A stretch of DNA of 64,000 bases from contig JBBQXJ010000005.1 in assembly GCA_038209745.1 (NCBI GenBank), positions 27,153 through 91,152 on the forward strand, given 5' to 3'. Positions 1 to 64,000 of the stretch are shown here, in pieces. The DNA comes from Verrucomicrobiota bacterium. GTDB lineage: Bacteria > Verrucomicrobiota > Verrucomicrobiia > Limisphaerales > CANJSG01. The position numbers and the translations under genes were made by a program. A model generated the notes under the pieces. That model was not told the DNA's origin. It made no database searches and worked only from the letters and a program-made list of their open reading frames with translations. How positions within the stretch are numbered: position 1 is the first letter of the stretch; each line of letters starts with the position of its first letter.

Positions 1-533
1 CTGACTTGGACAAACGGCCGCCACTTCGGCCGCTTCGGCTTGCGGACCAGCTTCATGCCGGCTTCCTGCGGAGTATGGTTCGCCTTCCGCGTGTTACACG
101 GCACGCAGGAGCAGACGATGTTTTCCCAAGTCGTCGGACCACCCCGGTCGCGCGGGACCACGTGGTCGAGGTTCAGGTCGCGGCGGTCGAAGCGGTGACC
201 GCAATACTGGCAGGTGTTCTGGTCGCGCTCGAAGACGTTGTGCCGGGTGAACTTCACTTCCTTCTTTGGCAACCGATCGAAGACGGCCAACAGGATCACC
301 TTCGGCACACGGATGCGGAACGAGATGGTCCTGATGCTCTCGTCGTGGGGCGCTTCCTGGGAAAAGTTGTGCCACTGGTCGAAGTTATAGGTCCGGTAGT
401 TGCCGCCAAGGTCGAAGACCACCTGGGCACGGCCTTCAAAGAGAAGGGTGAGCGCGCGCTTGACCGAGCAGATATTGACCGCCTGCCAGAGGCGATTGAG
501 GACCAAAACGTGCTGGTTTAGTCGGGAGGTCAT
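1..533 (-). CDS. HNH endonuclease (3' end runs off the window)
   Basis: Manual minus-strand translation from ATG 533: MTSRLNQHVLVLNRLWQAVN...CQYCG...LNLDHVVPRDRGGPTTWENIVCSCVPCNTRK. Absent from the ORF track because no stop is reached; ORF 6..521(+) is its antisense shadow. Confidence 0.9.
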   Translation of the reverse strand, partial: MTSRLNQHVLVLNRLWQAVNICSVKRALTLLFEGRAQVVFDLGGNYRTYNFDQWHNFSQEAPHDESIRTISFRIRVPKVILLAVFDRLPKKEVKFTRHNVFERDQNTCQYCGHRFDRRDLNLDHVVPRDRGGPTTWENIVCSCVPCNTRKANHTPQEAGMKLVRKPKRPKWRPFVQV

Positions 534-696
534 GCACTGCCGCACCTGGGGCGCGGGAACCTAGCACACCCATTTTTCCTCCGTCAATGGCCGCTCTTTT
601 GCTTGCGGCGACGTCGCAAGGCTCCCTCAACCTAGGCGCAGGAGGGCGCATAAATTCCCGTTCACACCTCACCATCACCCGTGCCATCGTGTACCC

Positions 697-3048
697 GTGT
701 TCGCCGCCCTCGTCATCTCGGGAGGCAGCTCCGCGTGGATCGCCGGAGCTATCCTTCTCATTTCCATCGGGGTTCTGGCGGCGGGCTATCTGCGCGGTCC
801 CGCGCCGCGCGGGGTCCGGATCGCCGGATTCTGCCTAAAACTCCTCGCCGTCCTCGCCCTCCTGGTCTGCCTGCTGGAGCCTTCCTGGACCGGGCAACGC
901 GCCAAGCCCGGAGCCAACCAGTTCGCGATCGTCGCCGACAACAGCGAGGGCCTCCAGATCCACGATCCCGGCGCCGACCACACGCGCGGCGAGGACGAGC
1001 GGGCGCTGGTCACCGGCAAGAAATCTGGTTGGATCGGCGATCTGGAGGCCAATTTCCAACTGCGTCGCTACCGGTTCGACACCCGCCTGGAGGCCACCCG
1101 CGACTTCGCCGAACTGCGCTTCGACGGCCGGGCCACCGCGCTGGGCGCTGCGCTCCGTTCTTTGGCCGAACGATCCAAGGGCCAGCCGCTCGCCGGCGTG
1201 CTGCTGCTGACCGACGGCATCGCGACGGACATCGACGATGCTTTGCCGGATCTGACCGGATTGCCCCCCGTGTATCCCGTGGTCATCGGCGCCGATGCTT
1301 CCCCTCGCGACATCGCCATCACCAAGGCTTCCGTCAGCCTGACCGCTTTCGAAGACGCGCCCGTGACCATCCAGACAGAGGTCACGGCCGACGGGTTCGA
1401 GGGCGAACGCATTGTCGCCCAGCTCGTCGATCCGAACGGCAAGGTCGTGAAGGAAATGGGCGGAACCGCCAAGTCCACGGAGCCCTTCAGCTTCCGCTTC
1501 GAGGTGAAGCCGGAAAAACCCGGGATCTCGTTCTACGAAATTCGCGTCGCACCCGCGACCGCTTCCACCAACGCGGCTTCCCAGGAAGCCACCCTGGCCA
1601 ACAACCGTCGCGTCGTCGTCGTCGACCGGGGCCGGGGACCGTATCGGATCCTCTATGTCTCCGGCCGGCCCAACTGGGAGTTCAAGTTCATGAACCGCGC
1701 CCTCGCGGCCGACACCCAGGTCCAGCTCGTGGGTCTGATCCGACTCGCCAAGAAAGAACGGCTCGGTGCGCTCGACTTCCGGGGGCGCGAGGGCGAGACG
1801 AGCAATCCGCTCTTTCGTGGGTTCGACAAGACGAACGAAGACACCGAGCGCTACGACCAGCCGGTGCTGGCCCGCTTCAACACCCGGGACGAGACCGAGC
1901 TGCGCGCCGGCTTTCCCAAGTCCGCCGAGGATCTTTTCGCCTACCAAGCGGTCATCCTCGACGACGTCGAAGCCGGGTTCTTCACGCGCGACCAACTGGC
2001 CCTGCTCCAACGCTTCGTCACGGATCGCGGCGGCGGATTCATGATGCTCGGCGGCCAGGAATCGTTCGCCGAAGGCGGCTACGACCGGACGCCCGTCGGC
2101 GACATGTTGCCGGTCTATCTGAACCGCCGGGTCGAACCACCGAGCGAACTGGCCTACAAGCTCGACCTGACCCGCGAAGGTTGGCTGCAACCATGGGCCC
2201 GCCTCCGCACCGCCGAGACCGACGAACGGGGTCGGCTCGCCGAAATGCCCGCGTTCCAGGTGGCCAATCTGGTCGGCGGCACCCGGCCCGGCGCGAGCGT
2301 GCTGGCCACGGTGAGCGACGACTCGGGCCGGAAGCTCCCTGCTTTGACCGCCCAGCGATTCGGCCATGGCCGGGTCGGCGCCCTCCTCATCGGCGATCTT
2401 TGGCGCTGGGGTCTGAAGGATGCGAAGCAGCACGCGGACATGGACAAGGCCTGGAGGCAGATGATCCGCTGGCTCGTGGCCGATGTGCCGAGACCGGTCG
2501 ACTTCGAAGCCAGGCCGCGACCGGAGGACGGCTCGACCGAGCTGACCATCCGAGCCCACGACCGACGCTTCGAGCCCCTCGACAACGCGACGGTCGCCAT
2601 CGAGGTCGAAGCGGTCGGCGGCAACAGCACGAACGCGCCCGGACCCGTCCGCTTCAACGCCGAACCGGTCGCCGCCGAGGCCGGCGTCTACCAGACCCGC
2701 TTCACGGGGCGCGAAGTGTCCGGCTACGTGGCGAGCGCGGTCGTGACCGATGCGTCCGGCGCCGAGGTCGGACGCGCCCAAGCCGGCTGGACCAGCGACA
2801 CGGCGGCCGAGGAGTTCCGCACGCTCCGGCCCAATCGCGCTCTTTTGGAAAGCATCGCCAAACAGACCGGCGGCGAAGTCGTGTCGGCCTCCGGGCTCGC
2901 CGCGTTCGTCCGCTCCTTGCCCGATCGGCGGGCGCCCGTCACCGAAGCCTACACCACGCCGCTGTGGCACACTCCGTTGCTCTTCCTCTTCGCCCTCGCG
3001 TGCTTCGGCGCGGAATGGGCGCTGCGCCGCTGGAAAGGACTCGCTTGA
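697..3048 (+). CDS. Membrane-anchored vWA-like / glutamine-amidotransferase-like domain protein (PVC type)
   Basis: N-terminal TM helices, ADNSEG and LLTDG vWA-like motifs, GGGFMMLGG GATase-like segment, C-terminal TM ending EWALRRWKGL. Confidence 0.75.
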   Translation: MFAALVISGGSSAWIAGAILLISIGVLAAGYLRGPAPRGVRIAGFCLKLLAVLALLVCLLEPSWTGQRAKPGANQFAIVADNSEGLQIHDPGADHTRGEDERALVTGKKSGWIGDLEANFQLRRYRFDTRLEATRDFAELRFDGRATALGAALRSLAERSKGQPLAGVLLLTDGIATDIDDALPDLTGLPPVYPVVIGADASPRDIAITKASVSLTAFEDAPVTIQTEVTADGFEGERIVAQLVDPNGKVVKEMGGTAKSTEPFSFRFEVKPEKPGISFYEIRVAPATASTNAASQEATLANNRRVVVVDRGRGPYRILYVSGRPNWEFKFMNRALAADTQVQLVGLIRLAKKERLGALDFRGREGETSNPLFRGFDKTNEDTERYDQPVLARFNTRDETELRAGFPKSAEDLFAYQAVILDDVEAGFFTRDQLALLQRFVTDRGGGFMMLGGQESFAEGGYDRTPVGDMLPVYLNRRVEPPSELAYKLDLTREGWLQPWARLRTAETDERGRLAEMPAFQVANLVGGTRPGASVLATVSDDSGRKLPALTAQRFGHGRVGALLIGDLWRWGLKDAKQHADMDKAWRQMIRWLVADVPRPVDFEARPRPEDGSTELTIRAHDRRFEPLDNATVAIEVEAVGGNSTNAPGPVRFNAEPVAAEAGVYQTRFTGREVSGYVASAVVTDASGAEVGRAQAGWTSDTAAEEFRTLRPNRALLESIAKQTGGEVVSASGLAAFVRSLPDRRAPVTEAYTTPLWHTPLLFLFALACFGAEWALRRWKGLA

Positions 3049-4442
3049 TGTCGTTCAAATCCTTGGCCACCGCCGCGCTGCTCGTCTGCGCGGTCCAAAT
3101 CGCCACCGCCGCTCCACGCTTGATCGTCGCCGTCGGCGCGGCCGGCGAGGACACCTTCGGCGCCGAGTTTGCCGGATGGTCCGAAGACTGGACCCGCGCC
3201 GCCGCCAAGGCCGGTGCCGAGATCTCGATCGTCGGCACCAAGCCCGGCTCGACCAACGACCTCGCCGATTTGACCGCGCTGCTCGACGCCGAGCCCAAGG
3301 ACGGCGCCACCCAGCTTTGGCTCGTGCTCCTCGGGCACGGCACGTTCGCGGCCAACGAGGCCAAGTTCAACCTGCGCGGCCCCGACCTCACTTCGGCGGA
3401 TCTCGCCGCACGCCTCAAGCCCTTCAGCCGACCGGTGGCCATCGTCGATTGTTCCTCGGCCAGCGGCCCGTTCCTCAATGCCCTCGCCGGTCCCGCCCGC
3501 GTCGTCGTCACCGCCACCCGCAGCGGCTCGGAGGCGAACTACTCGCGGTTCGGGAAGTTCTTCGCGGAGGCCATCGGCTCCTCCGTCGGCGACCTCGACA
3601 AGGACGGCCAAGTGTCCCTGCTGGAGGCCTTCATCCTTGCGTCGGCCCGCACGGCGGAATTCTACAAATCGGAAGGCCGCCTCGCGACGGAGCATTCGCT
3701 GTTGGACGATTCCGGCGATGGTCTCGGGGTCCAGGGCGATTGGTTCCAGGGCGTCCGTGCCGTGAAAAGAGCGCGCAACAACGCGCCGGTCGACGGGGCG
3801 TTGGCCAACAGCTTCGTGCTGCTCCCCAGCCCGCGGGAACAAGCGTGGACGGACGCGTTCCGTGCCCGCCGCACTCAGCTGGAAGAGGAACTGGAGACGC
3901 TCCGGAACAAGAAAGCGGAGCTGAAGCCCGAGGACTATTACGCTCGGCTCGAGCCTGTCGTCCATGCGCTCGCCGCCAGCTATGCGCAGGCCGAAGGACG
4001 CATCACCGTCGTCCAACCGGATTCCCGGGGCAGCCTCATCCTCCCGGCCAGCGCGGCTCAGATCCACGGCGTGAAACTTCGCTACGAACCCCAGCCCCAC
4101 AAGAATACGCTCGGCTATTGGACCAACCCGTCCGACTCGGCTTCATGGACCTTCGTGGCCAGCCGGCCCGGACCCTACGAGCTCGCCGTCCTCCAAGCGT
4201 GCGGCCAAGGCAATGGCGGCAGCCGGGTCGAGTTTTCCGTGGGCGAACATCGGGTGGAGGAAACGGTCGAGGAAACCGGAGCGTTCACCAACTTCATCCA
4301 GCGAAGCTTCGGCACCAACTCCCTGATCTTGGCCGCCGGCACGAACACGCTGACGGTCCGCGTCCTATCCAAGCCCGGTGGCGCGGTGATGGATCTGAGG
4401 GAAGTCCGGCTGAACCCGGTGACCGTCCCACCAGCCAATTGA
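3048..4442 (+). CDS. Secreted protein with caspase-like domain, coiled coil and C-terminal carbohydrate-binding-like (DUF5077-like) domain
   Basis: Start MSFKSLATAALL overlaps the upstream stop (TGATG); signal peptide; LLGHGT motif; DLDKDGQVS EF-hand-like loop; C-terminal beta-sandwich (LRYEPQPHKNTLGYW). Confidence 0.65.
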   Translation: MSFKSLATAALLVCAVQIATAAPRLIVAVGAAGEDTFGAEFAGWSEDWTRAAAKAGAEISIVGTKPGSTNDLADLTALLDAEPKDGATQLWLVLLGHGTFAANEAKFNLRGPDLTSADLAARLKPFSRPVAIVDCSSASGPFLNALAGPARVVVTATRSGSEANYSRFGKFFAEAIGSSVGDLDKDGQVSLLEAFILASARTAEFYKSEGRLATEHSLLDDSGDGLGVQGDWFQGVRAVKRARNNAPVDGALANSFVLLPSPREQAWTDAFRARRTQLEEELETLRNKKAELKPEDYYARLEPVVHALAASYAQAEGRITVVQPDSRGSLILPASAAQIHGVKLRYEPQPHKNTLGYWTNPSDSASWTFVASRPGPYELAVLQACGQGNGGSRVEFSVGEHRVEETVEETGAFTNFIQRSFGTNSLILAAGTNTLTVRVLSKPGGAVMDLREVRLNPVTVPPAN

Positions 4443-4443
4443 G

Positions 4444-5163
4444 TCAGCCGCCCGCTGACCGACCGAGCAACGCGTCGAGTTCCCGGAGTCCGGCATGGGA
4501 GCCGATCTCGTAGAAGCGCGTCGCCACCTCGCAGCCGGCCAGTTGGTCGCGGGCGAGGAGATCCTGCAGCAGGTCGGCCAGATCGAACGCTTCCCGATCT
4601 GCGAAGGCGTCGAACGCGGCGGGCCGCAACAGCTCCAGCCCGTAGTCGATATGCCGCATCCCGGCCAGCTTCGCCAACTTGTCGTAGGTGCGGATCCGGC
4701 CGTCGGCGAAGACCACGTTGCTCGTGTCGAAGCGGCCCTCGTTGCGGAAGACGGTCATCAAACCCAGTTTGCCGGACCGGAAAAACGCTTCCGCCACCGG
4801 GCCGAACGGGGTGGGCAGATACGAGTCGCCGTAGAGCACGAAGAACGGATCTCCCAAAAGGGGCAGGGCCCGCCGCAGGGCCCCTCCGGTGCCGAGAAGT
4901 TTGGGACCGTCGAACGTATAGTCCACCCGCAGGCCGAACCGCGCGCCGTCACCGACGACGTCCCGGACCATTTCACCCAGATGCCCGAGACAAAGAACCA
5001 CCCGACGGACACCTTCCCGGGCGAGCTGTGCGAGCTGATGTTCGATGAAGGGCCGACCGGCCACGCTCACGAGGGACTTGGGAATCGTCTCGGTGATGGG
5101 CCTAAGCCGAGTGGCGAGCCCACCCGCCAGCACCGCGACCGGGATGGATGAAAGATCGCCCAC
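4444..5163 (-). CDS. Sugar-phosphate nucleotidyltransferase (NTP_transferase family)
   Basis: LAGGLATRLRP..PK, LGTGGAL, VLYGDSY. Confidence 0.88.
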   Translation of the reverse strand: MGDLSSIPVAVLAGGLATRLRPITETIPKSLVSVAGRPFIEHQLAQLAREGVRRVVLCLGHLGEMVRDVVGDGARFGLRVDYTFDGPKLLGTGGALRRALPLLGDPFFVLYGDSYLPTPFGPVAEAFFRSGKLGLMTVFRNEGRFDTSNVVFADGRIRTYDKLAKLAGMRHIDYGLELLRPAAFDAFADREAFDLADLLQDLLARDQLAGCEVATRFYEIGSHAGLRELDALLGRSAGG

Positions 5164-5176
5164 GGCGAATTCCGAA

Positions 5177-6235
5177 TCAGGGCTGGAGCAGCTGCCGCTG
5201 CCAGTTCATCAGCTCGGCGGAGTGGGCGTCCCAGTCTTCGGCCAGCTGGTTGAGGGTGAAGCGGGAGGCGATCAAAGTCGGGTCAACGCCGAGATCGGCG
5301 GCGATCTTGTTGCGATGATCCTCGATCTCCCGCGCACGGCGTTTCTCGCCCTCGGTTTGACGACGACTGCGGTATCGCAGGACTTCGGGCCACGTTTCGG
5401 GCGGGAGCTGGAGCGCATTGCCCACGGTCAGCTTCAGCGTCTGGGCACGGATCGGATGGAATCGCTTGGAGAGCAGTCTTTCCCAGTCCTGGCCATTGGC
5501 TGAAAGCTCCGCGATGCCGCACATGGTCTCGGGCGACAGGATGAAGAACGGCGGCCGATTGGCCGCCAGGGCCTGGAGCTCGCGCCACTCGAAAACCGCC
5601 TTGAGCACGGCCATGGCCCGGGGCGACAGGAGGTGGGAGCCTTTGACGCGCCAGACGTCGGGATCCGTCGTGGGGGCGGCCGCGCAGTCGGCCACGAGCT
5701 TGGCGCACGACTCTTCCTGCCAGGTGGTGCGGCCGAGTTCGGCGAGCTTGGCGCGCAGGAGATCGGACAGGACCTTGAGGTGGTGGGTGTCGTTCTTCGC
5801 GTATTCGATCATCCGGTCCGTCAGCGGGCGGCGGCCCCAATCGGCCTTCTGGGAAGCCTTGTCCAGCTCGACATCGAGATACTTCTTCACCAACGCGTGG
5901 AGGCCGAACTGGGGCTCACCGATCAACCGGGCGGCGAACATGGTGTCGAAGACGCGGGACGGGACGAAATGGTGCCACTTGCGGAAGAGCCGCAGGTCGT
6001 AGTCCGACCCGTGCATGATCAGTTCGCGCGGCTCCAAGGCGTCCCACAGCGGGGAAAGGTTCAGATCTGCCAAGGGGTCGACCAGTTCGTCGCATTCCGG
6101 GGGGATGGTGATCTGGATGAGGCAGAGCTTCTCCGGGTAGGCGTGCAGGCTGTCGGCCTCGGTGTCGAGGCAGAGCCAGGGAGCGGCGTTCAGCCGGTCG
6201 ACGAATTCAGTCAGAAGTTCGGAGCTATCAATCAC
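5177..6235 (-). CDS. rnd: Ribonuclease D (DEDDy exonuclease + HRDC)
   Basis: LDTEADS, HGSDYDL, FDT, DWGRRPL..YA..D, HRDC-like region. Confidence 0.88.
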   Translation of the reverse strand: MIDSSELLTEFVDRLNAAPWLCLDTEADSLHAYPEKLCLIQITIPPECDELVDPLADLNLSPLWDALEPRELIMHGSDYDLRLFRKWHHFVPSRVFDTMFAARLIGEPQFGLHALVKKYLDVELDKASQKADWGRRPLTDRMIEYAKNDTHHLKVLSDLLRAKLAELGRTTWQEESCAKLVADCAAAPTTDPDVWRVKGSHLLSPRAMAVLKAVFEWRELQALAANRPPFFILSPETMCGIAELSANGQDWERLLSKRFHPIRAQTLKLTVGNALQLPPETWPEVLRYRSRRQTEGEKRRAREIEDHRNKIAADLGVDPTLIASRFTLNQLAEDWDAHSAELMNWQRQLLQP

Positions 6236-6317
6236 GATGACCAGAAATGACGGAGACCACTAAAAATGGTGGCCTCCAGATTGTGCGGACGTGTCGCTGG
6301 AAGCCAAGAGTGTCAGA

Positions 6318-7646
6318 TCAGACGTCCGGCGCGACGTAGATGTTCGACTCTGCGAGGTGCGGCAAAATCATTTCGACGGACCGTTCCACCCCGCCTCGGT
6401 TGGCATGCACCACTTTCTTGCCGATGGCGCCCATGCGTTCGCGCAGCGCCGGATCCGAGAGCAGTTCTTCAAGCGCCCGCTCCAACTCCGCCTCGTCCCG
6501 CACCATCCGGGCGGAGCCTTCGGCCACGAACGCCTTCGAGATCGCGTCGAAGTTCTGCATGTTCGGTCCGAAGACGACCGGTTTGCCCATGGAGGCGGGT
6601 TCGATCGGGTTTTGGCCGCCTTCGGCCGTCAGGCTCTTGCCCACGAAGACGACGTCGGCGAATTCGTAGAAGTGCCGCAGCTCGCCGGTGGTGTTGACCA
6701 CGAGGGCGCCGATCATGCCCGGCGCGTGCTGGGTCCGGTTCACAATTTCCGAACGAAAGACGGTCTTGAGTCCCGCTTCCGCCAGATCGCGGCCGGCCTC
6801 GCGGCCTCTCTCGAAGTGCCGCGGGACCACCACGAGAAAAAGCTTGGGGAACTTCGTTTGCAGCTTCAGGAAGACCCGACCGAGAATCGCTTCCTCGCCC
6901 GCGTGCGTGCTCCCGGCCACTAAAAGCTGGGAATCCGTCGCCACACCGAGCTGCTGGAGCAAACCCGGGATGTCGAGATGACGTTTTTCTTCCAGGCGCG
7001 CTGCGTCGAACTTCAAGCTGCCGAGCACTTTGATTATCTCGGGCCGGAAACCCAGTTCCCGGAACTTGGCCGCGTCCTCCTCGGTCTGGCAACCGACCCC
7101 GGCGAACTTCGCGAAGATGGGGCCGAAGAGGAACCGGAAGCGGTGGTAGCCCCGGTAGGACTTCTCGGACAGGCGTGCGTTCACCAGAAAAACGGGGATG
7201 TCCCGGTCAAAGGCCCGCCAGAGGAAGTTCGGCCAGATCTCCGCCTCCACCAACACGATGGCATACGGATGAATGGTCCCCAGCGCCCGGCCCACGGCCG
7301 CCCTGAGATCGACCGGGTAGAAGATCTTGGAAATGTGGAGAGGCAGCTTTCTCTCCAGCTCGGCCATGCCCGTGGTGGTCGTGGTGCTGACAACGATCTT
7401 GAGGTTCGGGGCCCGGGGCTCGAGCGCCCTGATCAGGTGGGTGGAGATGTTGACCTCGCCCACGCTGACGGCATGGATCCAGATGCACTGCCGGTTCGTG
7501 ATGGCCTGTTTGACCTTGGAGCTATATTGACCGAACCGCTGGCCAAAGCCTTTCTGCCAGTTCCCCCGGCGCCACATCTTCAAAAAGTAGAAGGGCGAAC
7601 TCAGCCAAAAGCCGACCGCGAACAAAATATTGTAACAGAAACGCAT
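6318..7646 (-). CDS. waaA: Kdo transferase
   Basis: WIHAVSVGE, EAEIWPN, NARLS, GSTHAGEE, VPRHFER, GGQNPIEPA; start placed at MRFCYN. Confidence 0.93.
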   Translation of the reverse strand: MRFCYNILFAVGFWLSSPFYFLKMWRRGNWQKGFGQRFGQYSSKVKQAITNRQCIWIHAVSVGEVNISTHLIRALEPRAPNLKIVVSTTTTTGMAELERKLPLHISKIFYPVDLRAAVGRALGTIHPYAIVLVEAEIWPNFLWRAFDRDIPVFLVNARLSEKSYRGYHRFRFLFGPIFAKFAGVGCQTEEDAAKFRELGFRPEIIKVLGSLKFDAARLEEKRHLDIPGLLQQLGVATDSQLLVAGSTHAGEEAILGRVFLKLQTKFPKLFLVVVPRHFERGREAGRDLAEAGLKTVFRSEIVNRTQHAPGMIGALVVNTTGELRHFYEFADVVFVGKSLTAEGGQNPIEPASMGKPVVFGPNMQNFDAISKAFVAEGSARMVRDEAELERALEELLSDPALRERMGAIGKKVVHANRGGVERSVEMILPHLAESNIYVAPDV

Positions 7647-7872
7647 CACGAACTCTTCATCGAACCCCTGCACGATCCGTTTCACACGGGCTTCCCCGGC
7701 AGGTCGAAGTGTGGCGGGAGAGTCCGCGAAATAACAAATCGTGCGCGAGAAAAAAGGTCGGGGAATCAACCTAATCTTCCATCCGCCCGTTCGGGCTCGC
7801 GTGGGTGGGCCCAGTTTCTGGACATTGCGGCCTGCATTTGGAGACTGATTTGGAGATGCGGATCTTCCTCGG

Positions 7873-10203
7873 TTGAGCCACCCTCATTTCGTGAACAGCG
7901 CCATGCCGCACCGTCCCGGATCCCAGTCGGAAGACCGTTGCTTGGCCGAAGTCTTTGCCCATCGGTTGATCCACAACCCGGCGCTCGAGGCCGTCACCGT
8001 GCATCCCGCCCGCGGCACCTTGGCCATCGCCCGCATGTCCAAGGACGGCAATCAGGCCTTGGAGGAGATGGTCGTCCAGGCAGTCGAGCCGCTTCGCCAG
8101 CCCGATTCCCTCTGCCTCGTCGCCCGCGGCGAGGGTGACTGCTCCCAGTGCGATCTCGGCCCGGAAGCCCGCGCCCTTCCGGGGATCACCATCACCCACG
8201 GCGCCGAAGGCACCACCATCGCCCGCGAAACCTGCCCCACCGCGCCCAAGTTCTGGCACTGGAGCCGCCTGCCGTTGCCCAGGCTCATCCCCCGCCAGGT
8301 GGAAGTGCCCGACGACGACCACCACCTGGATGAATGGAAGCTGCAACTGGTGCTGGCCGGCGTCTGTGGCGCGCTCGGCCTGACCGGCGGGTTCTTGCTG
8401 GAGGGTCCGTGGCGTTTGGCGGCCTTCGCAGGCGCGTATCTGGCCGGCTCGTGGTTCGCCGCCGAGGAAGTCTGGGAACTGCTCCGAAAGCGCGCCCTCG
8501 ACGTCCATTTCTTGATGCTGGCGGTCGCGGCAGGCTGCGCGTCCATCGGAGCCTGGCCGGAGGGTGCCACGCTGCTCTTCCTTTTTTCGTTCTCGGGAGC
8601 CATGGAGCACTACGCGCTCGGCCGGACCCAACGAGAAATCCGTTCCCTCTTCAAAGCGGCCCCCAAAACCGCCGTGGTCATCGATGCCTCGGGTGGCGAA
8701 CGCGAAATTCCGGTGGAACAGCTTCGCCCCGGTCAGCGCCTGTTGGTCCGGCCCGACGCCCAGTTCCCGGTCGACGGCGAGATCGCCAAAGGCCAGAGCG
8801 CGGCCGACGAATCCAACCTCACCGGGGAGGCGGCGCCGGTGGAGAAGACCATTGGCGACGGCGTCTTCGCGGGAACGTTGAACCTCTGGGGCGCCGTCGA
8901 AGTCACCGTGACCCGTCCCGCCAGCGAGAGCGCGCTGGAGAAGATCATCCGCCTCATCCGCGAGTCCCAGCGGCTGAAAGCTCCCAGCCAACGCTTCACC
9001 GACCGCTTCGGCTCCGGCTACACCGTCGGGGCCCTCGGGCTCACGATCGTGATGTTCTTCGTCTGGTGGCTCGCCTTTGGGCTGCCTCCCTTCGAATCCA
9101 CGGCGACCGCCAAGAGCGCGTTCTATCGCGCCATGACGCTGCTCGTCGTCGCTTCGCCCTGCGCGCTCGTGCTGTCCATTCCCTCCGCCATTCTCGCCGC
9201 CATTGCCTGGGGCGCGCGCCACGGCGTGCTCTTCCGGGGCGGCGCCGCCGTGGAAAAACTGGCCGAGGTGGATGTCGTAGCCCTCGACAAGACCGGGACC
9301 CTCACCACCGGCGAACTCCAGATCTCCTCCGTCGAATCCTTTCCCGCCGGCCGCGAAGCCGAAGTCCTCCAGCTCGCCTGTTCCATCGAGGCCTTGTCCA
9401 ACCACCCGCTCGCCCGGGCCATCACCCGCCATGGCAAGCGCGAGGGCGTCACCCTCGTTCCGATCGAGGGTGTCGAATCCCTCGCCGGGAAAGGCCTGCG
9501 CGCCAACTCGAACGGCCACGCCCTCCTCCTCGGCAAACGCGCGTGGGTCTTCGAAGACGGCGCGCCGGTCCCGCCCAGCGCGGCTTCCGTCGGAATGTCC
9601 GAAGTCTGGATCCGCACCGAAGGACTGTCCGGCCGCCTCGCTCTGCGGGATGAAGTTCGCACCGAAGCCCGCGCCACGCTCGAACGACTCCACGACGCCG
9701 GGATCCGTTCGTTGGTCCTGACGGGCGACCGCCAGGAGGCCGCCGACGAAATGCAGCGACTGCTGCCCGTGGACGAAGTCCGAGCCGAACTGACCCCCGA
9801 GCAAAAAGTCGCCGCCATCCAAGAACTCTCCGCCGCCGGGAAAAAGCCGGCCATGATCGGCGACGGCGTCAACGACGCTCCCAGCCTGGCCGCCGCCCAC
9901 GTTGCCGTGGCCATGGGCGCCCGCGGATCCGACGCCGCCCTGGAGCAAGCCGAGGTGGTCCTGATGCACGACCGGATCGAGAACTTCTGGTCCGCCTACC
10001 AGCTCAGCCTCCGGGCCAAAGCCGTCATCCGCCAGAATCTCGTCATCTCCCTCGGCACCGTCGTCGTGTTGGTCACCGCATCCTTGATCGGCCCCATTCC
10101 TCTGACCCTCGGCGTCATCGGCCACGAAGGCAGCACCGTCATCGTGGTGCTCAACAGCCTGCGGCTGCTGTTCGGAAAAACGGTTGGCCAGCAGACCAAG
10201 TAG
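7873..10203 (+). CDS. Heavy-metal P1B-type ATPase (P1B-4-like: SPC and HEGST motifs)
   Basis: TGE, VASPCAL, DKTGT, SNHPLA, GDGVND, HEGST; start may be ATG 7903. Confidence 0.92.
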   Translation: MSHPHFVNSAMPHRPGSQSEDRCLAEVFAHRLIHNPALEAVTVHPARGTLAIARMSKDGNQALEEMVVQAVEPLRQPDSLCLVARGEGDCSQCDLGPEARALPGITITHGAEGTTIARETCPTAPKFWHWSRLPLPRLIPRQVEVPDDDHHLDEWKLQLVLAGVCGALGLTGGFLLEGPWRLAAFAGAYLAGSWFAAEEVWELLRKRALDVHFLMLAVAAGCASIGAWPEGATLLFLFSFSGAMEHYALGRTQREIRSLFKAAPKTAVVIDASGGEREIPVEQLRPGQRLLVRPDAQFPVDGEIAKGQSAADESNLTGEAAPVEKTIGDGVFAGTLNLWGAVEVTVTRPASESALEKIIRLIRESQRLKAPSQRFTDRFGSGYTVGALGLTIVMFFVWWLAFGLPPFESTATAKSAFYRAMTLLVVASPCALVLSIPSAILAAIAWGARHGVLFRGGAAVEKLAEVDVVALDKTGTLTTGELQISSVESFPAGREAEVLQLACSIEALSNHPLARAITRHGKREGVTLVPIEGVESLAGKGLRANSNGHALLLGKRAWVFEDGAPVPPSAASVGMSEVWIRTEGLSGRLALRDEVRTEARATLERLHDAGIRSLVLTGDRQEAADEMQRLLPVDEVRAELTPEQKVAAIQELSAAGKKPAMIGDGVNDAPSLAAAHVAVAMGARGSDAALEQAEVVLMHDRIENFWSAYQLSLRAKAVIRQNLVISLGTVVVLVTASLIGPIPLTLGVIGHEGSTVIVVLNSLRLLFGKTVGQQTK

Positions 10204-10254
10204 CCGGACTCTTCCTCCTTCCCCGACGCCGGTCTTGCCCGTTGAATCCTCGCA

Positions 10255-11760
10255 ATGCCGGATATTGTCTATCTCCTCATCGGCGTCGTTATAGGCGCGG
10301 TTCTCGGTTGCCTCGCCGGCTACGTGCTGGCCCTGCGCAAAGGCGGCGCACCACCCGACCAGCGCATCGAGAATGAACTCCGCCAACAAGTCGCCCAGCG
10401 CGAGGCCGCTCTCGCCGAGCAGCGCCGCCAGGCCGCAGAAGCCTCCAATGCCCGCGCGGGCGCCGAGGCCAGCCAACGCGGTGCCGAAGCCGCCGCCGCC
10501 GAGAGCCGCACCCAGCTCCAGCGCAGCGAGACGGACCTCGCCGCCCTCCGCAACGAGCTGACCCACGTCGCCCAGAAGCGCGCCGCCGCCGAAGCGGAGC
10601 GCGACGCCGCCAACCAGCGGATCACGGCCCAGCAGGCTGAAATGGATCGCCGTTTCCTGGATCTCCAAAGGGCCCAGGACAAGGCCTTGGTCGATCTTCG
10701 CCTCAGCTTCCAGGCGCTCAGCACCGAGGCCTTGCAGAAGTCGCAGCCGGAGTTTCTCCGCCTCGCCAACGAGACGCTCGGCAAGTTCCAGGAACAGGCC
10801 AAGGGCGACCTCGCCCAGCGGCAGCAGGCCATCGCCACTCTGGTCGAGCCTCTCAAGCAGACGCTCACCACCTACCAGCAGCGCCTGCAACAAGCCGAGC
10901 AGGCCCAGTCCTCCACGCTGGGCGAAGTGAAGAAGCAGCTCGAACTCCTCGCCGTCCAAAGCCAGTCCCTCTCGTCGGAAACGCTCCAGCTCCGCCGCGT
11001 GCTCAGCTCGAACCAGGCGCGGGGACGTTGGGGCGAAGACACGTTGCGGCGCGTGGTCGAAGCCTCCGGCATGAGCGTCCACTGCGAGTTCGAGGAACAG
11101 GCGGTGGCCGGTGACGCCAAGCCCGACATGGTCGTCCGCCTGCCCGGCGATCGCTTCATCATCGTGGACGCCAAAGTGCCGGATCTCGACTTCCTCCAGG
11201 CCCTGGACGAGGCCGACTCCACCAAACGCGCCGCAGCTCTCGGCGCCCATGCGGCCAAGCTGAAGAGCACGATCAAAGCCCTCGCCGACCGCGACTATCC
11301 TTCCCAGTTCCCCGACGCTCTCGACCACGTCGTGCTTTTCGTCCCGGCCGAATCCCTTTTCAGCGCCGCGCTGGAAGGCGACCGCGACCTGCTCATCTGG
11401 GCCGCCCAAAAGCGCATCCTCCTCGCCACGCCCGCCTCGCTCATCGCGCTCCTGCGCTCGGTCGCCGTGAGCTGGCAGCAGCATGAACAGACCAAGAATG
11501 CCCGCGACATCGCCATCGCCGCCGGCGAACTCTTTCAACGCGTGGTGAAGTTCACCGAACATTTCGACGCCATCCGCGCCGGACTCGAACGGGCCAACAA
11601 GTCCTACAACGACGCCGTCGGCAGCTACGAACGCATGGTCCGCCCCAGCGGTGAACGCGTGCTCAAGCTCGGTGGAGGCCAAGTGGAGAAGCCCTTGGAA
11701 GAGATCGCCCCGATCCAGACCCCGCTTCGTCTACCGCCCGTTCCCGCGACGGAACCCTAG
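10255..11760 (+). CDS. rmuC: DNA recombination protein RmuC
   Basis: N-terminal TM, long coiled coil, RGRWGE, PDMVVRLP, IVDAK, FVPAE. Confidence 0.92.
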   Translation: MPDIVYLLIGVVIGAVLGCLAGYVLALRKGGAPPDQRIENELRQQVAQREAALAEQRRQAAEASNARAGAEASQRGAEAAAAESRTQLQRSETDLAALRNELTHVAQKRAAAEAERDAANQRITAQQAEMDRRFLDLQRAQDKALVDLRLSFQALSTEALQKSQPEFLRLANETLGKFQEQAKGDLAQRQQAIATLVEPLKQTLTTYQQRLQQAEQAQSSTLGEVKKQLELLAVQSQSLSSETLQLRRVLSSNQARGRWGEDTLRRVVEASGMSVHCEFEEQAVAGDAKPDMVVRLPGDRFIIVDAKVPDLDFLQALDEADSTKRAAALGAHAAKLKSTIKALADRDYPSQFPDALDHVVLFVPAESLFSAALEGDRDLLIWAAQKRILLATPASLIALLRSVAVSWQQHEQTKNARDIAIAAGELFQRVVKFTEHFDAIRAGLERANKSYNDAVGSYERMVRPSGERVLKLGGGQVEKPLEEIAPIQTPLRLPPVPATEP

Positions 11761-11790
11761 ATCGAGCTTCATCGACCAAGCCCGGCAACG

Positions 11791-11823
11791 AAAACGCCCG
11801 ACCGTTTGACGCGGTCGGGCGTT
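11791..11823. terminator. Hairpin terminator between convergent genes
   Basis: AACGCCCGACCG / CGGTCGGGCGTT stem with A-run on the left, giving a U-tract on the minus strand. Confidence 0.7.
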
Positions 11824-11850
11824 GCGGTTTCGAATCGTCGAGGGCGTCTC

Positions 11851-14391
11851 TCAGCGGAACATCTTGTTCGCTTTGTCGCCTCGGCTGAGGAGGTAGGAGG
11901 TCAGGTCGAGGATTTCGTCCTGCTTCAGCACGTTCAACAGGCCCTCGGGCATCGGAGAGGTCTTGGAGGGCGCGATCTTGACGATGTTCTGGCGCTTGAC
12001 GTTCGTGAAATTGCCGGGGTCGAACATGTTCTCGGCGATGTTCAGGTCGTCGCCGTTCAAGTTCGCGATGCGTCCGACGACTTCGTCCCCGTTCTTCAGG
12101 GTGATGACGACGTTCCCGTATTGGTCGCTGATCTCCTTGTTCGGAAGGACGATCGATTCCAGCAGGTCGCGGGGGCTGAAGCGCCCTCCGATGCCGGTAA
12201 GATCGGGCCCGACCGCTCCGCCCTCGGTGGAGAAACGATGGCAGGCGGAGCAAAGGGCGCCGAAGAGCTCGTGGCCCCGGTCGAAATTGCGGCCGCTCTT
12301 CAACCCCTTGTCGAGAGCGGGGGCGAGATCGCCGAGGGTCCATTCCTTGACCGTCTGGCGGCCCGCGAGCGCGGCTCCGGGCGGCTTGATCACCGGCTGA
12401 GCGTCGATGATCGGCTTGAGCTCCGCCATCTCGGCGGGGCTGAGGTTCGCGACAGCGTCCTTCTTCATGTCGCGCAGGAAGCCACGAAGGCTCGCTCCAC
12501 CGCGGAAGCTGGCCGCATCAAGAAACCAGGCGAAGTAGGCCTTGTGCAGTTCCGGGGTCCATCCGTGCTTCAACACCCGGAGGAACCGCGCGTAGTCGAG
12601 TTGCTCTTCCTGGACACGCGAAGACTTCAGCGCGGCCATGATCTTGGTCGCGGCGTCCGAGGCGTCGAGATAGACGAGCATCTGGGCCAGTTCGGCATTG
12701 AGATGACGGCTGCCGCTGGGGAAGTGCGGATCGAACTTGCCGACCAGGCGCGCGCGCCAGGCCAGATCGGGTTCGCCCAGCCGGGTGAAGGCGAGACTGA
12801 AGGCGCGGAGCAGATCAATCTGCTGGCGCTCGTTGAGCTTGCTCCAGTCGATCCGATCCAGCGTGGTCAGGATGCGGTCCGCGAGCTTCGGATCCGGCTT
12901 CGGATCGGTGGCCTTGCGATGGACGGAGTCGAGGCTGCTGACGCGGGCGAGGGCGATCATCGCCTCGATGGCGGTGTCGGGATCGGTTGCGGCGAGAGCC
13001 TTTTCGCTCCACTGCGCCGCCGGCTGCCATTCCAGCGCAACGCGGGCCGCGAAGCGCAGGTTGCGATCTGGGCTGCCGAGAAATTTCCAGGCATCGGCGA
13101 CGGCGGCCGGATCCTGATGACCGTGGAAGCTCTCCAGATGGCGCCGAGCCGCGAGGGCCGGGCGCATCATCTTGTTCTGCTTCACCAGGGAGGTGGACTC
13201 GGTGCCGGTGTAGGTCACGCGGTAGAGACCGGACTGGGTCCGGCGACCGCCGATGGTGAAGTAGAGGGCGTGGTCGGCCGGATTGACCACGATGTCGGTC
13301 AGGGGCAGAGGAGAACCGGTGATGAACTCCTCCTTCTCGGCGGTGTAACCGGCGCCGTCGGGCTTCAGGTGGATGGCGTAGAGTTTTCCGTAGCTCCAGT
13401 CGTTTATGAAGAAGGCTTCCTGATATTTCGCGGGGAAAGCGGCCCCGTAGCCGAAGCTGACGCCGGTCGGAGAACCGGGGCCGATGTCGATGACGGAGCC
13501 AAGGCTGTCCGGGTAGTAGTCGGGCCACTTGCCGGCGCCGCTGCGCCAACCAAACTCTCCTCCGCTGGCGACGAAGTTCACCCGCGTCGGCCGATACCAC
13601 GGCGTGTTCATGTCCCACTCCATGTCGGCGTCGAAGGTGAAGAGGTCGCCATCGCGGTTGTAGGCGGCGTCATATTCGTTGCGGAACCCGTTCGCCATCA
13701 GCTCCCATTGGCTGCCGTCCGGGCTCATCCGTGCGATCCAGCCGCCGGGGGCCAGGGTGCCCTTCATGAAGCCGTTGCCGTCCCAGAGGCGGGGCAGGAG
13801 ATGGTCTTCGCTCCAGCGCAGGGGCACGCGCGACGAATCGATCTTGGTCAGGGCGGTCTGGTCGCCGACGACGATGGTCAGCGTTTTGCCGTCGGGCGAA
13901 AGGACGATGGAGTGGGGGCCGTGTTCACCGCCGCCTTCGAGCTTGCGCAGCAGTTTTACCTCGTCGAACTGGTCGTTTCCCTTGGTGTCGCGCACCCGAT
14001 AGATTCCCCGTCCTTGGTAGGCGTCGTTGGCCACCATCACGTAGAGGCTGTCGAAGGCGTAAAGGAGCCCCTGCGCCTCGCCCACCTCGACGGCGAGCTT
14101 CTCGACCTTGGCCGCACCAGACGAGCCGATGGGCGCGGGCGTGATCCGGAAGAGCCCGCCGTATTGATCAGAAACGATCAGGCGACCCTTCGGATCGGGC
14201 GTCATGGCGACCCAGGAACCTTCCTGGTCCTTGGGCACATTGTGGATGAGCTCGACCTTGAACCCCTTGGCGACGGTCAACGAGCCGGGAGCGGTCGCGG
14301 AGGCGCCGTAATCGGCGGCATAGACGGAAAAGCCGAGCAAACCGGTGGCGGCGAGCAAACCGGTCCAAGATTTCAGATTGGCAGATGACAT
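11851..14391 (-). CDS. PVC-type heme-binding protein (glucose/sorbosone-dehydrogenase-like propeller, helical region, cytochrome c)
   Basis: Signal peptide, GFRNEY, DADMEWD, GPGSPTG, CSACH, GPDLTG, SPMPEGL. Confidence 0.85.
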   Translation of the reverse strand: MSSANLKSWTGLLAATGLLGFSVYAADYGASATAPGSLTVAKGFKVELIHNVPKDQEGSWVAMTPDPKGRLIVSDQYGGLFRITPAPIGSSGAAKVEKLAVEVGEAQGLLYAFDSLYVMVANDAYQGRGIYRVRDTKGNDQFDEVKLLRKLEGGGEHGPHSIVLSPDGKTLTIVVGDQTALTKIDSSRVPLRWSEDHLLPRLWDGNGFMKGTLAPGGWIARMSPDGSQWELMANGFRNEYDAAYNRDGDLFTFDADMEWDMNTPWYRPTRVNFVASGGEFGWRSGAGKWPDYYPDSLGSVIDIGPGSPTGVSFGYGAAFPAKYQEAFFINDWSYGKLYAIHLKPDGAGYTAEKEEFITGSPLPLTDIVVNPADHALYFTIGGRRTQSGLYRVTYTGTESTSLVKQNKMMRPALAARRHLESFHGHQDPAAVADAWKFLGSPDRNLRFAARVALEWQPAAQWSEKALAATDPDTAIEAMIALARVSSLDSVHRKATDPKPDPKLADRILTTLDRIDWSKLNERQQIDLLRAFSLAFTRLGEPDLAWRARLVGKFDPHFPSGSRHLNAELAQMLVYLDASDAATKIMAALKSSRVQEEQLDYARFLRVLKHGWTPELHKAYFAWFLDAASFRGGASLRGFLRDMKKDAVANLSPAEMAELKPIIDAQPVIKPPGAALAGRQTVKEWTLGDLAPALDKGLKSGRNFDRGHELFGALCSACHRFSTEGGAVGPDLTGIGGRFSPRDLLESIVLPNKEISDQYGNVVITLKNGDEVVGRIANLNGDDLNIAENMFDPGNFTNVKRQNIVKIAPSKTSPMPEGLLNVLKQDEILDLTSYLLSRGDKANKMFR

Positions 14392-14591
14392 GGTGATGGA
14401 GGGAAGTTATCCAGAAGCCTAGGGGGGATGTAAAGAAACCCAAATGGGTCTATCGGATCGTCCTAAAACCGCCGTTCGCGCCTTCCGGGCAGAAAGAAAG
14501 CACGGCTGCAGCACAAAATCCCTCGCCACCATGCTGCGCCGCATCCGCGAATCTCTTTGGCAACCGCCGGCGCCTTTTCCACCCTCGACGA

Positions 14592-15230
14592 ATGAACCGC
14601 TCCGAGATCCTCGCCCAATTGACCGCCGCCAAGATCGTCGCCGTCATCCGCGCCAAACGCACCGACCAGGCCCTGCCCCTCTGCCGCGCGCTCGTCGCCG
14701 GCGGGGTGACCAATCTGGAGATCACCATGACCACGCCGAATGCGCTCCAAGCCATCCGCGAAGTGGCGGCAGCGCTGGGCGGACAAGCCTTGGTCGGCGT
14801 CGGCACGATCCTCGACGCGGCCACGGCCACGGCGGCGATCGAAGCCGGCGCCCAATTTGTGGTCACCCCGATCATGCGTCCGGACATCGCCAAAGCCGCC
14901 CACGCGCTGGACAAACCCGTCATGCTCGGCGCCTACACGCCCACCGAGGCCCAACTCGCCCACGAAGCCGGCGCCGACTGCGTCAAGCTCTTCCCCGCCG
15001 AAGGCCTCGGCCTCGCCTACATCAAATCCCTTCGCGCCCCGTTGCCGCACTTGAAGATCGTCCCCACCGGCGGCGTGGACCTGAACAACGTGGCCGACTT
15101 CTTCGCCGCCGGCTGCACGGCGGTCGGCGTCGGCTCCAGCCTGATCAGCGCCCACGTGCTGGCCAACGACGACTGGGAGGCATTGACGAGGAAAGCGGCG
15201 GAATTTTCCGCGAAGGTGCAAGGGCTGTAG
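14592..15230 (+). CDS. eda: KDPG/KHG aldolase
   Basis: EITMTTP, GVGTI, TPTE, VKLFPA, PTGGV. Confidence 0.9.
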   Translation: MNRSEILAQLTAAKIVAVIRAKRTDQALPLCRALVAGGVTNLEITMTTPNALQAIREVAAALGGQALVGVGTILDAATATAAIEAGAQFVVTPIMRPDIAKAAHALDKPVMLGAYTPTEAQLAHEAGADCVKLFPAEGLGLAYIKSLRAPLPHLKIVPTGGVDLNNVADFFAAGCTAVGVGSSLISAHVLANDDWEALTRKAAEFSAKVQGL

Positions 15231-15367
15231 CCGTCGTTGCTATTCTCTCCACCCGGAGACCGTGTTCTCAACGGAACGCGGTCACGGAGAATTCTGCTGC
15301 CACAGAACTTCGATTAGACGCAACTCCATCAAGACAGATCCATTTTCGAACCGACCCGCGCCAAATC

Positions 15368-15766
15368 ATGCAAGGCAGACTCCCCAGCATCCTGACCGTC
15401 GGATTCCTTTTGGCCGGTTGCGCCACGAACCCGTCTCGGCCCCTCGCGGACCCATCGAGGGCAGCTGAAGTCGTGGTGATCCACCAGGACTCCATCCTCT
15501 GCGGCGCGGATATTTTCGGCAAAGTGACGGTTGACGGATATGTCGTAGCCACCCTTTTCCCCGGAAAATACGTCCGTCTGAAGCTGGATGCGGGCGTCCA
15601 TCGCATCGGCACCACGGATGGGAGCGCACCGTTTCATCTCGAGGCAAACCGACACTACTTCTTTGTGGTGACCGCCGGCTACAGAGGCATCTTCACCACT
15701 GAACGGATCGACGGGGCGGTCGCGACCAAGTTCCTGCCCATATCCAAAGCAGCCACGCTCCAGTGA
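15368..15766 (+). CDS. Small lipoprotein (DUF2846-like)
   Basis: MQGRLPSILTVGFLLAGC lipobox; VDG..V..L..GKY..L.AG.H pattern. Confidence 0.6.
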   Translation: MQGRLPSILTVGFLLAGCATNPSRPLADPSRAAEVVVIHQDSILCGADIFGKVTVDGYVVATLFPGKYVRLKLDAGVHRIGTTDGSAPFHLEANRHYFFVVTAGYRGIFTTERIDGAVATKFLPISKAATLQ

Positions 15767-15889
15767 GTCTACGGAGCGGGTTCAGGTCGATTCGGCCAAA
15801 AGCGGTCGTCTCCGATCAGAAGACGGACGCCGGAGATAGCCGCCCGTCTCTCGCCTCCGTCTCCGCATGAACAACCTCTTGAGCCTCCA

Positions 15890-16282
15890 CATTTAGAGAG
15901 CTTGGCCAAGCGGGCGATCTGGAAGCCGGGGAGCTTGCGGCGGCGCAGGGCCAGGACTCGGAGGACCCGCAGACGATGGAGGCCGTCCGGGGAGCGTTTT
16001 GGCCTAGAAGAACGGGTCTCAAGACCGCAGTGCCATCGGCGCGGAAACGGGCCAGCCACTTCTGGGCCGAGCCGACCGCGATCCCGAACCCGAACCCGGC
16101 GGCGACCTCGGCGACGGGCTGGCGGAGTTCCACGATGCGCTTTACCAGTTCGGCTCGACCCAGCGGGGTGAGCTTGGCATTGCTATGGGCGTTCATGCGG
16201 GGGTGGTTCCTAGATCGGTGTTGTTTTCACAATCCCATCGGTCCAGCTCCGCCTCGCATGAACACCCTCCCGGAACATCACA
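15890..16282 (-). mobile_element. IS481-family remnant (frameshifted, truncated transposase; one end intact)
   Basis: MNAHSNAKLTPLGRAELV..KWLARFRADG continues after a frameshift as GLETRSSRP..LALRRRK. Minus-strand end 5'-TGTGATGTTCC at 16282 is flanked by GCTAGC (NCTAGN target). No DDE domain; left coordinate approximate. Confidence 0.85.
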
Positions 16283-16415
16283 GCTAGCCAAATCTCCCCG
16301 CCTTGTGGCTCAGCGTCTTCGGCCGTAGGAAAAAAGACCCTTCCCATCGACCCTCATCTCGCGAGATTGCCCTTGCCATTGATCGGGTCTGGTGGCAGAA
16401 ATTCAGACCCTTGAT

Positions 16416-16492
<77 letters not shown>

Positions 16493-16505
16493 ATTTCAAA
16501 TCGTG

Positions 16506-16548
16506 AAGTCCCGTGACTGTTGAAGACAGCGCGGGATTTCCGCTTTTT
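16506..16548 (+). terminator. Imperfect hairpin and T-run downstream of the tRNA
   Basis: AAGTCCCGTGACTGT-TGAAG-ACAGCGCGGGATTT followed by CTTTTT. Confidence 0.5.
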
Positions 16549-16558
16549 CAGGGATCAA

Positions 16559-16600
16559 CTCCAGTCCACAGCCTCCAGTCCACAGCCTCCAGTCCACAGC
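16559..16600 (+). repeat. Tandem repeat (CTCCAGTCCACAGC)x3
   Basis: Three exact 14-bp copies, each made of two heptamers. Confidence 0.95.
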
Positions 16601-16697
16601 CGCAGCCCGGAAATGGTCGGTCGACTTCGCAATCGCCTCCCGTGGATTTCACCGCGACTCTGGCGTTCGCAATCCAGCCTCCTTCGCGCGGCATCCC

Positions 16698-17486
16698 ATG
16701 AACCCAGGACCAGTGACGTTATCTCTCCGGAGCCTGACCAAACGCTTCGGCTCACAGATCGCGGTCGACGCGCTCACCTTCGACGTTCCCGCGGGCCAGA
16801 TCGTCGGGTTCCTCGGACCGAACGGCGCCGGGAAGTCGACGACATTGAAAATGCTGACCGGGATGCTCCAACCGACCGCCGGTTCCGCCACGGTCTGCGG
16901 CTTCGACCTCGCGACCCAGGCCATCGAAGTGAAGCGCCACATCGGCTTCGTGCCGGACTCGGGCGCGGTCTTCGAATCGCTGTCCGGACTCGAGTATCTG
17001 GAGATGGTCGCCTCCCTCTATGCGATTCCGCCACGCGCCGCGTTGGAGCGGATCCGCCAGTTCATCGCCTTCTTCGACCTCAGCTTCGAGACCCTGACCG
17101 ACAAGCTGCTGGGCGCATATTCCAAGGGCATGCGGCGCAAGGTCGTGATCACCGCCGCCCTCCTCCACAATCCGCAGGTCGTCTTCTTCGATGAACCTCT
17201 GGACGGGCTGGACGCCAACGCGGCCGTCGGATTCAAGGCGCTGATCCAGACTCTGGCCAGAGAGGGCAAGACCATCGTCTACAGCTCCCACGTCCTCGAC
17301 GTGGTGGAGCGGGTTTGCGACCGCGTGATCATCATCGACAAAGGGCGCCTCTTGCTCGACGGCAAACCGGACCAACTGGTGGCCGAGCATCGGTCAGGCA
17401 CCTTGGAACGGCTCTTCACGGATCTGACCGGCGGGGCGGAACTGGAACGGCGCGCGGAAGACTTCGGCCGCACTTTCCGGCAATGA
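16698..17486 (+). CDS. ABC transporter ATP-binding protein
   Basis: GPNGAGKST, YSKGM, FFDEP, SSH. Confidence 0.95.
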   Translation: MNPGPVTLSLRSLTKRFGSQIAVDALTFDVPAGQIVGFLGPNGAGKSTTLKMLTGMLQPTAGSATVCGFDLATQAIEVKRHIGFVPDSGAVFESLSGLEYLEMVASLYAIPPRAALERIRQFIAFFDLSFETLTDKLLGAYSKGMRRKVVITAALLHNPQVVFFDEPLDGLDANAAVGFKALIQTLAREGKTIVYSSHVLDVVERVCDRVIIIDKGRLLLDGKPDQLVAEHRSGTLERLFTDLTGGAELERRAEDFGRTFRQ

Positions 17487-19135
17487 GCGACGTCGTCACC
17501 CAGCCTCCGCCCATCCCGCCGGACCCGCCAGCGCCACCGGTCCGGAAAGCGTTGCGCCGTCTCTATCTGACCTTGTTTCTGCGCGGGCGATCGTCGCGGG
17601 GACTGCAGAAGGGCAAGGCCCCACAATCGATCGGATCGAAGCTGGCGCTAAGCCTGTTCTTCTACGCCTTGATGGGATTGATGGCGCTCTTCTTCCTGCG
17701 CCACACGGTCCATGTGATGTCGGTCTATCTCCACGCGATGACCCAGGTCTTCCTCGGGTTGTTCCTCTCGGCTTCGGCGGGGGAGATCCTGTTCAACAAG
17801 GAGGAGGGCGACATTCTCCTGCACCGTCCGATCAAGCCCGGCGTGCTGCTCTGGGCCAAGATCGGCGTCATGGTGGAGGTGTCCCTCTGGCTGGCCGGCG
17901 CCTTCAATCTGGCGGGCCTGGTCGGCGGCGTGTTCGTCAAAGACGGAGGCTGGATGTTCCCCGTGGTCCACGTGGTGTCCACCGCGTTGAGCGCATTGTT
18001 CTGCGCCGGCTCGGTGGTGTTGATCTACCAGTTGTGCCTTCGCTGGTTCGGCCGCGAAAAGCTGGATGGTCTGATGACCACGGCCCAAGTGCTGGTGGCG
18101 ATCGTGGCGGTGACCGCCGGGCAAATCCTGCCCCGCATGATGGGCCGCATGGGCGATCAAGTGGCCGCTGCCGCGACTTCCTGGTGGATCGCGATTCTCC
18201 CGCCGGCCTGGTTCGCGGCGATGGACGACGCCGTGGCCGGCAGCGGGGCCACCGCTTCCTGGATGTTGGGCGTTCTCGGCGTGGTCATCACCGCCACGGT
18301 GCTGTGGCTGGCCTTTGGCAAACTGGCGGCCACCTACGAATCCGGACTGCAATCGCTCTCCGAAGCCCAGCCCGCCAGGCCGAGGCTCCCATCGGGACGG
18401 GGCGGTCTGGAGCGGTTGCTGGGCTTTGCCCCGTTGCGCTGGTGGCTGCGCGACCCGGTGGAGCGCGCTTCCTTTCTCCTGTGCGCGGCCTACCTGCTGC
18501 GAGACCGGGATGTGAAGCTCCGCGTCTACCCCGGCATCGCCCCGATGCTGGTTCTGCCCGTCGTTTTTCTCATGGGCGGAACCCGCGGCGGCCCAGGGTC
18601 GGGCAACGAGTTCGGCCTGGTCATGGCGGGAGCCTACCTGGGAATCGTGCCGATCCTCGGGGTCTCGATGCTGCAATACTCGCAACAATGGCAGGCCGCG
18701 GACCTGTTCCGCGCCACGCCCTTGGCCGGCCCAGGCCCGCTGTGCCACGGCGCTCGGCGCGCCGTCCTGTTCTTCCTGGCCTTGCCGGTTGTGGCCATCG
18801 CCATGGTGCTGATGACTCTCATCTCCGGATCGCCGGCTCCTCTGCTGATGCTCATCCCAGGTCTGCTCCTGATGCCGGTCTGCTCGATGATCCCCTGCCT
18901 TTCAGGCGGTGGCGTTCCGCTCTCGCTCCCGACGGAAGAGGCCAAGTCCGCCGGCCGTGGCGTGATGATATTCGGCGCCATGATCGGTGCGGCCGTCGTC
19001 TCCGGCATGGCGGCGTTCGCCAAGTCATTCGGTTGGTTCTGGCCCTTCGTCGGCGTGGAGCTGCTGCTCGTGCTGGCCGTCTGCCGTGTCCTCGGCGCGA
19101 AGATCCGGTCCGCCCGCTGGAAGCCGATGGAGTAG
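17483..19135 (+). CDS. Putative ABC exporter permease
   Basis: Many TM helices; ATGA overlap with the ATPase gene; start MSDVVTQ. Confidence 0.8.
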   Translation: MSDVVTQPPPIPPDPPAPPVRKALRRLYLTLFLRGRSSRGLQKGKAPQSIGSKLALSLFFYALMGLMALFFLRHTVHVMSVYLHAMTQVFLGLFLSASAGEILFNKEEGDILLHRPIKPGVLLWAKIGVMVEVSLWLAGAFNLAGLVGGVFVKDGGWMFPVVHVVSTALSALFCAGSVVLIYQLCLRWFGREKLDGLMTTAQVLVAIVAVTAGQILPRMMGRMGDQVAAAATSWWIAILPPAWFAAMDDAVAGSGATASWMLGVLGVVITATVLWLAFGKLAATYESGLQSLSEAQPARPRLPSGRGGLERLLGFAPLRWWLRDPVERASFLLCAAYLLRDRDVKLRVYPGIAPMLVLPVVFLMGGTRGGPGSGNEFGLVMAGAYLGIVPILGVSMLQYSQQWQAADLFRATPLAGPGPLCHGARRAVLFFLALPVVAIAMVLMTLISGSPAPLLMLIPGLLLMPVCSMIPCLSGGGVPLSLPTEEAKSAGRGVMIFGAMIGAAVVSGMAAFAKSFGWFWPFVGVELLLVLAVCRVLGAKIRSARWKPME

Positions 19136-19160
19136 GCCAAGCCGACCCCCGTTTCAGAAA

Positions 19161-19236
19161 ATAGCCGCCGACGTGAGGAAGCAACGACGGGAGGCATGAT
19201 AAGCCGTTAAATCCGCCTCGTTACCTCGGCGGCTAC
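19161..19236. repeat. REP-like inverted doublet
   Basis: ATAGCCGCCGACGTGAGGAAGC ... GCCTCGTTACCTCGGCGGCTAC (GTAG foot on the minus strand) between convergent genes. Confidence 0.65.
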
Positions 19237-19306
19237 AAAGCGGCGGCCGCTTCAACAGCGTTCCGATTATGGCCCCGCCTTCTTGGCCGCTGCTTGGATA
19301 TCCTCG

Positions 19307-21571
19307 TCACTGGTGGACCCGGTTGCCGGCGGGATCGATGATCGTCGCGGTGATGAGGACGAAGAGGTGTTTGGTCGTTCGAGTCGTCACGTCAGCGGCT
19401 TCGCCATCCGCCTTCACCCGACCGTGGACGGTGTTCGTATCCGTGGATGTCAAGCCGCCCACCAGCAACGATTGACCGTCCAAGATCCTCGCGGTCGAAG
19501 TAAAATAGCACGTGCGCATTCTGGGCAACGGCAACGTCCCCTTGATGGGTTCAGCCCCTCCGATGGAGCGCTCGGGAACAAACCCATTCGGATCGTCATA
19601 CCCGAGAAACTCGGAGTCCGTGGCGATGACCGTCAGTGCGAGGGTGAATCCATCGGCTTCCACGTAGGGAATCACGTCTAAAGTCGGACCAAATGGAATC
19701 GCACTGGTGTTGTAGGCGATGTCCGATGTTCCTAATGGCGAATTGGTCGATGAGACGCCGGTGACGACGGTCCTCAGTTCCAGCGTGGAGATCTGGGCTT
19801 GCCGTCCGGACAAGGTGGTCACCCTCGGCGCGGTGATGATCGAGGACCCTTTGGTTCCTTCCATGGATTTCAGGAGCTCGCGGGCCTGTTCTGGTGTGAG
19901 GATCGCTGCTTTTTCAGAATTTGCAGAGTCCACCCTGATTGTCGGGTTTGCCTCCTGGAATACCTTCGCCTTATTGGTTCCGGAGAGTTCCGGTTCGGCA
20001 ACCGGATGTGGAGTGAGTGCCGGCCAGTCCTTCGCCAACACCTTCATTCCCTCGTCGGAGACCTCGATCCTCTTTGCTTCGATCGTGATCTGGGGAGGAG
20101 CCGCATTGAGCACTTCAATCGCGGATTGAATGACCTCCAAATCGCTTCCCCAAGCCCTCACCATCAGTAGACCGGTTCGGTCGTTGAAAAACACCGCTTT
20201 GGGCGGAGTCAGGTCCACCCCCACTTGGGTGAAATAGCTCCTTACTAGGCTGTGGATATGGGCAGGCAGGGTCGTTGATGCTTCGAGCTTTTCCCCAATG
20301 TCTAGTTGGGACTCCGAAGTTTGTTTCTCTTCGCCAGTGCCAAGTTGGGGCTCAACTACGCTTTTCAAAGCCTGAACAAACGTATTCGGATCCACCTTGA
20401 AAACCCGTGTGACCAGGTTGGTGTCCTGCGGCTTTACCTCCTGCTTCAACGCGATGCTCGGCTCATCCCGATGCAACGCCTTGCCCACCTGGTTCACCGG
20501 AGAATCTCCGCCCGTTCGACAGGCGCTGAGGGCCACCATCGCCGCCCCGGCTCCAACGAGCGCAGCCGCACTCCATCTCCATCCCGGTTTCGGTAAACTT
20601 GGTGACTCTTCGGAGGATTCCAACAGCCGCTCGACCCGCAGGCCCAAGTCGGAGTGATCGCCATCGCCCGCTGCTGCCAGCATGGGCCACGGGGCGACCG
20701 GGCCCGGCTTTGCGGCCAAGGCCACCAAGGCTTCGGCCAAGCTGCCGTTGAGGGGACCGGCCAACCGACTCGCTTCGTCTGCCGCCAGTTCACAGGCGGT
20801 ATGCAGTCGCCGCCGAACCAGCCACACCGCCGGATGCCACCAGAGCAACGGCGCCAACACTTCGCCCAGACAGCGCCAGAGCGCGTCCAAGCCCGCGATG
20901 TGGGCGAACTCATGCGCCAGCACCGCGCGTTGATGATCCGGAGTGAACGCATCCGAGAAGTCCGACGGCAGACACACGACCGGCCGGAGCAGGCCAAAGG
21001 TCATGGGCGACGCCAACGCCCCTTGGCGCAGCTCAGGCGTCCGGTTCATCCCCAGTTGTTCCCGCACCTCCTTGGCGCGCTGGAGCAACTCCGTGTCGTT
21101 CACCGCTTGGAAGCGGCGGCGCACCAACGACAAAAGACCCAACGCCAGTCCACACCGCGCCAGCAGCAATCCGGTGCCCGCGATCCAACCCATCGCCAAC
21201 CACCCCGCGATCCGATCCTTGGACGCCGTGGCTGCGACCAATGGTTTCGCCACCAGAGAAACCGAGGAGGTGGACAGCACCATCGCCGCCCTTGGTGTCG
21301 TGGGCTGTTGCGAAGACGCCGCCGCGATGGCCGCCGCTTCGGTCGGTCTTTCAACCCGCTTCCACATCGGCGCCAAGGCTCCTCGGGCTCCGGTCCACTC
21401 CGCGAGCGCCACTCCTACCAACAACGTGGCTGTCGAAAGCCAGACCGCGCGCTGGATCTGGGCCCGCTCCAGTCGCCGCGCGAAGAGTTCGGCCAGGGCG
21501 ACGACCACCACTCCGGCGACGCCGAGGCCGGCGAGGGACAGGAACAACGGATTCCAGTCGGTCGGGTTCAT
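19307..21571 (-). CDS. M56 (BlaR1-like) metallopeptidase fused to a secretin (GspD/PilQ-like) domain
   Basis: N-terminal TMs, LAHEFAH, LLWWHP, CELAADE. C-terminal half has FFNDRTGLLMVR, PQITIEAK, APRVTTLSGRQA, GPTLDVIP, DGQSLLVGGL, FVLITATII. Confidence 0.85.
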   Translation of the reverse strand: MNPTDWNPLFLSLAGLGVAGVVVVALAELFARRLERAQIQRAVWLSTATLLVGVALAEWTGARGALAPMWKRVERPTEAAAIAAASSQQPTTPRAAMVLSTSSVSLVAKPLVAATASKDRIAGWLAMGWIAGTGLLLARCGLALGLLSLVRRRFQAVNDTELLQRAKEVREQLGMNRTPELRQGALASPMTFGLLRPVVCLPSDFSDAFTPDHQRAVLAHEFAHIAGLDALWRCLGEVLAPLLWWHPAVWLVRRRLHTACELAADEASRLAGPLNGSLAEALVALAAKPGPVAPWPMLAAAGDGDHSDLGLRVERLLESSEESPSLPKPGWRWSAAALVGAGAAMVALSACRTGGDSPVNQVGKALHRDEPSIALKQEVKPQDTNLVTRVFKVDPNTFVQALKSVVEPQLGTGEEKQTSESQLDIGEKLEASTTLPAHIHSLVRSYFTQVGVDLTPPKAVFFNDRTGLLMVRAWGSDLEVIQSAIEVLNAAPPQITIEAKRIEVSDEGMKVLAKDWPALTPHPVAEPELSGTNKAKVFQEANPTIRVDSANSEKAAILTPEQARELLKSMEGTKGSSIITAPRVTTLSGRQAQISTLELRTVVTGVSSTNSPLGTSDIAYNTSAIPFGPTLDVIPYVEADGFTLALTVIATDSEFLGYDDPNGFVPERSIGGAEPIKGTLPLPRMRTCYFTSTARILDGQSLLVGGLTSTDTNTVHGRVKADGEAADVTTRTTKHLFVLITATIIDPAGNRVHQ

Positions 21572-21951
21572 AGGTCTTTCTTTTTGTCGGCGATGAGTTT
21601 CTCCAAACGGGCCAGCTCCTTCGCGCTGATCTTCCGGTCCTTCAACAGATGGCTGACCAGGTCGGAGACGCTGCCCTGGAAGATCCTTTCCAGCAGATGG
21701 CTGGTCATCCCTTGGTTCACCTGCTCGGGCTGGACCACCGCGCGGTAGATGAAAGTGCGGCCCTCGTTGCGGTGCCCGACGAGGCCCTTCTCCTCCATCC
21801 GGCGGAGCAGTGTGGCCAGCGTGGTGTAGGCGTGGGCCTCCGTGCCCAACGCCTCATGCACGTCGGCCACCGAGGCCTCGGTGCGGGACCAGAGGAACTG
21901 GAGGATGCGATGCTGGAGATCGCCCAATCGATGGAGTCGTGGAGTCGGCAT
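21568..21951 (-). CDS. BlaI/MecI/CopY family repressor
   Basis: ILQFLW, YTTLATLLRRMEEKG, GRTFIY, FQGS; 4-bp overlap with the M56 gene. Confidence 0.93.
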   Translation of the reverse strand: MPTPRLHRLGDLQHRILQFLWSRTEASVADVHEALGTEAHAYTTLATLLRRMEEKGLVGHRNEGRTFIYRAVVQPEQVNQGMTSHLLERIFQGSVSDLVSHLLKDRKISAKELARLEKLIADKKKDL

Positions 21952-21967
21952 GGTGAACGACAGTAGT

Positions 21968-21987
21968 AATACTACCTGTGTAGTATT
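21968..21987. promoter_or_regulatory. BlaI-type operator palindrome AATACTAC-CTGT-GTAGTATT
   Basis: Perfect 8-bp arms 16 bp upstream of the blaI-like start. Confidence 0.8.
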
Positions 21988-22043
21988 GTCGGCAAGAGAA
22001 AAGAGCCGCCCGCTTCGATGGCTCGAAACGGGCGCTTCAAGTC

Positions 22044-22070
22044 AGGGCCGCGCGGCAACGCGGCCCTACC
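22044..22070 (-). repeat. GTAG-type REP-like hairpin
   Basis: Minus strand GGTAGGGCCGCGTTGCCGCGCGGCCCT. Confidence 0.55.
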
Positions 22071-22079
22071 GGGATGGGG

Positions 22080-23231
22080 TCAGGCTTTGACCTGTTTGAC
22101 CTTGGTCCACTTCTTGGTCTTGGCGGAGGAGAGCACGGCGTCGACCACGTAGTCGGTGGCGAGACCGTCCTTGAAGTCGGGTTTGGGCGCTTCGCCCTTC
22201 TCCAGGGCGCTGAGGAATTCGACGACCTGGTGGATGAAGCTGTGTTCGTAGCCGAGCTGGAGACCGGGCACCCACCAGTTGCCGGTGTAGGGATGGTCGC
22301 CATCGGAGACGTGGACGCTCTTCCAGCCCCGTTCGCGGCCTTCGTCGGCGTGGTCGAAGATCTGGAGGCGGTGCAGGTCGTGCAGGTCCCACTTCAGGGA
22401 CATGTGCTCGCCGTTGACCTCGAACGTGTAGAGCGCCTTGTGGCCTCGGGCGTAGCGGGTGGACTCGAAGAGGCCGAGAGACCCGTTGTTGAAGTGGCAG
22501 AGGAAGGAGCAGGCGTCGTCGATGGTGACCTTCTGGACCTTGCCGGTGAGGGTGTGCTTGCGCTCCTTGATGAATGTCTCGGTCATGGCCGTGACGTCCT
22601 TGATGCCGCCGTTGAGCCAGAGCGCGGTGTCGATGCAGTGGGCGAGCAGATCGCCGGTGACCCCTGAGCCGGCGGCCTTGGCATCGAGACGCCAGAGGCC
22701 GGCGCCGCCCTGCGGGAGATCGGGGCTGATGGTCCAGTCCTGGAGGAAATTGGCGCGGTAGTGGAAGACCTTGCCTAGCTTGCCTTCGTCGATGAGCTGC
22801 TTGGCCAGGGTGACGGCCGGGCAACGGCGGTAGTTATACCAGACCATGTTCGGCACTTTGGCCTTCTGCACGGCCTTGACCATGGCCTCGGCTTCCTTGG
22901 CATTCAGCGCGAGGGGCTTTTCGCAGAGGATCATCTTGCCCGCTTTCGCCGCAGCCAAGGCGATCTCGGCGTGGAGGTTGTTCGGGACGGCGATGTCGAC
23001 GATGTCGATGTCGTCGCGGGCGATGAGTTTCTTCCAGTCGGTCTCGATGGACTGGTAGCCCCATTTGTCAGCGAATTCCTGGGCCTTGGTGGCGTCGCGG
23101 GCGCAGACGGCTTGAAGGACGAGTTCGTAGCCGGAGGGGAAAAAGTGACCGACCTGGCTGAAGGCGTTGGAGTGGGCGCGGCCCATGAAGCCGTAGCCGA
23201 TGAGACCGATGCGGAGTTGTTTCTTTGCCAT
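22080..23231 (-). CDS. Gfo/Idh/MocA family oxidoreductase
   Basis: IGYGFMG, CEKPLA, GDLLAH. Confidence 0.92.
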
Positions 23232-23315
23232 AATTAAATGGCCGCAAGGAGGCGCAAGAGGCGCAAAAAATTGCGGCTAGAGGTTCGGTGGTTCGGGATT
23301 GCTGAGAGTGTGTAT

Positions 23316-23660
23316 TTACGGACGGCGAACTTCACCACTGCGAAGTTCATGAAGAGCTAGGCGACACCGGATGGCCATCAGCGCAATTGCCGACCACAAT
23401 CCGGTAACGATCACAAGGCTGGCAACGAGGGCATTCGCTTCATGAACGCCCACCCAGTTCAAAAGGGCCATCAAGGGCGCATGGATCAGAAATGGAAGCC
23501 ACCCGATGAAATTCACCGGAATTCCTCCATGCCCTGCTCCCCAAATCAGATAGGGAGACACGACGACCAGCTCAACCAAAAGACCTATTCCAATCGCCTT
23601 CAAAAGCGACTACGCCATGCCCTCCTTTTGGAAGGTTTTCGGCTCATCCGAAGAGTTCAT
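23316..23660 (-). pseudogene. Small membrane protein gene with an in-frame TAG at 23610-23612 (alternatively an intact 95-aa ORF from TTG 23603)
   Basis: One frame reads MNSSDEPKTFQKEGMA*SLLKAIGIGLLVELV...; three hydrophobic segments. Confidence 0.45.
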
Positions 23661-23796
23661 AGGTGCCAGTGGAAGAGCTGTTTGGTCGAACTTTCGCTCG
23701 AACTGAAAAGAGGGCCGCGAAAGAAGACAGGGACGCAAAGAACGGGGCCTAATCGCGTTCTCTCCACGTTCCTTGCTTCCCTCGCGGCTAATTGGG

Positions 23797-24852
<1,056 letters not shown>

Positions 24853-25092
24853 AGATTGTTCCTGGGGACGGCCTTCGACGGTATCGGCGGAGTCGGGTCA
24901 ATCAATCCGAAAGTGTCGGACATTCGGGGGGGCGGTTCTTTGGCCTCTCCACGGGTCAGCATTTTCCCTTTGCTTTTAAGGAGGTGGGTCCCCGGTTTAA
25001 CGGCTTCCGACGGCCTCCTTTGCCGGGTTGTTCAAATCGTTGAACGACTTTCGCTCCGGTCCGTCGTGATTGGCTTTGCCAAACTCAGCCCG

Positions 25093-26175
25093 ATGACTCC
25101 ATTTCAGGAAATGACGAATGGCCGGATCTCATCTTTGTCCTTCTGGTGTCATCGCGGAGTGCTTCGTTTGGCCAGCTGGTTGCTGTTGGTCGCTGCGCTG
25201 CTCGCGGCCCGCGAAGTCAAGGCAGGTGGGCAGGGCCCGGTCTTGACGATGACAGAGGAGAACGACCTCTTTCTGAACACGGATCGCCACTACACGCAGG
25301 GGCTGAAGTTCACCTACATGTTCGGTGACGATGAGGTCCCTGACTTCGCCATCGGCTGGGCCACGAACCTTCCCTCCCTTGGCTACGAGGTGCAGCATGC
25401 CAAAGCCGGGTTCACCATCGGCCAGTCGATCTTCACCCCGGCGGACACCGCGACCACGGCGCTGATTCCGACCGATCGACCCTACGCTGGGTGGTTGTAT
25501 CTCGGGCTGATTCTGCAACGGAACGGAACGAACCAGTTTCTGGGGCAGATCTTCGGCCAGCATCGGTCGTTGGAGAACCTGGAGATCTCGCTCGGCGTGG
25601 TCGGCCCTTGGGCGCTGGGCAAGGAGGCCCAAACCTGGGTCCATCAGCTCCGGGGCTTCGATCTTCCCCAAGGCTGGAGCCACCAGTTGCGCAACGAGCC
25701 CGCGGTCCAGTTCCGCTACACCCGCATGTGGGACCATCGCTCACCGGAGGTTTGGGAGCCTTTTTCCATCGATCTCATCCCTCACTGGGGCGCCAGCCTT
25801 GGGACGGTCTATGTCTTCGGCAACGTCGGCGTCACGGTGCGGATGGGTCTCAACGTCCCCCTTGATTTCGGCACCTCGACCATCGACGCGCCCACGGTGG
25901 AGTCGGGCGAAGGGATCCGTCCAAAATGGGGGGTCTACGCGTTTTCCGGGGTCGACGGACGGGCGGTCGGCTGGAACACATTTCTCGACGGCAACGTCTT
26001 CCGCGACACCGACCATGTGGAAAAGCGGAACCTCGTCGGTGATTTCAAGGTAGGCGGTGTCCTGGTCCTTAAAAAGGTCGAACTTGGCTACACCTACATC
26101 CTCCGTTCCGCAGAATACGTGTCCCAGCAACAACGGGACGCATTTGGCTCCATCAGCCTTAAATGGAAGTTCTGA
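25093..26175 (+). CDS. LpxR/DUF2219-family outer-membrane beta-barrel (lipid A deacylase-like)
   Basis: EEND..DRHYTQG, GQSIFTP, DRPYAGWLY, QTWVH, GWSHQLRNE, terminal F; start uncertain. Confidence 0.85.
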   Translation: MTPFQEMTNGRISSLSFWCHRGVLRLASWLLLVAALLAAREVKAGGQGPVLTMTEENDLFLNTDRHYTQGLKFTYMFGDDEVPDFAIGWATNLPSLGYEVQHAKAGFTIGQSIFTPADTATTALIPTDRPYAGWLYLGLILQRNGTNQFLGQIFGQHRSLENLEISLGVVGPWALGKEAQTWVHQLRGFDLPQGWSHQLRNEPAVQFRYTRMWDHRSPEVWEPFSIDLIPHWGASLGTVYVFGNVGVTVRMGLNVPLDFGTSTIDAPTVESGEGIRPKWGVYAFSGVDGRAVGWNTFLDGNVFRDTDHVEKRNLVGDFKVGGVLVLKKVELGYTYILRSAEYVSQQQRDAFGSISLKWKF

Positions 26176-26199
26176 ACCCGGGGGGCCAACAACCTGTCC

Positions 26200-26405
26200 A
26201 AATGACCGTGAACCGACTGTGAACAACCGGCCCGGAATGGGAACAACCCGCTTTTAGGCTGGTTATCCAAAGTTGCTGCCCTCTTTCTTCACAGGCCGGA
26301 AGGGCCACGGAAGGCCCTTTAAACCTGAGGATTGAGTGGGTTGTTCGACTTATCGACACTGCTTAATAAGAGGTAGATTTTTAAAAAGAAACCTATTCAA
26401 CTAAG
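26200..26405. other. Putative replication origin region (DnaA-box cluster + AT-rich unwinding element)
   Basis: TGTGAACAA 26218, TGGGAACAA 26238, TTATCCAAA 26263, TTCTTCACA 26285, TTATCGACA 26350, then TAATAAGAGGTAGATTTTTAAAAAG directly before dnaN. Confidence 0.65.
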
Positions 26406-26410
26406 CCCCA

Positions 26411-27520
26411 ATGAATCTCGCGATCGCCAAAGACCAGCTCCTTTTGGGGCTTCAGTCGGTCCAGAACGTGGTGAACTCCCGCACCACGCTTCCGATCCTG
26501 TCCAATGTGCTGCTCAGGGCCACCGAGAATCGCCTGGAGCTGACCGCCACGGACTTGGACGTGACCATCTCATGCTCGGTAGAGGCCAAGGTCTCAAAAC
26601 CCGGTGCGACCACCATTCCGGTCAAAAAGCTCGTCGGCATCGCCCGGGAGCTCGGGACGCCCGAGATCGAGTTCTCCGTGGACGAGAAGAACGCGTGCTC
26701 CATCAGCGCCGGACCTTCCTTTTTCAAGATCAACGGTCTCTCGGCCGATGAGTTTCCCCCGTTTCCCCAGTTCAAGGAGAACAAGAAGGTCGTGCTGCCG
26801 CAGGAAAAGCTGCTGAGCATGCTCAAGAAAACCTCGTTCGCCATCTCCACGGACGAGTCCCGCTACGTCTTGAACGGCATTTTCCTCTCCCTCAAGGACC
26901 ACAAGGTCACGATGGTCGCCACCGATGGGCGCCGCTTGGCCATGGTGGAGGAAGAGGCCGACATCGCCGAGGGGAACCAGGGCGAGTTCATCATCCCGAC
27001 CAAGGCGGTCAACGAATTGACCCGGCTGCTGGGCGACAAGGGAGAGGTGGAAATCCGGTTCACCGACAACCAGGTCGCGTTCACCCTCAAGAACGACTCC
27101 GGCTTCACCGTTCTGCTCATTTCCAAACTGGTCGAAGGCAACTACCCGAACTACCGGCAGGTCATTCCCAGCGAGACCAAGGAGCGGGTGCCCATCGTCC
27201 GTGAAGAACTCCTCCAGGCGGTGCGCCGGGCGGAGATCATGACGAGCGACAAGGCCAACTCGGTGAAGTTCGCCTTCACCAAGAACAACCTGACGATCAC
27301 GGCCAACGCCCCGGAAGTGGGCGAGGCCAAGGAAAGCATCGCGATCAACTACAAGGGCAAGGACATCGCCATCGCCTTCAATCCCGGCTATCTGCTGGAT
27401 CCTTTGAAGGCGCTGACCGACGACGAAGTGTTCATCGAACTGATCGACGAGCTGAGCCCCGGCGTGATGAAGATCAACGGGCCCTTCCTCTATGTCGTCA
27501 TGCCCATGCGGTTGAGCTGA
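26411..27520 (+). CDS. dnaN: DNA polymerase III beta clamp
   Basis: TLPILSNVL, ATDL, ESRYVLNG, ATDGRRL, YPNY, VVMPMR. Confidence 0.98.
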   Translation: MNLAIAKDQLLLGLQSVQNVVNSRTTLPILSNVLLRATENRLELTATDLDVTISCSVEAKVSKPGATTIPVKKLVGIARELGTPEIEFSVDEKNACSISAGPSFFKINGLSADEFPPFPQFKENKKVVLPQEKLLSMLKKTSFAISTDESRYVLNGIFLSLKDHKVTMVATDGRRLAMVEEEADIAEGNQGEFIIPTKAVNELTRLLGDKGEVEIRFTDNQVAFTLKNDSGFTVLLISKLVEGNYPNYRQVIPSETKERVPIVREELLQAVRRAEIMTSDKANSVKFAFTKNNLTITANAPEVGEAKESIAINYKGKDIAIAFNPGYLLDPLKALTDDEVFIELIDELSPGVMKINGPFLYVVMPMRLS

Positions 27521-27537
27521 GGCCCCGAAAACGAAGG

Positions 27538-27570
27538 AAGCCGTCCGGTGAATCCGGACGGCTTTTTCTT
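27538..27570 (+). terminator. Rho-independent terminator of dnaN
   Basis: AAGCCGTCCGG-TGAAT-CCGGACGGCTT + TTTCTT. Confidence 0.85.
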
Positions 27571-27606
27571 TGTTGGAAAAAAGATGAGGAAGAGCACGCT
27601 CCGCGG

Positions 27607-30471
27607 GTGCGAGCGCTTCTCCTGAATCTCCCGAGGTTTGTTTTTGGCTCCCTCTTCTGCCTGGCGGCCCTCTCAGCGCAGGCGCAGGACAGCTATCGGT
27701 GGGAGTTTCCGGTCAGCGGCGCATTCAACGACAAGAACAAGTGGGCTTCCTTCCCTAACGACGGCTTTCCCACGGCCGGGGATTTAGCCATCATCAATTT
27801 TGGGAATGGCTACACCGTGACCATCAACGGAGCGGCGTCAGGCATCGTCGAATTGGGGGGCGATGTTACCTTTCAGCTCGATGGCAACTACAACACAGGC
27901 GAGTTTCGGAAAGGTGAAGGCCGTCTGGTGTTGCGCAGCACCGGCACTCTGGCAGGCGGGCCCTTTTACCTGAGCGGAAACGGACTCGCCGACGTAAACA
28001 ACGTGGAGGTGGATGGCGCGGGATTGACCATGAATGGCCTGCTAACGGATAGCTCCTATAGGATCATTGGGCGCAACGGGGCGCAGATCAACTCCTCGGG
28101 GTTGACAGGTCAATACGGCACCAGTCCGCTGCTAGAATCGGGCGCGGTGTGGCATCACACCGGCACGAATTATGGGCCTTTGTGCATTGTCAACTCCGGC
28201 TCACTTCTGGCGGCAGATGTGGTCGGCTTTACCCGGGCCCAAATGGATGGCGGCCGCCTCCAGGCCGGTCAGCTCTTCCTTGGTGGTCTTGAGGCGACCA
28301 ACGGGGCTACGGTTAACGCCACCACCGCCAACCCCTCCGGATTCAGGCCCTGGGTTCTTGGGGGCGGCGGCACGAGGCTGACGGTCTCGGGCGTTCTCCA
28401 AGGCTCGACAGAGGATGTGAGGGCGCTGGCCGGAGCCGTGATTTCAGCCGGATCCCTTGCCAATTCCGGCTTTTACGTCGTCGACGGCAGCGGTTCGCAA
28501 CTGGCGGTCGCCGGCTCCATCGATGCAGCGAGGATTACGATGAGCAACCAGGGCCAGGGCAGCGCCGCCACCATGACCCGGAGTTCGTTGACCATCCGGA
28601 ATGGCGGCTCGGTCTTCAACGTCGGCGACCGGATTGAAGATTCTACCGTGATTGTCCAAAACGGAGCCCGGGTCAACGCCGGCCCCGGCGCGGGTAGCGG
28701 CTTCGCAGTAGATGGCGTGGGTTCGGTCGTGCTGCTCAGTGGGAAATTGGCCAAGTCACCGTCCGGAAGGCCCGCCTCGGTAGATGTGAGCGGCGGTGGA
28801 CGGCTGGACTGTGCCACGGCGAATGCCAGCGGCTCGGTGTTCGGAGCCGGTTCCTTCTGGCGGGTGGGCGGCGACGGTCTGGTTGTGGGCGACGAGGAAG
28901 AGATTTTCATGAGCCTGGGCGATGGCGGGCGGGTGGAAGTCCACGGCAATGCGATGGGGGTGGGCTCCAGTGTGGGCGGGAAAGGGAATGTGTATGTCGA
29001 TGGCGGCCCGTCGGTGTCGCCATCGGTGCTGGATGTCCGAGACGTTTTAGAGACCGGCGTCGGGGTTGGCGGAAAGGGATTTCTTAAAGTTTACAATCGT
29101 GGGCGGATGCTCGCCAGCAAGCTCACGGTGGGTGCCTATGCGGGATCCGACGGCACTCTGGAGGTCCTCGGTTCGGGCACGAGCTTGGAAGTGGGGACCA
29201 CGCTGGAGATCGGGAGGGGTGGCTCTGGCCAGATGACCGTCAGCGGCTTGGTGATCACGCCGGAAGTCCTCGTCGGATCAAACAGTGGAACCAACCTTCT
29301 CCGCCTGACGGGTTCTGGTTCCACCATGACGGTCGCCGATAGGGTCAGGTTGGGAAAATCGGGAAATGGCCAATTGACCATCCAACAGGGAGCGCAGCTC
29401 GTTCTGACGAGCGCTTGGGTAGAACCGAACCCCAGCGAGGTGGGTCTGTGCGAGGTTAGTTCGGGCTACGGGACCGGCACCGTTACGGTGGACGGATCAG
29501 GCTCGGCCTTGCGCGGGGTCAACGCCTTTCTGGCGGTTGGACTCACCGGCAAAGGGAATCTGAAAGTGACCGCTGGCGGAGCAGTTGATTTTTCCGCCAT
29601 CAGTATCTTTGGTGGGCAGAACCAAAGCAGCACCGGTTCCATCTCGGGTGAAGGTTCGGTGGTGCAAGCCCGCGATTCTGTAGTGATTGGAAATGCGTTT
29701 CCCGGCCCCGGATCGGACGAAGTCACCGTGTCCGCTGGCGGCCTTTTGAATTCCAAGGCCGATTTTCACGTGGGCCCGACGGGGACTCTGCGCTTGAGCG
29801 GGGGGTCGTGCGTGGTGGGGCAAACCGCCGAAGCGCCGATTCCCGGCACTGCGTTGGTCGCCAACTTCGGAAAGTTTTATCTGGGCGGCAAACTGATCGG
29901 CTCGGTGCTGGTCCGACCCGGCGGCCAGTTTCTGCCGGGCTCTTCGCCCGGCCATGCGGCGGTGGAGGGCAATGTGACGCTGGCCGCAGGCACCACCCTT
30001 GAAATGGAGTTGGGCGGCCTGGGTGCCGGTACCGGCTTCGATCAAATCGACGCCACCGGCACGGTGACGCTGGCCGGGCGGCTGGATTTTGTTTTTCGCG
30101 ACGGCTTTGCCCCGACCAACGGTCAGTCTTTCGAGCTGGTCCGGGGTGGGTCGGTCACGGGGAACTTTTCGGAAGTGAACGTGGTTGGCTTGGCGCCTGG
30201 CTTCACCTACACGCTGGTCAACAGCGGAGGAACCTCTTTGGTCCTCACCGCCACCAGCGCGGGCGTTCCGACGACCGCGCCGCTCTTGAGCATCTCCCGG
30301 TCGACCCGCACGAACGTGGTGGTCTCATGGCCGGATTACGTCACCGGCTGGACGCTTCAGCAGAGCACCAGTCTGCAATCGGGATCGTGGAAGCCGGTCG
30401 CCGCTCCGGGAAATCTCCTGAACGAGCCGGCTCCTGTCGGGTCTTCTTTTTTCCAACTGGTGAAGCCGTGA
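27607..30471 (+). CDS. Large secreted Gly-rich beta-helical repeat protein (T5SS/PEP-CTERM-associated-repeat-like) with a C-terminal beta domain
   Basis: Signal peptide; repeats of VG..G.G.L.V..GG and V.G.GS; PGSSPG..LEMELGG..FDQI; C-terminal ..VSWP..W.LQ..FFQL. Confidence 0.75.
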   Translation: MRALLLNLPRFVFGSLFCLAALSAQAQDSYRWEFPVSGAFNDKNKWASFPNDGFPTAGDLAIINFGNGYTVTINGAASGIVELGGDVTFQLDGNYNTGEFRKGEGRLVLRSTGTLAGGPFYLSGNGLADVNNVEVDGAGLTMNGLLTDSSYRIIGRNGAQINSSGLTGQYGTSPLLESGAVWHHTGTNYGPLCIVNSGSLLAADVVGFTRAQMDGGRLQAGQLFLGGLEATNGATVNATTANPSGFRPWVLGGGGTRLTVSGVLQGSTEDVRALAGAVISAGSLANSGFYVVDGSGSQLAVAGSIDAARITMSNQGQGSAATMTRSSLTIRNGGSVFNVGDRIEDSTVIVQNGARVNAGPGAGSGFAVDGVGSVVLLSGKLAKSPSGRPASVDVSGGGRLDCATANASGSVFGAGSFWRVGGDGLVVGDEEEIFMSLGDGGRVEVHGNAMGVGSSVGGKGNVYVDGGPSVSPSVLDVRDVLETGVGVGGKGFLKVYNRGRMLASKLTVGAYAGSDGTLEVLGSGTSLEVGTTLEIGRGGSGQMTVSGLVITPEVLVGSNSGTNLLRLTGSGSTMTVADRVRLGKSGNGQLTIQQGAQLVLTSAWVEPNPSEVGLCEVSSGYGTGTVTVDGSGSALRGVNAFLAVGLTGKGNLKVTAGGAVDFSAISIFGGQNQSSTGSISGEGSVVQARDSVVIGNAFPGPGSDEVTVSAGGLLNSKADFHVGPTGTLRLSGGSCVVGQTAEAPIPGTALVANFGKFYLGGKLIGSVLVRPGGQFLPGSSPGHAAVEGNVTLAAGTTLEMELGGLGAGTGFDQIDATGTVTLAGRLDFVFRDGFAPTNGQSFELVRGGSVTGNFSEVNVVGLAPGFTYTLVNSGGTSLVLTATSAGVPTTAPLLSISRSTRTNVVVSWPDYVTGWTLQQSTSLQSGSWKPVAAPGNLLNEPAPVGSSFFQLVKP

Positions 30472-30565
30472 CGGCGGTTTCTTGGGCGACCGAAGCCAGG
30501 GATCTTGGTGGGAGTCGAAGAGACCAGAACTGTTTGGCTTGGTCGGTGAACCCGGACGGCCGTTT

Positions 30566-31300
30566 CTAGGTTTCCTGGACTGAGTCCTTTTTTAGGAGGG
30601 GTTTGGACTTTGCCTTGTGTTCGCGACTTCGCTCGAACGACGACAGATCGATCCGGTCGGCGACCAGGTCCCGCATGACGGCCTGTTGGGGCTCGATCTT
30701 CTGGCAGGCGTCCATGACCAGAAATTTGAACTCCGTGCTCATCGCCAGGTATTGCTCGAGGATCCGGCCCTGGAAGATGCGGAAGCTTTCCGTGATGTCG
30801 TTCGACAGGCCCAGATCCATGCCGGCCTCGAAGTATTTCAGCTCAGGCCGACTGCTGAGGATGCGAGACAGGGAGGTCTCCAGCGGCGCCTTGAAGAAGA
30901 AGGTCAGATCGGGCAGAGCGGCGAAGTTGTAGATGCCGCGGACCCATTCGGAGCGGCAGCCGCGGACGATGTCGCGGGCGAACGCGGTGAAGATGTAGCG
31001 GTCGCAGAGCACGATGTAGCCGGCCCGGAGCAGGGGCAGGAGCTGCCGCTCGTATCGGTCGGCGAAGTCGGTGGCGTGGATCAGGCTGAAGGTGGTGGGC
31101 GAAAGCAGCTCGCGCTTCTTGCCCTTGCTGGTGGCCGTCTTGACCAGGACGGAGGAATTCCATTCGGTGAAGAAGACCTTGAGTCCCTGCAGTTCGAGCC
31201 AGCGCTTGAGCAGGTAGATCTGGGTGGACTTGCCGGAGCCGTCGATGCCTTCGACGGCGATCAGGCGACCGGGAAATCCGAGCTCGGCAAACGTTTTCAT
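30566..31300 (-). CDS. tmk: Thymidylate kinase-like protein
   Basis: EGIDGSGKST, LCDRY, PDLTFF. Confidence 0.8.
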   Translation of the reverse strand: MKTFAELGFPGRLIAVEGIDGSGKSTQIYLLKRWLELQGLKVFFTEWNSSVLVKTATSKGKKRELLSPTTFSLIHATDFADRYERQLLPLLRAGYIVLCDRYIFTAFARDIVRGCRSEWVRGIYNFAALPDLTFFFKAPLETSLSRILSSRPELKYFEAGMDLGLSNDITESFRIFQGRILEQYLAMSTEFKFLVMDACQKIEPQQAVMRDLVADRIDLSSFERSREHKAKSKPLLKKDSVQET

Positions 31301-31439
31301 GAACCTGGGGAGACGCTAGGGCGAAGGCCGGGAATGCCAAGGAGCTTTACCGAGGGAAGGAGAAAACGGGTGCTTCGACGTGAGCGGACCTGAGGAAAAC
31401 TATTGGCCAAGGCGACGCAGCGCCGACACTTTTGCAGCG

Positions 31440-32228
31440 ATGCCGCTGTCGTTCACCTTTCTCGGTTCCGGGACTTCCCAGGGCGTTCCCATCATCGGAT
31501 GGGACTATCCGGCGGAGTTTCTTGCCAATCCCAAGAACCACCGGACCCGTCCGTCGATCTACGTGGAGACGCCGGTGGTCCGTTTCGCCGTGGATACCAC
31601 GCCGGAATTCCGCCTGCAGATTCTGAGGGAAGACATCCGTCGGCTTGATGCGGTGTTGTTCACCCACGGCCATGCGGACCACATCATGGGATTGGACGAC
31701 TGCCGCCGCTTCTGTGACTTGAACGGCGGACAGCCGCTGCCGATCTATGCGAACGAGGCGACGATGAACGATCTCCGGCGGGTCTTCCGCTACGCCTTCG
31801 AGATCCGGCCCGTCCCCTTGGGCTATTTCCATCCCGATCCAAGGATCATCGACGGTCCGTTTTTGATCGGGGATCTGACCGTGAAGACTTTCGAGCTGCC
31901 CCACGGTCGGGTGAAGACGTTGGGGTATCTCTTCATCCAAGACGGGGTGAAGCGGCTGGCCTATCTCAGCGACTGCAAGGAAGTGCCCGAAGAGGCGATC
32001 CGGGAACTGCGCGGTGTCCAAGTGGCCGTCCTCGACGCGCTGCGGATCGCGCCCCACCCGACCCACATGTGCCTCGACGAAGCGTTGACCACCGCTCGCC
32101 GGATCGGGGCGGACCGCACCTACTTCACCCATTTGACCCACGACTACGACCACGACAAATCGCAGGCGGAGCTACCGGACAGCGTGTTTCTGGCCTATGA
32201 TGGTTTGCGGGTCGAGATTCCCGCCTAA
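31440..32228 (+). CDS. MBL-fold metallohydrolase (PhnP-like)
   Basis: [30 protein letters not shown]. Confidence 0.9.
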
Positions 32229-32231
32229 GCC

Positions 32232-33995
32232 ATGCGCCCATCCCTGCTTTCCATCGTCGCTTCGCTGGTGCTGCTGTCGGTGGCCGCCGGTCGGGCGGAA
32301 GACGGCACCTCCGTCGTCGTCGTCTACAACAAGAACGTCAAAGCCTCCAGGGCGGTGGCCGACTACTACGCCGCAAAACGCGGCGTGCCGGCCAAGCAGA
32401 TCATCGGTCTGAGCCTGCCGGAGGGGGAGAACATGTCGCGGAAGGAGTTCACGACGAAGATGTGGCAGCCGCTCTGGGACAAGATGGAGAGCGGGAAGCT
32501 GTTCGTCATCAAATCAGCGTCGGTCCCGGGAACCAACTCCGCCGACATCAGGACCTACTGGAAGGTCGCGGAGTCCACCGTCCGCTACATGGTCCTGTGC
32601 TACGGCGTGCCGCTGCGGGTTCAACACGACCCGTCGCTGCACGAGCCACAGGAAGCATCGCTGATTCCGGAGCTGAGGAACAATGGATCGGCGGTGGAGA
32701 ACGAGCTGTGTCTCCTCCCCCTTTACGACTTGAAGCTGCCGGTGGTCGGACTGGTCAACAATCCGAACTACGGCCAGACCAACACCGCCCTGCTGGATCC
32801 GACCAACGGCCTTTTGATGGTCACGCGCCTCGACGGGCCGACGCCCGAGATCGCCATGGGGCTCGTGGACAAGGCGCTCGCCGGCGAGGCCAAAGGGTTG
32901 TGGGGGCGCGCCTACATCGACTCCAGGAACATTCGCAGCGGAGCCTATCTGATGGGTGACGACTGGATGCGGAACACCGCCATCTGGACCAAGGCCGCCG
33001 GTTTCGAAACCGTGTTGGACGAAGATCCGGAGGTGTTCCCGACTTGGTATCCGATGAGCCACATCGCCTTCTACGCGGGGTGGTATACGGGCACGGCGGC
33101 CGGCCCATTCAGCCGGGCCAAGGTTGAATTCATGCCCGGGGCTTTCGCCTACCACTTGAACTCCTTCAGCGCCGCCACCGTCCGCAATCCAACCCAGAAC
33201 TGGGTGGCGCCCCTATTGGCGGCAGGGGTCACCTGCACCATGGGATCGGTCGATGAACCGTATCTGATGGGCACGCCCGACATCGGCACGTTCGCCCGCC
33301 TTTTTCTGCTGCGAGGCCAGAGTTTTGGCGAGGCCGCGTATGCCTGCAACCAGACGCTCTCGTGGAAGACCGTCGTCGTAGGCGACCCGCTTTACCGTCC
33401 GATGGCGCGCGACCTGCGCAAGACCCATGAACAGTTCGAAGCCACGCACGATCCCCTGCTGGAGTGGTCCCACATGGGCGTGATCAACCGGAACGAAAAC
33501 CTCGGCACGCCTCCGGCCACGCTCGCCAGCTACATCGAGGAGATCGCGAACCACGAGGAGAGTTCCGTGTTGATGGAGAAGCTGGGAGATCTCGACCGAA
33601 AACTGGGCAAACCGGCGAGCGCGCTCGCCAGTTGGCAAAAGGCCCTGCCCAAGGCCGAGAGTCTCCAGCAGACCATCCGGCTCAAGCTGACGATCGCCGA
33701 TGCCTTGGCCGAAGCGGGCCAGCCCGCCGAGGCTCTCGATCTGCTGGACAGGTTCCTCAAGAGCTATCCCGACTACTCGAACCGAAAGGGAATCCTGGAG
33801 AAAGCCGTTCCGTTGGCCGAGAAGGCCGGCCGCAAAGAGGCCGAGGCCGCCTATCGGTCCGAGCTTCTCAAGCTGCAGCCTGGCGACGAAAAAAAGCCTG
33901 CCGATCAAGCTTTGAACCAGGAGGAGAAGCCGTTCTTTAAGATCCGGGGGACCGGCTCCGCTCGATCCGTCCGGAGGCCCGGGATCAAGCAATGA
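32232..33995 (+). CDS. TIGR03790-like exported protein with C-terminal TPR-like repeats
   Basis: Signal peptide; VVVYN..S..VA.YY..R, RLDGP, YAGWY, GSVDEPYL, GDPLYRP. Confidence 0.75.
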   Translation: MRPSLLSIVASLVLLSVAAGRAEDGTSVVVVYNKNVKASRAVADYYAAKRGVPAKQIIGLSLPEGENMSRKEFTTKMWQPLWDKMESGKLFVIKSASVPGTNSADIRTYWKVAESTVRYMVLCYGVPLRVQHDPSLHEPQEASLIPELRNNGSAVENELCLLPLYDLKLPVVGLVNNPNYGQTNTALLDPTNGLLMVTRLDGPTPEIAMGLVDKALAGEAKGLWGRAYIDSRNIRSGAYLMGDDWMRNTAIWTKAAGFETVLDEDPEVFPTWYPMSHIAFYAGWYTGTAAGPFSRAKVEFMPGAFAYHLNSFSAATVRNPTQNWVAPLLAAGVTCTMGSVDEPYLMGTPDIGTFARLFLLRGQSFGEAAYACNQTLSWKTVVVGDPLYRPMARDLRKTHEQFEATHDPLLEWSHMGVINRNENLGTPPATLASYIEEIANHEESSVLMEKLGDLDRKLGKPASALASWQKALPKAESLQQTIRLKLTIADALAEAGQPAEALDLLDRFLKSYPDYSNRKGILEKAVPLAEKAGRKEAEAAYRSELLKLQPGDEKKPADQALNQEEKPFFKIRGTGSARSVRRPGIKQ

Positions 33996-34009
33996 TCCGC
34001 TGAGCCCGG

Positions 34010-35728
34010 CTAATGGGCTGCGGTCGCGACCAGGACCTGCTCGAGCGTCGAAATCCCGTCGCGAACTTTTTCCAGGGCGACCTCTCGGAGGGTCTTCATG
34101 CCCTGTTGGACGGCGACCTTTCCGATTTCCGATGCGCTGGAGCGCTGGATCACCAGTTTCCGGATTTCGTCGGTGACGGTCATGACCTCGATGATGGCGC
34201 AGCGGCCGGAGTAGCCGGTGTTCTTGCAGCGTTCACAGCCCCGGCCCTTGTAGAGCGTGACGCCGGCCCATTGCTTCGGGTCGAGGTGCAGGTCGTGGAA
34301 CATCTTGTCCGGGTAGGTGACCTCTTCCTTGCAGGCCGGACAGATGCGCCGGATGAGCCGCTGGGCGCAGCTGAGAATGACGGAAGAGGAGATGAGGAAA
34401 GGCTCGATGCCCATGTCGTCCAAACGAGCGATGGCGCCCGGGGCGTCGTTGCAGTGCATGGTGCTGAGCACCTGGTGACCGGTGAGCGCGGCCTCGACGG
34501 CGATCTCGGCGGTTTCGCTGTCTCGGATCTCGCCGATCATCACGATGTCGGGGTCTTGCCGGAGGATCGAGCGCAGGGAGTTGGCGAAGGTGAGACCGAT
34601 CTCTTTCTTGACGGGCACCTGGTTGATGCCGGGGATCTGGAATTCGACCGGGTCTTCGACGGTGACGATGTTGTATTCCGGGCTGTTGAGCTCGTTGAGC
34701 GCCGAATAAAGGGTCGTGGTCTTGCCGGAGCCGGTGGGGCCGGTGACGAGGATCAACCCGTGGGGCGCGTCGATCGCGGATCGAAAACGCTTCAACGTGT
34801 GCGGATCCATGCCGAGCTTCTCGACGCTGGCAGAGAGGTTCGACTTGTCCAGGACGCGGAGCACGCACTTCTCGCCGTGGACGGTGGGAAGAAAACTGAC
34901 GCGGAGATCGATGTCCTTGCCGGCGACTTTGACGCGCATACGGCCGTCCTGGGGAAGGCGCCGTTCGGCGATGTCGAGGTTGCTCATGATCTTCAGCCGG
35001 GACACGAGAGCGATATAGAGCTGCTTGGGCGGCGGCGGCATGTCGGACAGTGCGCCGTCGACGCGGTAGCGAAGGCGGATGACCCGCTCAAAGGGTTCGA
35101 GGTGGATGTCGCTCGCGTGTTCGCGGATGGCCTGGACGAGGATCAGGTTCGCCAGCTTGATGACCGGAGCCTCCTCGCTGGAGGCCGCGAGAACGGAGAG
35201 GTCCGACTCCTCCGTGTCGATCTTGGTGAGCTCGATGCCGTCGGCGTCGGATTCGGCCTGGTTGATGATGTCCTCCATGCTGTGGCCGGCAGCATTGAGG
35301 TTGTTGATCTTTTCGATGATGGCGCGCTCGGGCGCGATCAGCGGGGAGATTTCGAGCTTGGTGAGACGTTTGACGTCGTCGAGGGCGAGGACGTTGAGCG
35401 GATCGGCCATCGCCACGAACAGCTTGAGGCCGACGCGGGAGATGGGGAGGATCTTGTGGTTGAGGCAAACGTCGCGCGGGATCAGTTCGATGACTTCGGG
35501 GGCGATTCCGATCCGGGCAAGATTGACGGGTGGCGTGTTGAGCACGCGGCCCATGCTGACGGCGAGATCGGGCTCGGTGACGTAGGCCTTCTCGATGATG
35601 AGCTTGAGGAGGCGGACGCCTTCCTTCTTCTGCTTCTCCAGCAGTTCGACGACTTGCCCGGGCGACATCAGCCCGTCTTCGACGAGGGCGTCCGCGATCT
35701 TTTCCCCGAATGTCTTTACGTGGGCCAT
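34010..35728 (-). CDS. pilB: Type IV pilus / T2SS assembly ATPase (PilB/GspE)
   Basis: ASDIHLEP, RLPQDGR, GPTGSGKTT, EDPVE, LRQDPD, GEIRD, tetracysteine motif. Confidence 0.92.
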   Translation of the reverse strand: MAHVKTFGEKIADALVEDGLMSPGQVVELLEKQKKEGVRLLKLIIEKAYVTEPDLAVSMGRVLNTPPVNLARIGIAPEVIELIPRDVCLNHKILPISRVGLKLFVAMADPLNVLALDDVKRLTKLEISPLIAPERAIIEKINNLNAAGHSMEDIINQAESDADGIELTKIDTEESDLSVLAASSEEAPVIKLANLILVQAIREHASDIHLEPFERVIRLRYRVDGALSDMPPPPKQLYIALVSRLKIMSNLDIAERRLPQDGRMRVKVAGKDIDLRVSFLPTVHGEKCVLRVLDKSNLSASVEKLGMDPHTLKRFRSAIDAPHGLILVTGPTGSGKTTTLYSALNELNSPEYNIVTVEDPVEFQIPGINQVPVKKEIGLTFANSLRSILRQDPDIVMIGEIRDSETAEIAVEAALTGHQVLSTMHCNDAPGAIARLDDMGIEPFLISSSVILSCAQRLIRRICPACKEEVTYPDKMFHDLHLDPKQWAGVTLYKGRGCERCKNTGYSGRCAIIEVMTVTDEIRKLVIQRSSASEIGKVAVQQGMKTLREVALEKVRDGISTLEQVLVATAAH

Positions 35729-35732
35729 GGCG

Positions 35733-36602
35733 TCAGCGGAGGAGCTTCTCGATCGCTTTCTGGATCTCGACCGGAGTGGCGAGATACCAGATGACGCGGT
35801 TGGGGGTGATGGCGTGGATCGCGGCCTCGGCCTGTTTGTTGAACGGATTGGCGGTGGCGACGAAGATCGACTTGCTCATTCGGTCGAAGGGCAGCACGCA
35901 CCAGCGCCGACAAAGGCTTTTCGGAAAGATCCGGGTGAGTTCGACGTCGATATCGTAGCGGTCCAACGCGATGAAGGCGGAGCGGGATCGGTCGGAGACG
36001 ACCTTGATCGACTTGTCCAGCGGCACATTGCCTTGTTCGGCCAAGATCTGGATGAAGGGATCGGCCACCTTGTCGGAATGGGCCGTGGCGTCCAGCTTCG
36101 CCCAATGAGCGTCGAACTCGGGCAGGGTGATAACGCGCCCGTCCACGAAGATTTTCCGCATGATCTCGCGGCCTTCGTCTCCTCCGGGGGGAGGACTCCG
36201 ATCCGAGAGGATCGGAGTTTCCGCGGTCCGACGTTGGAACCGGGTCGTGTGGCTGGTGTCCGTTGCCTTGGAGGCGTCTCCCGCATCCTGGCCGCGGTCG
36301 ATGGCGTCGGCCTTGGTCTGGATCTCGGCCATCGCGGCGATCACTTCCGCGTCGTCGGGATAGCGCTGGAGGATGGTCTCGTATTCGAGGAGGGCCGAGG
36401 AGAGCTGGCCCAGCTGGACGTAGGCGGAGGCGATGCGGCGGGCGGTGCGGACGACGTCCCGCTGCCGCTCCAGTTTAAGGTAGGCTTCTTTGAGGATCTC
36501 CAGCGACTGATAGTCGAGGGGCTGGGCGACGGTAATGACTTCGAACATCTCAATCGTCTGATTGAGCTGTGCCTGTTCGTCAGATGTTAGTTGGCCGAGC
36601 AT
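35733..36602 (-). CDS. TPR-like + GspE/PilB N-terminal-like domain protein (no ATPase domain)
   Basis: Helical N-terminus; C-terminal C....VLPF.......VA.ANPF resembles T2SSE_N; directly upstream of pilB. Confidence 0.6.
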   Translation of the reverse strand: MLGQLTSDEQAQLNQTIEMFEVITVAQPLDYQSLEILKEAYLKLERQRDVVRTARRIASAYVQLGQLSSALLEYETILQRYPDDAEVIAAMAEIQTKADAIDRGQDAGDASKATDTSHTTRFQRRTAETPILSDRSPPPGGDEGREIMRKIFVDGRVITLPEFDAHWAKLDATAHSDKVADPFIQILAEQGNVPLDKSIKVVSDRSRSAFIALDRYDIDVELTRIFPKSLCRRWCVLPFDRMSKSIFVATANPFNKQAEAAIHAITPNRVIWYLATPVEIQKAIEKLLR

Positions 36603-36879
36603 CTCAAAACTTCTTCCCGTGAGCCGGTTCCGTGGCCGCTCGTCTCAGTGGATACCGAGCCGCGCGGGCGGAATCCGTCCGTTGCTGTCTCTCTTGTCGG
36701 AGCCGTTGCATCGCGGCTTAACCCCGTTGCCGCCGACCGATTGGAAACGGCCTTTGAACACGCGGGGGGCCGAGCGGGTCTGACGTTTGCGTTCGACCCT
36801 GTGGACCGGTATTTTCGTTGCCCGGTCGTCGCATGGAAACCTAAACTTCCCAACTGTGCCCGCTACTGTCGCTCTATCA

Positions 36880-37929
36880 TTGAAACGGCCCGTTTTGTTC
36901 GCCGTAACATCTCTCGCCTTGTTGGCTGCCGGATGCGGGCGGGAGGAGATCCGCGTCTATCGAGCGCCGAAGCGGACGGAGGATCCCGCCACGGCGCAGA
37001 CCCAGGCCGCGTCCACGGCGGCCGCCGGATCGCGCTCGGGGGTCCACTGGGAAGCTCCTGCGAACTGGACGGAGCAGCCCGCGACCCAGATGCGGGTGGG
37101 CAGTTTCGGGATCAAGGGAGCCAACGGCGGGGCGGCCGACGTTTCCGTCATTCCTCTTTCGGGCGACTCGGGCACTGAATTGGGCAATGTGAACCGTTGG
37201 CGGGGCCAAATGGGCCTTTCGCCGGTGGCGGAGGCCGAATTGCCCGCCCTCGGCGCCGGCGTGGAGATCGGGGATCAATCCGCCACGCTGTATGACTTCC
37301 TCGGCACCCCGCCGAACAAGTCCGTTCCAGAACGGATGCTAGTCGCGGTCGCCAATGAATCTGGCACCGCGTGGTTCTTCAAGATGATGGGCGACGACGG
37401 CACGGTCGCCGGAGAACGAGTGGCTTTTGTAGCCTTTCTGAAATCCGTCCATTTCCATGCCGACGGCGCTGCCGCTTCACATGAGGCGGCTCCTGCTACT
37501 CCCGCCGCAGCGGCTCCGGAGGCTTCAGCCAAGTGGAAGATTCCCGCTTCTTGGACCGAAACCGCACCGGGCGCCATGCAGCAGGCGAAGTTCTTGGCCA
37601 AGGGCGACGGTGCCGCCGAAGCGGAGATCACCCTGAGCGTCTTCCCCGGTCAGGCCGGCGGATTGCTGCCGAACGTGAATCGCTGGCGCAAGCAGATCCA
37701 GCTCCAGCCGGTTACTGAGGACGAACTCGAGAAGCTCGTCCAGACGCAGGACGTTCCAACCGGCAAGATGACCGTTCTGGACATGTCGGACGCCAACGGC
37801 GGCAACCGCCTGGTGGCGGCGATCGTGGTCCGCGGCGGTCAGTCATGGTATTTTAAGATCAAGGGCGACTCCGGCGTCATCGACCGCGAACGGGCCGCTT
37901 TCCTCCAATTTGCCGGCCAGCCCCAGTAA
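36880..37929 (+). CDS. Lipoprotein with a duplicated domain, cytochrome c maturation cluster
   Basis: LLAAGC lipobox; two copies of W..PA.W.E...M...F...NVNRWR.Q...W(F/Y)FK; start uncertain. Confidence 0.7.
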   Translation: MKRPVLFAVTSLALLAAGCGREEIRVYRAPKRTEDPATAQTQAASTAAAGSRSGVHWEAPANWTEQPATQMRVGSFGIKGANGGAADVSVIPLSGDSGTELGNVNRWRGQMGLSPVAEAELPALGAGVEIGDQSATLYDFLGTPPNKSVPERMLVAVANESGTAWFFKMMGDDGTVAGERVAFVAFLKSVHFHADGAAASHEAAPATPAAAAPEASAKWKIPASWTETAPGAMQQAKFLAKGDGAAEAEITLSVFPGQAGGLLPNVNRWRKQIQLQPVTEDELEKLVQTQDVPTGKMTVLDMSDANGGNRLVAAIVVRGGQSWYFKIKGDSGVIDRERAAFLQFAGQPQ

Positions 37930-37931
37930 CC

Positions 37932-39152
37932 ATGCTCAAACGCTTCTTCAAACCCCTGTCTTCGCTGCGTCTGACCGTGGCCTTGCTCTTCATCGGTCTC
38001 GTGCTGGTCTTCTTCGGCACCCTGAACCAGGCCAGCGAAGGTCTCTACAGCGCGCAAAACCGATACTTCCGCAGCTTCTTCATCTGGGTCGGCCCTGCGG
38101 GTGCCGGATGGAAGGTTCCGGTGTTTCCGGCGGGATATTTGGTGGGTGGATTGCTCTTGGTGAACCTCGTCGCGGCCCATACCGCACGCTTCAAACTCTC
38201 CTGGAAGAAGAGCGGCATCTTCCTCACCCACATCGGCGTCATCCTGCTCCTCGTGGGACAGCTCGCCACCGATCTGCTCTCCACCGAGAGCTCGCTTGGT
38301 CTGATGGAAGGGGAAACCAAGAACTACTCCGAAGATTTCCACGCCAACGAGCTCGCGCTCATCGACACCTCCGATCCCAAGGAAGACACGGTGGTCGCCA
38401 TTCCGGAATCGTCCTTGAAGGAGAAGAAGGACATCCAGAATCCGGCGCTGCCCTTCACCGTTCGGGTCAAGGAATACTGGCCCAACGCGCTGATCGTCCG
38501 GCCCATGGCCGAAGGAGCCATCGTCCCGGCCACCACCGCCGGCGAACTCAAGGGACTTGGGGTCTTCCCCCAACCCGAAGCCAAGACGATGGACGAGCGC
38601 AGCCTCCCGGCCGCCGTCGTCGAACTGCTCGAAGGTTCCAAGTCCTTTGGCACCTGGCTGGTCTCCACCAGGGCCGATCTCAGCGATCCGATCGTGGTCG
38701 ATGGCAAGACCTGGAAGATCTCCTTCCGCTTCGCCCGCTACTACAAGGACTTTCAGATGACCCTGCTCAAAGCCACCCACGAGAAGTATGTGGGCACCGA
38801 CATCCCCAAGAATTTCGCCAGCCGCGTCCGGGTGCAGATGGCCGGTAGTCCCGAGGCGCGCGAGACCGTCATCTACATGAACAATCCGCTCCGTTACGGC
38901 GGCTACACCTTCTTTCAATACCAGATGGGCGCAGACGAGATGGCGCGCCAGAGGATGAACGGCCTCGGTTCTTCCACCTTCCAGGTCGTGAAAAACCCTT
39001 CGTGGCTCACGCCCTACTTGGCTTGTATCCTCGTGGGTCTCGGGCTGCTCGTGCAGTTCATGATCCACCTCGTCGGCTTCATCATGAAACGGTCCGGTAA
39101 ACCGCACCGCACCCTCTCTCGCCCAACGCCCGCAGGAGCCTCCGCCCAATGA
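37932..39152 (+). CDS. ResB/CcsB-like cytochrome c biogenesis protein
   Basis: SLRLTV..GTL.Q, THIGV, MNNPLRYGGYTFFQ, C-terminal TM. Confidence 0.82.
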   Translation: MLKRFFKPLSSLRLTVALLFIGLVLVFFGTLNQASEGLYSAQNRYFRSFFIWVGPAGAGWKVPVFPAGYLVGGLLLVNLVAAHTARFKLSWKKSGIFLTHIGVILLLVGQLATDLLSTESSLGLMEGETKNYSEDFHANELALIDTSDPKEDTVVAIPESSLKEKKDIQNPALPFTVRVKEYWPNALIVRPMAEGAIVPATTAGELKGLGVFPQPEAKTMDERSLPAAVVELLEGSKSFGTWLVSTRADLSDPIVVDGKTWKISFRFARYYKDFQMTLLKATHEKYVGTDIPKNFASRVRVQMAGSPEARETVIYMNNPLRYGGYTFFQYQMGADEMARQRMNGLGSSTFQVVKNPSWLTPYLACILVGLGLLVQFMIHLVGFIMKRSGKPHRTLSRPTPAGASAQ

Positions 39153-41059
39153 AAAAGCTTCTCCCCTGGATCCTGACCATCGCCTTCGCCGCCTGGGTCG
39201 TCTCGTCCCTGGTGCCCAGGAAGGAATCCGGTTTCCACACCCAGGACTTCGCCCGGCTTCCGGTCCTGCACGAAGGCCGTCTCCAGCCGTGGGACTCGGT
39301 CTGCCGCAACACGCTCCTCCAGCTGCGCGGCAAACAGGCGTTCTCCTTCGAGGAACACGACGCGTCCGGCAAGACCACGCTGAGGACGAACATGACCGCC
39401 GTCCAATGGGCGCTCGAGGCCATGTTCAAACCGGCGCTCGCCGACACCCGGCCGGTCTTCCGCATCGACCACCCGGATCTTAAGGGGCTCCTCGGCGTGC
39501 CCATCGAGGAAAAGAACGTCTCTTGGAACCAGGTCATTCCCAAGTTTTCCGAGCTCCACTCCTTGGCCACCAACGCCGCCACGATCAAGCCGCAGCTTCG
39601 CTCTCCCTACGACGTCGCCGTCCTGCGCCTCTACAGCGCCGGCAATCTCTTTCTCCAGCTCAAGAACACCCTCCAGGCCGAGCAATCGGCAGATTTCATC
39701 GGCGAACTCCTGGATTACCTCCAGAACCTCGATGCGGGCCGGACCGCCGTCATCAACCGCCAGGCAGGCAAGGACTACGACGAAGCCGCCTTCAAAAAAC
39801 TCGCCGGCCACATCGAGATGTTCGACCGGATCCAGAAGCTGAGCCTGCCGCTGGTCGTTCCGCCCAGTGACCCGAACGACAAGGACGAACACTGGAAGAA
39901 CCTTGGCGACCAGTTGATCGGCGCCATCCGCGGCGATCATCTCCACGAGAGCGTCACCTTTTACGCCGCGATGGGCGCAGGCTATCGCTCCGGAGACACG
40001 GCCAAGTTCAACAAGGCCGTCGCCGACTACACCGCGCTGCTCGACAAGACCTATCCCAAGGCGGAGACCAAGGGTGCCCGTGAATTCGCGTTCAACGCCT
40101 TCGAGCCTTTCTACAAAGCGTCGGCCATCTACGTGGCCGCGTTCATTCTCGGACTCGCCTTCTGGGTCACCGCAAGTCCCTGGACCCGCCGGGCGGCGTT
40201 CTCGTTGGTTGGACTGGCCTTCATCATCCACACGGGTGGGTTGATCTTCCGCATGGTGCTGGAGGGCCGGCCCCCGGTGACGAACCTCTATTCGTCCGCC
40301 ATCTTCATCGGCTGGGGCGCCTGCATTCTCGGGATGGTGCTCGAGCGCTTCTACAAGGACGGCGTCGGCGTCGTGGTCTCCTCGGCCATCGGCTTTGTCA
40401 CCCTCGTCATCGCGCACAACCTCGCCCTCGGTGGCGACACCATGATCATGCTGCGCGCGGTGCTCGACACGAACATCTGGCTCGCCACCCACGTCGTTGT
40501 CGTGACCCTCGGCTACGCCAGCACCTTTGTGGCCGGGTTCCTCGCTTTGATCTTCGTCTTCCGCGGTTTCTTCACCGCCGGTCTGGGCGACGTCGCTCGA
40601 AAGAACCTCTCCCGGATGGTCTACGCCATCCTCTGCTTCGCCACGCTGTTCAGTTTCGTCGGCACCGTCCTCGGCGGCATCTGGGCCGACCAGTCCTGGG
40701 GCCGGTTCTGGGGCTGGGATCCGAAGGAAAACGGCGCCCTGATGATCGTCCTATGGAACGCCATGATCCTCCATGCTCGCTGGGGCGGCATGGTGAAGGA
40801 GCGCGGCATCATGAATCTCGCCATCGCCGGCAACATCGTCACCGCATGGTCGTGGTTCGGGACGAACATGCTCGGCATCGGGTTGCACGCCTACGGCTTC
40901 ACCGATTCCGGCTTCAAGTGGCTGATGGTCTTCAACGCCAGCCAGCTGCTCTTCATCGGCGTCGGCCTTCTGCCCCTCCGCCTCTGGGCCAGTTACCAGA
41001 AAGCCAGACCCGCTGCCGGTAAAGGTGAACGGACACCGGCGACTTCGGGCGTCGCCTGA
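39149..41059 (+). CDS. ccsA: Cytochrome c biogenesis protein CcsA (system II)
   Basis: GGIWADQSWGRFWGWDPKE (WWD domain), WLATHV, GLHAY. Confidence 0.93.
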   Translation: MKKLLPWILTIAFAAWVVSSLVPRKESGFHTQDFARLPVLHEGRLQPWDSVCRNTLLQLRGKQAFSFEEHDASGKTTLRTNMTAVQWALEAMFKPALADTRPVFRIDHPDLKGLLGVPIEEKNVSWNQVIPKFSELHSLATNAATIKPQLRSPYDVAVLRLYSAGNLFLQLKNTLQAEQSADFIGELLDYLQNLDAGRTAVINRQAGKDYDEAAFKKLAGHIEMFDRIQKLSLPLVVPPSDPNDKDEHWKNLGDQLIGAIRGDHLHESVTFYAAMGAGYRSGDTAKFNKAVADYTALLDKTYPKAETKGAREFAFNAFEPFYKASAIYVAAFILGLAFWVTASPWTRRAAFSLVGLAFIIHTGGLIFRMVLEGRPPVTNLYSSAIFIGWGACILGMVLERFYKDGVGVVVSSAIGFVTLVIAHNLALGGDTMIMLRAVLDTNIWLATHVVVVTLGYASTFVAGFLALIFVFRGFFTAGLGDVARKNLSRMVYAILCFATLFSFVGTVLGGIWADQSWGRFWGWDPKENGALMIVLWNAMILHARWGGMVKERGIMNLAIAGNIVTAWSWFGTNMLGIGLHAYGFTDSGFKWLMVFNASQLLFIGVGLLPLRLWASYQKARPAAGKGERTPATSGVA

Positions 41060-41184
41060 GCCGAAAGGATCGTGGAGCGTTGCCCCGCGCTCCCTTCTCG
41101 ACTTCCCCGGTCCGGGTTGGGGGAACCGTAGTCTGTCCCCAACTTTTCGCGTGGCAATCGCCCTTCGATTGCTAGTGTCGGTCC

Positions 41185-41847
41185 ATGCCTCGGCGGACCC
41201 TAGCCTTCACCCTGATTGAACTCCTCGTGGTGATCGCCATCATCGCGATCCTCGCCGGCATGCTCCTTCCGACGTTGGGCAAAGCCAAAGGAAGGGCCCA
41301 CGCCATCACCTGTCTGAACAACCTCAAGCAGTGGGGTCTGGCGACCCATCTCTACGCCACCGACAACAACGACTTCCTCCCTCCGGACGGCACGCCGAAT
41401 CCGGCTCCGACCTATACCGGAAGCGGCTGGTATGTGGAGCTGCCGAAACAGCTCGGGATCAAGCCCTACTTCTCCAACGATTGGCTCCAAATGGAGGGTT
41501 CTAGGCCGACGGGCAATCTCTGGGTCTGTCCGTCGAATCTTCGGGGAGCCAAGAACAACCGGCTCTTCCACTACTGCCTGAACCAATATGTGAACGAAAC
41601 CGGGGCCAACAACCGGCCCCGAAAATTGGGAACCGTACCCTCTCCTGCGGCCACCGTCTGGCTCTACGACAGCAAGAACCTCCCGGCAGTGGGCACCCCG
41701 AACTACGTCCATACCAACCTCCATTCCGCTGGTGCCCAGTTCACCTTCCTCGACGGACATGCCCGCCTTTTCAAGGCGCCAGACTATTGGGATTTCACGG
41801 CCAAGAAGGGCCGGACCAACAACCTGGAGTTGATCTGGGCACCGTGA
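41185..41847 (+). CDS. Prepilin-type N-terminal cleavage/methylation protein with H-X9-DG motif (DUF1559-like)
   Basis: [43 protein letters not shown]. Confidence 0.92.
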
Positions 41848-41990
41848 TCGTGCGGCAGGCTCCCGGTAGCGGCGAACGGGAGTTCGCCGCAAACATCTGT
41901 CGCACGAAGCGGGCGTCTTCAAAACGCGACCCGCTTCCGCTTGGACTGTCGCCCCAACCGGAAAGACTGGAGTCGAACCCCCGTTCGCCG

Positions 41991-42494
41991 CTACGAAGTC
42001 GGGTTCTTCCGCCGCTCCAGTTCCCGGGTCAGTTTCAGCGCCAGCCCAAGCGGCACGGCGCAGACCAGGCCGAAGGAACAATCCACCGCCCGGTGCCAAA
42101 GTGGAATGCTGCGGAACGCCCCGGAGACCATCGACCAAGGGATCAGCAGCGCGCAGACGATCAGGCCGAACTGGAACAGCCACACGTTCCGCACCGGATC
42201 CTTCCAGGCTCCGAGGAAGAGCACGCCAAGCGCGATGTGGGCGAACGCAAGCCAGTCGAGCCCGTAAAGAATGAACGGTGCCTTCTCCTGAATCGTCTCC
42301 AGACCCGACAGCAGCGTCGCGACCCATTCGGCCGCCGCGTTGCCGCCTCGCCCGACGACGTGTTGCGCGAGTTCGAGCTGCGGCTTCAGCGGAATGGCGC
42401 TGAGTCCACTGAGCACCAGGCCGAAGATCACGAAACCCGTCAGCCAGCGGATGCGGCCAACGATGGAGGCGGACGTTGTGGAGCTTGTGGTCAT
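41991..42494 (-). CDS. Hypothetical membrane protein
   Basis: Four hydrophobic segments; YGLDWLAFAH, DPVRN, DCSFG. Confidence 0.7.
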   Translation of the reverse strand: MTTSSTTSASIVGRIRWLTGFVIFGLVLSGLSAIPLKPQLELAQHVVGRGGNAAAEWVATLLSGLETIQEKAPFILYGLDWLAFAHIALGVLFLGAWKDPVRNVWLFQFGLIVCALLIPWSMVSGAFRSIPLWHRAVDCSFGLVCAVPLGLALKLTRELERRKNPTS

Positions 42495-42606
42495 GGGTAG
42501 TCGTTTCGTTCCAATTCGGCTCCAAGGCAAGGCTTGGTTCGAGACCTTGGTGCCGGAGACGACCGAGAGGCAAAATCCTTCGGATGAGCCGCGACAACGG
42601 GAACGG

Positions 42607-43386
42607 TTATTGTCTCGAAGGAGCAGCAGCGCTCGCTCCCGGTTCTAGTGTAGCGGCCTGCTTCGAGTATTTACCCCGAATGCAGTCGCCCCAGTGTTGG
42701 AGGAAGAACCGCTTCTCTGTCGGCAGGAAGGTGTCGGCGCGGCCGATCAACGGACGCAGCGCCGTGGTCATCTGCAGGACCACGAGCACGAAGATCCCCA
42801 TCCAGGCCGCGAGACCCGCTTGGCTCCGGGCCCGGAACCGTTGGAGACCCCGTACTAACAGCCGCAAACCGAAGAGCAATCCGACCGAGCCCAGGACGAG
42901 GTGAAGGAAGCCCATCGCGGTGAGCGATTCGGTCGACTGTGAGAAGACCCAGGCCACCGGGGCGAAGCTCAGCAGCAGCAGGGTCATCAAGGCCAGCATC
43001 CCCCCGAGCATGCCCGACACTTCGGCCAGCGACGCCCGCGATCCGCCGAGACACGAGAGGACGTAGAGGCTCGGCAGGCAGATGGCGCCGGCGAAGAGCA
43101 GGCCGCCGGTGAACTTGATCGGCGCGCGCCACAACTGTTCGTGGCCCGAGAATGTGCCGATGATGAATCCGTAGATCAGTCCGCAGCCAAGGATCACCGT
43201 CAGCATCCAGCCCAAGACCCGGCCGACGCCGACCTCGGATAGAACCTGCGGCATGGAATCGGGCCGCCGCACCAGCGCTTCGATCGCTCCGAAAATGGAA
43301 CGGACCGGCGGTGGCGGTGGCGCAGGGGACGGGTCGGGGGTTTCACTAGGGGGGAGAGGCGGCGGGTTCAGGATGTAGTCGTTCAT
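42607..43386 (-). CDS. Multi-TM membrane protein (Yip1-like), paralog B
   Basis: APIK...ICLPSLY, FAPVAW.F, C-terminal LQMTTALRP. Confidence 0.7.
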   Translation of the reverse strand: MNDYILNPPPLPPSETPDPSPAPPPPPVRSIFGAIEALVRRPDSMPQVLSEVGVGRVLGWMLTVILGCGLIYGFIIGTFSGHEQLWRAPIKFTGGLLFAGAICLPSLYVLSCLGGSRASLAEVSGMLGGMLALMTLLLLSFAPVAWVFSQSTESLTAMGFLHLVLGSVGLLFGLRLLVRGLQRFRARSQAGLAAWMGIFVLVVLQMTTALRPLIGRADTFLPTEKRFFLQHWGDCIRGKYSKQAATLEPGASAAAPSRQ

Positions 43387-43428
43387 AAAGGGGTGGGTTT
43401 GTCGGAGCGAATGGGAGGTGGGCGTGGG

Positions 43429-44133
43429 TCACAGAGAAAAGAGGACGGAGAAGGCGTGGCCGACGGCTTCGAAGAAGTTTCCGCGCAGCGCGTCGGACCG
43501 GAGGAACTGCACTTCCAGGTCCGGTGCTCCAAAGAACGGCCGCGCGATCCAGGTGAGCTGGGTGCCGAGGAGGAAGTTGCCCGAAAGCCAGGCGAACAGG
43601 ACGCGCCAGCCGACGCGTCTTCCCCCGAGCCGCTGTAGAAGTCGGAGCAGGCGGACGTTGGCCGCCACTCCGGCGAAAGCGATCACGGCCACCTGTGAAA
43701 CCAGGAGGGCCGCGTAGCCGGTGGTCCGGCTTTCAGCGAGCGACATCGGCGGGAGGTTCCAGACGAGGAAGAGGATCACCGGGCTGAAGCCCCCGAGGAT
43801 GACGGCCGCGATGGCGAAGCTGAACAGGATGGCGAGGGCGGATTGGCGGAAGCCGATGTTCAGCCCGAGCAAGGGAGCGAGCAGCCCGTTGAGGAGACCG
43901 TTGCCCAGAGTGGTGAGCAATAGGATAAGAGGGAGCTTGATCGCACTGACGAGGGCTTGTTCAGGGGAGCGCCAGGCGCCCATCGCGCCGCCGCCCAAGC
44001 CTGCGCCGACGATCACCAGCGCGATGCTGACCGCGATGGATCCGCCGGTGACGCGCGTGGTCCAATGCCCGAGCCGGGTATCGTCGCCGCTGAGCAGGAC
44101 TGGAAGATCGCGCCATGTCAGGGTGGAGTTCAT
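43429..44133 (-). CDS. Multi-TM membrane protein (Yip1-like), paralog A
   Basis: SAIKLPL, FSPVILF, C-terminal TQLTWIARPFFG; start MNSTLTW. Confidence 0.7.
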   Translation of the reverse strand: MNSTLTWRDLPVLLSGDDTRLGHWTTRVTGGSIAVSIALVIVGAGLGGGAMGAWRSPEQALVSAIKLPLILLLTTLGNGLLNGLLAPLLGLNIGFRQSALAILFSFAIAAVILGGFSPVILFLVWNLPPMSLAESRTTGYAALLVSQVAVIAFAGVAANVRLLRLLQRLGGRRVGWRVLFAWLSGNFLLGTQLTWIARPFFGAPDLEVQFLRSDALRGNFFEAVGHAFSVLFSL

Positions 44134-44294
44134 GGAATCGGTGTCTGGGTTTTCCGACGTCCGAGCTTCAGCCATATCGCGCTGGGGCCGGCTGCGAGCA
44201 GGGGACTTTCCCGCAGCTCGCCCGCGCGCCGGATCAACTTGGTGATCTCCAGCCCAATTTCGCGGAAGTGTTCGATCCATTTCAGGTGATTCAT
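44130..44294 (-). CDS. 54-aa ORF, small protein or deletion remnant
   Basis: MNHLKWIEHFREIG...TPIP*; purine-rich SD-like AAGAGGGA upstream; stop overlaps the next ATG (ATGA). Confidence 0.45.
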   Translation of the reverse strand: MNHLKWIEHFREIGLEITKLIRRAGELRESPLLAAGPSAIWLKLGRRKTQTPIP

Positions 44295-44322
44295 GGCGGT
44301 CCCTCTTGAATGGTTGGTCGGG

Positions 44323-45186
44323 TCAGTGGCTCGAGGAATGTTCAGCAGTTCGGACCACGGTTCGCTGGAGGGCCTCCATCACGGCGTCGATCGATTCGTC
44401 GGGGGTGGAAGTTCCGGCGGTCACGCCGACCGTGTCGTCCGGACGGAGCCAATCCGCACGCAAATCCGTAACGGTTGACACGGGATGGACCCGGCTGCAG
44501 AAGCACTGGCAGGTGGCGACGAGTTGGCGGGTGTTGTTGCTGTTGGATCCGCCGATGACGATCACCACGTCGCAGCGTCGGGCGAGATCTTCGGCCGCGT
44601 GCTGGCGGAGCTTCGTGGGCTGACAAACGGTGTCGCGGAAACGCACTTCGGCCTCGGGAAACCTGACCCGCAGACAAGCGACCAAGTGACGGACTTTCTC
44701 GATCGGCTGCGTGGTCTGGGAGACGACGCCGAAGCGGGTGCGGGGTGTTATCGCGGCGATGTCCGCCTCATCCAGTGCGACGTCGCACTCGGCGAGGTCT
44801 TCGGTCATGCCGCGGACTTCCACGTGGTTCCTTTGGCCGATGACGACCGGATGGTAACCGGCATGCACCAGCTTGGCCAAAGCCTGGTGCGCGGCGTGGA
44901 CAAGCGGGCATGTGGTTTCGACAACGGGCCGTCCGGTGGCGCGGACCGCTTCGAGCCGGCGCTGCGAAGCTCCATGCGCGGTGATCATGAGCGTGGAGTT
45001 CGTGGAGGGATCGGGCTCCTCGGAAAACTGGATGCCGGCGCGTTCAAGGGACGAGACCACCTGGGCGTTGTGGACGAGCTGACCGAGAATGGTGACGGGT
45101 CCTTGAGCGGCATGTCGCCGGGCGAGCGCGATGGCGTCGCGGACGCCGAAACACATTCCGAGATGTTCTGCGCGGAGAATTTTCAT
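44323..45186 (-). CDS. ispH: 4-hydroxy-3-methylbut-2-enyl diphosphate reductase
   Basis: GMCFGV, VHN, TAHG, TCPLV, SQTT, TVCQPT, SNSNN, TAGTSTP. Confidence 0.93.
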   Translation of the reverse strand: MKILRAEHLGMCFGVRDAIALARRHAAQGPVTILGQLVHNAQVVSSLERAGIQFSEEPDPSTNSTLMITAHGASQRRLEAVRATGRPVVETTCPLVHAAHQALAKLVHAGYHPVVIGQRNHVEVRGMTEDLAECDVALDEADIAAITPRTRFGVVSQTTQPIEKVRHLVACLRVRFPEAEVRFRDTVCQPTKLRQHAAEDLARRCDVVIVIGGSNSNNTRQLVATCQCFCSRVHPVSTVTDLRADWLRPDDTVGVTAGTSTPDESIDAVMEALQRTVVRTAEHSSSH

Positions 45187-45316
45187 GGGAGTGGAGGTTG
45201 AGATTCAGACTGTCGGACCGGGGGGTGATCCCTCGACCGTTCGGGCATGGAGCGACGGACGCCACGATCGATCGAGGGATGTTTCCCCGGTGTGCCGGGT
45301 GCCTCTCCTTGGCGAA

Positions 45317-45333
45317 GCTTTGCATGACAAAGT
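45317..45333. promoter_or_regulatory. Operator-like palindrome GCTTTG-CATGA-CAAAGT upstream of ispH
   Basis: CTTTG-N5-CAAAG; second copy at 46301. Confidence 0.65.
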
Positions 45334-45371
45334 GTAGGGCCATGACGATTGAACGACGTTCAAACGTGGGA

Positions 45372-45680
45372 TCAATTTCCTTTTGCCTGTCGGATGATCT
45401 GCTCCAACAGGTCGATGTGTCGGGTGAAGGCTGCGCGTCCGTTGGACGTGAGCGAACAGGTGGTCAACGGGCGGCTGCCTTGGAACGACTTGGTCACGGC
45501 CACGTAGCCCGCCTCCTGGAGCGTGCGGATGTGGGTGGTGAGGTTGCCGTCGGTCATGTTGAGCGTGTTGCGCAGTTCGGTGAACGAGAGCTCAGGCGTG
45601 GCGGCCAAAAGGGACATGATACCAAGACGGCCTTTTTCGTGGACCACACGATCCAGTTGCAGGAGCGCCTCCGGGTTCAC
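45372..45680 (-). CDS. Winged-helix transcriptional regulator (ArsR/MarR-like, HTH_34)
   Basis: LDRVVHEKGRLGIMSLL..SFTEL..TDGNL..H...L.EAGYV; GTG start at 45680. Confidence 0.88.
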   Translation of the reverse strand: MNPEALLQLDRVVHEKGRLGIMSLLAATPELSFTELRNTLNMTDGNLTTHIRTLQEAGYVAVTKSFQGSRPLTTCSLTSNGRAAFTRHIDLLEQIIRQAKGN

Positions 45681-46294
45681 GGTGACTTCCTGGGTTCGGT
45701 CAACCAGAGGTAGACGCCGTAGAGCAAGTGCCCTGCACCGAAGACGAGCCCCATGGTCAGGGAGGCGGAACGGACATCCACCGCGACACTTCGCCCAAAG
45801 CCTTGGAGCAATAGAAACAGGCTTCCCATGATGATATAGAGCCACGAAAGCCAACGCATGCCGCGCTGCATGAAAAAGGCGGCGGCGTGAAGGCCGCAGC
45901 CATAGAGCAGGGTCCAGAGGCTGATCAAGACCGAGAGATCGACCGGGATCGGACCGAGCGCCGCCATCCCGAGTGCGGCGCCTCCGATGAAGGCGGGAAG
46001 GACGGCTTGGGCGACTCTTCGGGTGGGCGAAGACCAGAACGGTTCGGTGTCGGAGAAGGCTTGGCGACGAATCACGGAGAGCGCGGTGGCCAGTCCGATG
46101 ATGGCCGCGCCGAGCCAAAGCAGGATGAATCCCTTGGGATTGTCGCCACCACGGAACCAACCCAGCGCGCCGAAGCCCAGACCGATGGCACCCGCACCGA
46201 GCATCGTCGGAGCAAGAGCCCGCCGGTAGACGGCGGAGCGTTCCATCAAGGTCCGAATGGTCTGGAGATGCTCGGCCGCCCAGTTGGAGTCCAT
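45677..46294 (-). CDS. Membrane protein coupled to the HTH regulator
   Basis: A.EHL..IR.LMERS N-terminus, about 6 TMs, FG..H..YG; 4-bp overlap with the regulator. Confidence 0.78.
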   Translation of the reverse strand: MDSNWAAEHLQTIRTLMERSAVYRRALAPTMLGAGAIGLGFGALGWFRGGDNPKGFILLWLGAAIIGLATALSVIRRQAFSDTEPFWSSPTRRVAQAVLPAFIGGAALGMAALGPIPVDLSVLISLWTLLYGCGLHAAAFFMQRGMRWLSWLYIIMGSLFLLLQGFGRSVAVDVRSASLTMGLVFGAGHLLYGVYLWLTEPRKSP

Positions 46295-46300
46295 GCGGGC

Positions 46301-46317
46301 ACTTTGTAGAGCAAAGC
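46301..46317. promoter_or_regulatory. Operator-like palindrome ACTTTG-TAGAG-CAAAGC
   Basis: CTTTG-N5-CAAAG, 6 bp upstream of the membrane protein/regulator operon. Confidence 0.7.
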
Positions 46318-46377
46318 TTAGCCGCGTCAAGGCCGGTGTGGCGAGGAGGCGACGTGGGTGACTGGAGGTGAAGCGGG

Positions 46378-47868
46378 CTAGGCCAGCAGGCTCTTGATCG
46401 GTTTGCCCAATCCGTCCTTGGTCACGTAGAACGGCCGCTTCTCGATCTCGTAGGAGAGATTGGCGGGGATGCCGAGGGTTCGATAGATCGTGGCGTGCAG
46501 GTCCTCGATGACGACGCGATCGCCGAGGGATTTACAGGGACGTTCGTCGGCCGTCGCTCCGTGGACATGGCCGCGTTTCACTCCGCCGCCGAAGAGCAGC
46601 ACCGAACCGGCATCGGTGAAATGGCGGTGCATGCCGTAGTGTTTCAACTCTTCGATCGTTTCGGGCACTGGTACCTGGTCCTTCACGGTCTTGCCGGGCT
46701 TGCCCTCCATCATCATGTCGCGGCTGAACTCGCTCGCGAGGACGATGAGCGTGCGGTCGAGGAGGCCGCGTTCGTCGAGGTCGCGGACGAGCTGGGCAAT
46801 CGGTGAGTCGACCATCTTCTTCATCGCGACGAGGCGGGAGTGCCCGTTCTCGTGGGTGTCCCAGTTCATGAAGGGGATATACTCGGTGGTCACTTCGATG
46901 AACCTTGCGCCGACTTCGCAGAGGCGTCGGGCGAGCAGACAACCCAGACCGAATCGGCCGACGGTCTCTTCCTCATATTTGGCGCCGAAACGATCGATCT
47001 TGGCGTTGTAGGCCTGGCCCGGCTGATAGCTTGGCACATATTTGCGGATGTTTTCCAAAGGTTCTTGGGAAAGGTCGAAGGCCTTGGACGCCGGCGAGCT
47101 CAGCAGACGGTGGGCGTTGTCCAACGAGCGAAGGAGCGAATCCTTCTGATGGTCGCTGCCGTGCCGGCCGACCGGGGAGGCGGCGAGAAGCTTCTTGAAG
47201 AACTTGTTCCGGCTCTCGAAACGTCCCGGGGTCATGCCGGGCGGCGGTTGGACGGCGGTCGCGGCTTGGTCCGGAAACGGGATGTTGAACGGGCCGAATT
47301 CGCTGCCGAGGAAGCCGGCTGTGGTGAAGGCCTTGAGCTCTTCACCTTCACCCAGATCAAGGCGTTGCCCGATGTTTATGAACGCGGGCACGGCGTCTTC
47401 CCGAGGTCCCAACCGACGCGCAATGAACGAACCAAGGTGGGGGCAGGCGACGGTTTGGGGCGGAGTGTAGCCCGTATGCCAGTGGAACTGGTGACGGGAA
47501 TGGAGAATGAAGCCGAGATCGGCCGCGGTGTAGGTCCGGATCAACGTCCCGCGATCCATGACCGAAGCGAGTTTCTCCAGTCCCTCCGAGAAGTGAACGC
47601 CATCCACCGCGGTCGGTATCTTCGGGAACGTGCTCAGCACACGGTTCGGGTCCATCCCCTTTTCAAAAGGCGCGTAGGACTTCGGATCGAACGTTTCCGT
47701 ATGGGCCATGCCGCCCGCCATCCACAGGACGATCACCGTGTCCGCAGAGGCAGCGATCGTTTCCAGTTCGTCGTTTGCGAATGCTTGTCGTGGAAAACCG
47801 GCGGCCAGTGCGCCCAAGGTTGCGGCGCTGGCGGTCTTCAAGAAATCACGACGGGATTGATTGTTCAT
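46378..47868 (-). CDS. DUF1501 family Tat-exported protein
   Basis: SRRDFLK Tat motif, WMAGG..H.ETFDPK, LLARRL, WDTH, SEFSR. Confidence 0.88.
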   Translation of the reverse strand: MNNQSRRDFLKTASAATLGALAAGFPRQAFANDELETIAASADTVIVLWMAGGMAHTETFDPKSYAPFEKGMDPNRVLSTFPKIPTAVDGVHFSEGLEKLASVMDRGTLIRTYTAADLGFILHSRHQFHWHTGYTPPQTVACPHLGSFIARRLGPREDAVPAFINIGQRLDLGEGEELKAFTTAGFLGSEFGPFNIPFPDQAATAVQPPPGMTPGRFESRNKFFKKLLAASPVGRHGSDHQKDSLLRSLDNAHRLLSSPASKAFDLSQEPLENIRKYVPSYQPGQAYNAKIDRFGAKYEEETVGRFGLGCLLARRLCEVGARFIEVTTEYIPFMNWDTHENGHSRLVAMKKMVDSPIAQLVRDLDERGLLDRTLIVLASEFSRDMMMEGKPGKTVKDQVPVPETIEELKHYGMHRHFTDAGSVLLFGGGVKRGHVHGATADERPCKSLGDRVVIEDLHATIYRTLGIPANLSYEIEKRPFYVTKDGLGKPIKSLLA

Positions 47869-47877
47869 CGGGCTGCC

Positions 47878-49812
47878 TCAGTAGATCAGTTGAAACTCGG
47901 GCTCCATCACCACGGCCCAGAGAAAGTCCTCTATGGATTCGCGCGAGGGGCTTTCGCCCAGCAGCTCGAGAGCGAGCTGGCGCTCTTTCCGGGTTGGTTC
48001 GCGGCTGAAAGCCTGTTGATAGATTTGATCGGTCAATCCTCTCGCCCCGATGGACTTGGCCTCCTCGATCAATTGCGCAGCTCCTTCGTTCAGGGTTGTG
48101 GCCAAGGTTTTACCGTTGGTCACTTCCAGTGCTTGGAGGGTGGTCGGCGTCGACTGCCGGACGGTCACCAACTGTTCGCGGGTCGGCCGATCCAAGGCGA
48201 TCATCAATGGGTCGGACGCGACCATCGCGGCGCGTGTATGGCCTTTGAGCGTTTCCAACTGGTTGGTGCTGAGGCCAAAAGACGAAGCGGGCTTCTCCTG
48301 CCAGACCCCGGTCAATTGGGAGACTGAATCCACGAATTGTTCCGCGCTCATGCGGCGAACGAGGGGGCCGCGGAACATAGACGATTTTCCTTCAGGGATT
48401 GATTCGTCCGTCGCTTCCGATTGGTAGGCCCGTGAGGTGAGCATGACGGACATGGTATGCCGGAGATCGTAACCGTGGGACACCAGGTCTTCCGCCAACC
48501 AATCCAAGAGAGCCGGGTTCCACGAGGGTCCGTCCATGACATCGATCGGTTCGACGAGCCCTTTTCCGAAGAATTTCTGCCATAGTCGGTTGACTATTGT
48601 CCGAGGCAAACGCCCGTTTTTAGTTCCAGTGATGATCGCTGCCAGCTGTTCGGTGCGATCCGCTTTGTTGGTGGAATCGGTGATGGTTCCTAGCTCCGGG
48701 TAAAGAAAGTTGAGCTTGGCCATTCGGCCGATCGGCTTGTCACATTCGACCAATTCAAGAGCGTCGTCCGAGTAGACCGCAGCCAATCCATAGGCGTCCG
48801 CCAGCTTCCAGTCATCGATAAAGCTGTCGTGGCATGAGGCGCATTTAAGGTTTACGCCCATAAAGACTTGGGAAATGTTTTGGGCGGCTTGGATGGGGGG
48901 GCGTTGGCTGGCATTGACTGCGCCGCGCCAAACGATTCCTTTGGAGAATCCCTCCGACCCGTTGGTTGGATGCACCAGTTCGGCCACGAACTGGCTGTAG
49001 GGCTTGTTGGTCAGAAGCGATTGGTAGAGCCACGAGGAAATCTGCTTCCGCCCGTCGTCGATGTAGCCAGCTCCACGGTAATCGTTGCGGAGTAGATCGT
49101 TCCAGAAGGTGAGCCAGTGCTGGGCATAAAGGGAATCGGCGGCTAAAAGGCCGGCGATCAAGTCTTCTCGCTTGTTGCGATTCCGATCGCCTTCGAAAGC
49201 TTCCAAGTCGGTTGGCGTTGGCAGAAGTCCGGAAAGGTCCAGATAGACCCTGCGGATGAAAGTTCCGTCGTCAATTTTCTGACCGAGGCGAACTCGATTG
49301 GTTCGATAGTAATTCGCCAGGAGTCCATCGATGGGATTCTGATCCGGTCTGAGTTGAGTTGGAAGACTCGGGGTAGGATGGAGATTTTGCGGCTCCTTCT
49401 TGGCGAAGTTTACTTCGGCAGGCCAGACGACGCCTTGATCGATCCACGCCCGCAAAATTGCCACCTGATTGGTTGAAAGCCGGGAACCCTTTTTCGGCAT
49501 GACTTCTTCTGGGTCCAGCCCGGCCACCAGATGGATGAACAGACTGTCGGCGCTTTTCCCGGGGTGGACGCTCTTGCCATTGTCGGATTCCGAGAGCAGA
49601 AGGTCGCGGGTGTCGATGCGGAACCCGCCTTTGTCATGGCTGCGCCCATGACACTGGGCGCACTTCTTTTCCAGAATCGGTTGGACGTCCTGAAGAAAGT
49701 CGATCTTCTTTTCGGCGGGAGGCGGGAGGTCGATTGCTTCCTTGGCTCGGACCGGTGAAGGGCCCAAGATCAGGATTCCGAAAAGGATTGAGAGACAACG
49801 CCGGGCTTTCAT
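47878..49812 (-). CDS. Planctomycete cytochrome c / DUF1549 / DUF1553 protein
   Basis: CAQCH..MP, IRRVYLDL.GLLPT, CASCHD, VNRLW..FFGKGLV, RRMSAEQ. Confidence 0.88.
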   Translation of the reverse strand: MKARRCLSILFGILILGPSPVRAKEAIDLPPPAEKKIDFLQDVQPILEKKCAQCHGRSHDKGGFRIDTRDLLLSESDNGKSVHPGKSADSLFIHLVAGLDPEEVMPKKGSRLSTNQVAILRAWIDQGVVWPAEVNFAKKEPQNLHPTPSLPTQLRPDQNPIDGLLANYYRTNRVRLGQKIDDGTFIRRVYLDLSGLLPTPTDLEAFEGDRNRNKREDLIAGLLAADSLYAQHWLTFWNDLLRNDYRGAGYIDDGRKQISSWLYQSLLTNKPYSQFVAELVHPTNGSEGFSKGIVWRGAVNASQRPPIQAAQNISQVFMGVNLKCASCHDSFIDDWKLADAYGLAAVYSDDALELVECDKPIGRMAKLNFLYPELGTITDSTNKADRTEQLAAIITGTKNGRLPRTIVNRLWQKFFGKGLVEPIDVMDGPSWNPALLDWLAEDLVSHGYDLRHTMSVMLTSRAYQSEATDESIPEGKSSMFRGPLVRRMSAEQFVDSVSQLTGVWQEKPASSFGLSTNQLETLKGHTRAAMVASDPLMIALDRPTREQLVTVRQSTPTTLQALEVTNGKTLATTLNEGAAQLIEEAKSIGARGLTDQIYQQAFSREPTRKERQLALELLGESPSRESIEDFLWAVVMEPEFQLIY

Positions 49813-49935
49813 GTGAACTAGAGTTAGAGTAATGCCTCACGACGGCATTCAAATGCATTTTCCCCACGATTTCGGCATGAGCGCCTTGACCGATGGGACC
49901 CGAGTCTACGGTCAGGTTAGTTGAAATTTCCGAGT

Positions 49936-52014
49936 ATGGCATTCGTTCATCCCAAGAGATACGACGTGATCGTCGTTGGTGCCGGCCATGCCGGGGTAGA
50001 AGCGGCCTTGGCCGCGGCTCGAATGGGGTGCCAGACCCTTTTGCTGACGACCAACGTAGATACCATCGGCCAGATGTCGTGCAATCCGGCTATCGGCGGT
50101 CTTGCCAAGGGACATCTGGTGCGGGAGATAGACGCTTTGGGTGGCGAAATGGGGAAATGCACCGATATGACCGGGCTGCAGTTCCGGATGCTGAATACCA
50201 AGAAGGGGCCTTCCGTTTGGGCGCCGCGGGCCCAATGCGACAAAAAAGCCTACCAGTTCCGGATGAAGTGGATTTGCGAACGGACAGAGAATCTTGATAT
50301 CCGCCAATCCCAGACCACTCGGCTGATTCTGAGAGATGGGGCGGTCTGCGGGGTCGGAACCTCGTTGGACGTCGACTTCCTTGGCACGTGCGTCGTCGTA
50401 ACCACGGGAACTTTTTTGCGGGGACTGATGCATATCGGCTCCAACCAACAAAAAGGCGGGCGAGCGGGAGAAGCGGCCACCATGAATTTGAGTGATTCAT
50501 TGAAGGAGGCCGGTTTGGAGTTGGGTCGTCTAAAGACCGGCACCCCACCCAGATTGCTCAAGAAGAGCATCGATTTTTCAAAAACGGGCGTGCAGCCCGG
50601 AGATGAGCCAGTTCCGTTTTTCAGCTATTGGAAGGATGATTTGTTCCACGTGGAACAGGGAGGGTCGAAGAATCCTCCAAGTGCGTATTCAGAATTTGGA
50701 TTACAGGTCCCCGGGATCCGCCTCCAAGACTTCGACCAGTATTTTCCTGCGCCGAAATTTCCGGGAATGTTCCACGTGGAACCCGGGGTTCGTCCGGCGG
50801 TTCCACCCGGGAGCGTATTGGCGCAGATTGGTGGTCAACTCCCGTGTTACATCACCTTTACGACCGAGCGGACTGCGGAATTGGTTCGCGCCAACCTGCA
50901 CAAGTCGCCCATGTATTCCGGGGTTATCGAGGGTGTGGGCCCGCGCTATTGCCCTTCCATCGAAGACAAGATCGTCAAGTTTGCAGACAAGGAGCGACAT
51001 CAGGTTTTCTTGGAACCGGAGGGGATTGCGACGGACGAGATCTACGTGAACGGCTTTTCGACCTGTCTTCCCTATGAGGTTCAGATCGATTTGGTCCGAA
51101 CGATCATCGGCTGCGAAAGGGCTGAGATCCTGCGTCCCGCCTATGCCGTGGAATACGACTTCTCATATCCGACCCAGCTCTTCCCCAGCTTGGAAACCAA
51201 GGTGTGCGGAAACCTGTTTCTCGCGGGGCAGATCAACGGCACTTCCGGATATGAGGAAGCGGCTGCCCAAGGGTTGATCGCTGGCATCAACGCGGTTCGC
51301 CGGGTGCAGGGACGAGAACCCGTCATCCTGCGACGCGACCAGGCTTACATCGGCGTTCTGATTGACGACCTGGTCACCAAGGGAACCAGCGAACCATATC
51401 GTATGTTCACCAGCCGGGCGGAATACCGGCTTCTTCTTCGCCAAGACAATGCCGATCTTCGCCTCAGCCAATTGGGATTCGACATCGGTTTGTTGCCGGA
51501 GCGAAACCACCGCGCTTTTGTCGTCAAGCGAGACGCTATCGCGAAAGAGCGGAGCCGATTGGATCGCACCCGGAGCGGGCAGACGACCTTGGCGCAATTG
51601 CTCCGGAGGCCGGAAGTGTCCTACCGGGATCTTCCGGATCGCCACTCCGATGTGACGGATGAAGTGGCTCTTCAGGTGGAAATCGCCCTGAAATACGAGG
51701 GTTACATCATGCGAGAAGAAGCTGAAGCCGTCCGCTTTCGGCAGATGGAAGACAAACTGATCCCGGACTGGATCGACTACAAAACCGTCCCGAGCCTGCG
51801 CAACGAGGCCCGCCAAAAGCTGGGCGAGATTCGTCCGCGCACTCTCGGGCAGGCAAATCGAATCTCGGGCATCACTCCAAGCGATCTTTCAATCCTGATG
51901 GTTTCGATGAAACGAGGTCCACAAGTCGACCGTGAGGAGGATGTTTCCGTCTGTGCTGCAGAAGAAAACTTGGACGGTTTGGCCGGCCACTCAGGCTGCT
52001 GTGGGGATCTTTGA
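49936..52014 (+). CDS. mnmG: tRNA U34 carboxymethylaminomethyl modification enzyme MnmG (GidA)
   Basis: GAGHAG, MSCNPAIGG, RLKTGTPPR, GPRYCPSIEDK, GQINGTSGYEEAAAQG, EPYRMFTSRAEYRL. Confidence 0.98.
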   Translation: MAFVHPKRYDVIVVGAGHAGVEAALAAARMGCQTLLLTTNVDTIGQMSCNPAIGGLAKGHLVREIDALGGEMGKCTDMTGLQFRMLNTKKGPSVWAPRAQCDKKAYQFRMKWICERTENLDIRQSQTTRLILRDGAVCGVGTSLDVDFLGTCVVVTTGTFLRGLMHIGSNQQKGGRAGEAATMNLSDSLKEAGLELGRLKTGTPPRLLKKSIDFSKTGVQPGDEPVPFFSYWKDDLFHVEQGGSKNPPSAYSEFGLQVPGIRLQDFDQYFPAPKFPGMFHVEPGVRPAVPPGSVLAQIGGQLPCYITFTTERTAELVRANLHKSPMYSGVIEGVGPRYCPSIEDKIVKFADKERHQVFLEPEGIATDEIYVNGFSTCLPYEVQIDLVRTIIGCERAEILRPAYAVEYDFSYPTQLFPSLETKVCGNLFLAGQINGTSGYEEAAAQGLIAGINAVRRVQGREPVILRRDQAYIGVLIDDLVTKGTSEPYRMFTSRAEYRLLLRQDNADLRLSQLGFDIGLLPERNHRAFVVKRDAIAKERSRLDRTRSGQTTLAQLLRRPEVSYRDLPDRHSDVTDEVALQVEIALKYEGYIMREEAEAVRFRQMEDKLIPDWIDYKTVPSLRNEARQKLGEIRPRTLGQANRISGITPSDLSILMVSMKRGPQVDREEDVSVCAAEENLDGLAGHSGCCGDL
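50642..50657. promoter_or_regulatory. parS site (perfect palindrome) inside mnmG
   Basis: TGTTCCACGTGGAACA. Confidence 0.88.
50768..50783. promoter_or_regulatory. parS site (15/16 match) inside mnmG
   Basis: TGTTCCACGTGGAACC. Confidence 0.82.
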
Positions 52015-52023
52015 CTCCCGTGA

Positions 52024-53229
52024 TCAGCGCTCCAGCGCTCCAATAGCCGCAGCTTGACCCCAAGCGGGATAGCGCGACATCAAGCCAAGCTCCGTGAAGT
52101 AGGCATCGTCAAAATTGGGCGCCGCGACCTCTTTGATGGGCGTTTGGCGTTGGTGACAGAGCACATTCGCAGCATGGACTGCGGATAAGGCCGAGAAGCC
52201 TTGTGAAACCAATTGCGACGGATGGTGGTGCAGGGCGACCCCTTCGACGATGGGCACCGGAAGGCCCCAGATAGCCAGCAAACAGCCGCCAACTTCAGCA
52301 TGGGTTGCTCCGATTACTTCTCGTTCGGCTTCCCACAATTCGACCTTCCCTTTTCGGGCCAGATCCACCGTCCGCATGAACTCCTCGGGCAGATTTGCTA
52401 CCAAGGCCAACTTGCCGACATCGTGTAGCATCCCGGCGGTGAAGGCCTGGGAACAAATCTCATCACTGGCGGCTTCTGCTTGGGCGATTGCTTGGGCAGT
52501 TTTGGCAACCCGAATGGAGTGCTCCCACAAAGCACTGACAGAGATGGACTCGGGCTTTATTTTGTCGAAATAGGAGAACGTATGGGCCAATAGAATTACC
52601 GACTTGGTCGTATCCATCCCAAGATAGAGAACTGCCTCGATCGGGCGGGATACTTGGAGTTGAAGCCCGAACACCGCCGAGTTGACCAACTGAAGCAGTT
52701 TAGCGGTCATCGCCGGATCCTTCTCGATCAGGAGACCAATGTTTTCCAGATTTGCATCGGGAGATTGCAGAGCCTCAACTACTTTGAAATAGACATCGGG
52801 TGGGCTCGGCAGACGACGGAGTTGGGAGATGACCTGGTGGGCTTCATCGCTGGGAAGCCAGGAATTGAGCTGAAACGCCTGCGCAAGAACGTTGACAATG
52901 GTCTCTGCATCACAAGGTTTAACGATATATTGATGGGCAGTGCCGACGCACTTCATCACAGACTGGTGATCTGCGAGATCGGCGCGGATGAATCGGAGGG
53001 TGGACGGGTGGCGGTGGAGGATTTCTCCAAGCAACTGGGCCCCAGTCATCCCCTTCATTTGCAGGTCCGCTACAACCGCCCGGAAAGGTAGTTGCTCCAT
53101 TTGCAATAGTGCTTCTGGGCCCGAGCGGGCAAAGGACATGTTGATCCCTGTGCGGGCCGTGGCAAAAAGCCGGTTCAGCTCGTCCCATACCGACGTATCT
53201 TCCCCGACAAACAACACTCGATCATTCAT
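52024..53229 (-). CDS. Response regulator, REC + HDOD
   Basis: VVADLQM..MTG, KP, DPAMTAKLLQLVNSA, LHDVGKL, HAEVG..L..WGLP, HH. Confidence 0.9.
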   Translation of the reverse strand: MNDRVLFVGEDTSVWDELNRLFATARTGINMSFARSGPEALLQMEQLPFRAVVADLQMKGMTGAQLLGEILHRHPSTLRFIRADLADHQSVMKCVGTAHQYIVKPCDAETIVNVLAQAFQLNSWLPSDEAHQVISQLRRLPSPPDVYFKVVEALQSPDANLENIGLLIEKDPAMTAKLLQLVNSAVFGLQLQVSRPIEAVLYLGMDTTKSVILLAHTFSYFDKIKPESISVSALWEHSIRVAKTAQAIAQAEAASDEICSQAFTAGMLHDVGKLALVANLPEEFMRTVDLARKGKVELWEAEREVIGATHAEVGGCLLAIWGLPVPIVEGVALHHHPSQLVSQGFSALSAVHAANVLCHQRQTPIKEVAAPNFDDAYFTELGLMSRYPAWGQAAAIGALER

Positions 53230-53244
53230 GGTTTGGTCTGGCGT

Positions 53245-54654
53245 TTAGGCCCACGCATCACTTTGGGGGCGTTCGGAGGTATCCGGATTCCATCCCAGAA
53301 GTTTCAGCGATCCTGCGCAGGCATCCCGCACCCATATATCGGCATCAAGCAACGAGCGGCTTAGTGCTTGAATGGATCGTTGGTCACCAATCCGTCCCAA
53401 AGCTTCGGCGGCCGCGAGTCGAAGATCACGATCAACATCGCACAAACCTACAACAAGTGCCTCCAGCGCAGCTTGTTGCCTGTGAAGTAGCGGGTTGCTG
53501 ATGCCTCCCAGCCGCGGCTCGAAGACCGGCATCGCACTCACTTTTTGGAGGACGTCTGCGGCGGATTGACGGACCCAATACTCCCGGTCCTTGAGCGCGA
53601 TCTTCAGCTGGGGAATCGCCCGCCGTGCAGCCGGAGACTTGTCCCAATAGCGGTCAATGCGTTGGAGAGCTGCGGCCGCCGCTTGGCGAGCTGCTGTTTG
53701 GGAATCGCAAAGAGCCACGACGAGCCGTTCGATCGCCTTAGGATCCCGAAGTTCGCCTAGCGACACGGCGGCCGCTTCGCGCACGTCGTGGTCGGAATCC
53801 TTGAGCAGGAGAGTGAGCGGCTCCACGGCTCGCGGATCATGAAGGCGGCCAAGGGCTTCCACGGCCGCCTTGCGAACGTCCCACTTCGTGTCCGCCAAGC
53901 TTTTGACCAGAGAGGGCACGGCGTTGACGTCACCACTTTTGCCCAAGGCCGTAACGGCAACACAGCGAACGTGCGCGTCCTCGTCATGGAGCGCGGAAAC
54001 CAGGGCTTCCGTGGCTTGGATTTCCCGAATATCTCCCAGTGCCTCGACCGAAAGGACCCGAACGGCCGGATCTGAGTCCTTTAGCGCGATGATGAACGCC
54101 TTCAACACCCGAGCATCCGAGATCAGCATCAAGGCTTGGATGATCTTTCGGCGGTCCTGTCGTGTTTGGTCCTTCAATGCCTCGGTCAGTGGCTCCAAGG
54201 CGGCTGCGCCAATCCTTGCTGCGCCTTGAAAATCTCCGAGAGCGACCAGAAGGGTAAGACGGTCCGCCTCCTTTTCCGGAATCCAGCCACAGGATTGGAG
54301 GGTTCGCGCGACCATCCACCGCACTTCCTGTCTGGAATGGCGCAACAACGGGGGCAAGAGGACGGTGGATGCAGGATGTCGCCATCCTATCAGCACGGCG
54401 CCGGCGGCCTCTCGGGCGTATTGGCTATCACCCTTGAGCAGTTCAATGACCGGTTCCGGCGAAGGAGGTTCGGACATGGAAGTGAGCGTTTCGATGGCCG
54501 CCTTGCGCACGTCAGCCGCAGAATCGCCAAGCATCAGGACCAGCAACGGCACGGAATCCCGAGCCGGCCACCCAGCCATTTTGTTGATGGCGGCGATCCG
54601 GACTTGGGGAGACTTGGATCTCAGCTGTTTAGCCGTCCACCAAAGCAAGCGCAC
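53245..54654 (-). CDS. HEAT (PBS-lyase-like) repeat protein
   Basis: Many L.D.D..VR..A..ALG repeats. Confidence 0.88.
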   Translation of the reverse strand: MRLLWWTAKQLRSKSPQVRIAAINKMAGWPARDSVPLLVLMLGDSAADVRKAAIETLTSMSEPPSPEPVIELLKGDSQYAREAAGAVLIGWRHPASTVLLPPLLRHSRQEVRWMVARTLQSCGWIPEKEADRLTLLVALGDFQGAARIGAAALEPLTEALKDQTRQDRRKIIQALMLISDARVLKAFIIALKDSDPAVRVLSVEALGDIREIQATEALVSALHDEDAHVRCVAVTALGKSGDVNAVPSLVKSLADTKWDVRKAAVEALGRLHDPRAVEPLTLLLKDSDHDVREAAAVSLGELRDPKAIERLVVALCDSQTAARQAAAAALQRIDRYWDKSPAARRAIPQLKIALKDREYWVRQSAADVLQKVSAMPVFEPRLGGISNPLLHRQQAALEALVVGLCDVDRDLRLAAAEALGRIGDQRSIQALSRSLLDADIWVRDACAGSLKLLGWNPDTSERPQSDAWA

Positions 54655-54827
54655 CCTCGTTCTTCGGCTGCTTCGTGCCCCGACTTGACCTACTTGGAAA
54701 AGGTCCCTTTCACCGTAGAGCGATATTCCATGATGATTACGGCAGAAAGATCATCTCTATTGCGCAATTTCTCATGGTTGTGCCGTGTCAGAAGGTGCTA
54801 ATTTTCAAGGCGTCTCCCTTTCTCTTA

Positions 54828-57800
54828 ATGAAATCTCTCGTCGCAACTTTGTGGCGCGTGGCAGCGATTGTCGCCCTTACCTGGGTGCCGGTCAGTCACG
54901 CGGAACTCATCCATCGGTATTCATTTACCGCCAACGCGAACGACTCCGTCGGAACGGCCAATGGCGTCGCTCGCCAGACCGTGACCGGGGGCGTTCCCAA
55001 TGGAAGCCCCGTCCTGTTTAACGGAACCTCCGCCTACTTGGATGGTATCGGCTCCTACATCGACCTTCCAAACGGCCTGGTCTCCGGGCTGACCAACCTC
55101 ACGATCGAAACTTGGATCGACTGGGATCTAGCCGGCGGGAACTGGCAACGCGTCTTCGACTTCGGCATCTCCGACAATGGAGAAGACACCGACGGAACGA
55201 AGGTGCTTGGGAACGGGCAGTCCTACATCTTCTTCGCCCCGGCCGCGGGCGGCGTCAATGGGAGCCCTCGCTTCACGATCAAACCCGCCACCGGCGCCGA
55301 GACCCCCGTCTTGAACTCGCCCTTGACCCTCGGTCTCCATAACCATGTCGTCATCGTCTACACGACAAATGTGGCCCGGGTGTTCATCGACGGACAGCAG
55401 GTCAACATCGGCTTGGCGACTGTTCCCCTCTCGGCCATCGACGATCGCAACGTCTTCCTCGGCCGGTCGCAATATGGCGGTGACTCTCTGTTCCAAGGCG
55501 CGATCAACGAGTTCCGTATTTTCGACCACGCGCTGACCGCCCAGGAAATCAAAGCCAGCTATACCGCGGGCAACCCCGATACGCTGAACTACGCTCCCGG
55601 CGCGCTGACCTCCCTGACCTTGTCCGCCACCACCTCGATGCTGGCAGGCGGAGCGCAAACTCCGACGATCAGCGGACAATTTGCCAATCTGGGTGCCGTT
55701 GATCTCTTCGGTCCAGACGTTCAACTGACCTCCTCCGCGCCTGCGGTGGTCGCGGTCTCGGCGACTGGAAGCCTGAAAGCAATCGGAGCCGGCAGCGCCA
55801 CCATCACCGCCACTTTGAGCGGCATGACCTCGTCGGTTACGATCAGTGTCGCGGCGAATCCGCCCCAGTTGAAGAACCGCTACAGCTTCAGCGAGGCCCA
55901 GGGAGCCACCACCCTCATCGACAGTGTCGGTGCCCAAAACGGCACCCTCCATCTGGGAACAAATACCCCGGTCCAAAGTGGCTCGGCCCTCACCGTTCCG
56001 CCGGTCAATACCATCGCCGCCGCCAGCTACATTGACCTGCCCGCCGGCGTCATTTCCCAGCGAACCAATGCATCGATCGAAGTTTGGTTCACCTGGAACG
56101 ACGGTCCGACCTCCGGTCTCTGGACCCGCCTTTTTGATATCGGCAACAGTGGCAAGGGAACCGATGCAAATGGCAGCGGCGGCGGCTTGGACTCATGGTG
56201 GTTCAGCCCGCAGCGCGACGGCAACGTCTATGGCATGAGCGTCTGGAACGGCACCACTGCCGTCGATCTCTTCGGCCCGAACATCATGCCGACCGGTCAG
56301 AAGCAGCATCTGGTCGCGATCTACGCCCCGAACAACCTGACCTCAAAGATCTATCTCAACGGCAAGCTCATCACCAGCGGCACTGCCCCGTTCGCTCTCA
56401 GCACCCTCAACGATGCCAACGTCTGGTTGGGCGTCTCCAACTGGGATGATCCGCCGTTCAACGGAGTGTTCGACGAGTTCCGTATCTGGGAAGGCGAACT
56501 CAGCGACTTGGATGTCGCTCTGAGTGAAAAGGCCGGCCCCGACGCGCTTCCTGTCGCTCCGGGCACTCTCCAGTCGGTTGCTCTCAACGCCCTCCCCGCT
56601 TCGTTCATCGGCAACCTGGGCGGCGCCCAGGCCGAGTTCATCGGCAACTTCCAGAATGTATCCGGCGTCGTCATCTCCGGCCTCTCCGGTGTGGCCTACG
56701 CCTCCACGGACACGAACGTGTTCGCCGTCACCACCACGGGAGCGGTCAATCCCCGCAACATCGGCGCGGCGAAACTCATCGCCTCCTATCAAGGCCTCTC
56801 GGCCACCACCTCGGTCCAGGTTCTCGCTCCTCTCGCCATCCACCAGACGGGTATCTCGACGAACCTGCACTCCGGCAGCGTGACCTTCACCTCCGCCCTG
56901 CTGGCCGACTACACCGGCACGAACAACGTGGCCGCCTCGGCCTTCGCGGGAGTGAGCCGGTCCTCTTCCGACACCAATATCGTCACGATCTCCGCCGTCG
57001 GCCTCGTCACGCCTCGTCTGCCAGGATCCGCCGTTCTGACTGCGGTCTACAGCTGGGTCGACGGTTCCGTGACCAATTCGAAGACTGAAAATGTGACTGT
57101 GACCGTGGTCAACCCGCCCGGGTTCACCAAGGGCACCCTCATCCATCGCTACAGCTTCAATGAAGCGGCCGCCAGTGCCACGTTTGCCGACTCCGTCGGC
57201 ACGGCCAACGGCGTCGTGGGCAATGCGACCGGCGCCGACTTCACTGGATCGGGTGAATTCACCCTGACCGGGACGACCTCCACCTATGGAGATCTGCCCA
57301 ACGGCATCATTTCGAGCCTCACGAGCGTCTCGATCGAAGGTTGGGTGACTTGGAACGGCGCTGCCGGCTCTTCTTGGCAGCGGATCTTCGACTTCGGTCG
57401 TTCGACTTCGGTCGATGCCAATGGCACGCCCGTCGAGGACATGCCCGGCACAGGCTACGGCTACATGTTCTTAACGCCGCGTTCCGGCGACAACACCACC
57501 CGGTTCGCCATAAAGCAGGGCACGGGCGCGGAGATTCCGCAGTTGAACACCGCCCCGATGTCGGTCGGGGTGAAGACCCACTTCGCCGTGGTCTATGACA
57601 CGGAGCACAGCGTGGCCCGTCTCTACATCAACGGCGCCCGTGTCGCCACGGCGCCCGTCTCGCTGCCTCTCACAGTCATCGAAGACATCAACGTCTGGCT
57701 TGGCCGGTCCCAGTTCAACGATTCGTTCTTCAACGGTTCTTATGATGAGTTCCGTATCTACAACGGACCGTTGCTCGACGCCGACGTCGCCGCCAGCTTT

Positions 57801-58040
57801 GCCGCTGGACCCAACTCCCTCGCGGTGACCGCGCCCTCCGTGGCCATCGGCAAGGTTGGATCGAACATCGAGATCACCTGGCCTGAAAGCGCCGCCGGTT
57901 ACGTCCTCCAGTCTGCCAGCCAAGTGGGCGGCACCTACGCTCCGACCGCCGTGACTCCGACCACCAACGGCGGTGTCGTCAAGGCCACCGTCCCGGTTGC
58001 GACCGGTGCGACCAACGTCTTCTTCCAGCTGAAGAAGTAG
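54828..58040 (+). CDS. Secreted protein with three LamG-like jellyroll domains, Ig-like (Big_2) spacers and a C-terminal beta domain
   Basis: Signal peptide MKSLV..; 3x L.(H/N)RYSF..DSVG..NG..DLP.G..W.R.FD.G..G..(D/N)EFRI; S.D..V..V..G Ig-like units; ends FFQLKK. Confidence 0.85.
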   Translation: MKSLVATLWRVAAIVALTWVPVSHAELIHRYSFTANANDSVGTANGVARQTVTGGVPNGSPVLFNGTSAYLDGIGSYIDLPNGLVSGLTNLTIETWIDWDLAGGNWQRVFDFGISDNGEDTDGTKVLGNGQSYIFFAPAAGGVNGSPRFTIKPATGAETPVLNSPLTLGLHNHVVIVYTTNVARVFIDGQQVNIGLATVPLSAIDDRNVFLGRSQYGGDSLFQGAINEFRIFDHALTAQEIKASYTAGNPDTLNYAPGALTSLTLSATTSMLAGGAQTPTISGQFANLGAVDLFGPDVQLTSSAPAVVAVSATGSLKAIGAGSATITATLSGMTSSVTISVAANPPQLKNRYSFSEAQGATTLIDSVGAQNGTLHLGTNTPVQSGSALTVPPVNTIAAASYIDLPAGVISQRTNASIEVWFTWNDGPTSGLWTRLFDIGNSGKGTDANGSGGGLDSWWFSPQRDGNVYGMSVWNGTTAVDLFGPNIMPTGQKQHLVAIYAPNNLTSKIYLNGKLITSGTAPFALSTLNDANVWLGVSNWDDPPFNGVFDEFRIWEGELSDLDVALSEKAGPDALPVAPGTLQSVALNALPASFIGNLGGAQAEFIGNFQNVSGVVISGLSGVAYASTDTNVFAVTTTGAVNPRNIGAAKLIASYQGLSATTSVQVLAPLAIHQTGISTNLHSGSVTFTSALLADYTGTNNVAASAFAGVSRSSSDTNIVTISAVGLVTPRLPGSAVLTAVYSWVDGSVTNSKTENVTVTVVNPPGFTKGTLIHRYSFNEAAASATFADSVGTANGVVGNATGADFTGSGEFTLTGTTSTYGDLPNGIISSLTSVSIEGWVTWNGAAGSSWQRIFDFGRSTSVDANGTPVEDMPGTGYGYMFLTPRSGDNTTRFAIKQGTGAEIPQLNTAPMSVGVKTHFAVVYDTEHSVARLYINGARVATAPVSLPLTVIEDINVWLGRSQFNDSFFNGSYDEFRIYNGPLLDADVAASFAAGPNSLAVTAPSVAIGKVGSNIEITWPESAAGYVLQSASQVGGTYAPTAVTPTTNGGVVKATVPVATGATNVFFQLKK

Positions 58041-58061
58041 TCCGGTCCTGGATCCAATCAT

Positions 58062-58091
58062 GGCCCGCTCCCGCGAGGGAGCGGGCCTTTT
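58062..58091 (+). terminator. Rho-independent terminator
   Basis: GGCCCGCTCCC-GCGA-GGGAGCGGGCC-TTTT. Confidence 0.88.
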
Positions 58092-58159
58092 CGTTGCCCC
58101 GAATCGCACCTCTGCATTGTCTCGGAACCAGGCCCGCGCCATCTTCCGCCCGATCACCG

Positions 58160-60505
<2,346 letters not shown>

Positions 60506-60555
60506 TTCGCCCGGTCCAAGAATTCGTTCCCGGTGGCATTTTTGGCGTGCGCGAT

Positions 60556-60572
60556 TGTGACGATTCTGTGAC
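60556..60572. promoter_or_regulatory. Pho-box-like direct repeat (TGTGAC x2, 11-bp period)
   Basis: TGTGACGATTCTGTGAC, 11 bp upstream of the DUF47-pit operon. Confidence 0.55.
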
Positions 60573-60583
60573 AACCCAACCGC

Positions 60584-61213
60584 ATGTTCTCCCTCCAACG
60601 CCTCCTCGGTAAGGAGACCCGCTTCTTCGATCTCCTGGAAACAGCCGCCCGGGAATCCCGCACCAGCATCGACATCCTCATCCAGTTTTCGCGGTCCCCG
60701 GCCCAACCCGGTTCGCTCGACGCCTTCATCAGCACCCGCCGCAAGGAAAAGGCCATAGCCGAGGAGATCAGCGAAGCCGTTTCGACCACGTTCGTCACGC
60801 CGATCGAGCGTGAGGACATCGAGGCTCTGAACACCGCTCTCTACAAGATTCCCAAGACCGTCGAGAAATTTGGCGAGCGCCTCGTCTTGGCCACCAGCCA
60901 ACTTCAGGGCGCGGATTTCTCCAGGCAGACGGTCCTTCTCGGTCGTGGGGCCGACGTCGTTTTGGAAATGGTCCAAAGCCTCCGCCGCAGCCCTCGCATC
61001 GAGGAGATCAAGGCGCTGAACGGAAAGTTGCAGAAGATCGAGGGCGAGGCCGACAAAATCGTCCTCGAACTCCTCGGCGACCTCTATTCCGGCCAGCGCC
61101 CGCCCGTGCAGGTCATCATCCTGAAGGACCTCTACGAACTCCTGGAGAAGGTCGTCGACCGTTGCCGCGACGTCGGCAATTGCGTCGTCCACATCGTCCT
61201 GAAGAACTCCTGA
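60584..61213 (+). CDS. DUF47 / PhoU-like phosphate transport regulator
   Basis: FFDLL, TFVTPIEREDI, EGEAD, YELLE..DRC.DV. Confidence 0.9.
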   Translation: MFSLQRLLGKETRFFDLLETAARESRTSIDILIQFSRSPAQPGSLDAFISTRRKEKAIAEEISEAVSTTFVTPIEREDIEALNTALYKIPKTVEKFGERLVLATSQLQGADFSRQTVLLGRGADVVLEMVQSLRRSPRIEEIKALNGKLQKIEGEADKIVLELLGDLYSGQRPPVQVIILKDLYELLEKVVDRCRDVGNCVVHIVLKNS

Positions 61214-61226
61214 CGCCCGACCCGCC

Positions 61227-62330
61227 ATGACGCTCGTCCTGACGGTGATCTTCGTCGCCCTGGTGTTCGAATACATCAACGGCTTCCACGACACCGCCAA
61301 TTCCATCGCCACCGTCGTTTCGACCAAGGTCCTGACGCCGCGCCAGGCGATCCTCCTCGCCGCCACGACCAATCTCGCCGGGGCCCTCATGGGGCATGCC
61401 GTGGCCAAGACGGTTTCCAGCGGACTCGTCGACGGAGCCTTCGTCACAAACCACACCATTGTCTGCGCGCTTCTCGGAGGCATCGCCTGGAACTTGCTCA
61501 CCTGGATGCTCGGGCTGCCCAGCAGTTCCACCCATGCGCTCGTCGGCGGGCTTTGCGGCGCCACTCTGGCCTCCGCCCACAACAACTGGAAAGCCATCCT
61601 CTGGTCCTTCGACCAGGTGGACAAAGTCACCGGCCAGATCACCCACGCCGGCGTTCTGCATAAAGTCGTCATTCCGATGATCGCCTCGCCGATCATCGGA
61701 TTTGCCGGGGGGTTCCTGGTCATGGCCCTGCTTTATGTGCTTCTGAAGAACCAACGGCCCGGTTGGGTCAATGCCCGCTTCGGCAAGCTCCAGCTTGCGA
61801 GCGCCGGCTACATGGGCTGGGCCCATGGATTTGCCGATGCCCAGAAGACCATGGGCATCATCACCCTCTCTCTCGTCACCGCCACAGCGGCCGGATCGTT
61901 CGATGCGCTGCCCTCATGGCTTGGCTTCCTCAGGCTCCACAACGATGCCGCCGGCGTTGCCCCCGAAGTGCCCGCGTGGATCAAGGTCGTCTGCGCCTTG
62001 ACCATGGCGGCCGGCACTGCGGGCGGCGGTTGGCGCATCATCCGGACGATGGGCCACAAGTTGGTCAAGCTTCAGCCGGTGCATGGTTTCGCGGCGGAGA
62101 CGGTTGCGGCGACTCTCCTGGCCGTCACCGGCAAAATGGGCATGACCGTCTCCACCACCCACGCCATCACCGCCTCCATCATGGGCGTCGGAGCCGCGAA
62201 GCGTTTCAGCGCGGTCAAGCTCGGTGTCGTCGAACGCATCGTCTGGGCCTGGGTGCTCACCCTGCCCGCCGCCGGTGCCGTCGGCTACGGTCTCATGCGC
62301 CTCGCTCAGGCGCTCGGTTGGTCCGAGTAG
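61227..62330 (+). CDS. pit: PiT family inorganic phosphate transporter
   Basis: NGFHDTAN, GLPSSSTHA, HG..DAQKTMG, VSTTH, W.LTLP. Confidence 0.93.
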   Translation: MTLVLTVIFVALVFEYINGFHDTANSIATVVSTKVLTPRQAILLAATTNLAGALMGHAVAKTVSSGLVDGAFVTNHTIVCALLGGIAWNLLTWMLGLPSSSTHALVGGLCGATLASAHNNWKAILWSFDQVDKVTGQITHAGVLHKVVIPMIASPIIGFAGGFLVMALLYVLLKNQRPGWVNARFGKLQLASAGYMGWAHGFADAQKTMGIITLSLVTATAAGSFDALPSWLGFLRLHNDAAGVAPEVPAWIKVVCALTMAAGTAGGGWRIIRTMGHKLVKLQPVHGFAAETVAATLLAVTGKMGMTVSTTHAITASIMGVGAAKRFSAVKLGVVERIVWAWVLTLPAAGAVGYGLMRLAQALGWSE

Positions 62331-62522
62331 TCTCCTGCAACGGCGAAGGTTCGGTGGACGAGGGACGAACCGTCCCGGCCAGCTTTACAGTCTCCTCGAA
62401 GAATCCTCCCGCCCGTGGCGTCCGATACGAAACCGCTTGCCGCGAGAAAGATCGGAGGGAACGTTCCCGACTTCTGTTTCGTCCCACCTCGGGGGCGGAA
62501 GAATCGCGAAACTCGACCAACG

Positions 62523-63416
62523 ATGGCTGTAAGATTTTCTTGGTTTGTCCGGCCCGGCTCCTGGCTGCTGGTGGCCTTTCTCTGTGTCCTGGCACTGCCT
62601 GCCGCGGCTGCGGAAACAATCGCCCAGCCGGCCGACTTTAATTGGACGGCGTTCCTCGGTCCGTTCCACCACGTCGCCCTCCATTTCCCGATCGGCCTCA
62701 TTGCGGCGCTCGCGGCGCTTGAAGTCGCCTACTGGATGCGACCCGAGCCCCTGCTCCGGCGGATCATTTGCCTCGTGACGCACATGACGACCGCGAGCGC
62801 GATCGTCACCGTTTTCCTGGGCTTGATGTTGGAGAACGAGGGCGGCTATGACGCGGTGTCCCTCGGCAACCATGAGCTGTCGGGCAAACTCGTGGCCTTC
62901 TTCGCCATCGCCGGGTCGGTCGTGGTCTTCCTGCTCCGCCGAAACCCGTTCAACAAAGGGCTGCTGGGCGGCTTCCGGTTTCTCGTGGTGGGGATGGCCG
63001 TTTCGGTCAGCCTGGCCGGCCATCTGGGGGGCAACCTCGCCCACGGCTCCACCTATCTGACGAAGCACGCACCCGCTTTCCTCCAACGTTGGATGGGGGC
63101 CGATCCCGCGCCGATGACGTCGATGTCCAACGGGTCGGCGCAGGCCATTCTGCAGGAACACTGCGTCCAGTGCCACGGCCCCGAAAAGCAGAAGGGCGAC
63201 CTGCGTCTCGACTCGCAGGAGGCCATCTTGGAAGGCGGAGAAAACGGCGAGGTCGTCGTGCCGGGCAAACCGATGGAAAGCCGGCTCGTGGAACTGATCA
63301 CGCTGCCCCGGGACGACGACGACGCCATGCCTCCGAAGGGCAAAGGACAGCTCAAGGCCGAAGAAATCTTGACGCTCATCCGCTGGATCAAGGCGGGAGC
63401 CAAGCCCGCCGAATAG
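62523..63416 (+). CDS. Membrane protein (DUF2231-like) with a planctomycete-type cytochrome c domain
   Basis: FHHVALHFPIG, GH.GG.L.HG, CVQCHG..QKG.LRLD, MPP, WI..GA. Confidence 0.82.
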   Translation: MAVRFSWFVRPGSWLLVAFLCVLALPAAAAETIAQPADFNWTAFLGPFHHVALHFPIGLIAALAALEVAYWMRPEPLLRRIICLVTHMTTASAIVTVFLGLMLENEGGYDAVSLGNHELSGKLVAFFAIAGSVVVFLLRRNPFNKGLLGGFRFLVVGMAVSVSLAGHLGGNLAHGSTYLTKHAPAFLQRWMGADPAPMTSMSNGSAQAILQEHCVQCHGPEKQKGDLRLDSQEAILEGGENGEVVVPGKPMESRLVELITLPRDDDDAMPPKGKGQLKAEEILTLIRWIKAGAKPAE

Positions 63417-63457
63417 CCCCGTGAACCCGAGATCGGTTTCCGCGCGCAAGCTCAGGC

Positions 63458-64000
63458 TCAGGCCAAATGCCGGGCCTGTCGCTTCGGTGCCAGCGCCTCC
63501 CGCCGGACCGACCGGGCCTCGTCGTCGCTGACGAACGGCGCGAGGAAAGGAGGTCGTTCCGAACGTCCCGCGCGCTGCCAATCCCGCCAAATCGTCCGCC
63601 CGACAGTCTCTCGATCCAAGGCCCGTTCTTCCGTCAGAAAGCGGAACACCAGTTCCGCCAAGCGAGGCAACGCGATGCCGTGTTGCCGGCCCAGCTCCCG
63701 GTAGAGGAAGTCCGACAAATCCCAGAGGCTCCAGAACGGCGACGTAGGCCGGGCCTCCCTGCCCGGCAAGGGCGGTTCTTCCATTGAACGTTCGGTGTTC
63801 AGCGTTGGGCGTTCGATGTTTCCTGTTCCCGACTCGCCGGGACGGGAGGCCCGGCCTGCGGCCCACAACAAGGGCGTGGTCTCGACGAAGTTCCCGCTGT
63901 TGCCGACCAGGTCCCAGAACTTCGCGAACCGGCGCAGCCGTTGCATGGTCGGGAAATCGAGGTCGCGGTTGCAGAGGATTTCATACGGCGGCGTGGACCC
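63458..64000 (-). CDS. C-terminal part of a probable B12-binding radical SAM protein (DUF4080-like); 5' end outside the window
   Basis: PPYEILCN..LDF.TMQRLRRFAKFWDLVGNSGNF..T; ends PKRQARH; the frame is open to the window edge. Confidence 0.65.
   Translation of the reverse strand, partial: GSTPPYEILCNRDLDFPTMQRLRRFAKFWDLVGNSGNFVETTPLLWAAGRASRPGESGTGNIERPTLNTERSMEEPPLPGREARPTSPFWSLWDLSDFLYRELGRQHGIALPRLAELVFRFLTEERALDRETVGRTIWRDWQRAGRSERPPFLAPFVSDDEARSVRREALAPKRQARHLA
63744..63859. repeat. REP inverted doublet enclosing heptamer tandem repeats, inside a CDS
   Basis: GTAGGCCGGGCCTCCCTGCCCGGC ... GCCGGGACGGGAGGCCCGGCCTGC with internal CGTTCGG TGTTCAG CGTTGGG CGTTCGA. Confidence 0.8.

Follow-up and report, generated by a model that had tools for sequence, protein, structure and literature searches.

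A two-gene operon in the window, our term for the whole 64,000-nucleotide stretch of Verrucomicrobiota DNA analyzed here, probably encodes a self-contained, self-repressed proteolytic switch of the BlaI/BlaR type whose extracytoplasmic module derives from a secretin, a reading toward which we lean modestly. As we picture the switch, BlaI dimers would sit on two adjacent operator dyads and keep the operon repressed. A change of state in the periplasmic module would then be passed through the membrane helices to an M56 protease domain, as in BlaR1, and the protease would cut BlaI and so lift repression. The operon and its upstream boundary are laid out as follows.

19307..21571, minus strand: M56 protease/secretin-like fusion gene (754 aa plus stop).
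21568..21951, minus strand: blaI-like repressor gene (127 aa; winged helix and C-terminal dimerization part).
22007..22034, minus strand: terminator-like hairpin (12-pair stem, then a T run) closing the upstream Gfo/Idh/MocA oxidoreductase gene.

A first-pass annotation of this DNA had described a blaI-like gene and an overlapping 754-aa gene, and the open reading frames confirm both, with a shared 4 nt (ATGA). The BlaI-like protein matches Pfam Penicillinase_R at 7.7e-32 (110.5 bits; cutoff 22.6), and its closest solved structures are 2G9W (2e-10) and MecI 1SD6. It is the only Penicillinase_R protein encoded in the genome, just as the 754-aa fusion is the genome's only Peptidase_M56 match. 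Upstream, Pfam identifies the oxidoreductase gene of the Gfo/Idh/MocA type at 22080-23231, which the hairpin sets apart from the blaI operon. Perhaps the fusion had arisen through an assembly error, a concern already raised in the first-pass annotation? Contigs assembled from three runs, each of a different study, cross the junction with neither indel nor joint (19950-20800 in X2 record 7 and X4 record 15; 19950-21100 in X3 record 11), and another assembly carries a 754-aa counterpart that is 96% identical (P0001). These observations rule out a misjoin as the origin of the fusion.

Only some members of the genus have the gene pair: it is present in genomes G000 and G002 and was not found in the five other congeners, four of which were also searched with the DNA of the region. 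The surrounding DNA is variable, with a tRNA-Met gene and a fragment of an IS481-type transposase nearby. PADLOC gave no match.

Control of the operon can be read from the DNA directly ahead of blaI, where three elements lie close together.

21957..21970, minus strand: operator dyad 2, ATTAC-TACT-GTCGT, abutting dyad 1, with its end 5 nt ahead of the blaI ATG.
21971..21984, minus strand: operator dyad 1, ACTAC-ACAG-GTAGT, the core of an 18-bp palindrome.
21990..21995, minus strand: -35-like hexamer TTGCCG, recognized from the sequence and 11 related promoters.

The operator palindrome first placed at 21968-21987 is real: a perfect 18-bp palindrome, ATACTAC-ACAG-GTAGTAT, occupies 21969-21986 and forms one half of a 28-bp double dyad (21957-21984). 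A second dyad of the form A(T/C)TA(C/T)-N4-GT(C/A)GT recurs in most of 12 aligned promoters. Hexamers resembling a -10 element (TAGTAT and TATTAC) fall within the two dyads, and at the related loci (11 promoters) TTGAC is placed 5 to 8 nt upstream of the first dyad. A sigma-70 consensus scan of 19100-22300 returned 0 promoter-like sites. The BlaI-family gene is preceded by two operator dyads, which overlap the region where the -10 element probably lies.

How many targets might this repressor have? A scan of the genome for the strict core, ACTAC-N4-GTAGT, had been suggested at the outset; it found a single copy in 4.58 Mb, the one upstream of blaI. In Verrucomicrobiota and Planctomycetota, 11 other loci carry the same core ahead of their blaI. 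A weight matrix trained on those 11 loci only, with the window site excluded, scored the window site at 36.9 bits, compared with 16.6 bits for the next-best site in the genome and 17.8 bits for the best reversed-matrix control. The strict dyad is also single-copy in four of five other fusion-bearing genomes, each time beside the blaI that precedes the fusion. No other operator was detectable by the dyad and matrix scans in this genome, which is 92% complete and in which weak single-dyad sites would escape such scans. The main output of the switch would apparently be the amounts in which its own two products, BlaI and the M56-secretin protein, are made. That the repressor has a single target operon does not explain what the switch achieves physiologically, a point against our reading.

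Two features define the N-terminal half of the fusion protein.

20771..21517, minus strand: Peptidase_M56 region, residues 19-267 (Pfam, hydropathy, and alignment).
20519..20575, minus strand: last transmembrane helix, residues 333-350, N-in/C-out, with K328 and R332 ahead of it (hydropathy; same position in other fusions).

The M56 protease had been called intact from its HEFAH and CELAADE motifs, and it is. Residues 19-267 match Peptidase_M56 at 93.7 bits (cutoff 31), with HEFAH at residues 220-224 (20900-20914) and ELAAD at residues 261-265 (20777-20791). The five zinc-site residues, H220, E221, H224, E261, and D265, are invariant across 71 aligned fusions. They align without gaps to H201, E202, H205, E242, and D246 of Staphylococcus aureus BlaR1 (8EXS), within an ungapped stretch that pairs fusion residues 184-265 with BlaR1 residues 165-246. 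Hydropathy gives TM1 at 9-27, TM2 at 39-57, a periplasmic loop at 58-124, and TM3 at about 125-150; together with the last helix this makes four hydrophobic segments, and the charge distribution puts positive charges on the predicted cytoplasmic sides. These features show the product to be a predicted four-helix inner membrane protein with an intact, presumably cytoplasmic gluzincin site and its C-terminal part outside. No Pfam match to a penicillin-binding transpeptidase-like domain was found in the 754-aa protein, and the NCBIfam models blaR1_generic and sensor_BlaR1 gave 56.5 bits (cutoff 400) and 15.5 bits (cutoff 1200).

What follows the last helix is a set of secretin-like parts.

20081..20425, minus strand: single N3-like (Secretin_N type) domain, residues 383-497 (sub-threshold Secretin_N match; similarity to the genome's own PilQ-like secretin).
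19904..20023, minus strand: shortened polar "beta-lip" region, residues 517-556 (40 aa, 1 aromatic, 22% charged).
19310..19903, minus strand: secretin core, residues 557-754 (42% identical to the own PilQ-like secretin).
19364..19459, minus strand: residues 705-736, the expected place of the VPxLGDxPxxGxLF block, with the polar stretch TSTDTNTVHGRVKADGEAADVTTRTT instead.

The proposal that a secretin-homologous half replaces the penicillin-binding sensor is thus borne out. Pfam Secretin matches residues 573-714 at 40.9 bits (cutoff 27.5), but the match covers only profile positions 5-129 of 169, and the five other secretins of the genome reach 108 to 165 bits on the same profile. Secretin_N, the third profile that had been proposed as a check, stays at 15 bits, under its cutoff of 28.2. 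The NCBIfam model Amuc_1098_fam (NF042912) gives a partial match over residues 380-534, at 65.1 bits against a cutoff of 750. When a profile of the fusion family was compared with solved structures, it matched BfpB (2.8e-22), GspD (1.2e-18), PilQ (1.3e-14), and BlaR1 (3.3e-12), and a single-sequence search with the C-terminal half also had BfpB as its best solved match (1.1e-4).

Three colinear blocks link the C-terminal half to the genome's own PilQ-like secretin, a 970-aa protein encoded directly downstream of pilM and two unannotated open reading frames (G000:C20, locus L101 5845-8757). Besides the core, these are residues 438-516, 65% identical to the N3 block of that secretin, and an additional block at residues 383-405; between them, the N3-like domain carries an inserted low-complexity loop at about 406-437. 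The secretin half has no N-terminal signal of its own and comes after a membrane protein. We conclude that it and the Amuc_1098/PilQ-type pilus secretin of the same genome are old paralogs. Compared across genomes, its N3 block is 57% identical to the own PilQ and 44 to 61% identical to PilQs of other genomes; as it is no closer to the former than to the latter, nothing points to co-evolution between the fusion and the secretin of its own genome.

Is this half still a pore? The first-pass annotation had noted barrel motifs, and the secretin homology behind them is real: the core even retains the outer-barrel strands that flank a missing loop. The pore reading fared less well. The VPxLGDxPxxGxLF block, where the own PilQ agrees best with all 19 solved secretins that were found, is represented in the fusion by 3 of 10 key positions, compared with 10 of 10 in the paralog. 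Passages in several papers describe an amphipathic helical loop as the most conserved secretin sequence, as the only membrane-embedded part together with the beta-lip, and as required for membrane insertion (PMC6155069, PMC6532946, PMC8134430, PMC9239104, PMC7545093); we placed the lip region of PilQ-type secretins according to a passage in PMC10653833. We infer that the missing block is this loop, because it belongs between the two last barrel strands and fits the papers' "most conserved sequence" in passages that give no residue numbers. The lip has 40 residues, 1 aromatic, and 22% charged residues, versus 93 residues, 7 aromatics, and 4% charged residues in the paralog. Phage secretins function with lips of about 36 residues, according to a passage in PMC8563730, so a 40-residue lip alone does not preclude membrane insertion. 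With the conserved motif lost and the lip both short and polar, the sequence makes a classical outer membrane pore unlikely for this member and a periplasmic sensor more likely.

The relatives of the fusion display a related pattern. The motif was intact in 58 of 187 fusions, degenerate in 24, and lost in 105, while among 25 stand-alone secretins it was intact in 24 and lost in 1. On a tree made without the motif columns (all trees are from FastTree only), the loss state changes 26 times, and well-supported branches force at least 11 of these changes, whereas the fused/stand-alone label switches just twice. Stand-alone copies group apart: 24 of 25 make up their own clade (support 95). The recurrent loss among fusions, unmatched among stand-alone secretins, argues that a fused domain can do without insertion into the membrane. 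Several long relatives (L011, L013, and L018) cover the Secretin profile in full (1-169 of 169) at 81 to 105 bits, and many long members have extra periplasmic domains (SecDF_P1_head, ExbD, SLBB, and others). As the motif survives in roughly one fusion in three, the family may have started as true trans-envelope proteins. The architecture is widespread in one bacterial order and, as had been suspected, is already catalogued under JGI and NCBI database names; our literature searches found no published functional description of a BlaI plus M56-secretin architecture, in line with the initial impression.

These data bear on one of two options offered in the first-pass annotation, that the protein spans the envelope. 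The M56 part would sit in the inner membrane, the uncut secretin half would form a multimeric outer membrane pore, and the state of the channel would be coupled to BlaI cleavage. The secretin homology over N3 and core is genuine, phage secretins manage with lips even shorter than this one, many fusions keep the loop intact, and the extra domains of the long members could bridge the periplasm. In this member, however, the loop is lost and the lip is polar, and only one N-domain and some 30 residues of tether lie between the last helix and the barrel, which by a rough geometric estimate, not a computed one, could cross a periplasm only at full extension. The repeated loss of the loop in fusions weighs against the idea as well. 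Hence, while the homology behind it stands, we regard the spanning option as improbable for this protein.

The other option was a cut at LSA-C that releases a lipidated secretin. The Cys351 codon is where it had been placed (20519-20521), and L-S-A-C ends the last transmembrane helix. The "linker" that had been taken for a free lipoprotein signal is instead the fourth transmembrane helix of BlaR1-type proteins, to judge from hydropathy and from its position about 110 residues past HExxH in nearly all of the first 60 relatives. Might this helix also be an internal lipoprotein signal in this clade? We consider that possible but doubtful. Lgt would lipidate C351 and LspA would cut A350/C351, shedding a lipid-anchored, loop-less secretin-like protein and leaving a sensor-less M56 core. 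Lol could move the shed product to the outer membrane, and the acyl anchor would stand in for the insertion loop, since the secretin core has lost its own. Such processing would parallel the shedding of the BlaR1 sensor; it could represent maturation, turnover, or part of the signal, and it is compatible with a self-repressed switch operated by the uncut form.

The motif itself suits such processing: L-S-A-C351 follows the pattern [LVI][ASTVI][GAS]C and falls right where an N-in/C-out helix reaches the periplasm, with K328 and R332 before the hydrophobic stretch 333-350 and a Gly/Ser/Pro-rich segment after the Cys. It lies behind three other helices and the protease domain, however, and not at a precursor N-terminus, and we are aware of no case in which a lipoprotein emerges from a precursor with four helices ahead of it. 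A helix rich in Leu, Ala, Ser, and Gly also yields lipobox-like strings easily once a Cys is present. Conservation of the Cys cuts both ways. Only 7 of 71 aligned fusions have Cys in this column, and processing therefore cannot be the family's general mechanism; a non-conserved Cys was also what the first-pass annotation had named as refuting lipoprotein release. Yet every close relative keeps it, as LSAC in P0001 to P0005, as ASGC in P0006 and P0007 (36 to 40% identity), and in the fragment P0121. The lipobox recurs in a second, separate, well-supported clade with the motif L[STA]GC[LV]Q[SN]R (P0133, P0153, and P0222, 47 to 50% identical to one another; P0126 shares the motif but was outside the tree). 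Across 198 fusions a lipobox occurs at the junction in 13 and at the end of TM2, the control N-in/C-out helix, in 1, although Cys-containing tails are equally frequent at both helices (33 each). Among the 12 lipobox-bearing fusions of the tree, the loop is intact in none, lost in 11, and degenerate in 1, compared with 57 intact of 173 others, but as the lipobox clades represent only two or three independent events, this association is not statistically meaningful.

The genome encodes both enzymes (LGT, 239 bits; LspA as Peptidase_A8, 126.7 bits), and BfpB, the best solved match of the C-terminal half, is itself a lipoprotein secretin. No free lipoprotein copy of the secretin-like domain was found among 380 shorter hits, however; all 26 N-termini inspected begin inside the N3 domain and look like fragments. 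Constitutive cutting would, moreover, uncouple the sensor from the protease. In S. aureus BlaR1, a passage in PMC9834060 reports, SpsB (signal peptidase I) cuts G331/Q332 in the linker past the last helix, and G331K blocks the cut. The distance from H201 to G331 is 130 residues, as is that from H220 to A350 in the fusion, an equivalence that is numerical only, as the ungapped alignment to BlaR1 ends at fusion residue 265. If processing does occur, a polytopic membrane protease would for the first time be seen to give rise to a lipoprotein from its C-terminal half, and sensor shedding at the junction would be an old, adaptable feature of the M56 family.

In the self-repressed switch that we favor, the module would remain periplasmic and form no outer membrane pore. 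We think so because the loop is lost, the lip is short, polar, and poor in aromatics, and the reach of the module is limited to one N-domain and its short tether. What would it sense? In solved secretins, the N3 and barrel-core parts build the ring of subunits. Since both parts are kept here, the likeliest input would be secretin-type subunit contact, either self-oligomerization or docking onto the mimicked pilus secretin or its machinery. The junction past the last helix may be a processing site as well.

The same retained parts, together with the loss of the membrane parts, would also suit an inducible interfering subunit or decoy. The trimmed, tethered secretin would then be the effector: it would join or cap PilQ, or titrate a secretin binder such as a pilotin or phage protein, and thereby tune pili. 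Because the operon is its own only detectable target, here and in four of the five other fusion-bearing genomes, the product itself is the obvious output, and the patchy occurrence of the pair in a variable stretch of the genome fits this idea. However, contact with PilQ is putative only, PADLOC recognized nothing, and the invariant protease site and constant pairing with blaI point to sensing as the core function. We consider a decoy role very improbable.

Among known systems, BlaR1-BlaI and MecR1-MecI (S. aureus and Bacillus licheniformis; 8EXP-8EXT) share with this operon a repressor gene followed by a four-helix protease gene with HExxH...ExxxD, and a palindromic operator over the promoter with autoregulation, here predicted from sequence. 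As in BlaR1, the extracytoplasmic domain comes after the last helix, and a signal-peptidase-type site lies at equal spacing from the zinc site (passage in PMC9834060), although the junction motif here suits signal peptidase II and not signal peptidase I. In contrast to both systems, the sensor is secretin-derived rather than penicillin-binding, and a target like blaZ or mecA, whether divergent or downstream, is missing.

Pairing of M56 and BlaI-like proteins with a non-transpeptidase sensor is also seen in CenIR of Clostridioides difficile and in the Bacteroides M56-TonB_C proteins. According to passages of the CenIR paper, fewer than 10% of about 15,000 M56 proteins have a transpeptidase domain and there are 254 architectures; secretin is absent from those with at least 100 entries in its figure legend (PMC13492132). 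Bacteroides TonB1 and TonB10 are described, in a passage of bioRxiv 10.1101/2023.07.07.548152, as containing M56 domains of unknown role. Unlike in these systems, the sensor here is a copy of part of an envelope machine.

With the Amuc_1098-family/PilQ-type secretins of Verrucomicrobiota the fusion shares the colinear N3 and core and the C-terminal end ...IIDPAGNRVH, but it lacks their signal peptide, TPR N-terminal region, and VPxLGDxPxxGxLF block; besides its shorter lip, its core loop has 16 residues versus 33 in the own PilQ-like secretin. If C351 is lipidated, the fusion would resemble BfpB of the bundle-forming pilus (9U5S) as a secretin-type protein on an N-terminal acyl-Cys that needs no pilotin (passage in PMC12531336). 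BfpB, however, starts with an ordinary lipoprotein signal, carries LG linker and N0 domains, and forms a working channel, whereas the candidate signal of the fusion is internal, behind a protease.

The analysis centers on two genes of the minus strand:

21568-21951, minus strand: blaI-family repressor gene (127 aa; Penicillinase_R match, 7.7e-32)
19307-21571, minus strand: gene for a 754-aa fusion of an M56 protease with a secretin-like part; 4-nt overlap with blaI

The nearest solved relatives of the repressor are 2G9W and MecI. The fusion matches Peptidase_M56 at residues 19-267 (93.7 bits; cut-off, 31) and Secretin at residues 573-714 (40.9 bits; cut-off, 27.5), the latter over profile positions 5-129 of 169 only, and its Secretin_N score lies below threshold. 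NCBIfam matches were all partial and below threshold (Amuc_1098_fam, 65 bits against 750; blaR1_generic, 56.5 against 400), and PADLOC returned no match to the fusion. The zinc site is intact, and none of its residues (H220, E221, H224, E261 and D265) varies among 71 aligned fusions. An ungapped alignment pairs residues 184-265 with residues 165-246 of Staphylococcus aureus BlaR1, and the zinc-site residues coincide with BlaR1 H201, E202, H205, E242 and D246, whose roles are taken from passages of PMC9834060. These are the sole M56 gene and the sole BlaI gene of the genome (4.58 Mb, 92% complete). Perhaps a stop or a misjoin lay between the two halves? Contigs that span the junction cleanly, with neither indel nor joint, came from three runs in three studies, and a protein of the same length and 96% identity is present in another assembly. 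Hence, the fusion is not an assembly artefact. We conclude that the overlapping gene pair proposed by the first-pass annotation is real, with its Penicillinase_R, Peptidase_M56 and Secretin matches and its intact zinc site.

Hydropathy gives the fusion four hydrophobic segments (residues 9-27, 39-57, about 125-150, and 333-351), with basic residues on the sides predicted to face the cytoplasm. A hydrophobic segment lies about 110 residues past HExxH in nearly all of the first 60 relatives. The position of this last segment, together with the charge pattern, places the C-terminal half in the periplasm, the location predicted by analogy with BlaR1. The linker between the halves had been read as a separate lipoprotein signal; hydropathy and the presence of the same segment in relatives make it instead the last BlaR1-type helix. 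At residues 349-353 of the family alignment, most fusions that lack a lipobox end this helix as small-Trp-small, often A-W-A followed by x-P, which could be an interfacial Trp or an AxA site of the signal peptidase I type, like that of BlaR1.

Where does the C-terminal half come from? The genome holds five other secretin genes (108-165 bits). One encodes a PilQ-like TPR-secretin of 970 aa and lies directly 3' of pilM and two unannotated open reading frames (ORFs). This protein and the fusion share three colinear blocks, at residues 383-405, 438-516 (65% identity) and 557-754 (42% identity). A profile of the fusion family matches BfpB (2.8e-22), GspD (1.2e-18) and PilQ (1.3e-14), as well as BlaR1, and the nearest ESM Atlas clusters are secretins (score, 0.90). 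By these comparisons, the C-terminal half reads as a paralog, in trimmed form, of the pilus secretin that the cell itself encodes. Its GC content (0.57) resembles that of the pilQ-like gene (0.595), and base composition gives no sign of a foreign origin. We detected no signal of coevolution with the resident PilQ, whose 57% identity in the N3 block falls within the range of 44 to 61% for the PilQ proteins of other genomes.

The trimming falls on three places. The stretch between N3 and the core, termed the beta-lip region in passages of a PilQ paper (PMC10653833), spans 40 residues in the fusion versus 93 in the paralog, with 1 versus 7 aromatic residues and 22% versus 4% charged residues. A loop in the core is 16 residues long in the fusion and 33 in the paralog. 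Third, the block ...KDKIPVLGDLPLVGRLFRSE... of the paralog (pattern VPxLGDxPxxGxLF) is replaced by a polar stretch; the paralog matches 10 of 10 key positions, and the fusion matches 3. Of the whole paralog, this block gives the best match to all 19 solved secretins found, and its position falls between the final two strands of the barrel. Five reports (PMC6155069, PMC6532946, PMC8134430, PMC9239104 and PMC7545093) describe an amphipathic helical loop at that spot as the most conserved secretin sequence and as required for insertion; apart from it and the lip, they place no part of a secretin in the membrane. Since the block has this position and this match to the 19 solved secretins, we infer that it corresponds to the amphipathic helical loop, which the cited passages describe without residue numbers.

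Might the C-terminal half still insert as a membrane pore? Phage secretins have lips of only about 36 residues, according to PMC8563730, and the loop persists in a third of the fusions. Set against this are the short polar lip, the lost block, the single N-domain of this short member and a tether of about 30 residues, which argue that the C-terminal half is most likely a periplasmic module and not a pore. The secretin assignment of the first-pass annotation therefore stands as homology, on the Secretin match and the paralogous blocks, with a barrel pore the less likely reading, given a block with 3 of 10 key positions and a polar lip of 40 aa.

The M56-secretin architecture is common. PF05569 and PF00263 occur together in 90 of the best 120 matches (614 to 1,310 aa, mostly from metagenome-assembled genomes of Verrucomicrobiota), and an exhaustive search returned 848 cluster representatives at an E value of ≤1e-30, either half being counted. 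Of 41 genomes of the order, 39 have a match, in most cases to a stand-alone secretin, compared with 3 of 120 sampled genomes from the rest of the phylum. Within the genus, the fusion is present in the genome under study and in one other (G002) and was not found in the remaining five. We placed 219 sequences in a FastTree phylogeny of the N3-plus-core region, with local supports only, and labeled them as fused or stand-alone by an HExxH pattern within the first 420 residues and by length; seven short sequences stayed unlabeled. Stand-alone secretins fall into one clade (24 of 25; support, 95), and the label changes only twice on the tree. Hence, the fusion is old and did not arise anew from the resident secretin.

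Of the 25 stand-alone proteins, 24 have an intact loop. The 187 fusions divide into 58 with an intact loop, 24 with a degenerate one and 105 that have lost it, and a tree built without the loop columns has 26 changes of loop state, at least 11 of them forced by well-supported branches. The median lip measures 40 residues in fusions versus 82 in stand-alone proteins. A secretin part tied to a protease seems no longer to need its membrane-insertion elements, to judge from these sequences.

We return to the Cys at the end of the last helix (C351), at which the first-pass annotation had proposed cleavage to release a lipidated secretin. The family alignment has Cys in this column in only 7 of 71 rows; hence, lipoprotein release is not the general mechanism of the family. 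Close relatives, however, all keep the residue, as LSAC in P0001 to P0005 and the fragment P0121 and as ASGC in P0006 and P0007 (36 to 40% identity). The Cys is rare across the family but constant among close relatives. A lipobox stands at the very end of the last helix in 13 of 198 fusions, whereas TM2, a control helix of the same orientation, ends in a lipobox in 1 of 198; Cys-containing tails number 33 at each helix. Three of the 13 (P0133, P0153 and P0222) form a separate, well-supported clade, are 47 to 50% identical among themselves, and carry a textbook L[STA]GC[LV]Q[SN]R, as does P0126, which is absent from the tree. An intact loop is found in 0 of the 12 lipobox fusions on the tree versus 57 of 173 others, a comparison in which the lipobox represents only two or three independent events.

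Passages of PMC9834060 report that SpsB, a signal peptidase I, cuts S. aureus BlaR1 between G331 and Q332, in the linker past the last helix, which sheds the sensor, and that G331K blocks the cut. The distance from H201 to G331 in BlaR1 and from H220 to A350 in the fusion is the same 130 residues, a numerical match across a region (residues 266-350) that is unaligned. The genome encodes Lgt and LspA. In a crude, noisy genome-wide list of 241 lipoprotein-signal candidates, many of them probably spurious ORFs, LSAC occurs once and LAGC is commonest. Among 380 shorter matches, the 26 N termini inspected included no free or lipoprotein copy of the trimmed domain; all 26 begin within N3 and lack a signal peptide, so these proteins look like fragments. 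Because of the Cys in close relatives, the second lipobox clade and the spacing of the BlaR1 cut, we retain the lipoprotein idea for this clade, with processing between A350 and C351 a tentative and rather doubtful proposal that is compatible with the uncut form acting as the sensor. The fragment P0121 (339 aa, 62% identical to the N-terminal half) still ends in LSAC; some 13 residues at the zinc motif are missing from it, the first His of HExxH among them (...DFVEFAHIAG...), which makes it either a variant with a dead protease or a product of misassembly.

The operator palindrome of the first-pass annotation forms the center of a perfect inverted repeat of 18 bp at 21969-21986. A second, imperfect dyad directly abuts it, and 21957-21984 holds two 14-bp sites. 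The strict dyad, ACTAC-N4-GTAGT, occurs once in the whole genome. It recurs upstream of blaI at 11 further loci in Verrucomicrobiota and Planctomycetota, in most cases 5 to 8 nt after TTGAC. With a weight matrix built from these 11 loci only, the window site scored 36.9 bits, by far the best in the genome; the runner-up reached 16.6 and the top reversed-matrix control 17.8. The genome scans for further operators found strict and relaxed dyads at or below reversed controls and no matrix hit above control. Four of five other fusion-bearing genomes contain the strict dyad exactly once, always beside the blaI located ahead of the fusion; the search of the fifth (82% complete) gave none, and the reversed control pattern has 3 to 20 occurrences per strand in these genomes. 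The palindrome is thus a genuine feature, part of a double dyad whose strict form is unique in the genome. ACTAC-N4-GTAGT is rarer than its reversed control in comparison genomes G020, G035, G025, G013 and G011 (0 to 1 versus 3 to 20 per strand).

A terminator-like hairpin ends the upstream oxidoreductase gene and the downstream genes converge on the pair; hence, the unit is a two-gene operon, and it appears to regulate only itself. A scan for generic sigma-70 promoters gave no site in the region, and -35 and -10 elements were assigned by comparing loci. The flanks of six relatives' loci (L009, L011, L013, L017, L018 and L025) share no conserved neighbor of the fusion; five of the six show both the M56 and the secretin parts, and blaI was called in three. 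Other features of the window are these:

15816-16196, minus strand: 126-aa ORF with an IS481-type transposase leucine-zipper domain
16416-16492, plus strand: tRNA-Met gene, adjoining the transposase-type ORF
16698-17486, plus strand: ABC-transporter ATPase gene, overlapping the called start of the next gene
17315-19135, plus strand: 606-aa polytopic membrane protein, no Pfam match
23797-24852, strand opposite to the LpxR ORF: xylose-isomerase-like TIM-barrel gene, overlapping the long N-terminal part of that ORF
24070-26175: longest ORF of this stretch, with an LpxR (lipid A deacylase) domain in residues 373-701 only
34010-35728, minus strand: PilB/MshE-type ATPase (T2SSE plus MshEN)
35733-36602, minus strand: MshEN/TPR protein, following the ATPase
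41185-41847, plus strand: pilin-like protein with N-methylation motif and DUF1559

The ATPase gene and the 606-aa gene converge on the 3' end of the fusion gene. From tRNA-Met/IS481 to the oxidoreductase, the stretch (ABC ATPase, 606-aa membrane protein, fusion gene and blaI) has no synteny in congeners and may be a small variable islet; G001 and G003 have, beside the oxidoreductase, an ORF of about 316 aa with a signal-peptide-like N terminus and no homolog in the genome under study. The true start of the LpxR ORF probably lies much further downstream. The pilus-type genes at 34010-36602 and 41185-41847 lie about 12 kb from the operon, and the genome has 15 T2SSE-family matches. Three large ORFs (1,303, 860 and 954 aa; 7771-14388 and 27607-30471) had no Pfam match at an E value of ≤1e-5.

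We propose that BlaI dimers would occupy both dyads and keep the operon shut. The periplasmic secretin-derived module would change state, most likely through the kind of subunit contact for which genuine secretins use N3 and the barrel core, and its partner might be the module itself or the pilus secretin or machinery. The change would pass through the helices to the M56 site, and BlaI would then be cut. The output would be more BlaI and more M56-secretin, limited to the operon itself because the operator was found on nothing else.

The sensor has an identifiable origin, the pilus secretin of the same cell, which would narrow the possible signals to things that secretin subunits touch. Repeated loss of the block after fusion offers a natural experiment that separates the subunit-contact from the membrane-insertion parts of a secretin, and a lipobox at the place where BlaR1 is shed would be a simple, testable tie between signal-peptidase processing and M56 signaling. 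With two genes, one operator and no other detectable target, the system should be an easy model and possibly a portable reporter of envelope state.

According to PMC13492132, a penicillin-binding sensor is absent from more than 90% of BlaR-like proteases, and the signals of these are unknown; a figure legend there, from a survey of about 15,000 M56 proteins, does not name secretin among the architectures with at least 100 entries. Our literature search found no paper that joins M56/BlaR1 to a secretin sensor; in the one paper where M56, BlaR1 and "secretin" co-occur, the last denotes the STN domain of TonB-dependent transporters. The system has the sequence hallmarks of BlaR1/BlaI and would work alike under the proposed mechanism, but the penicillin-binding sensor is absent. 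Its C-terminal half is homologous to secretins but has lost the block that we equate with their amphipathic helical loop. Three traits are particular to the system in the window: a short form that lacks the loop, a lipobox at the position where BlaR1 is shed, and a regulon with one operator.
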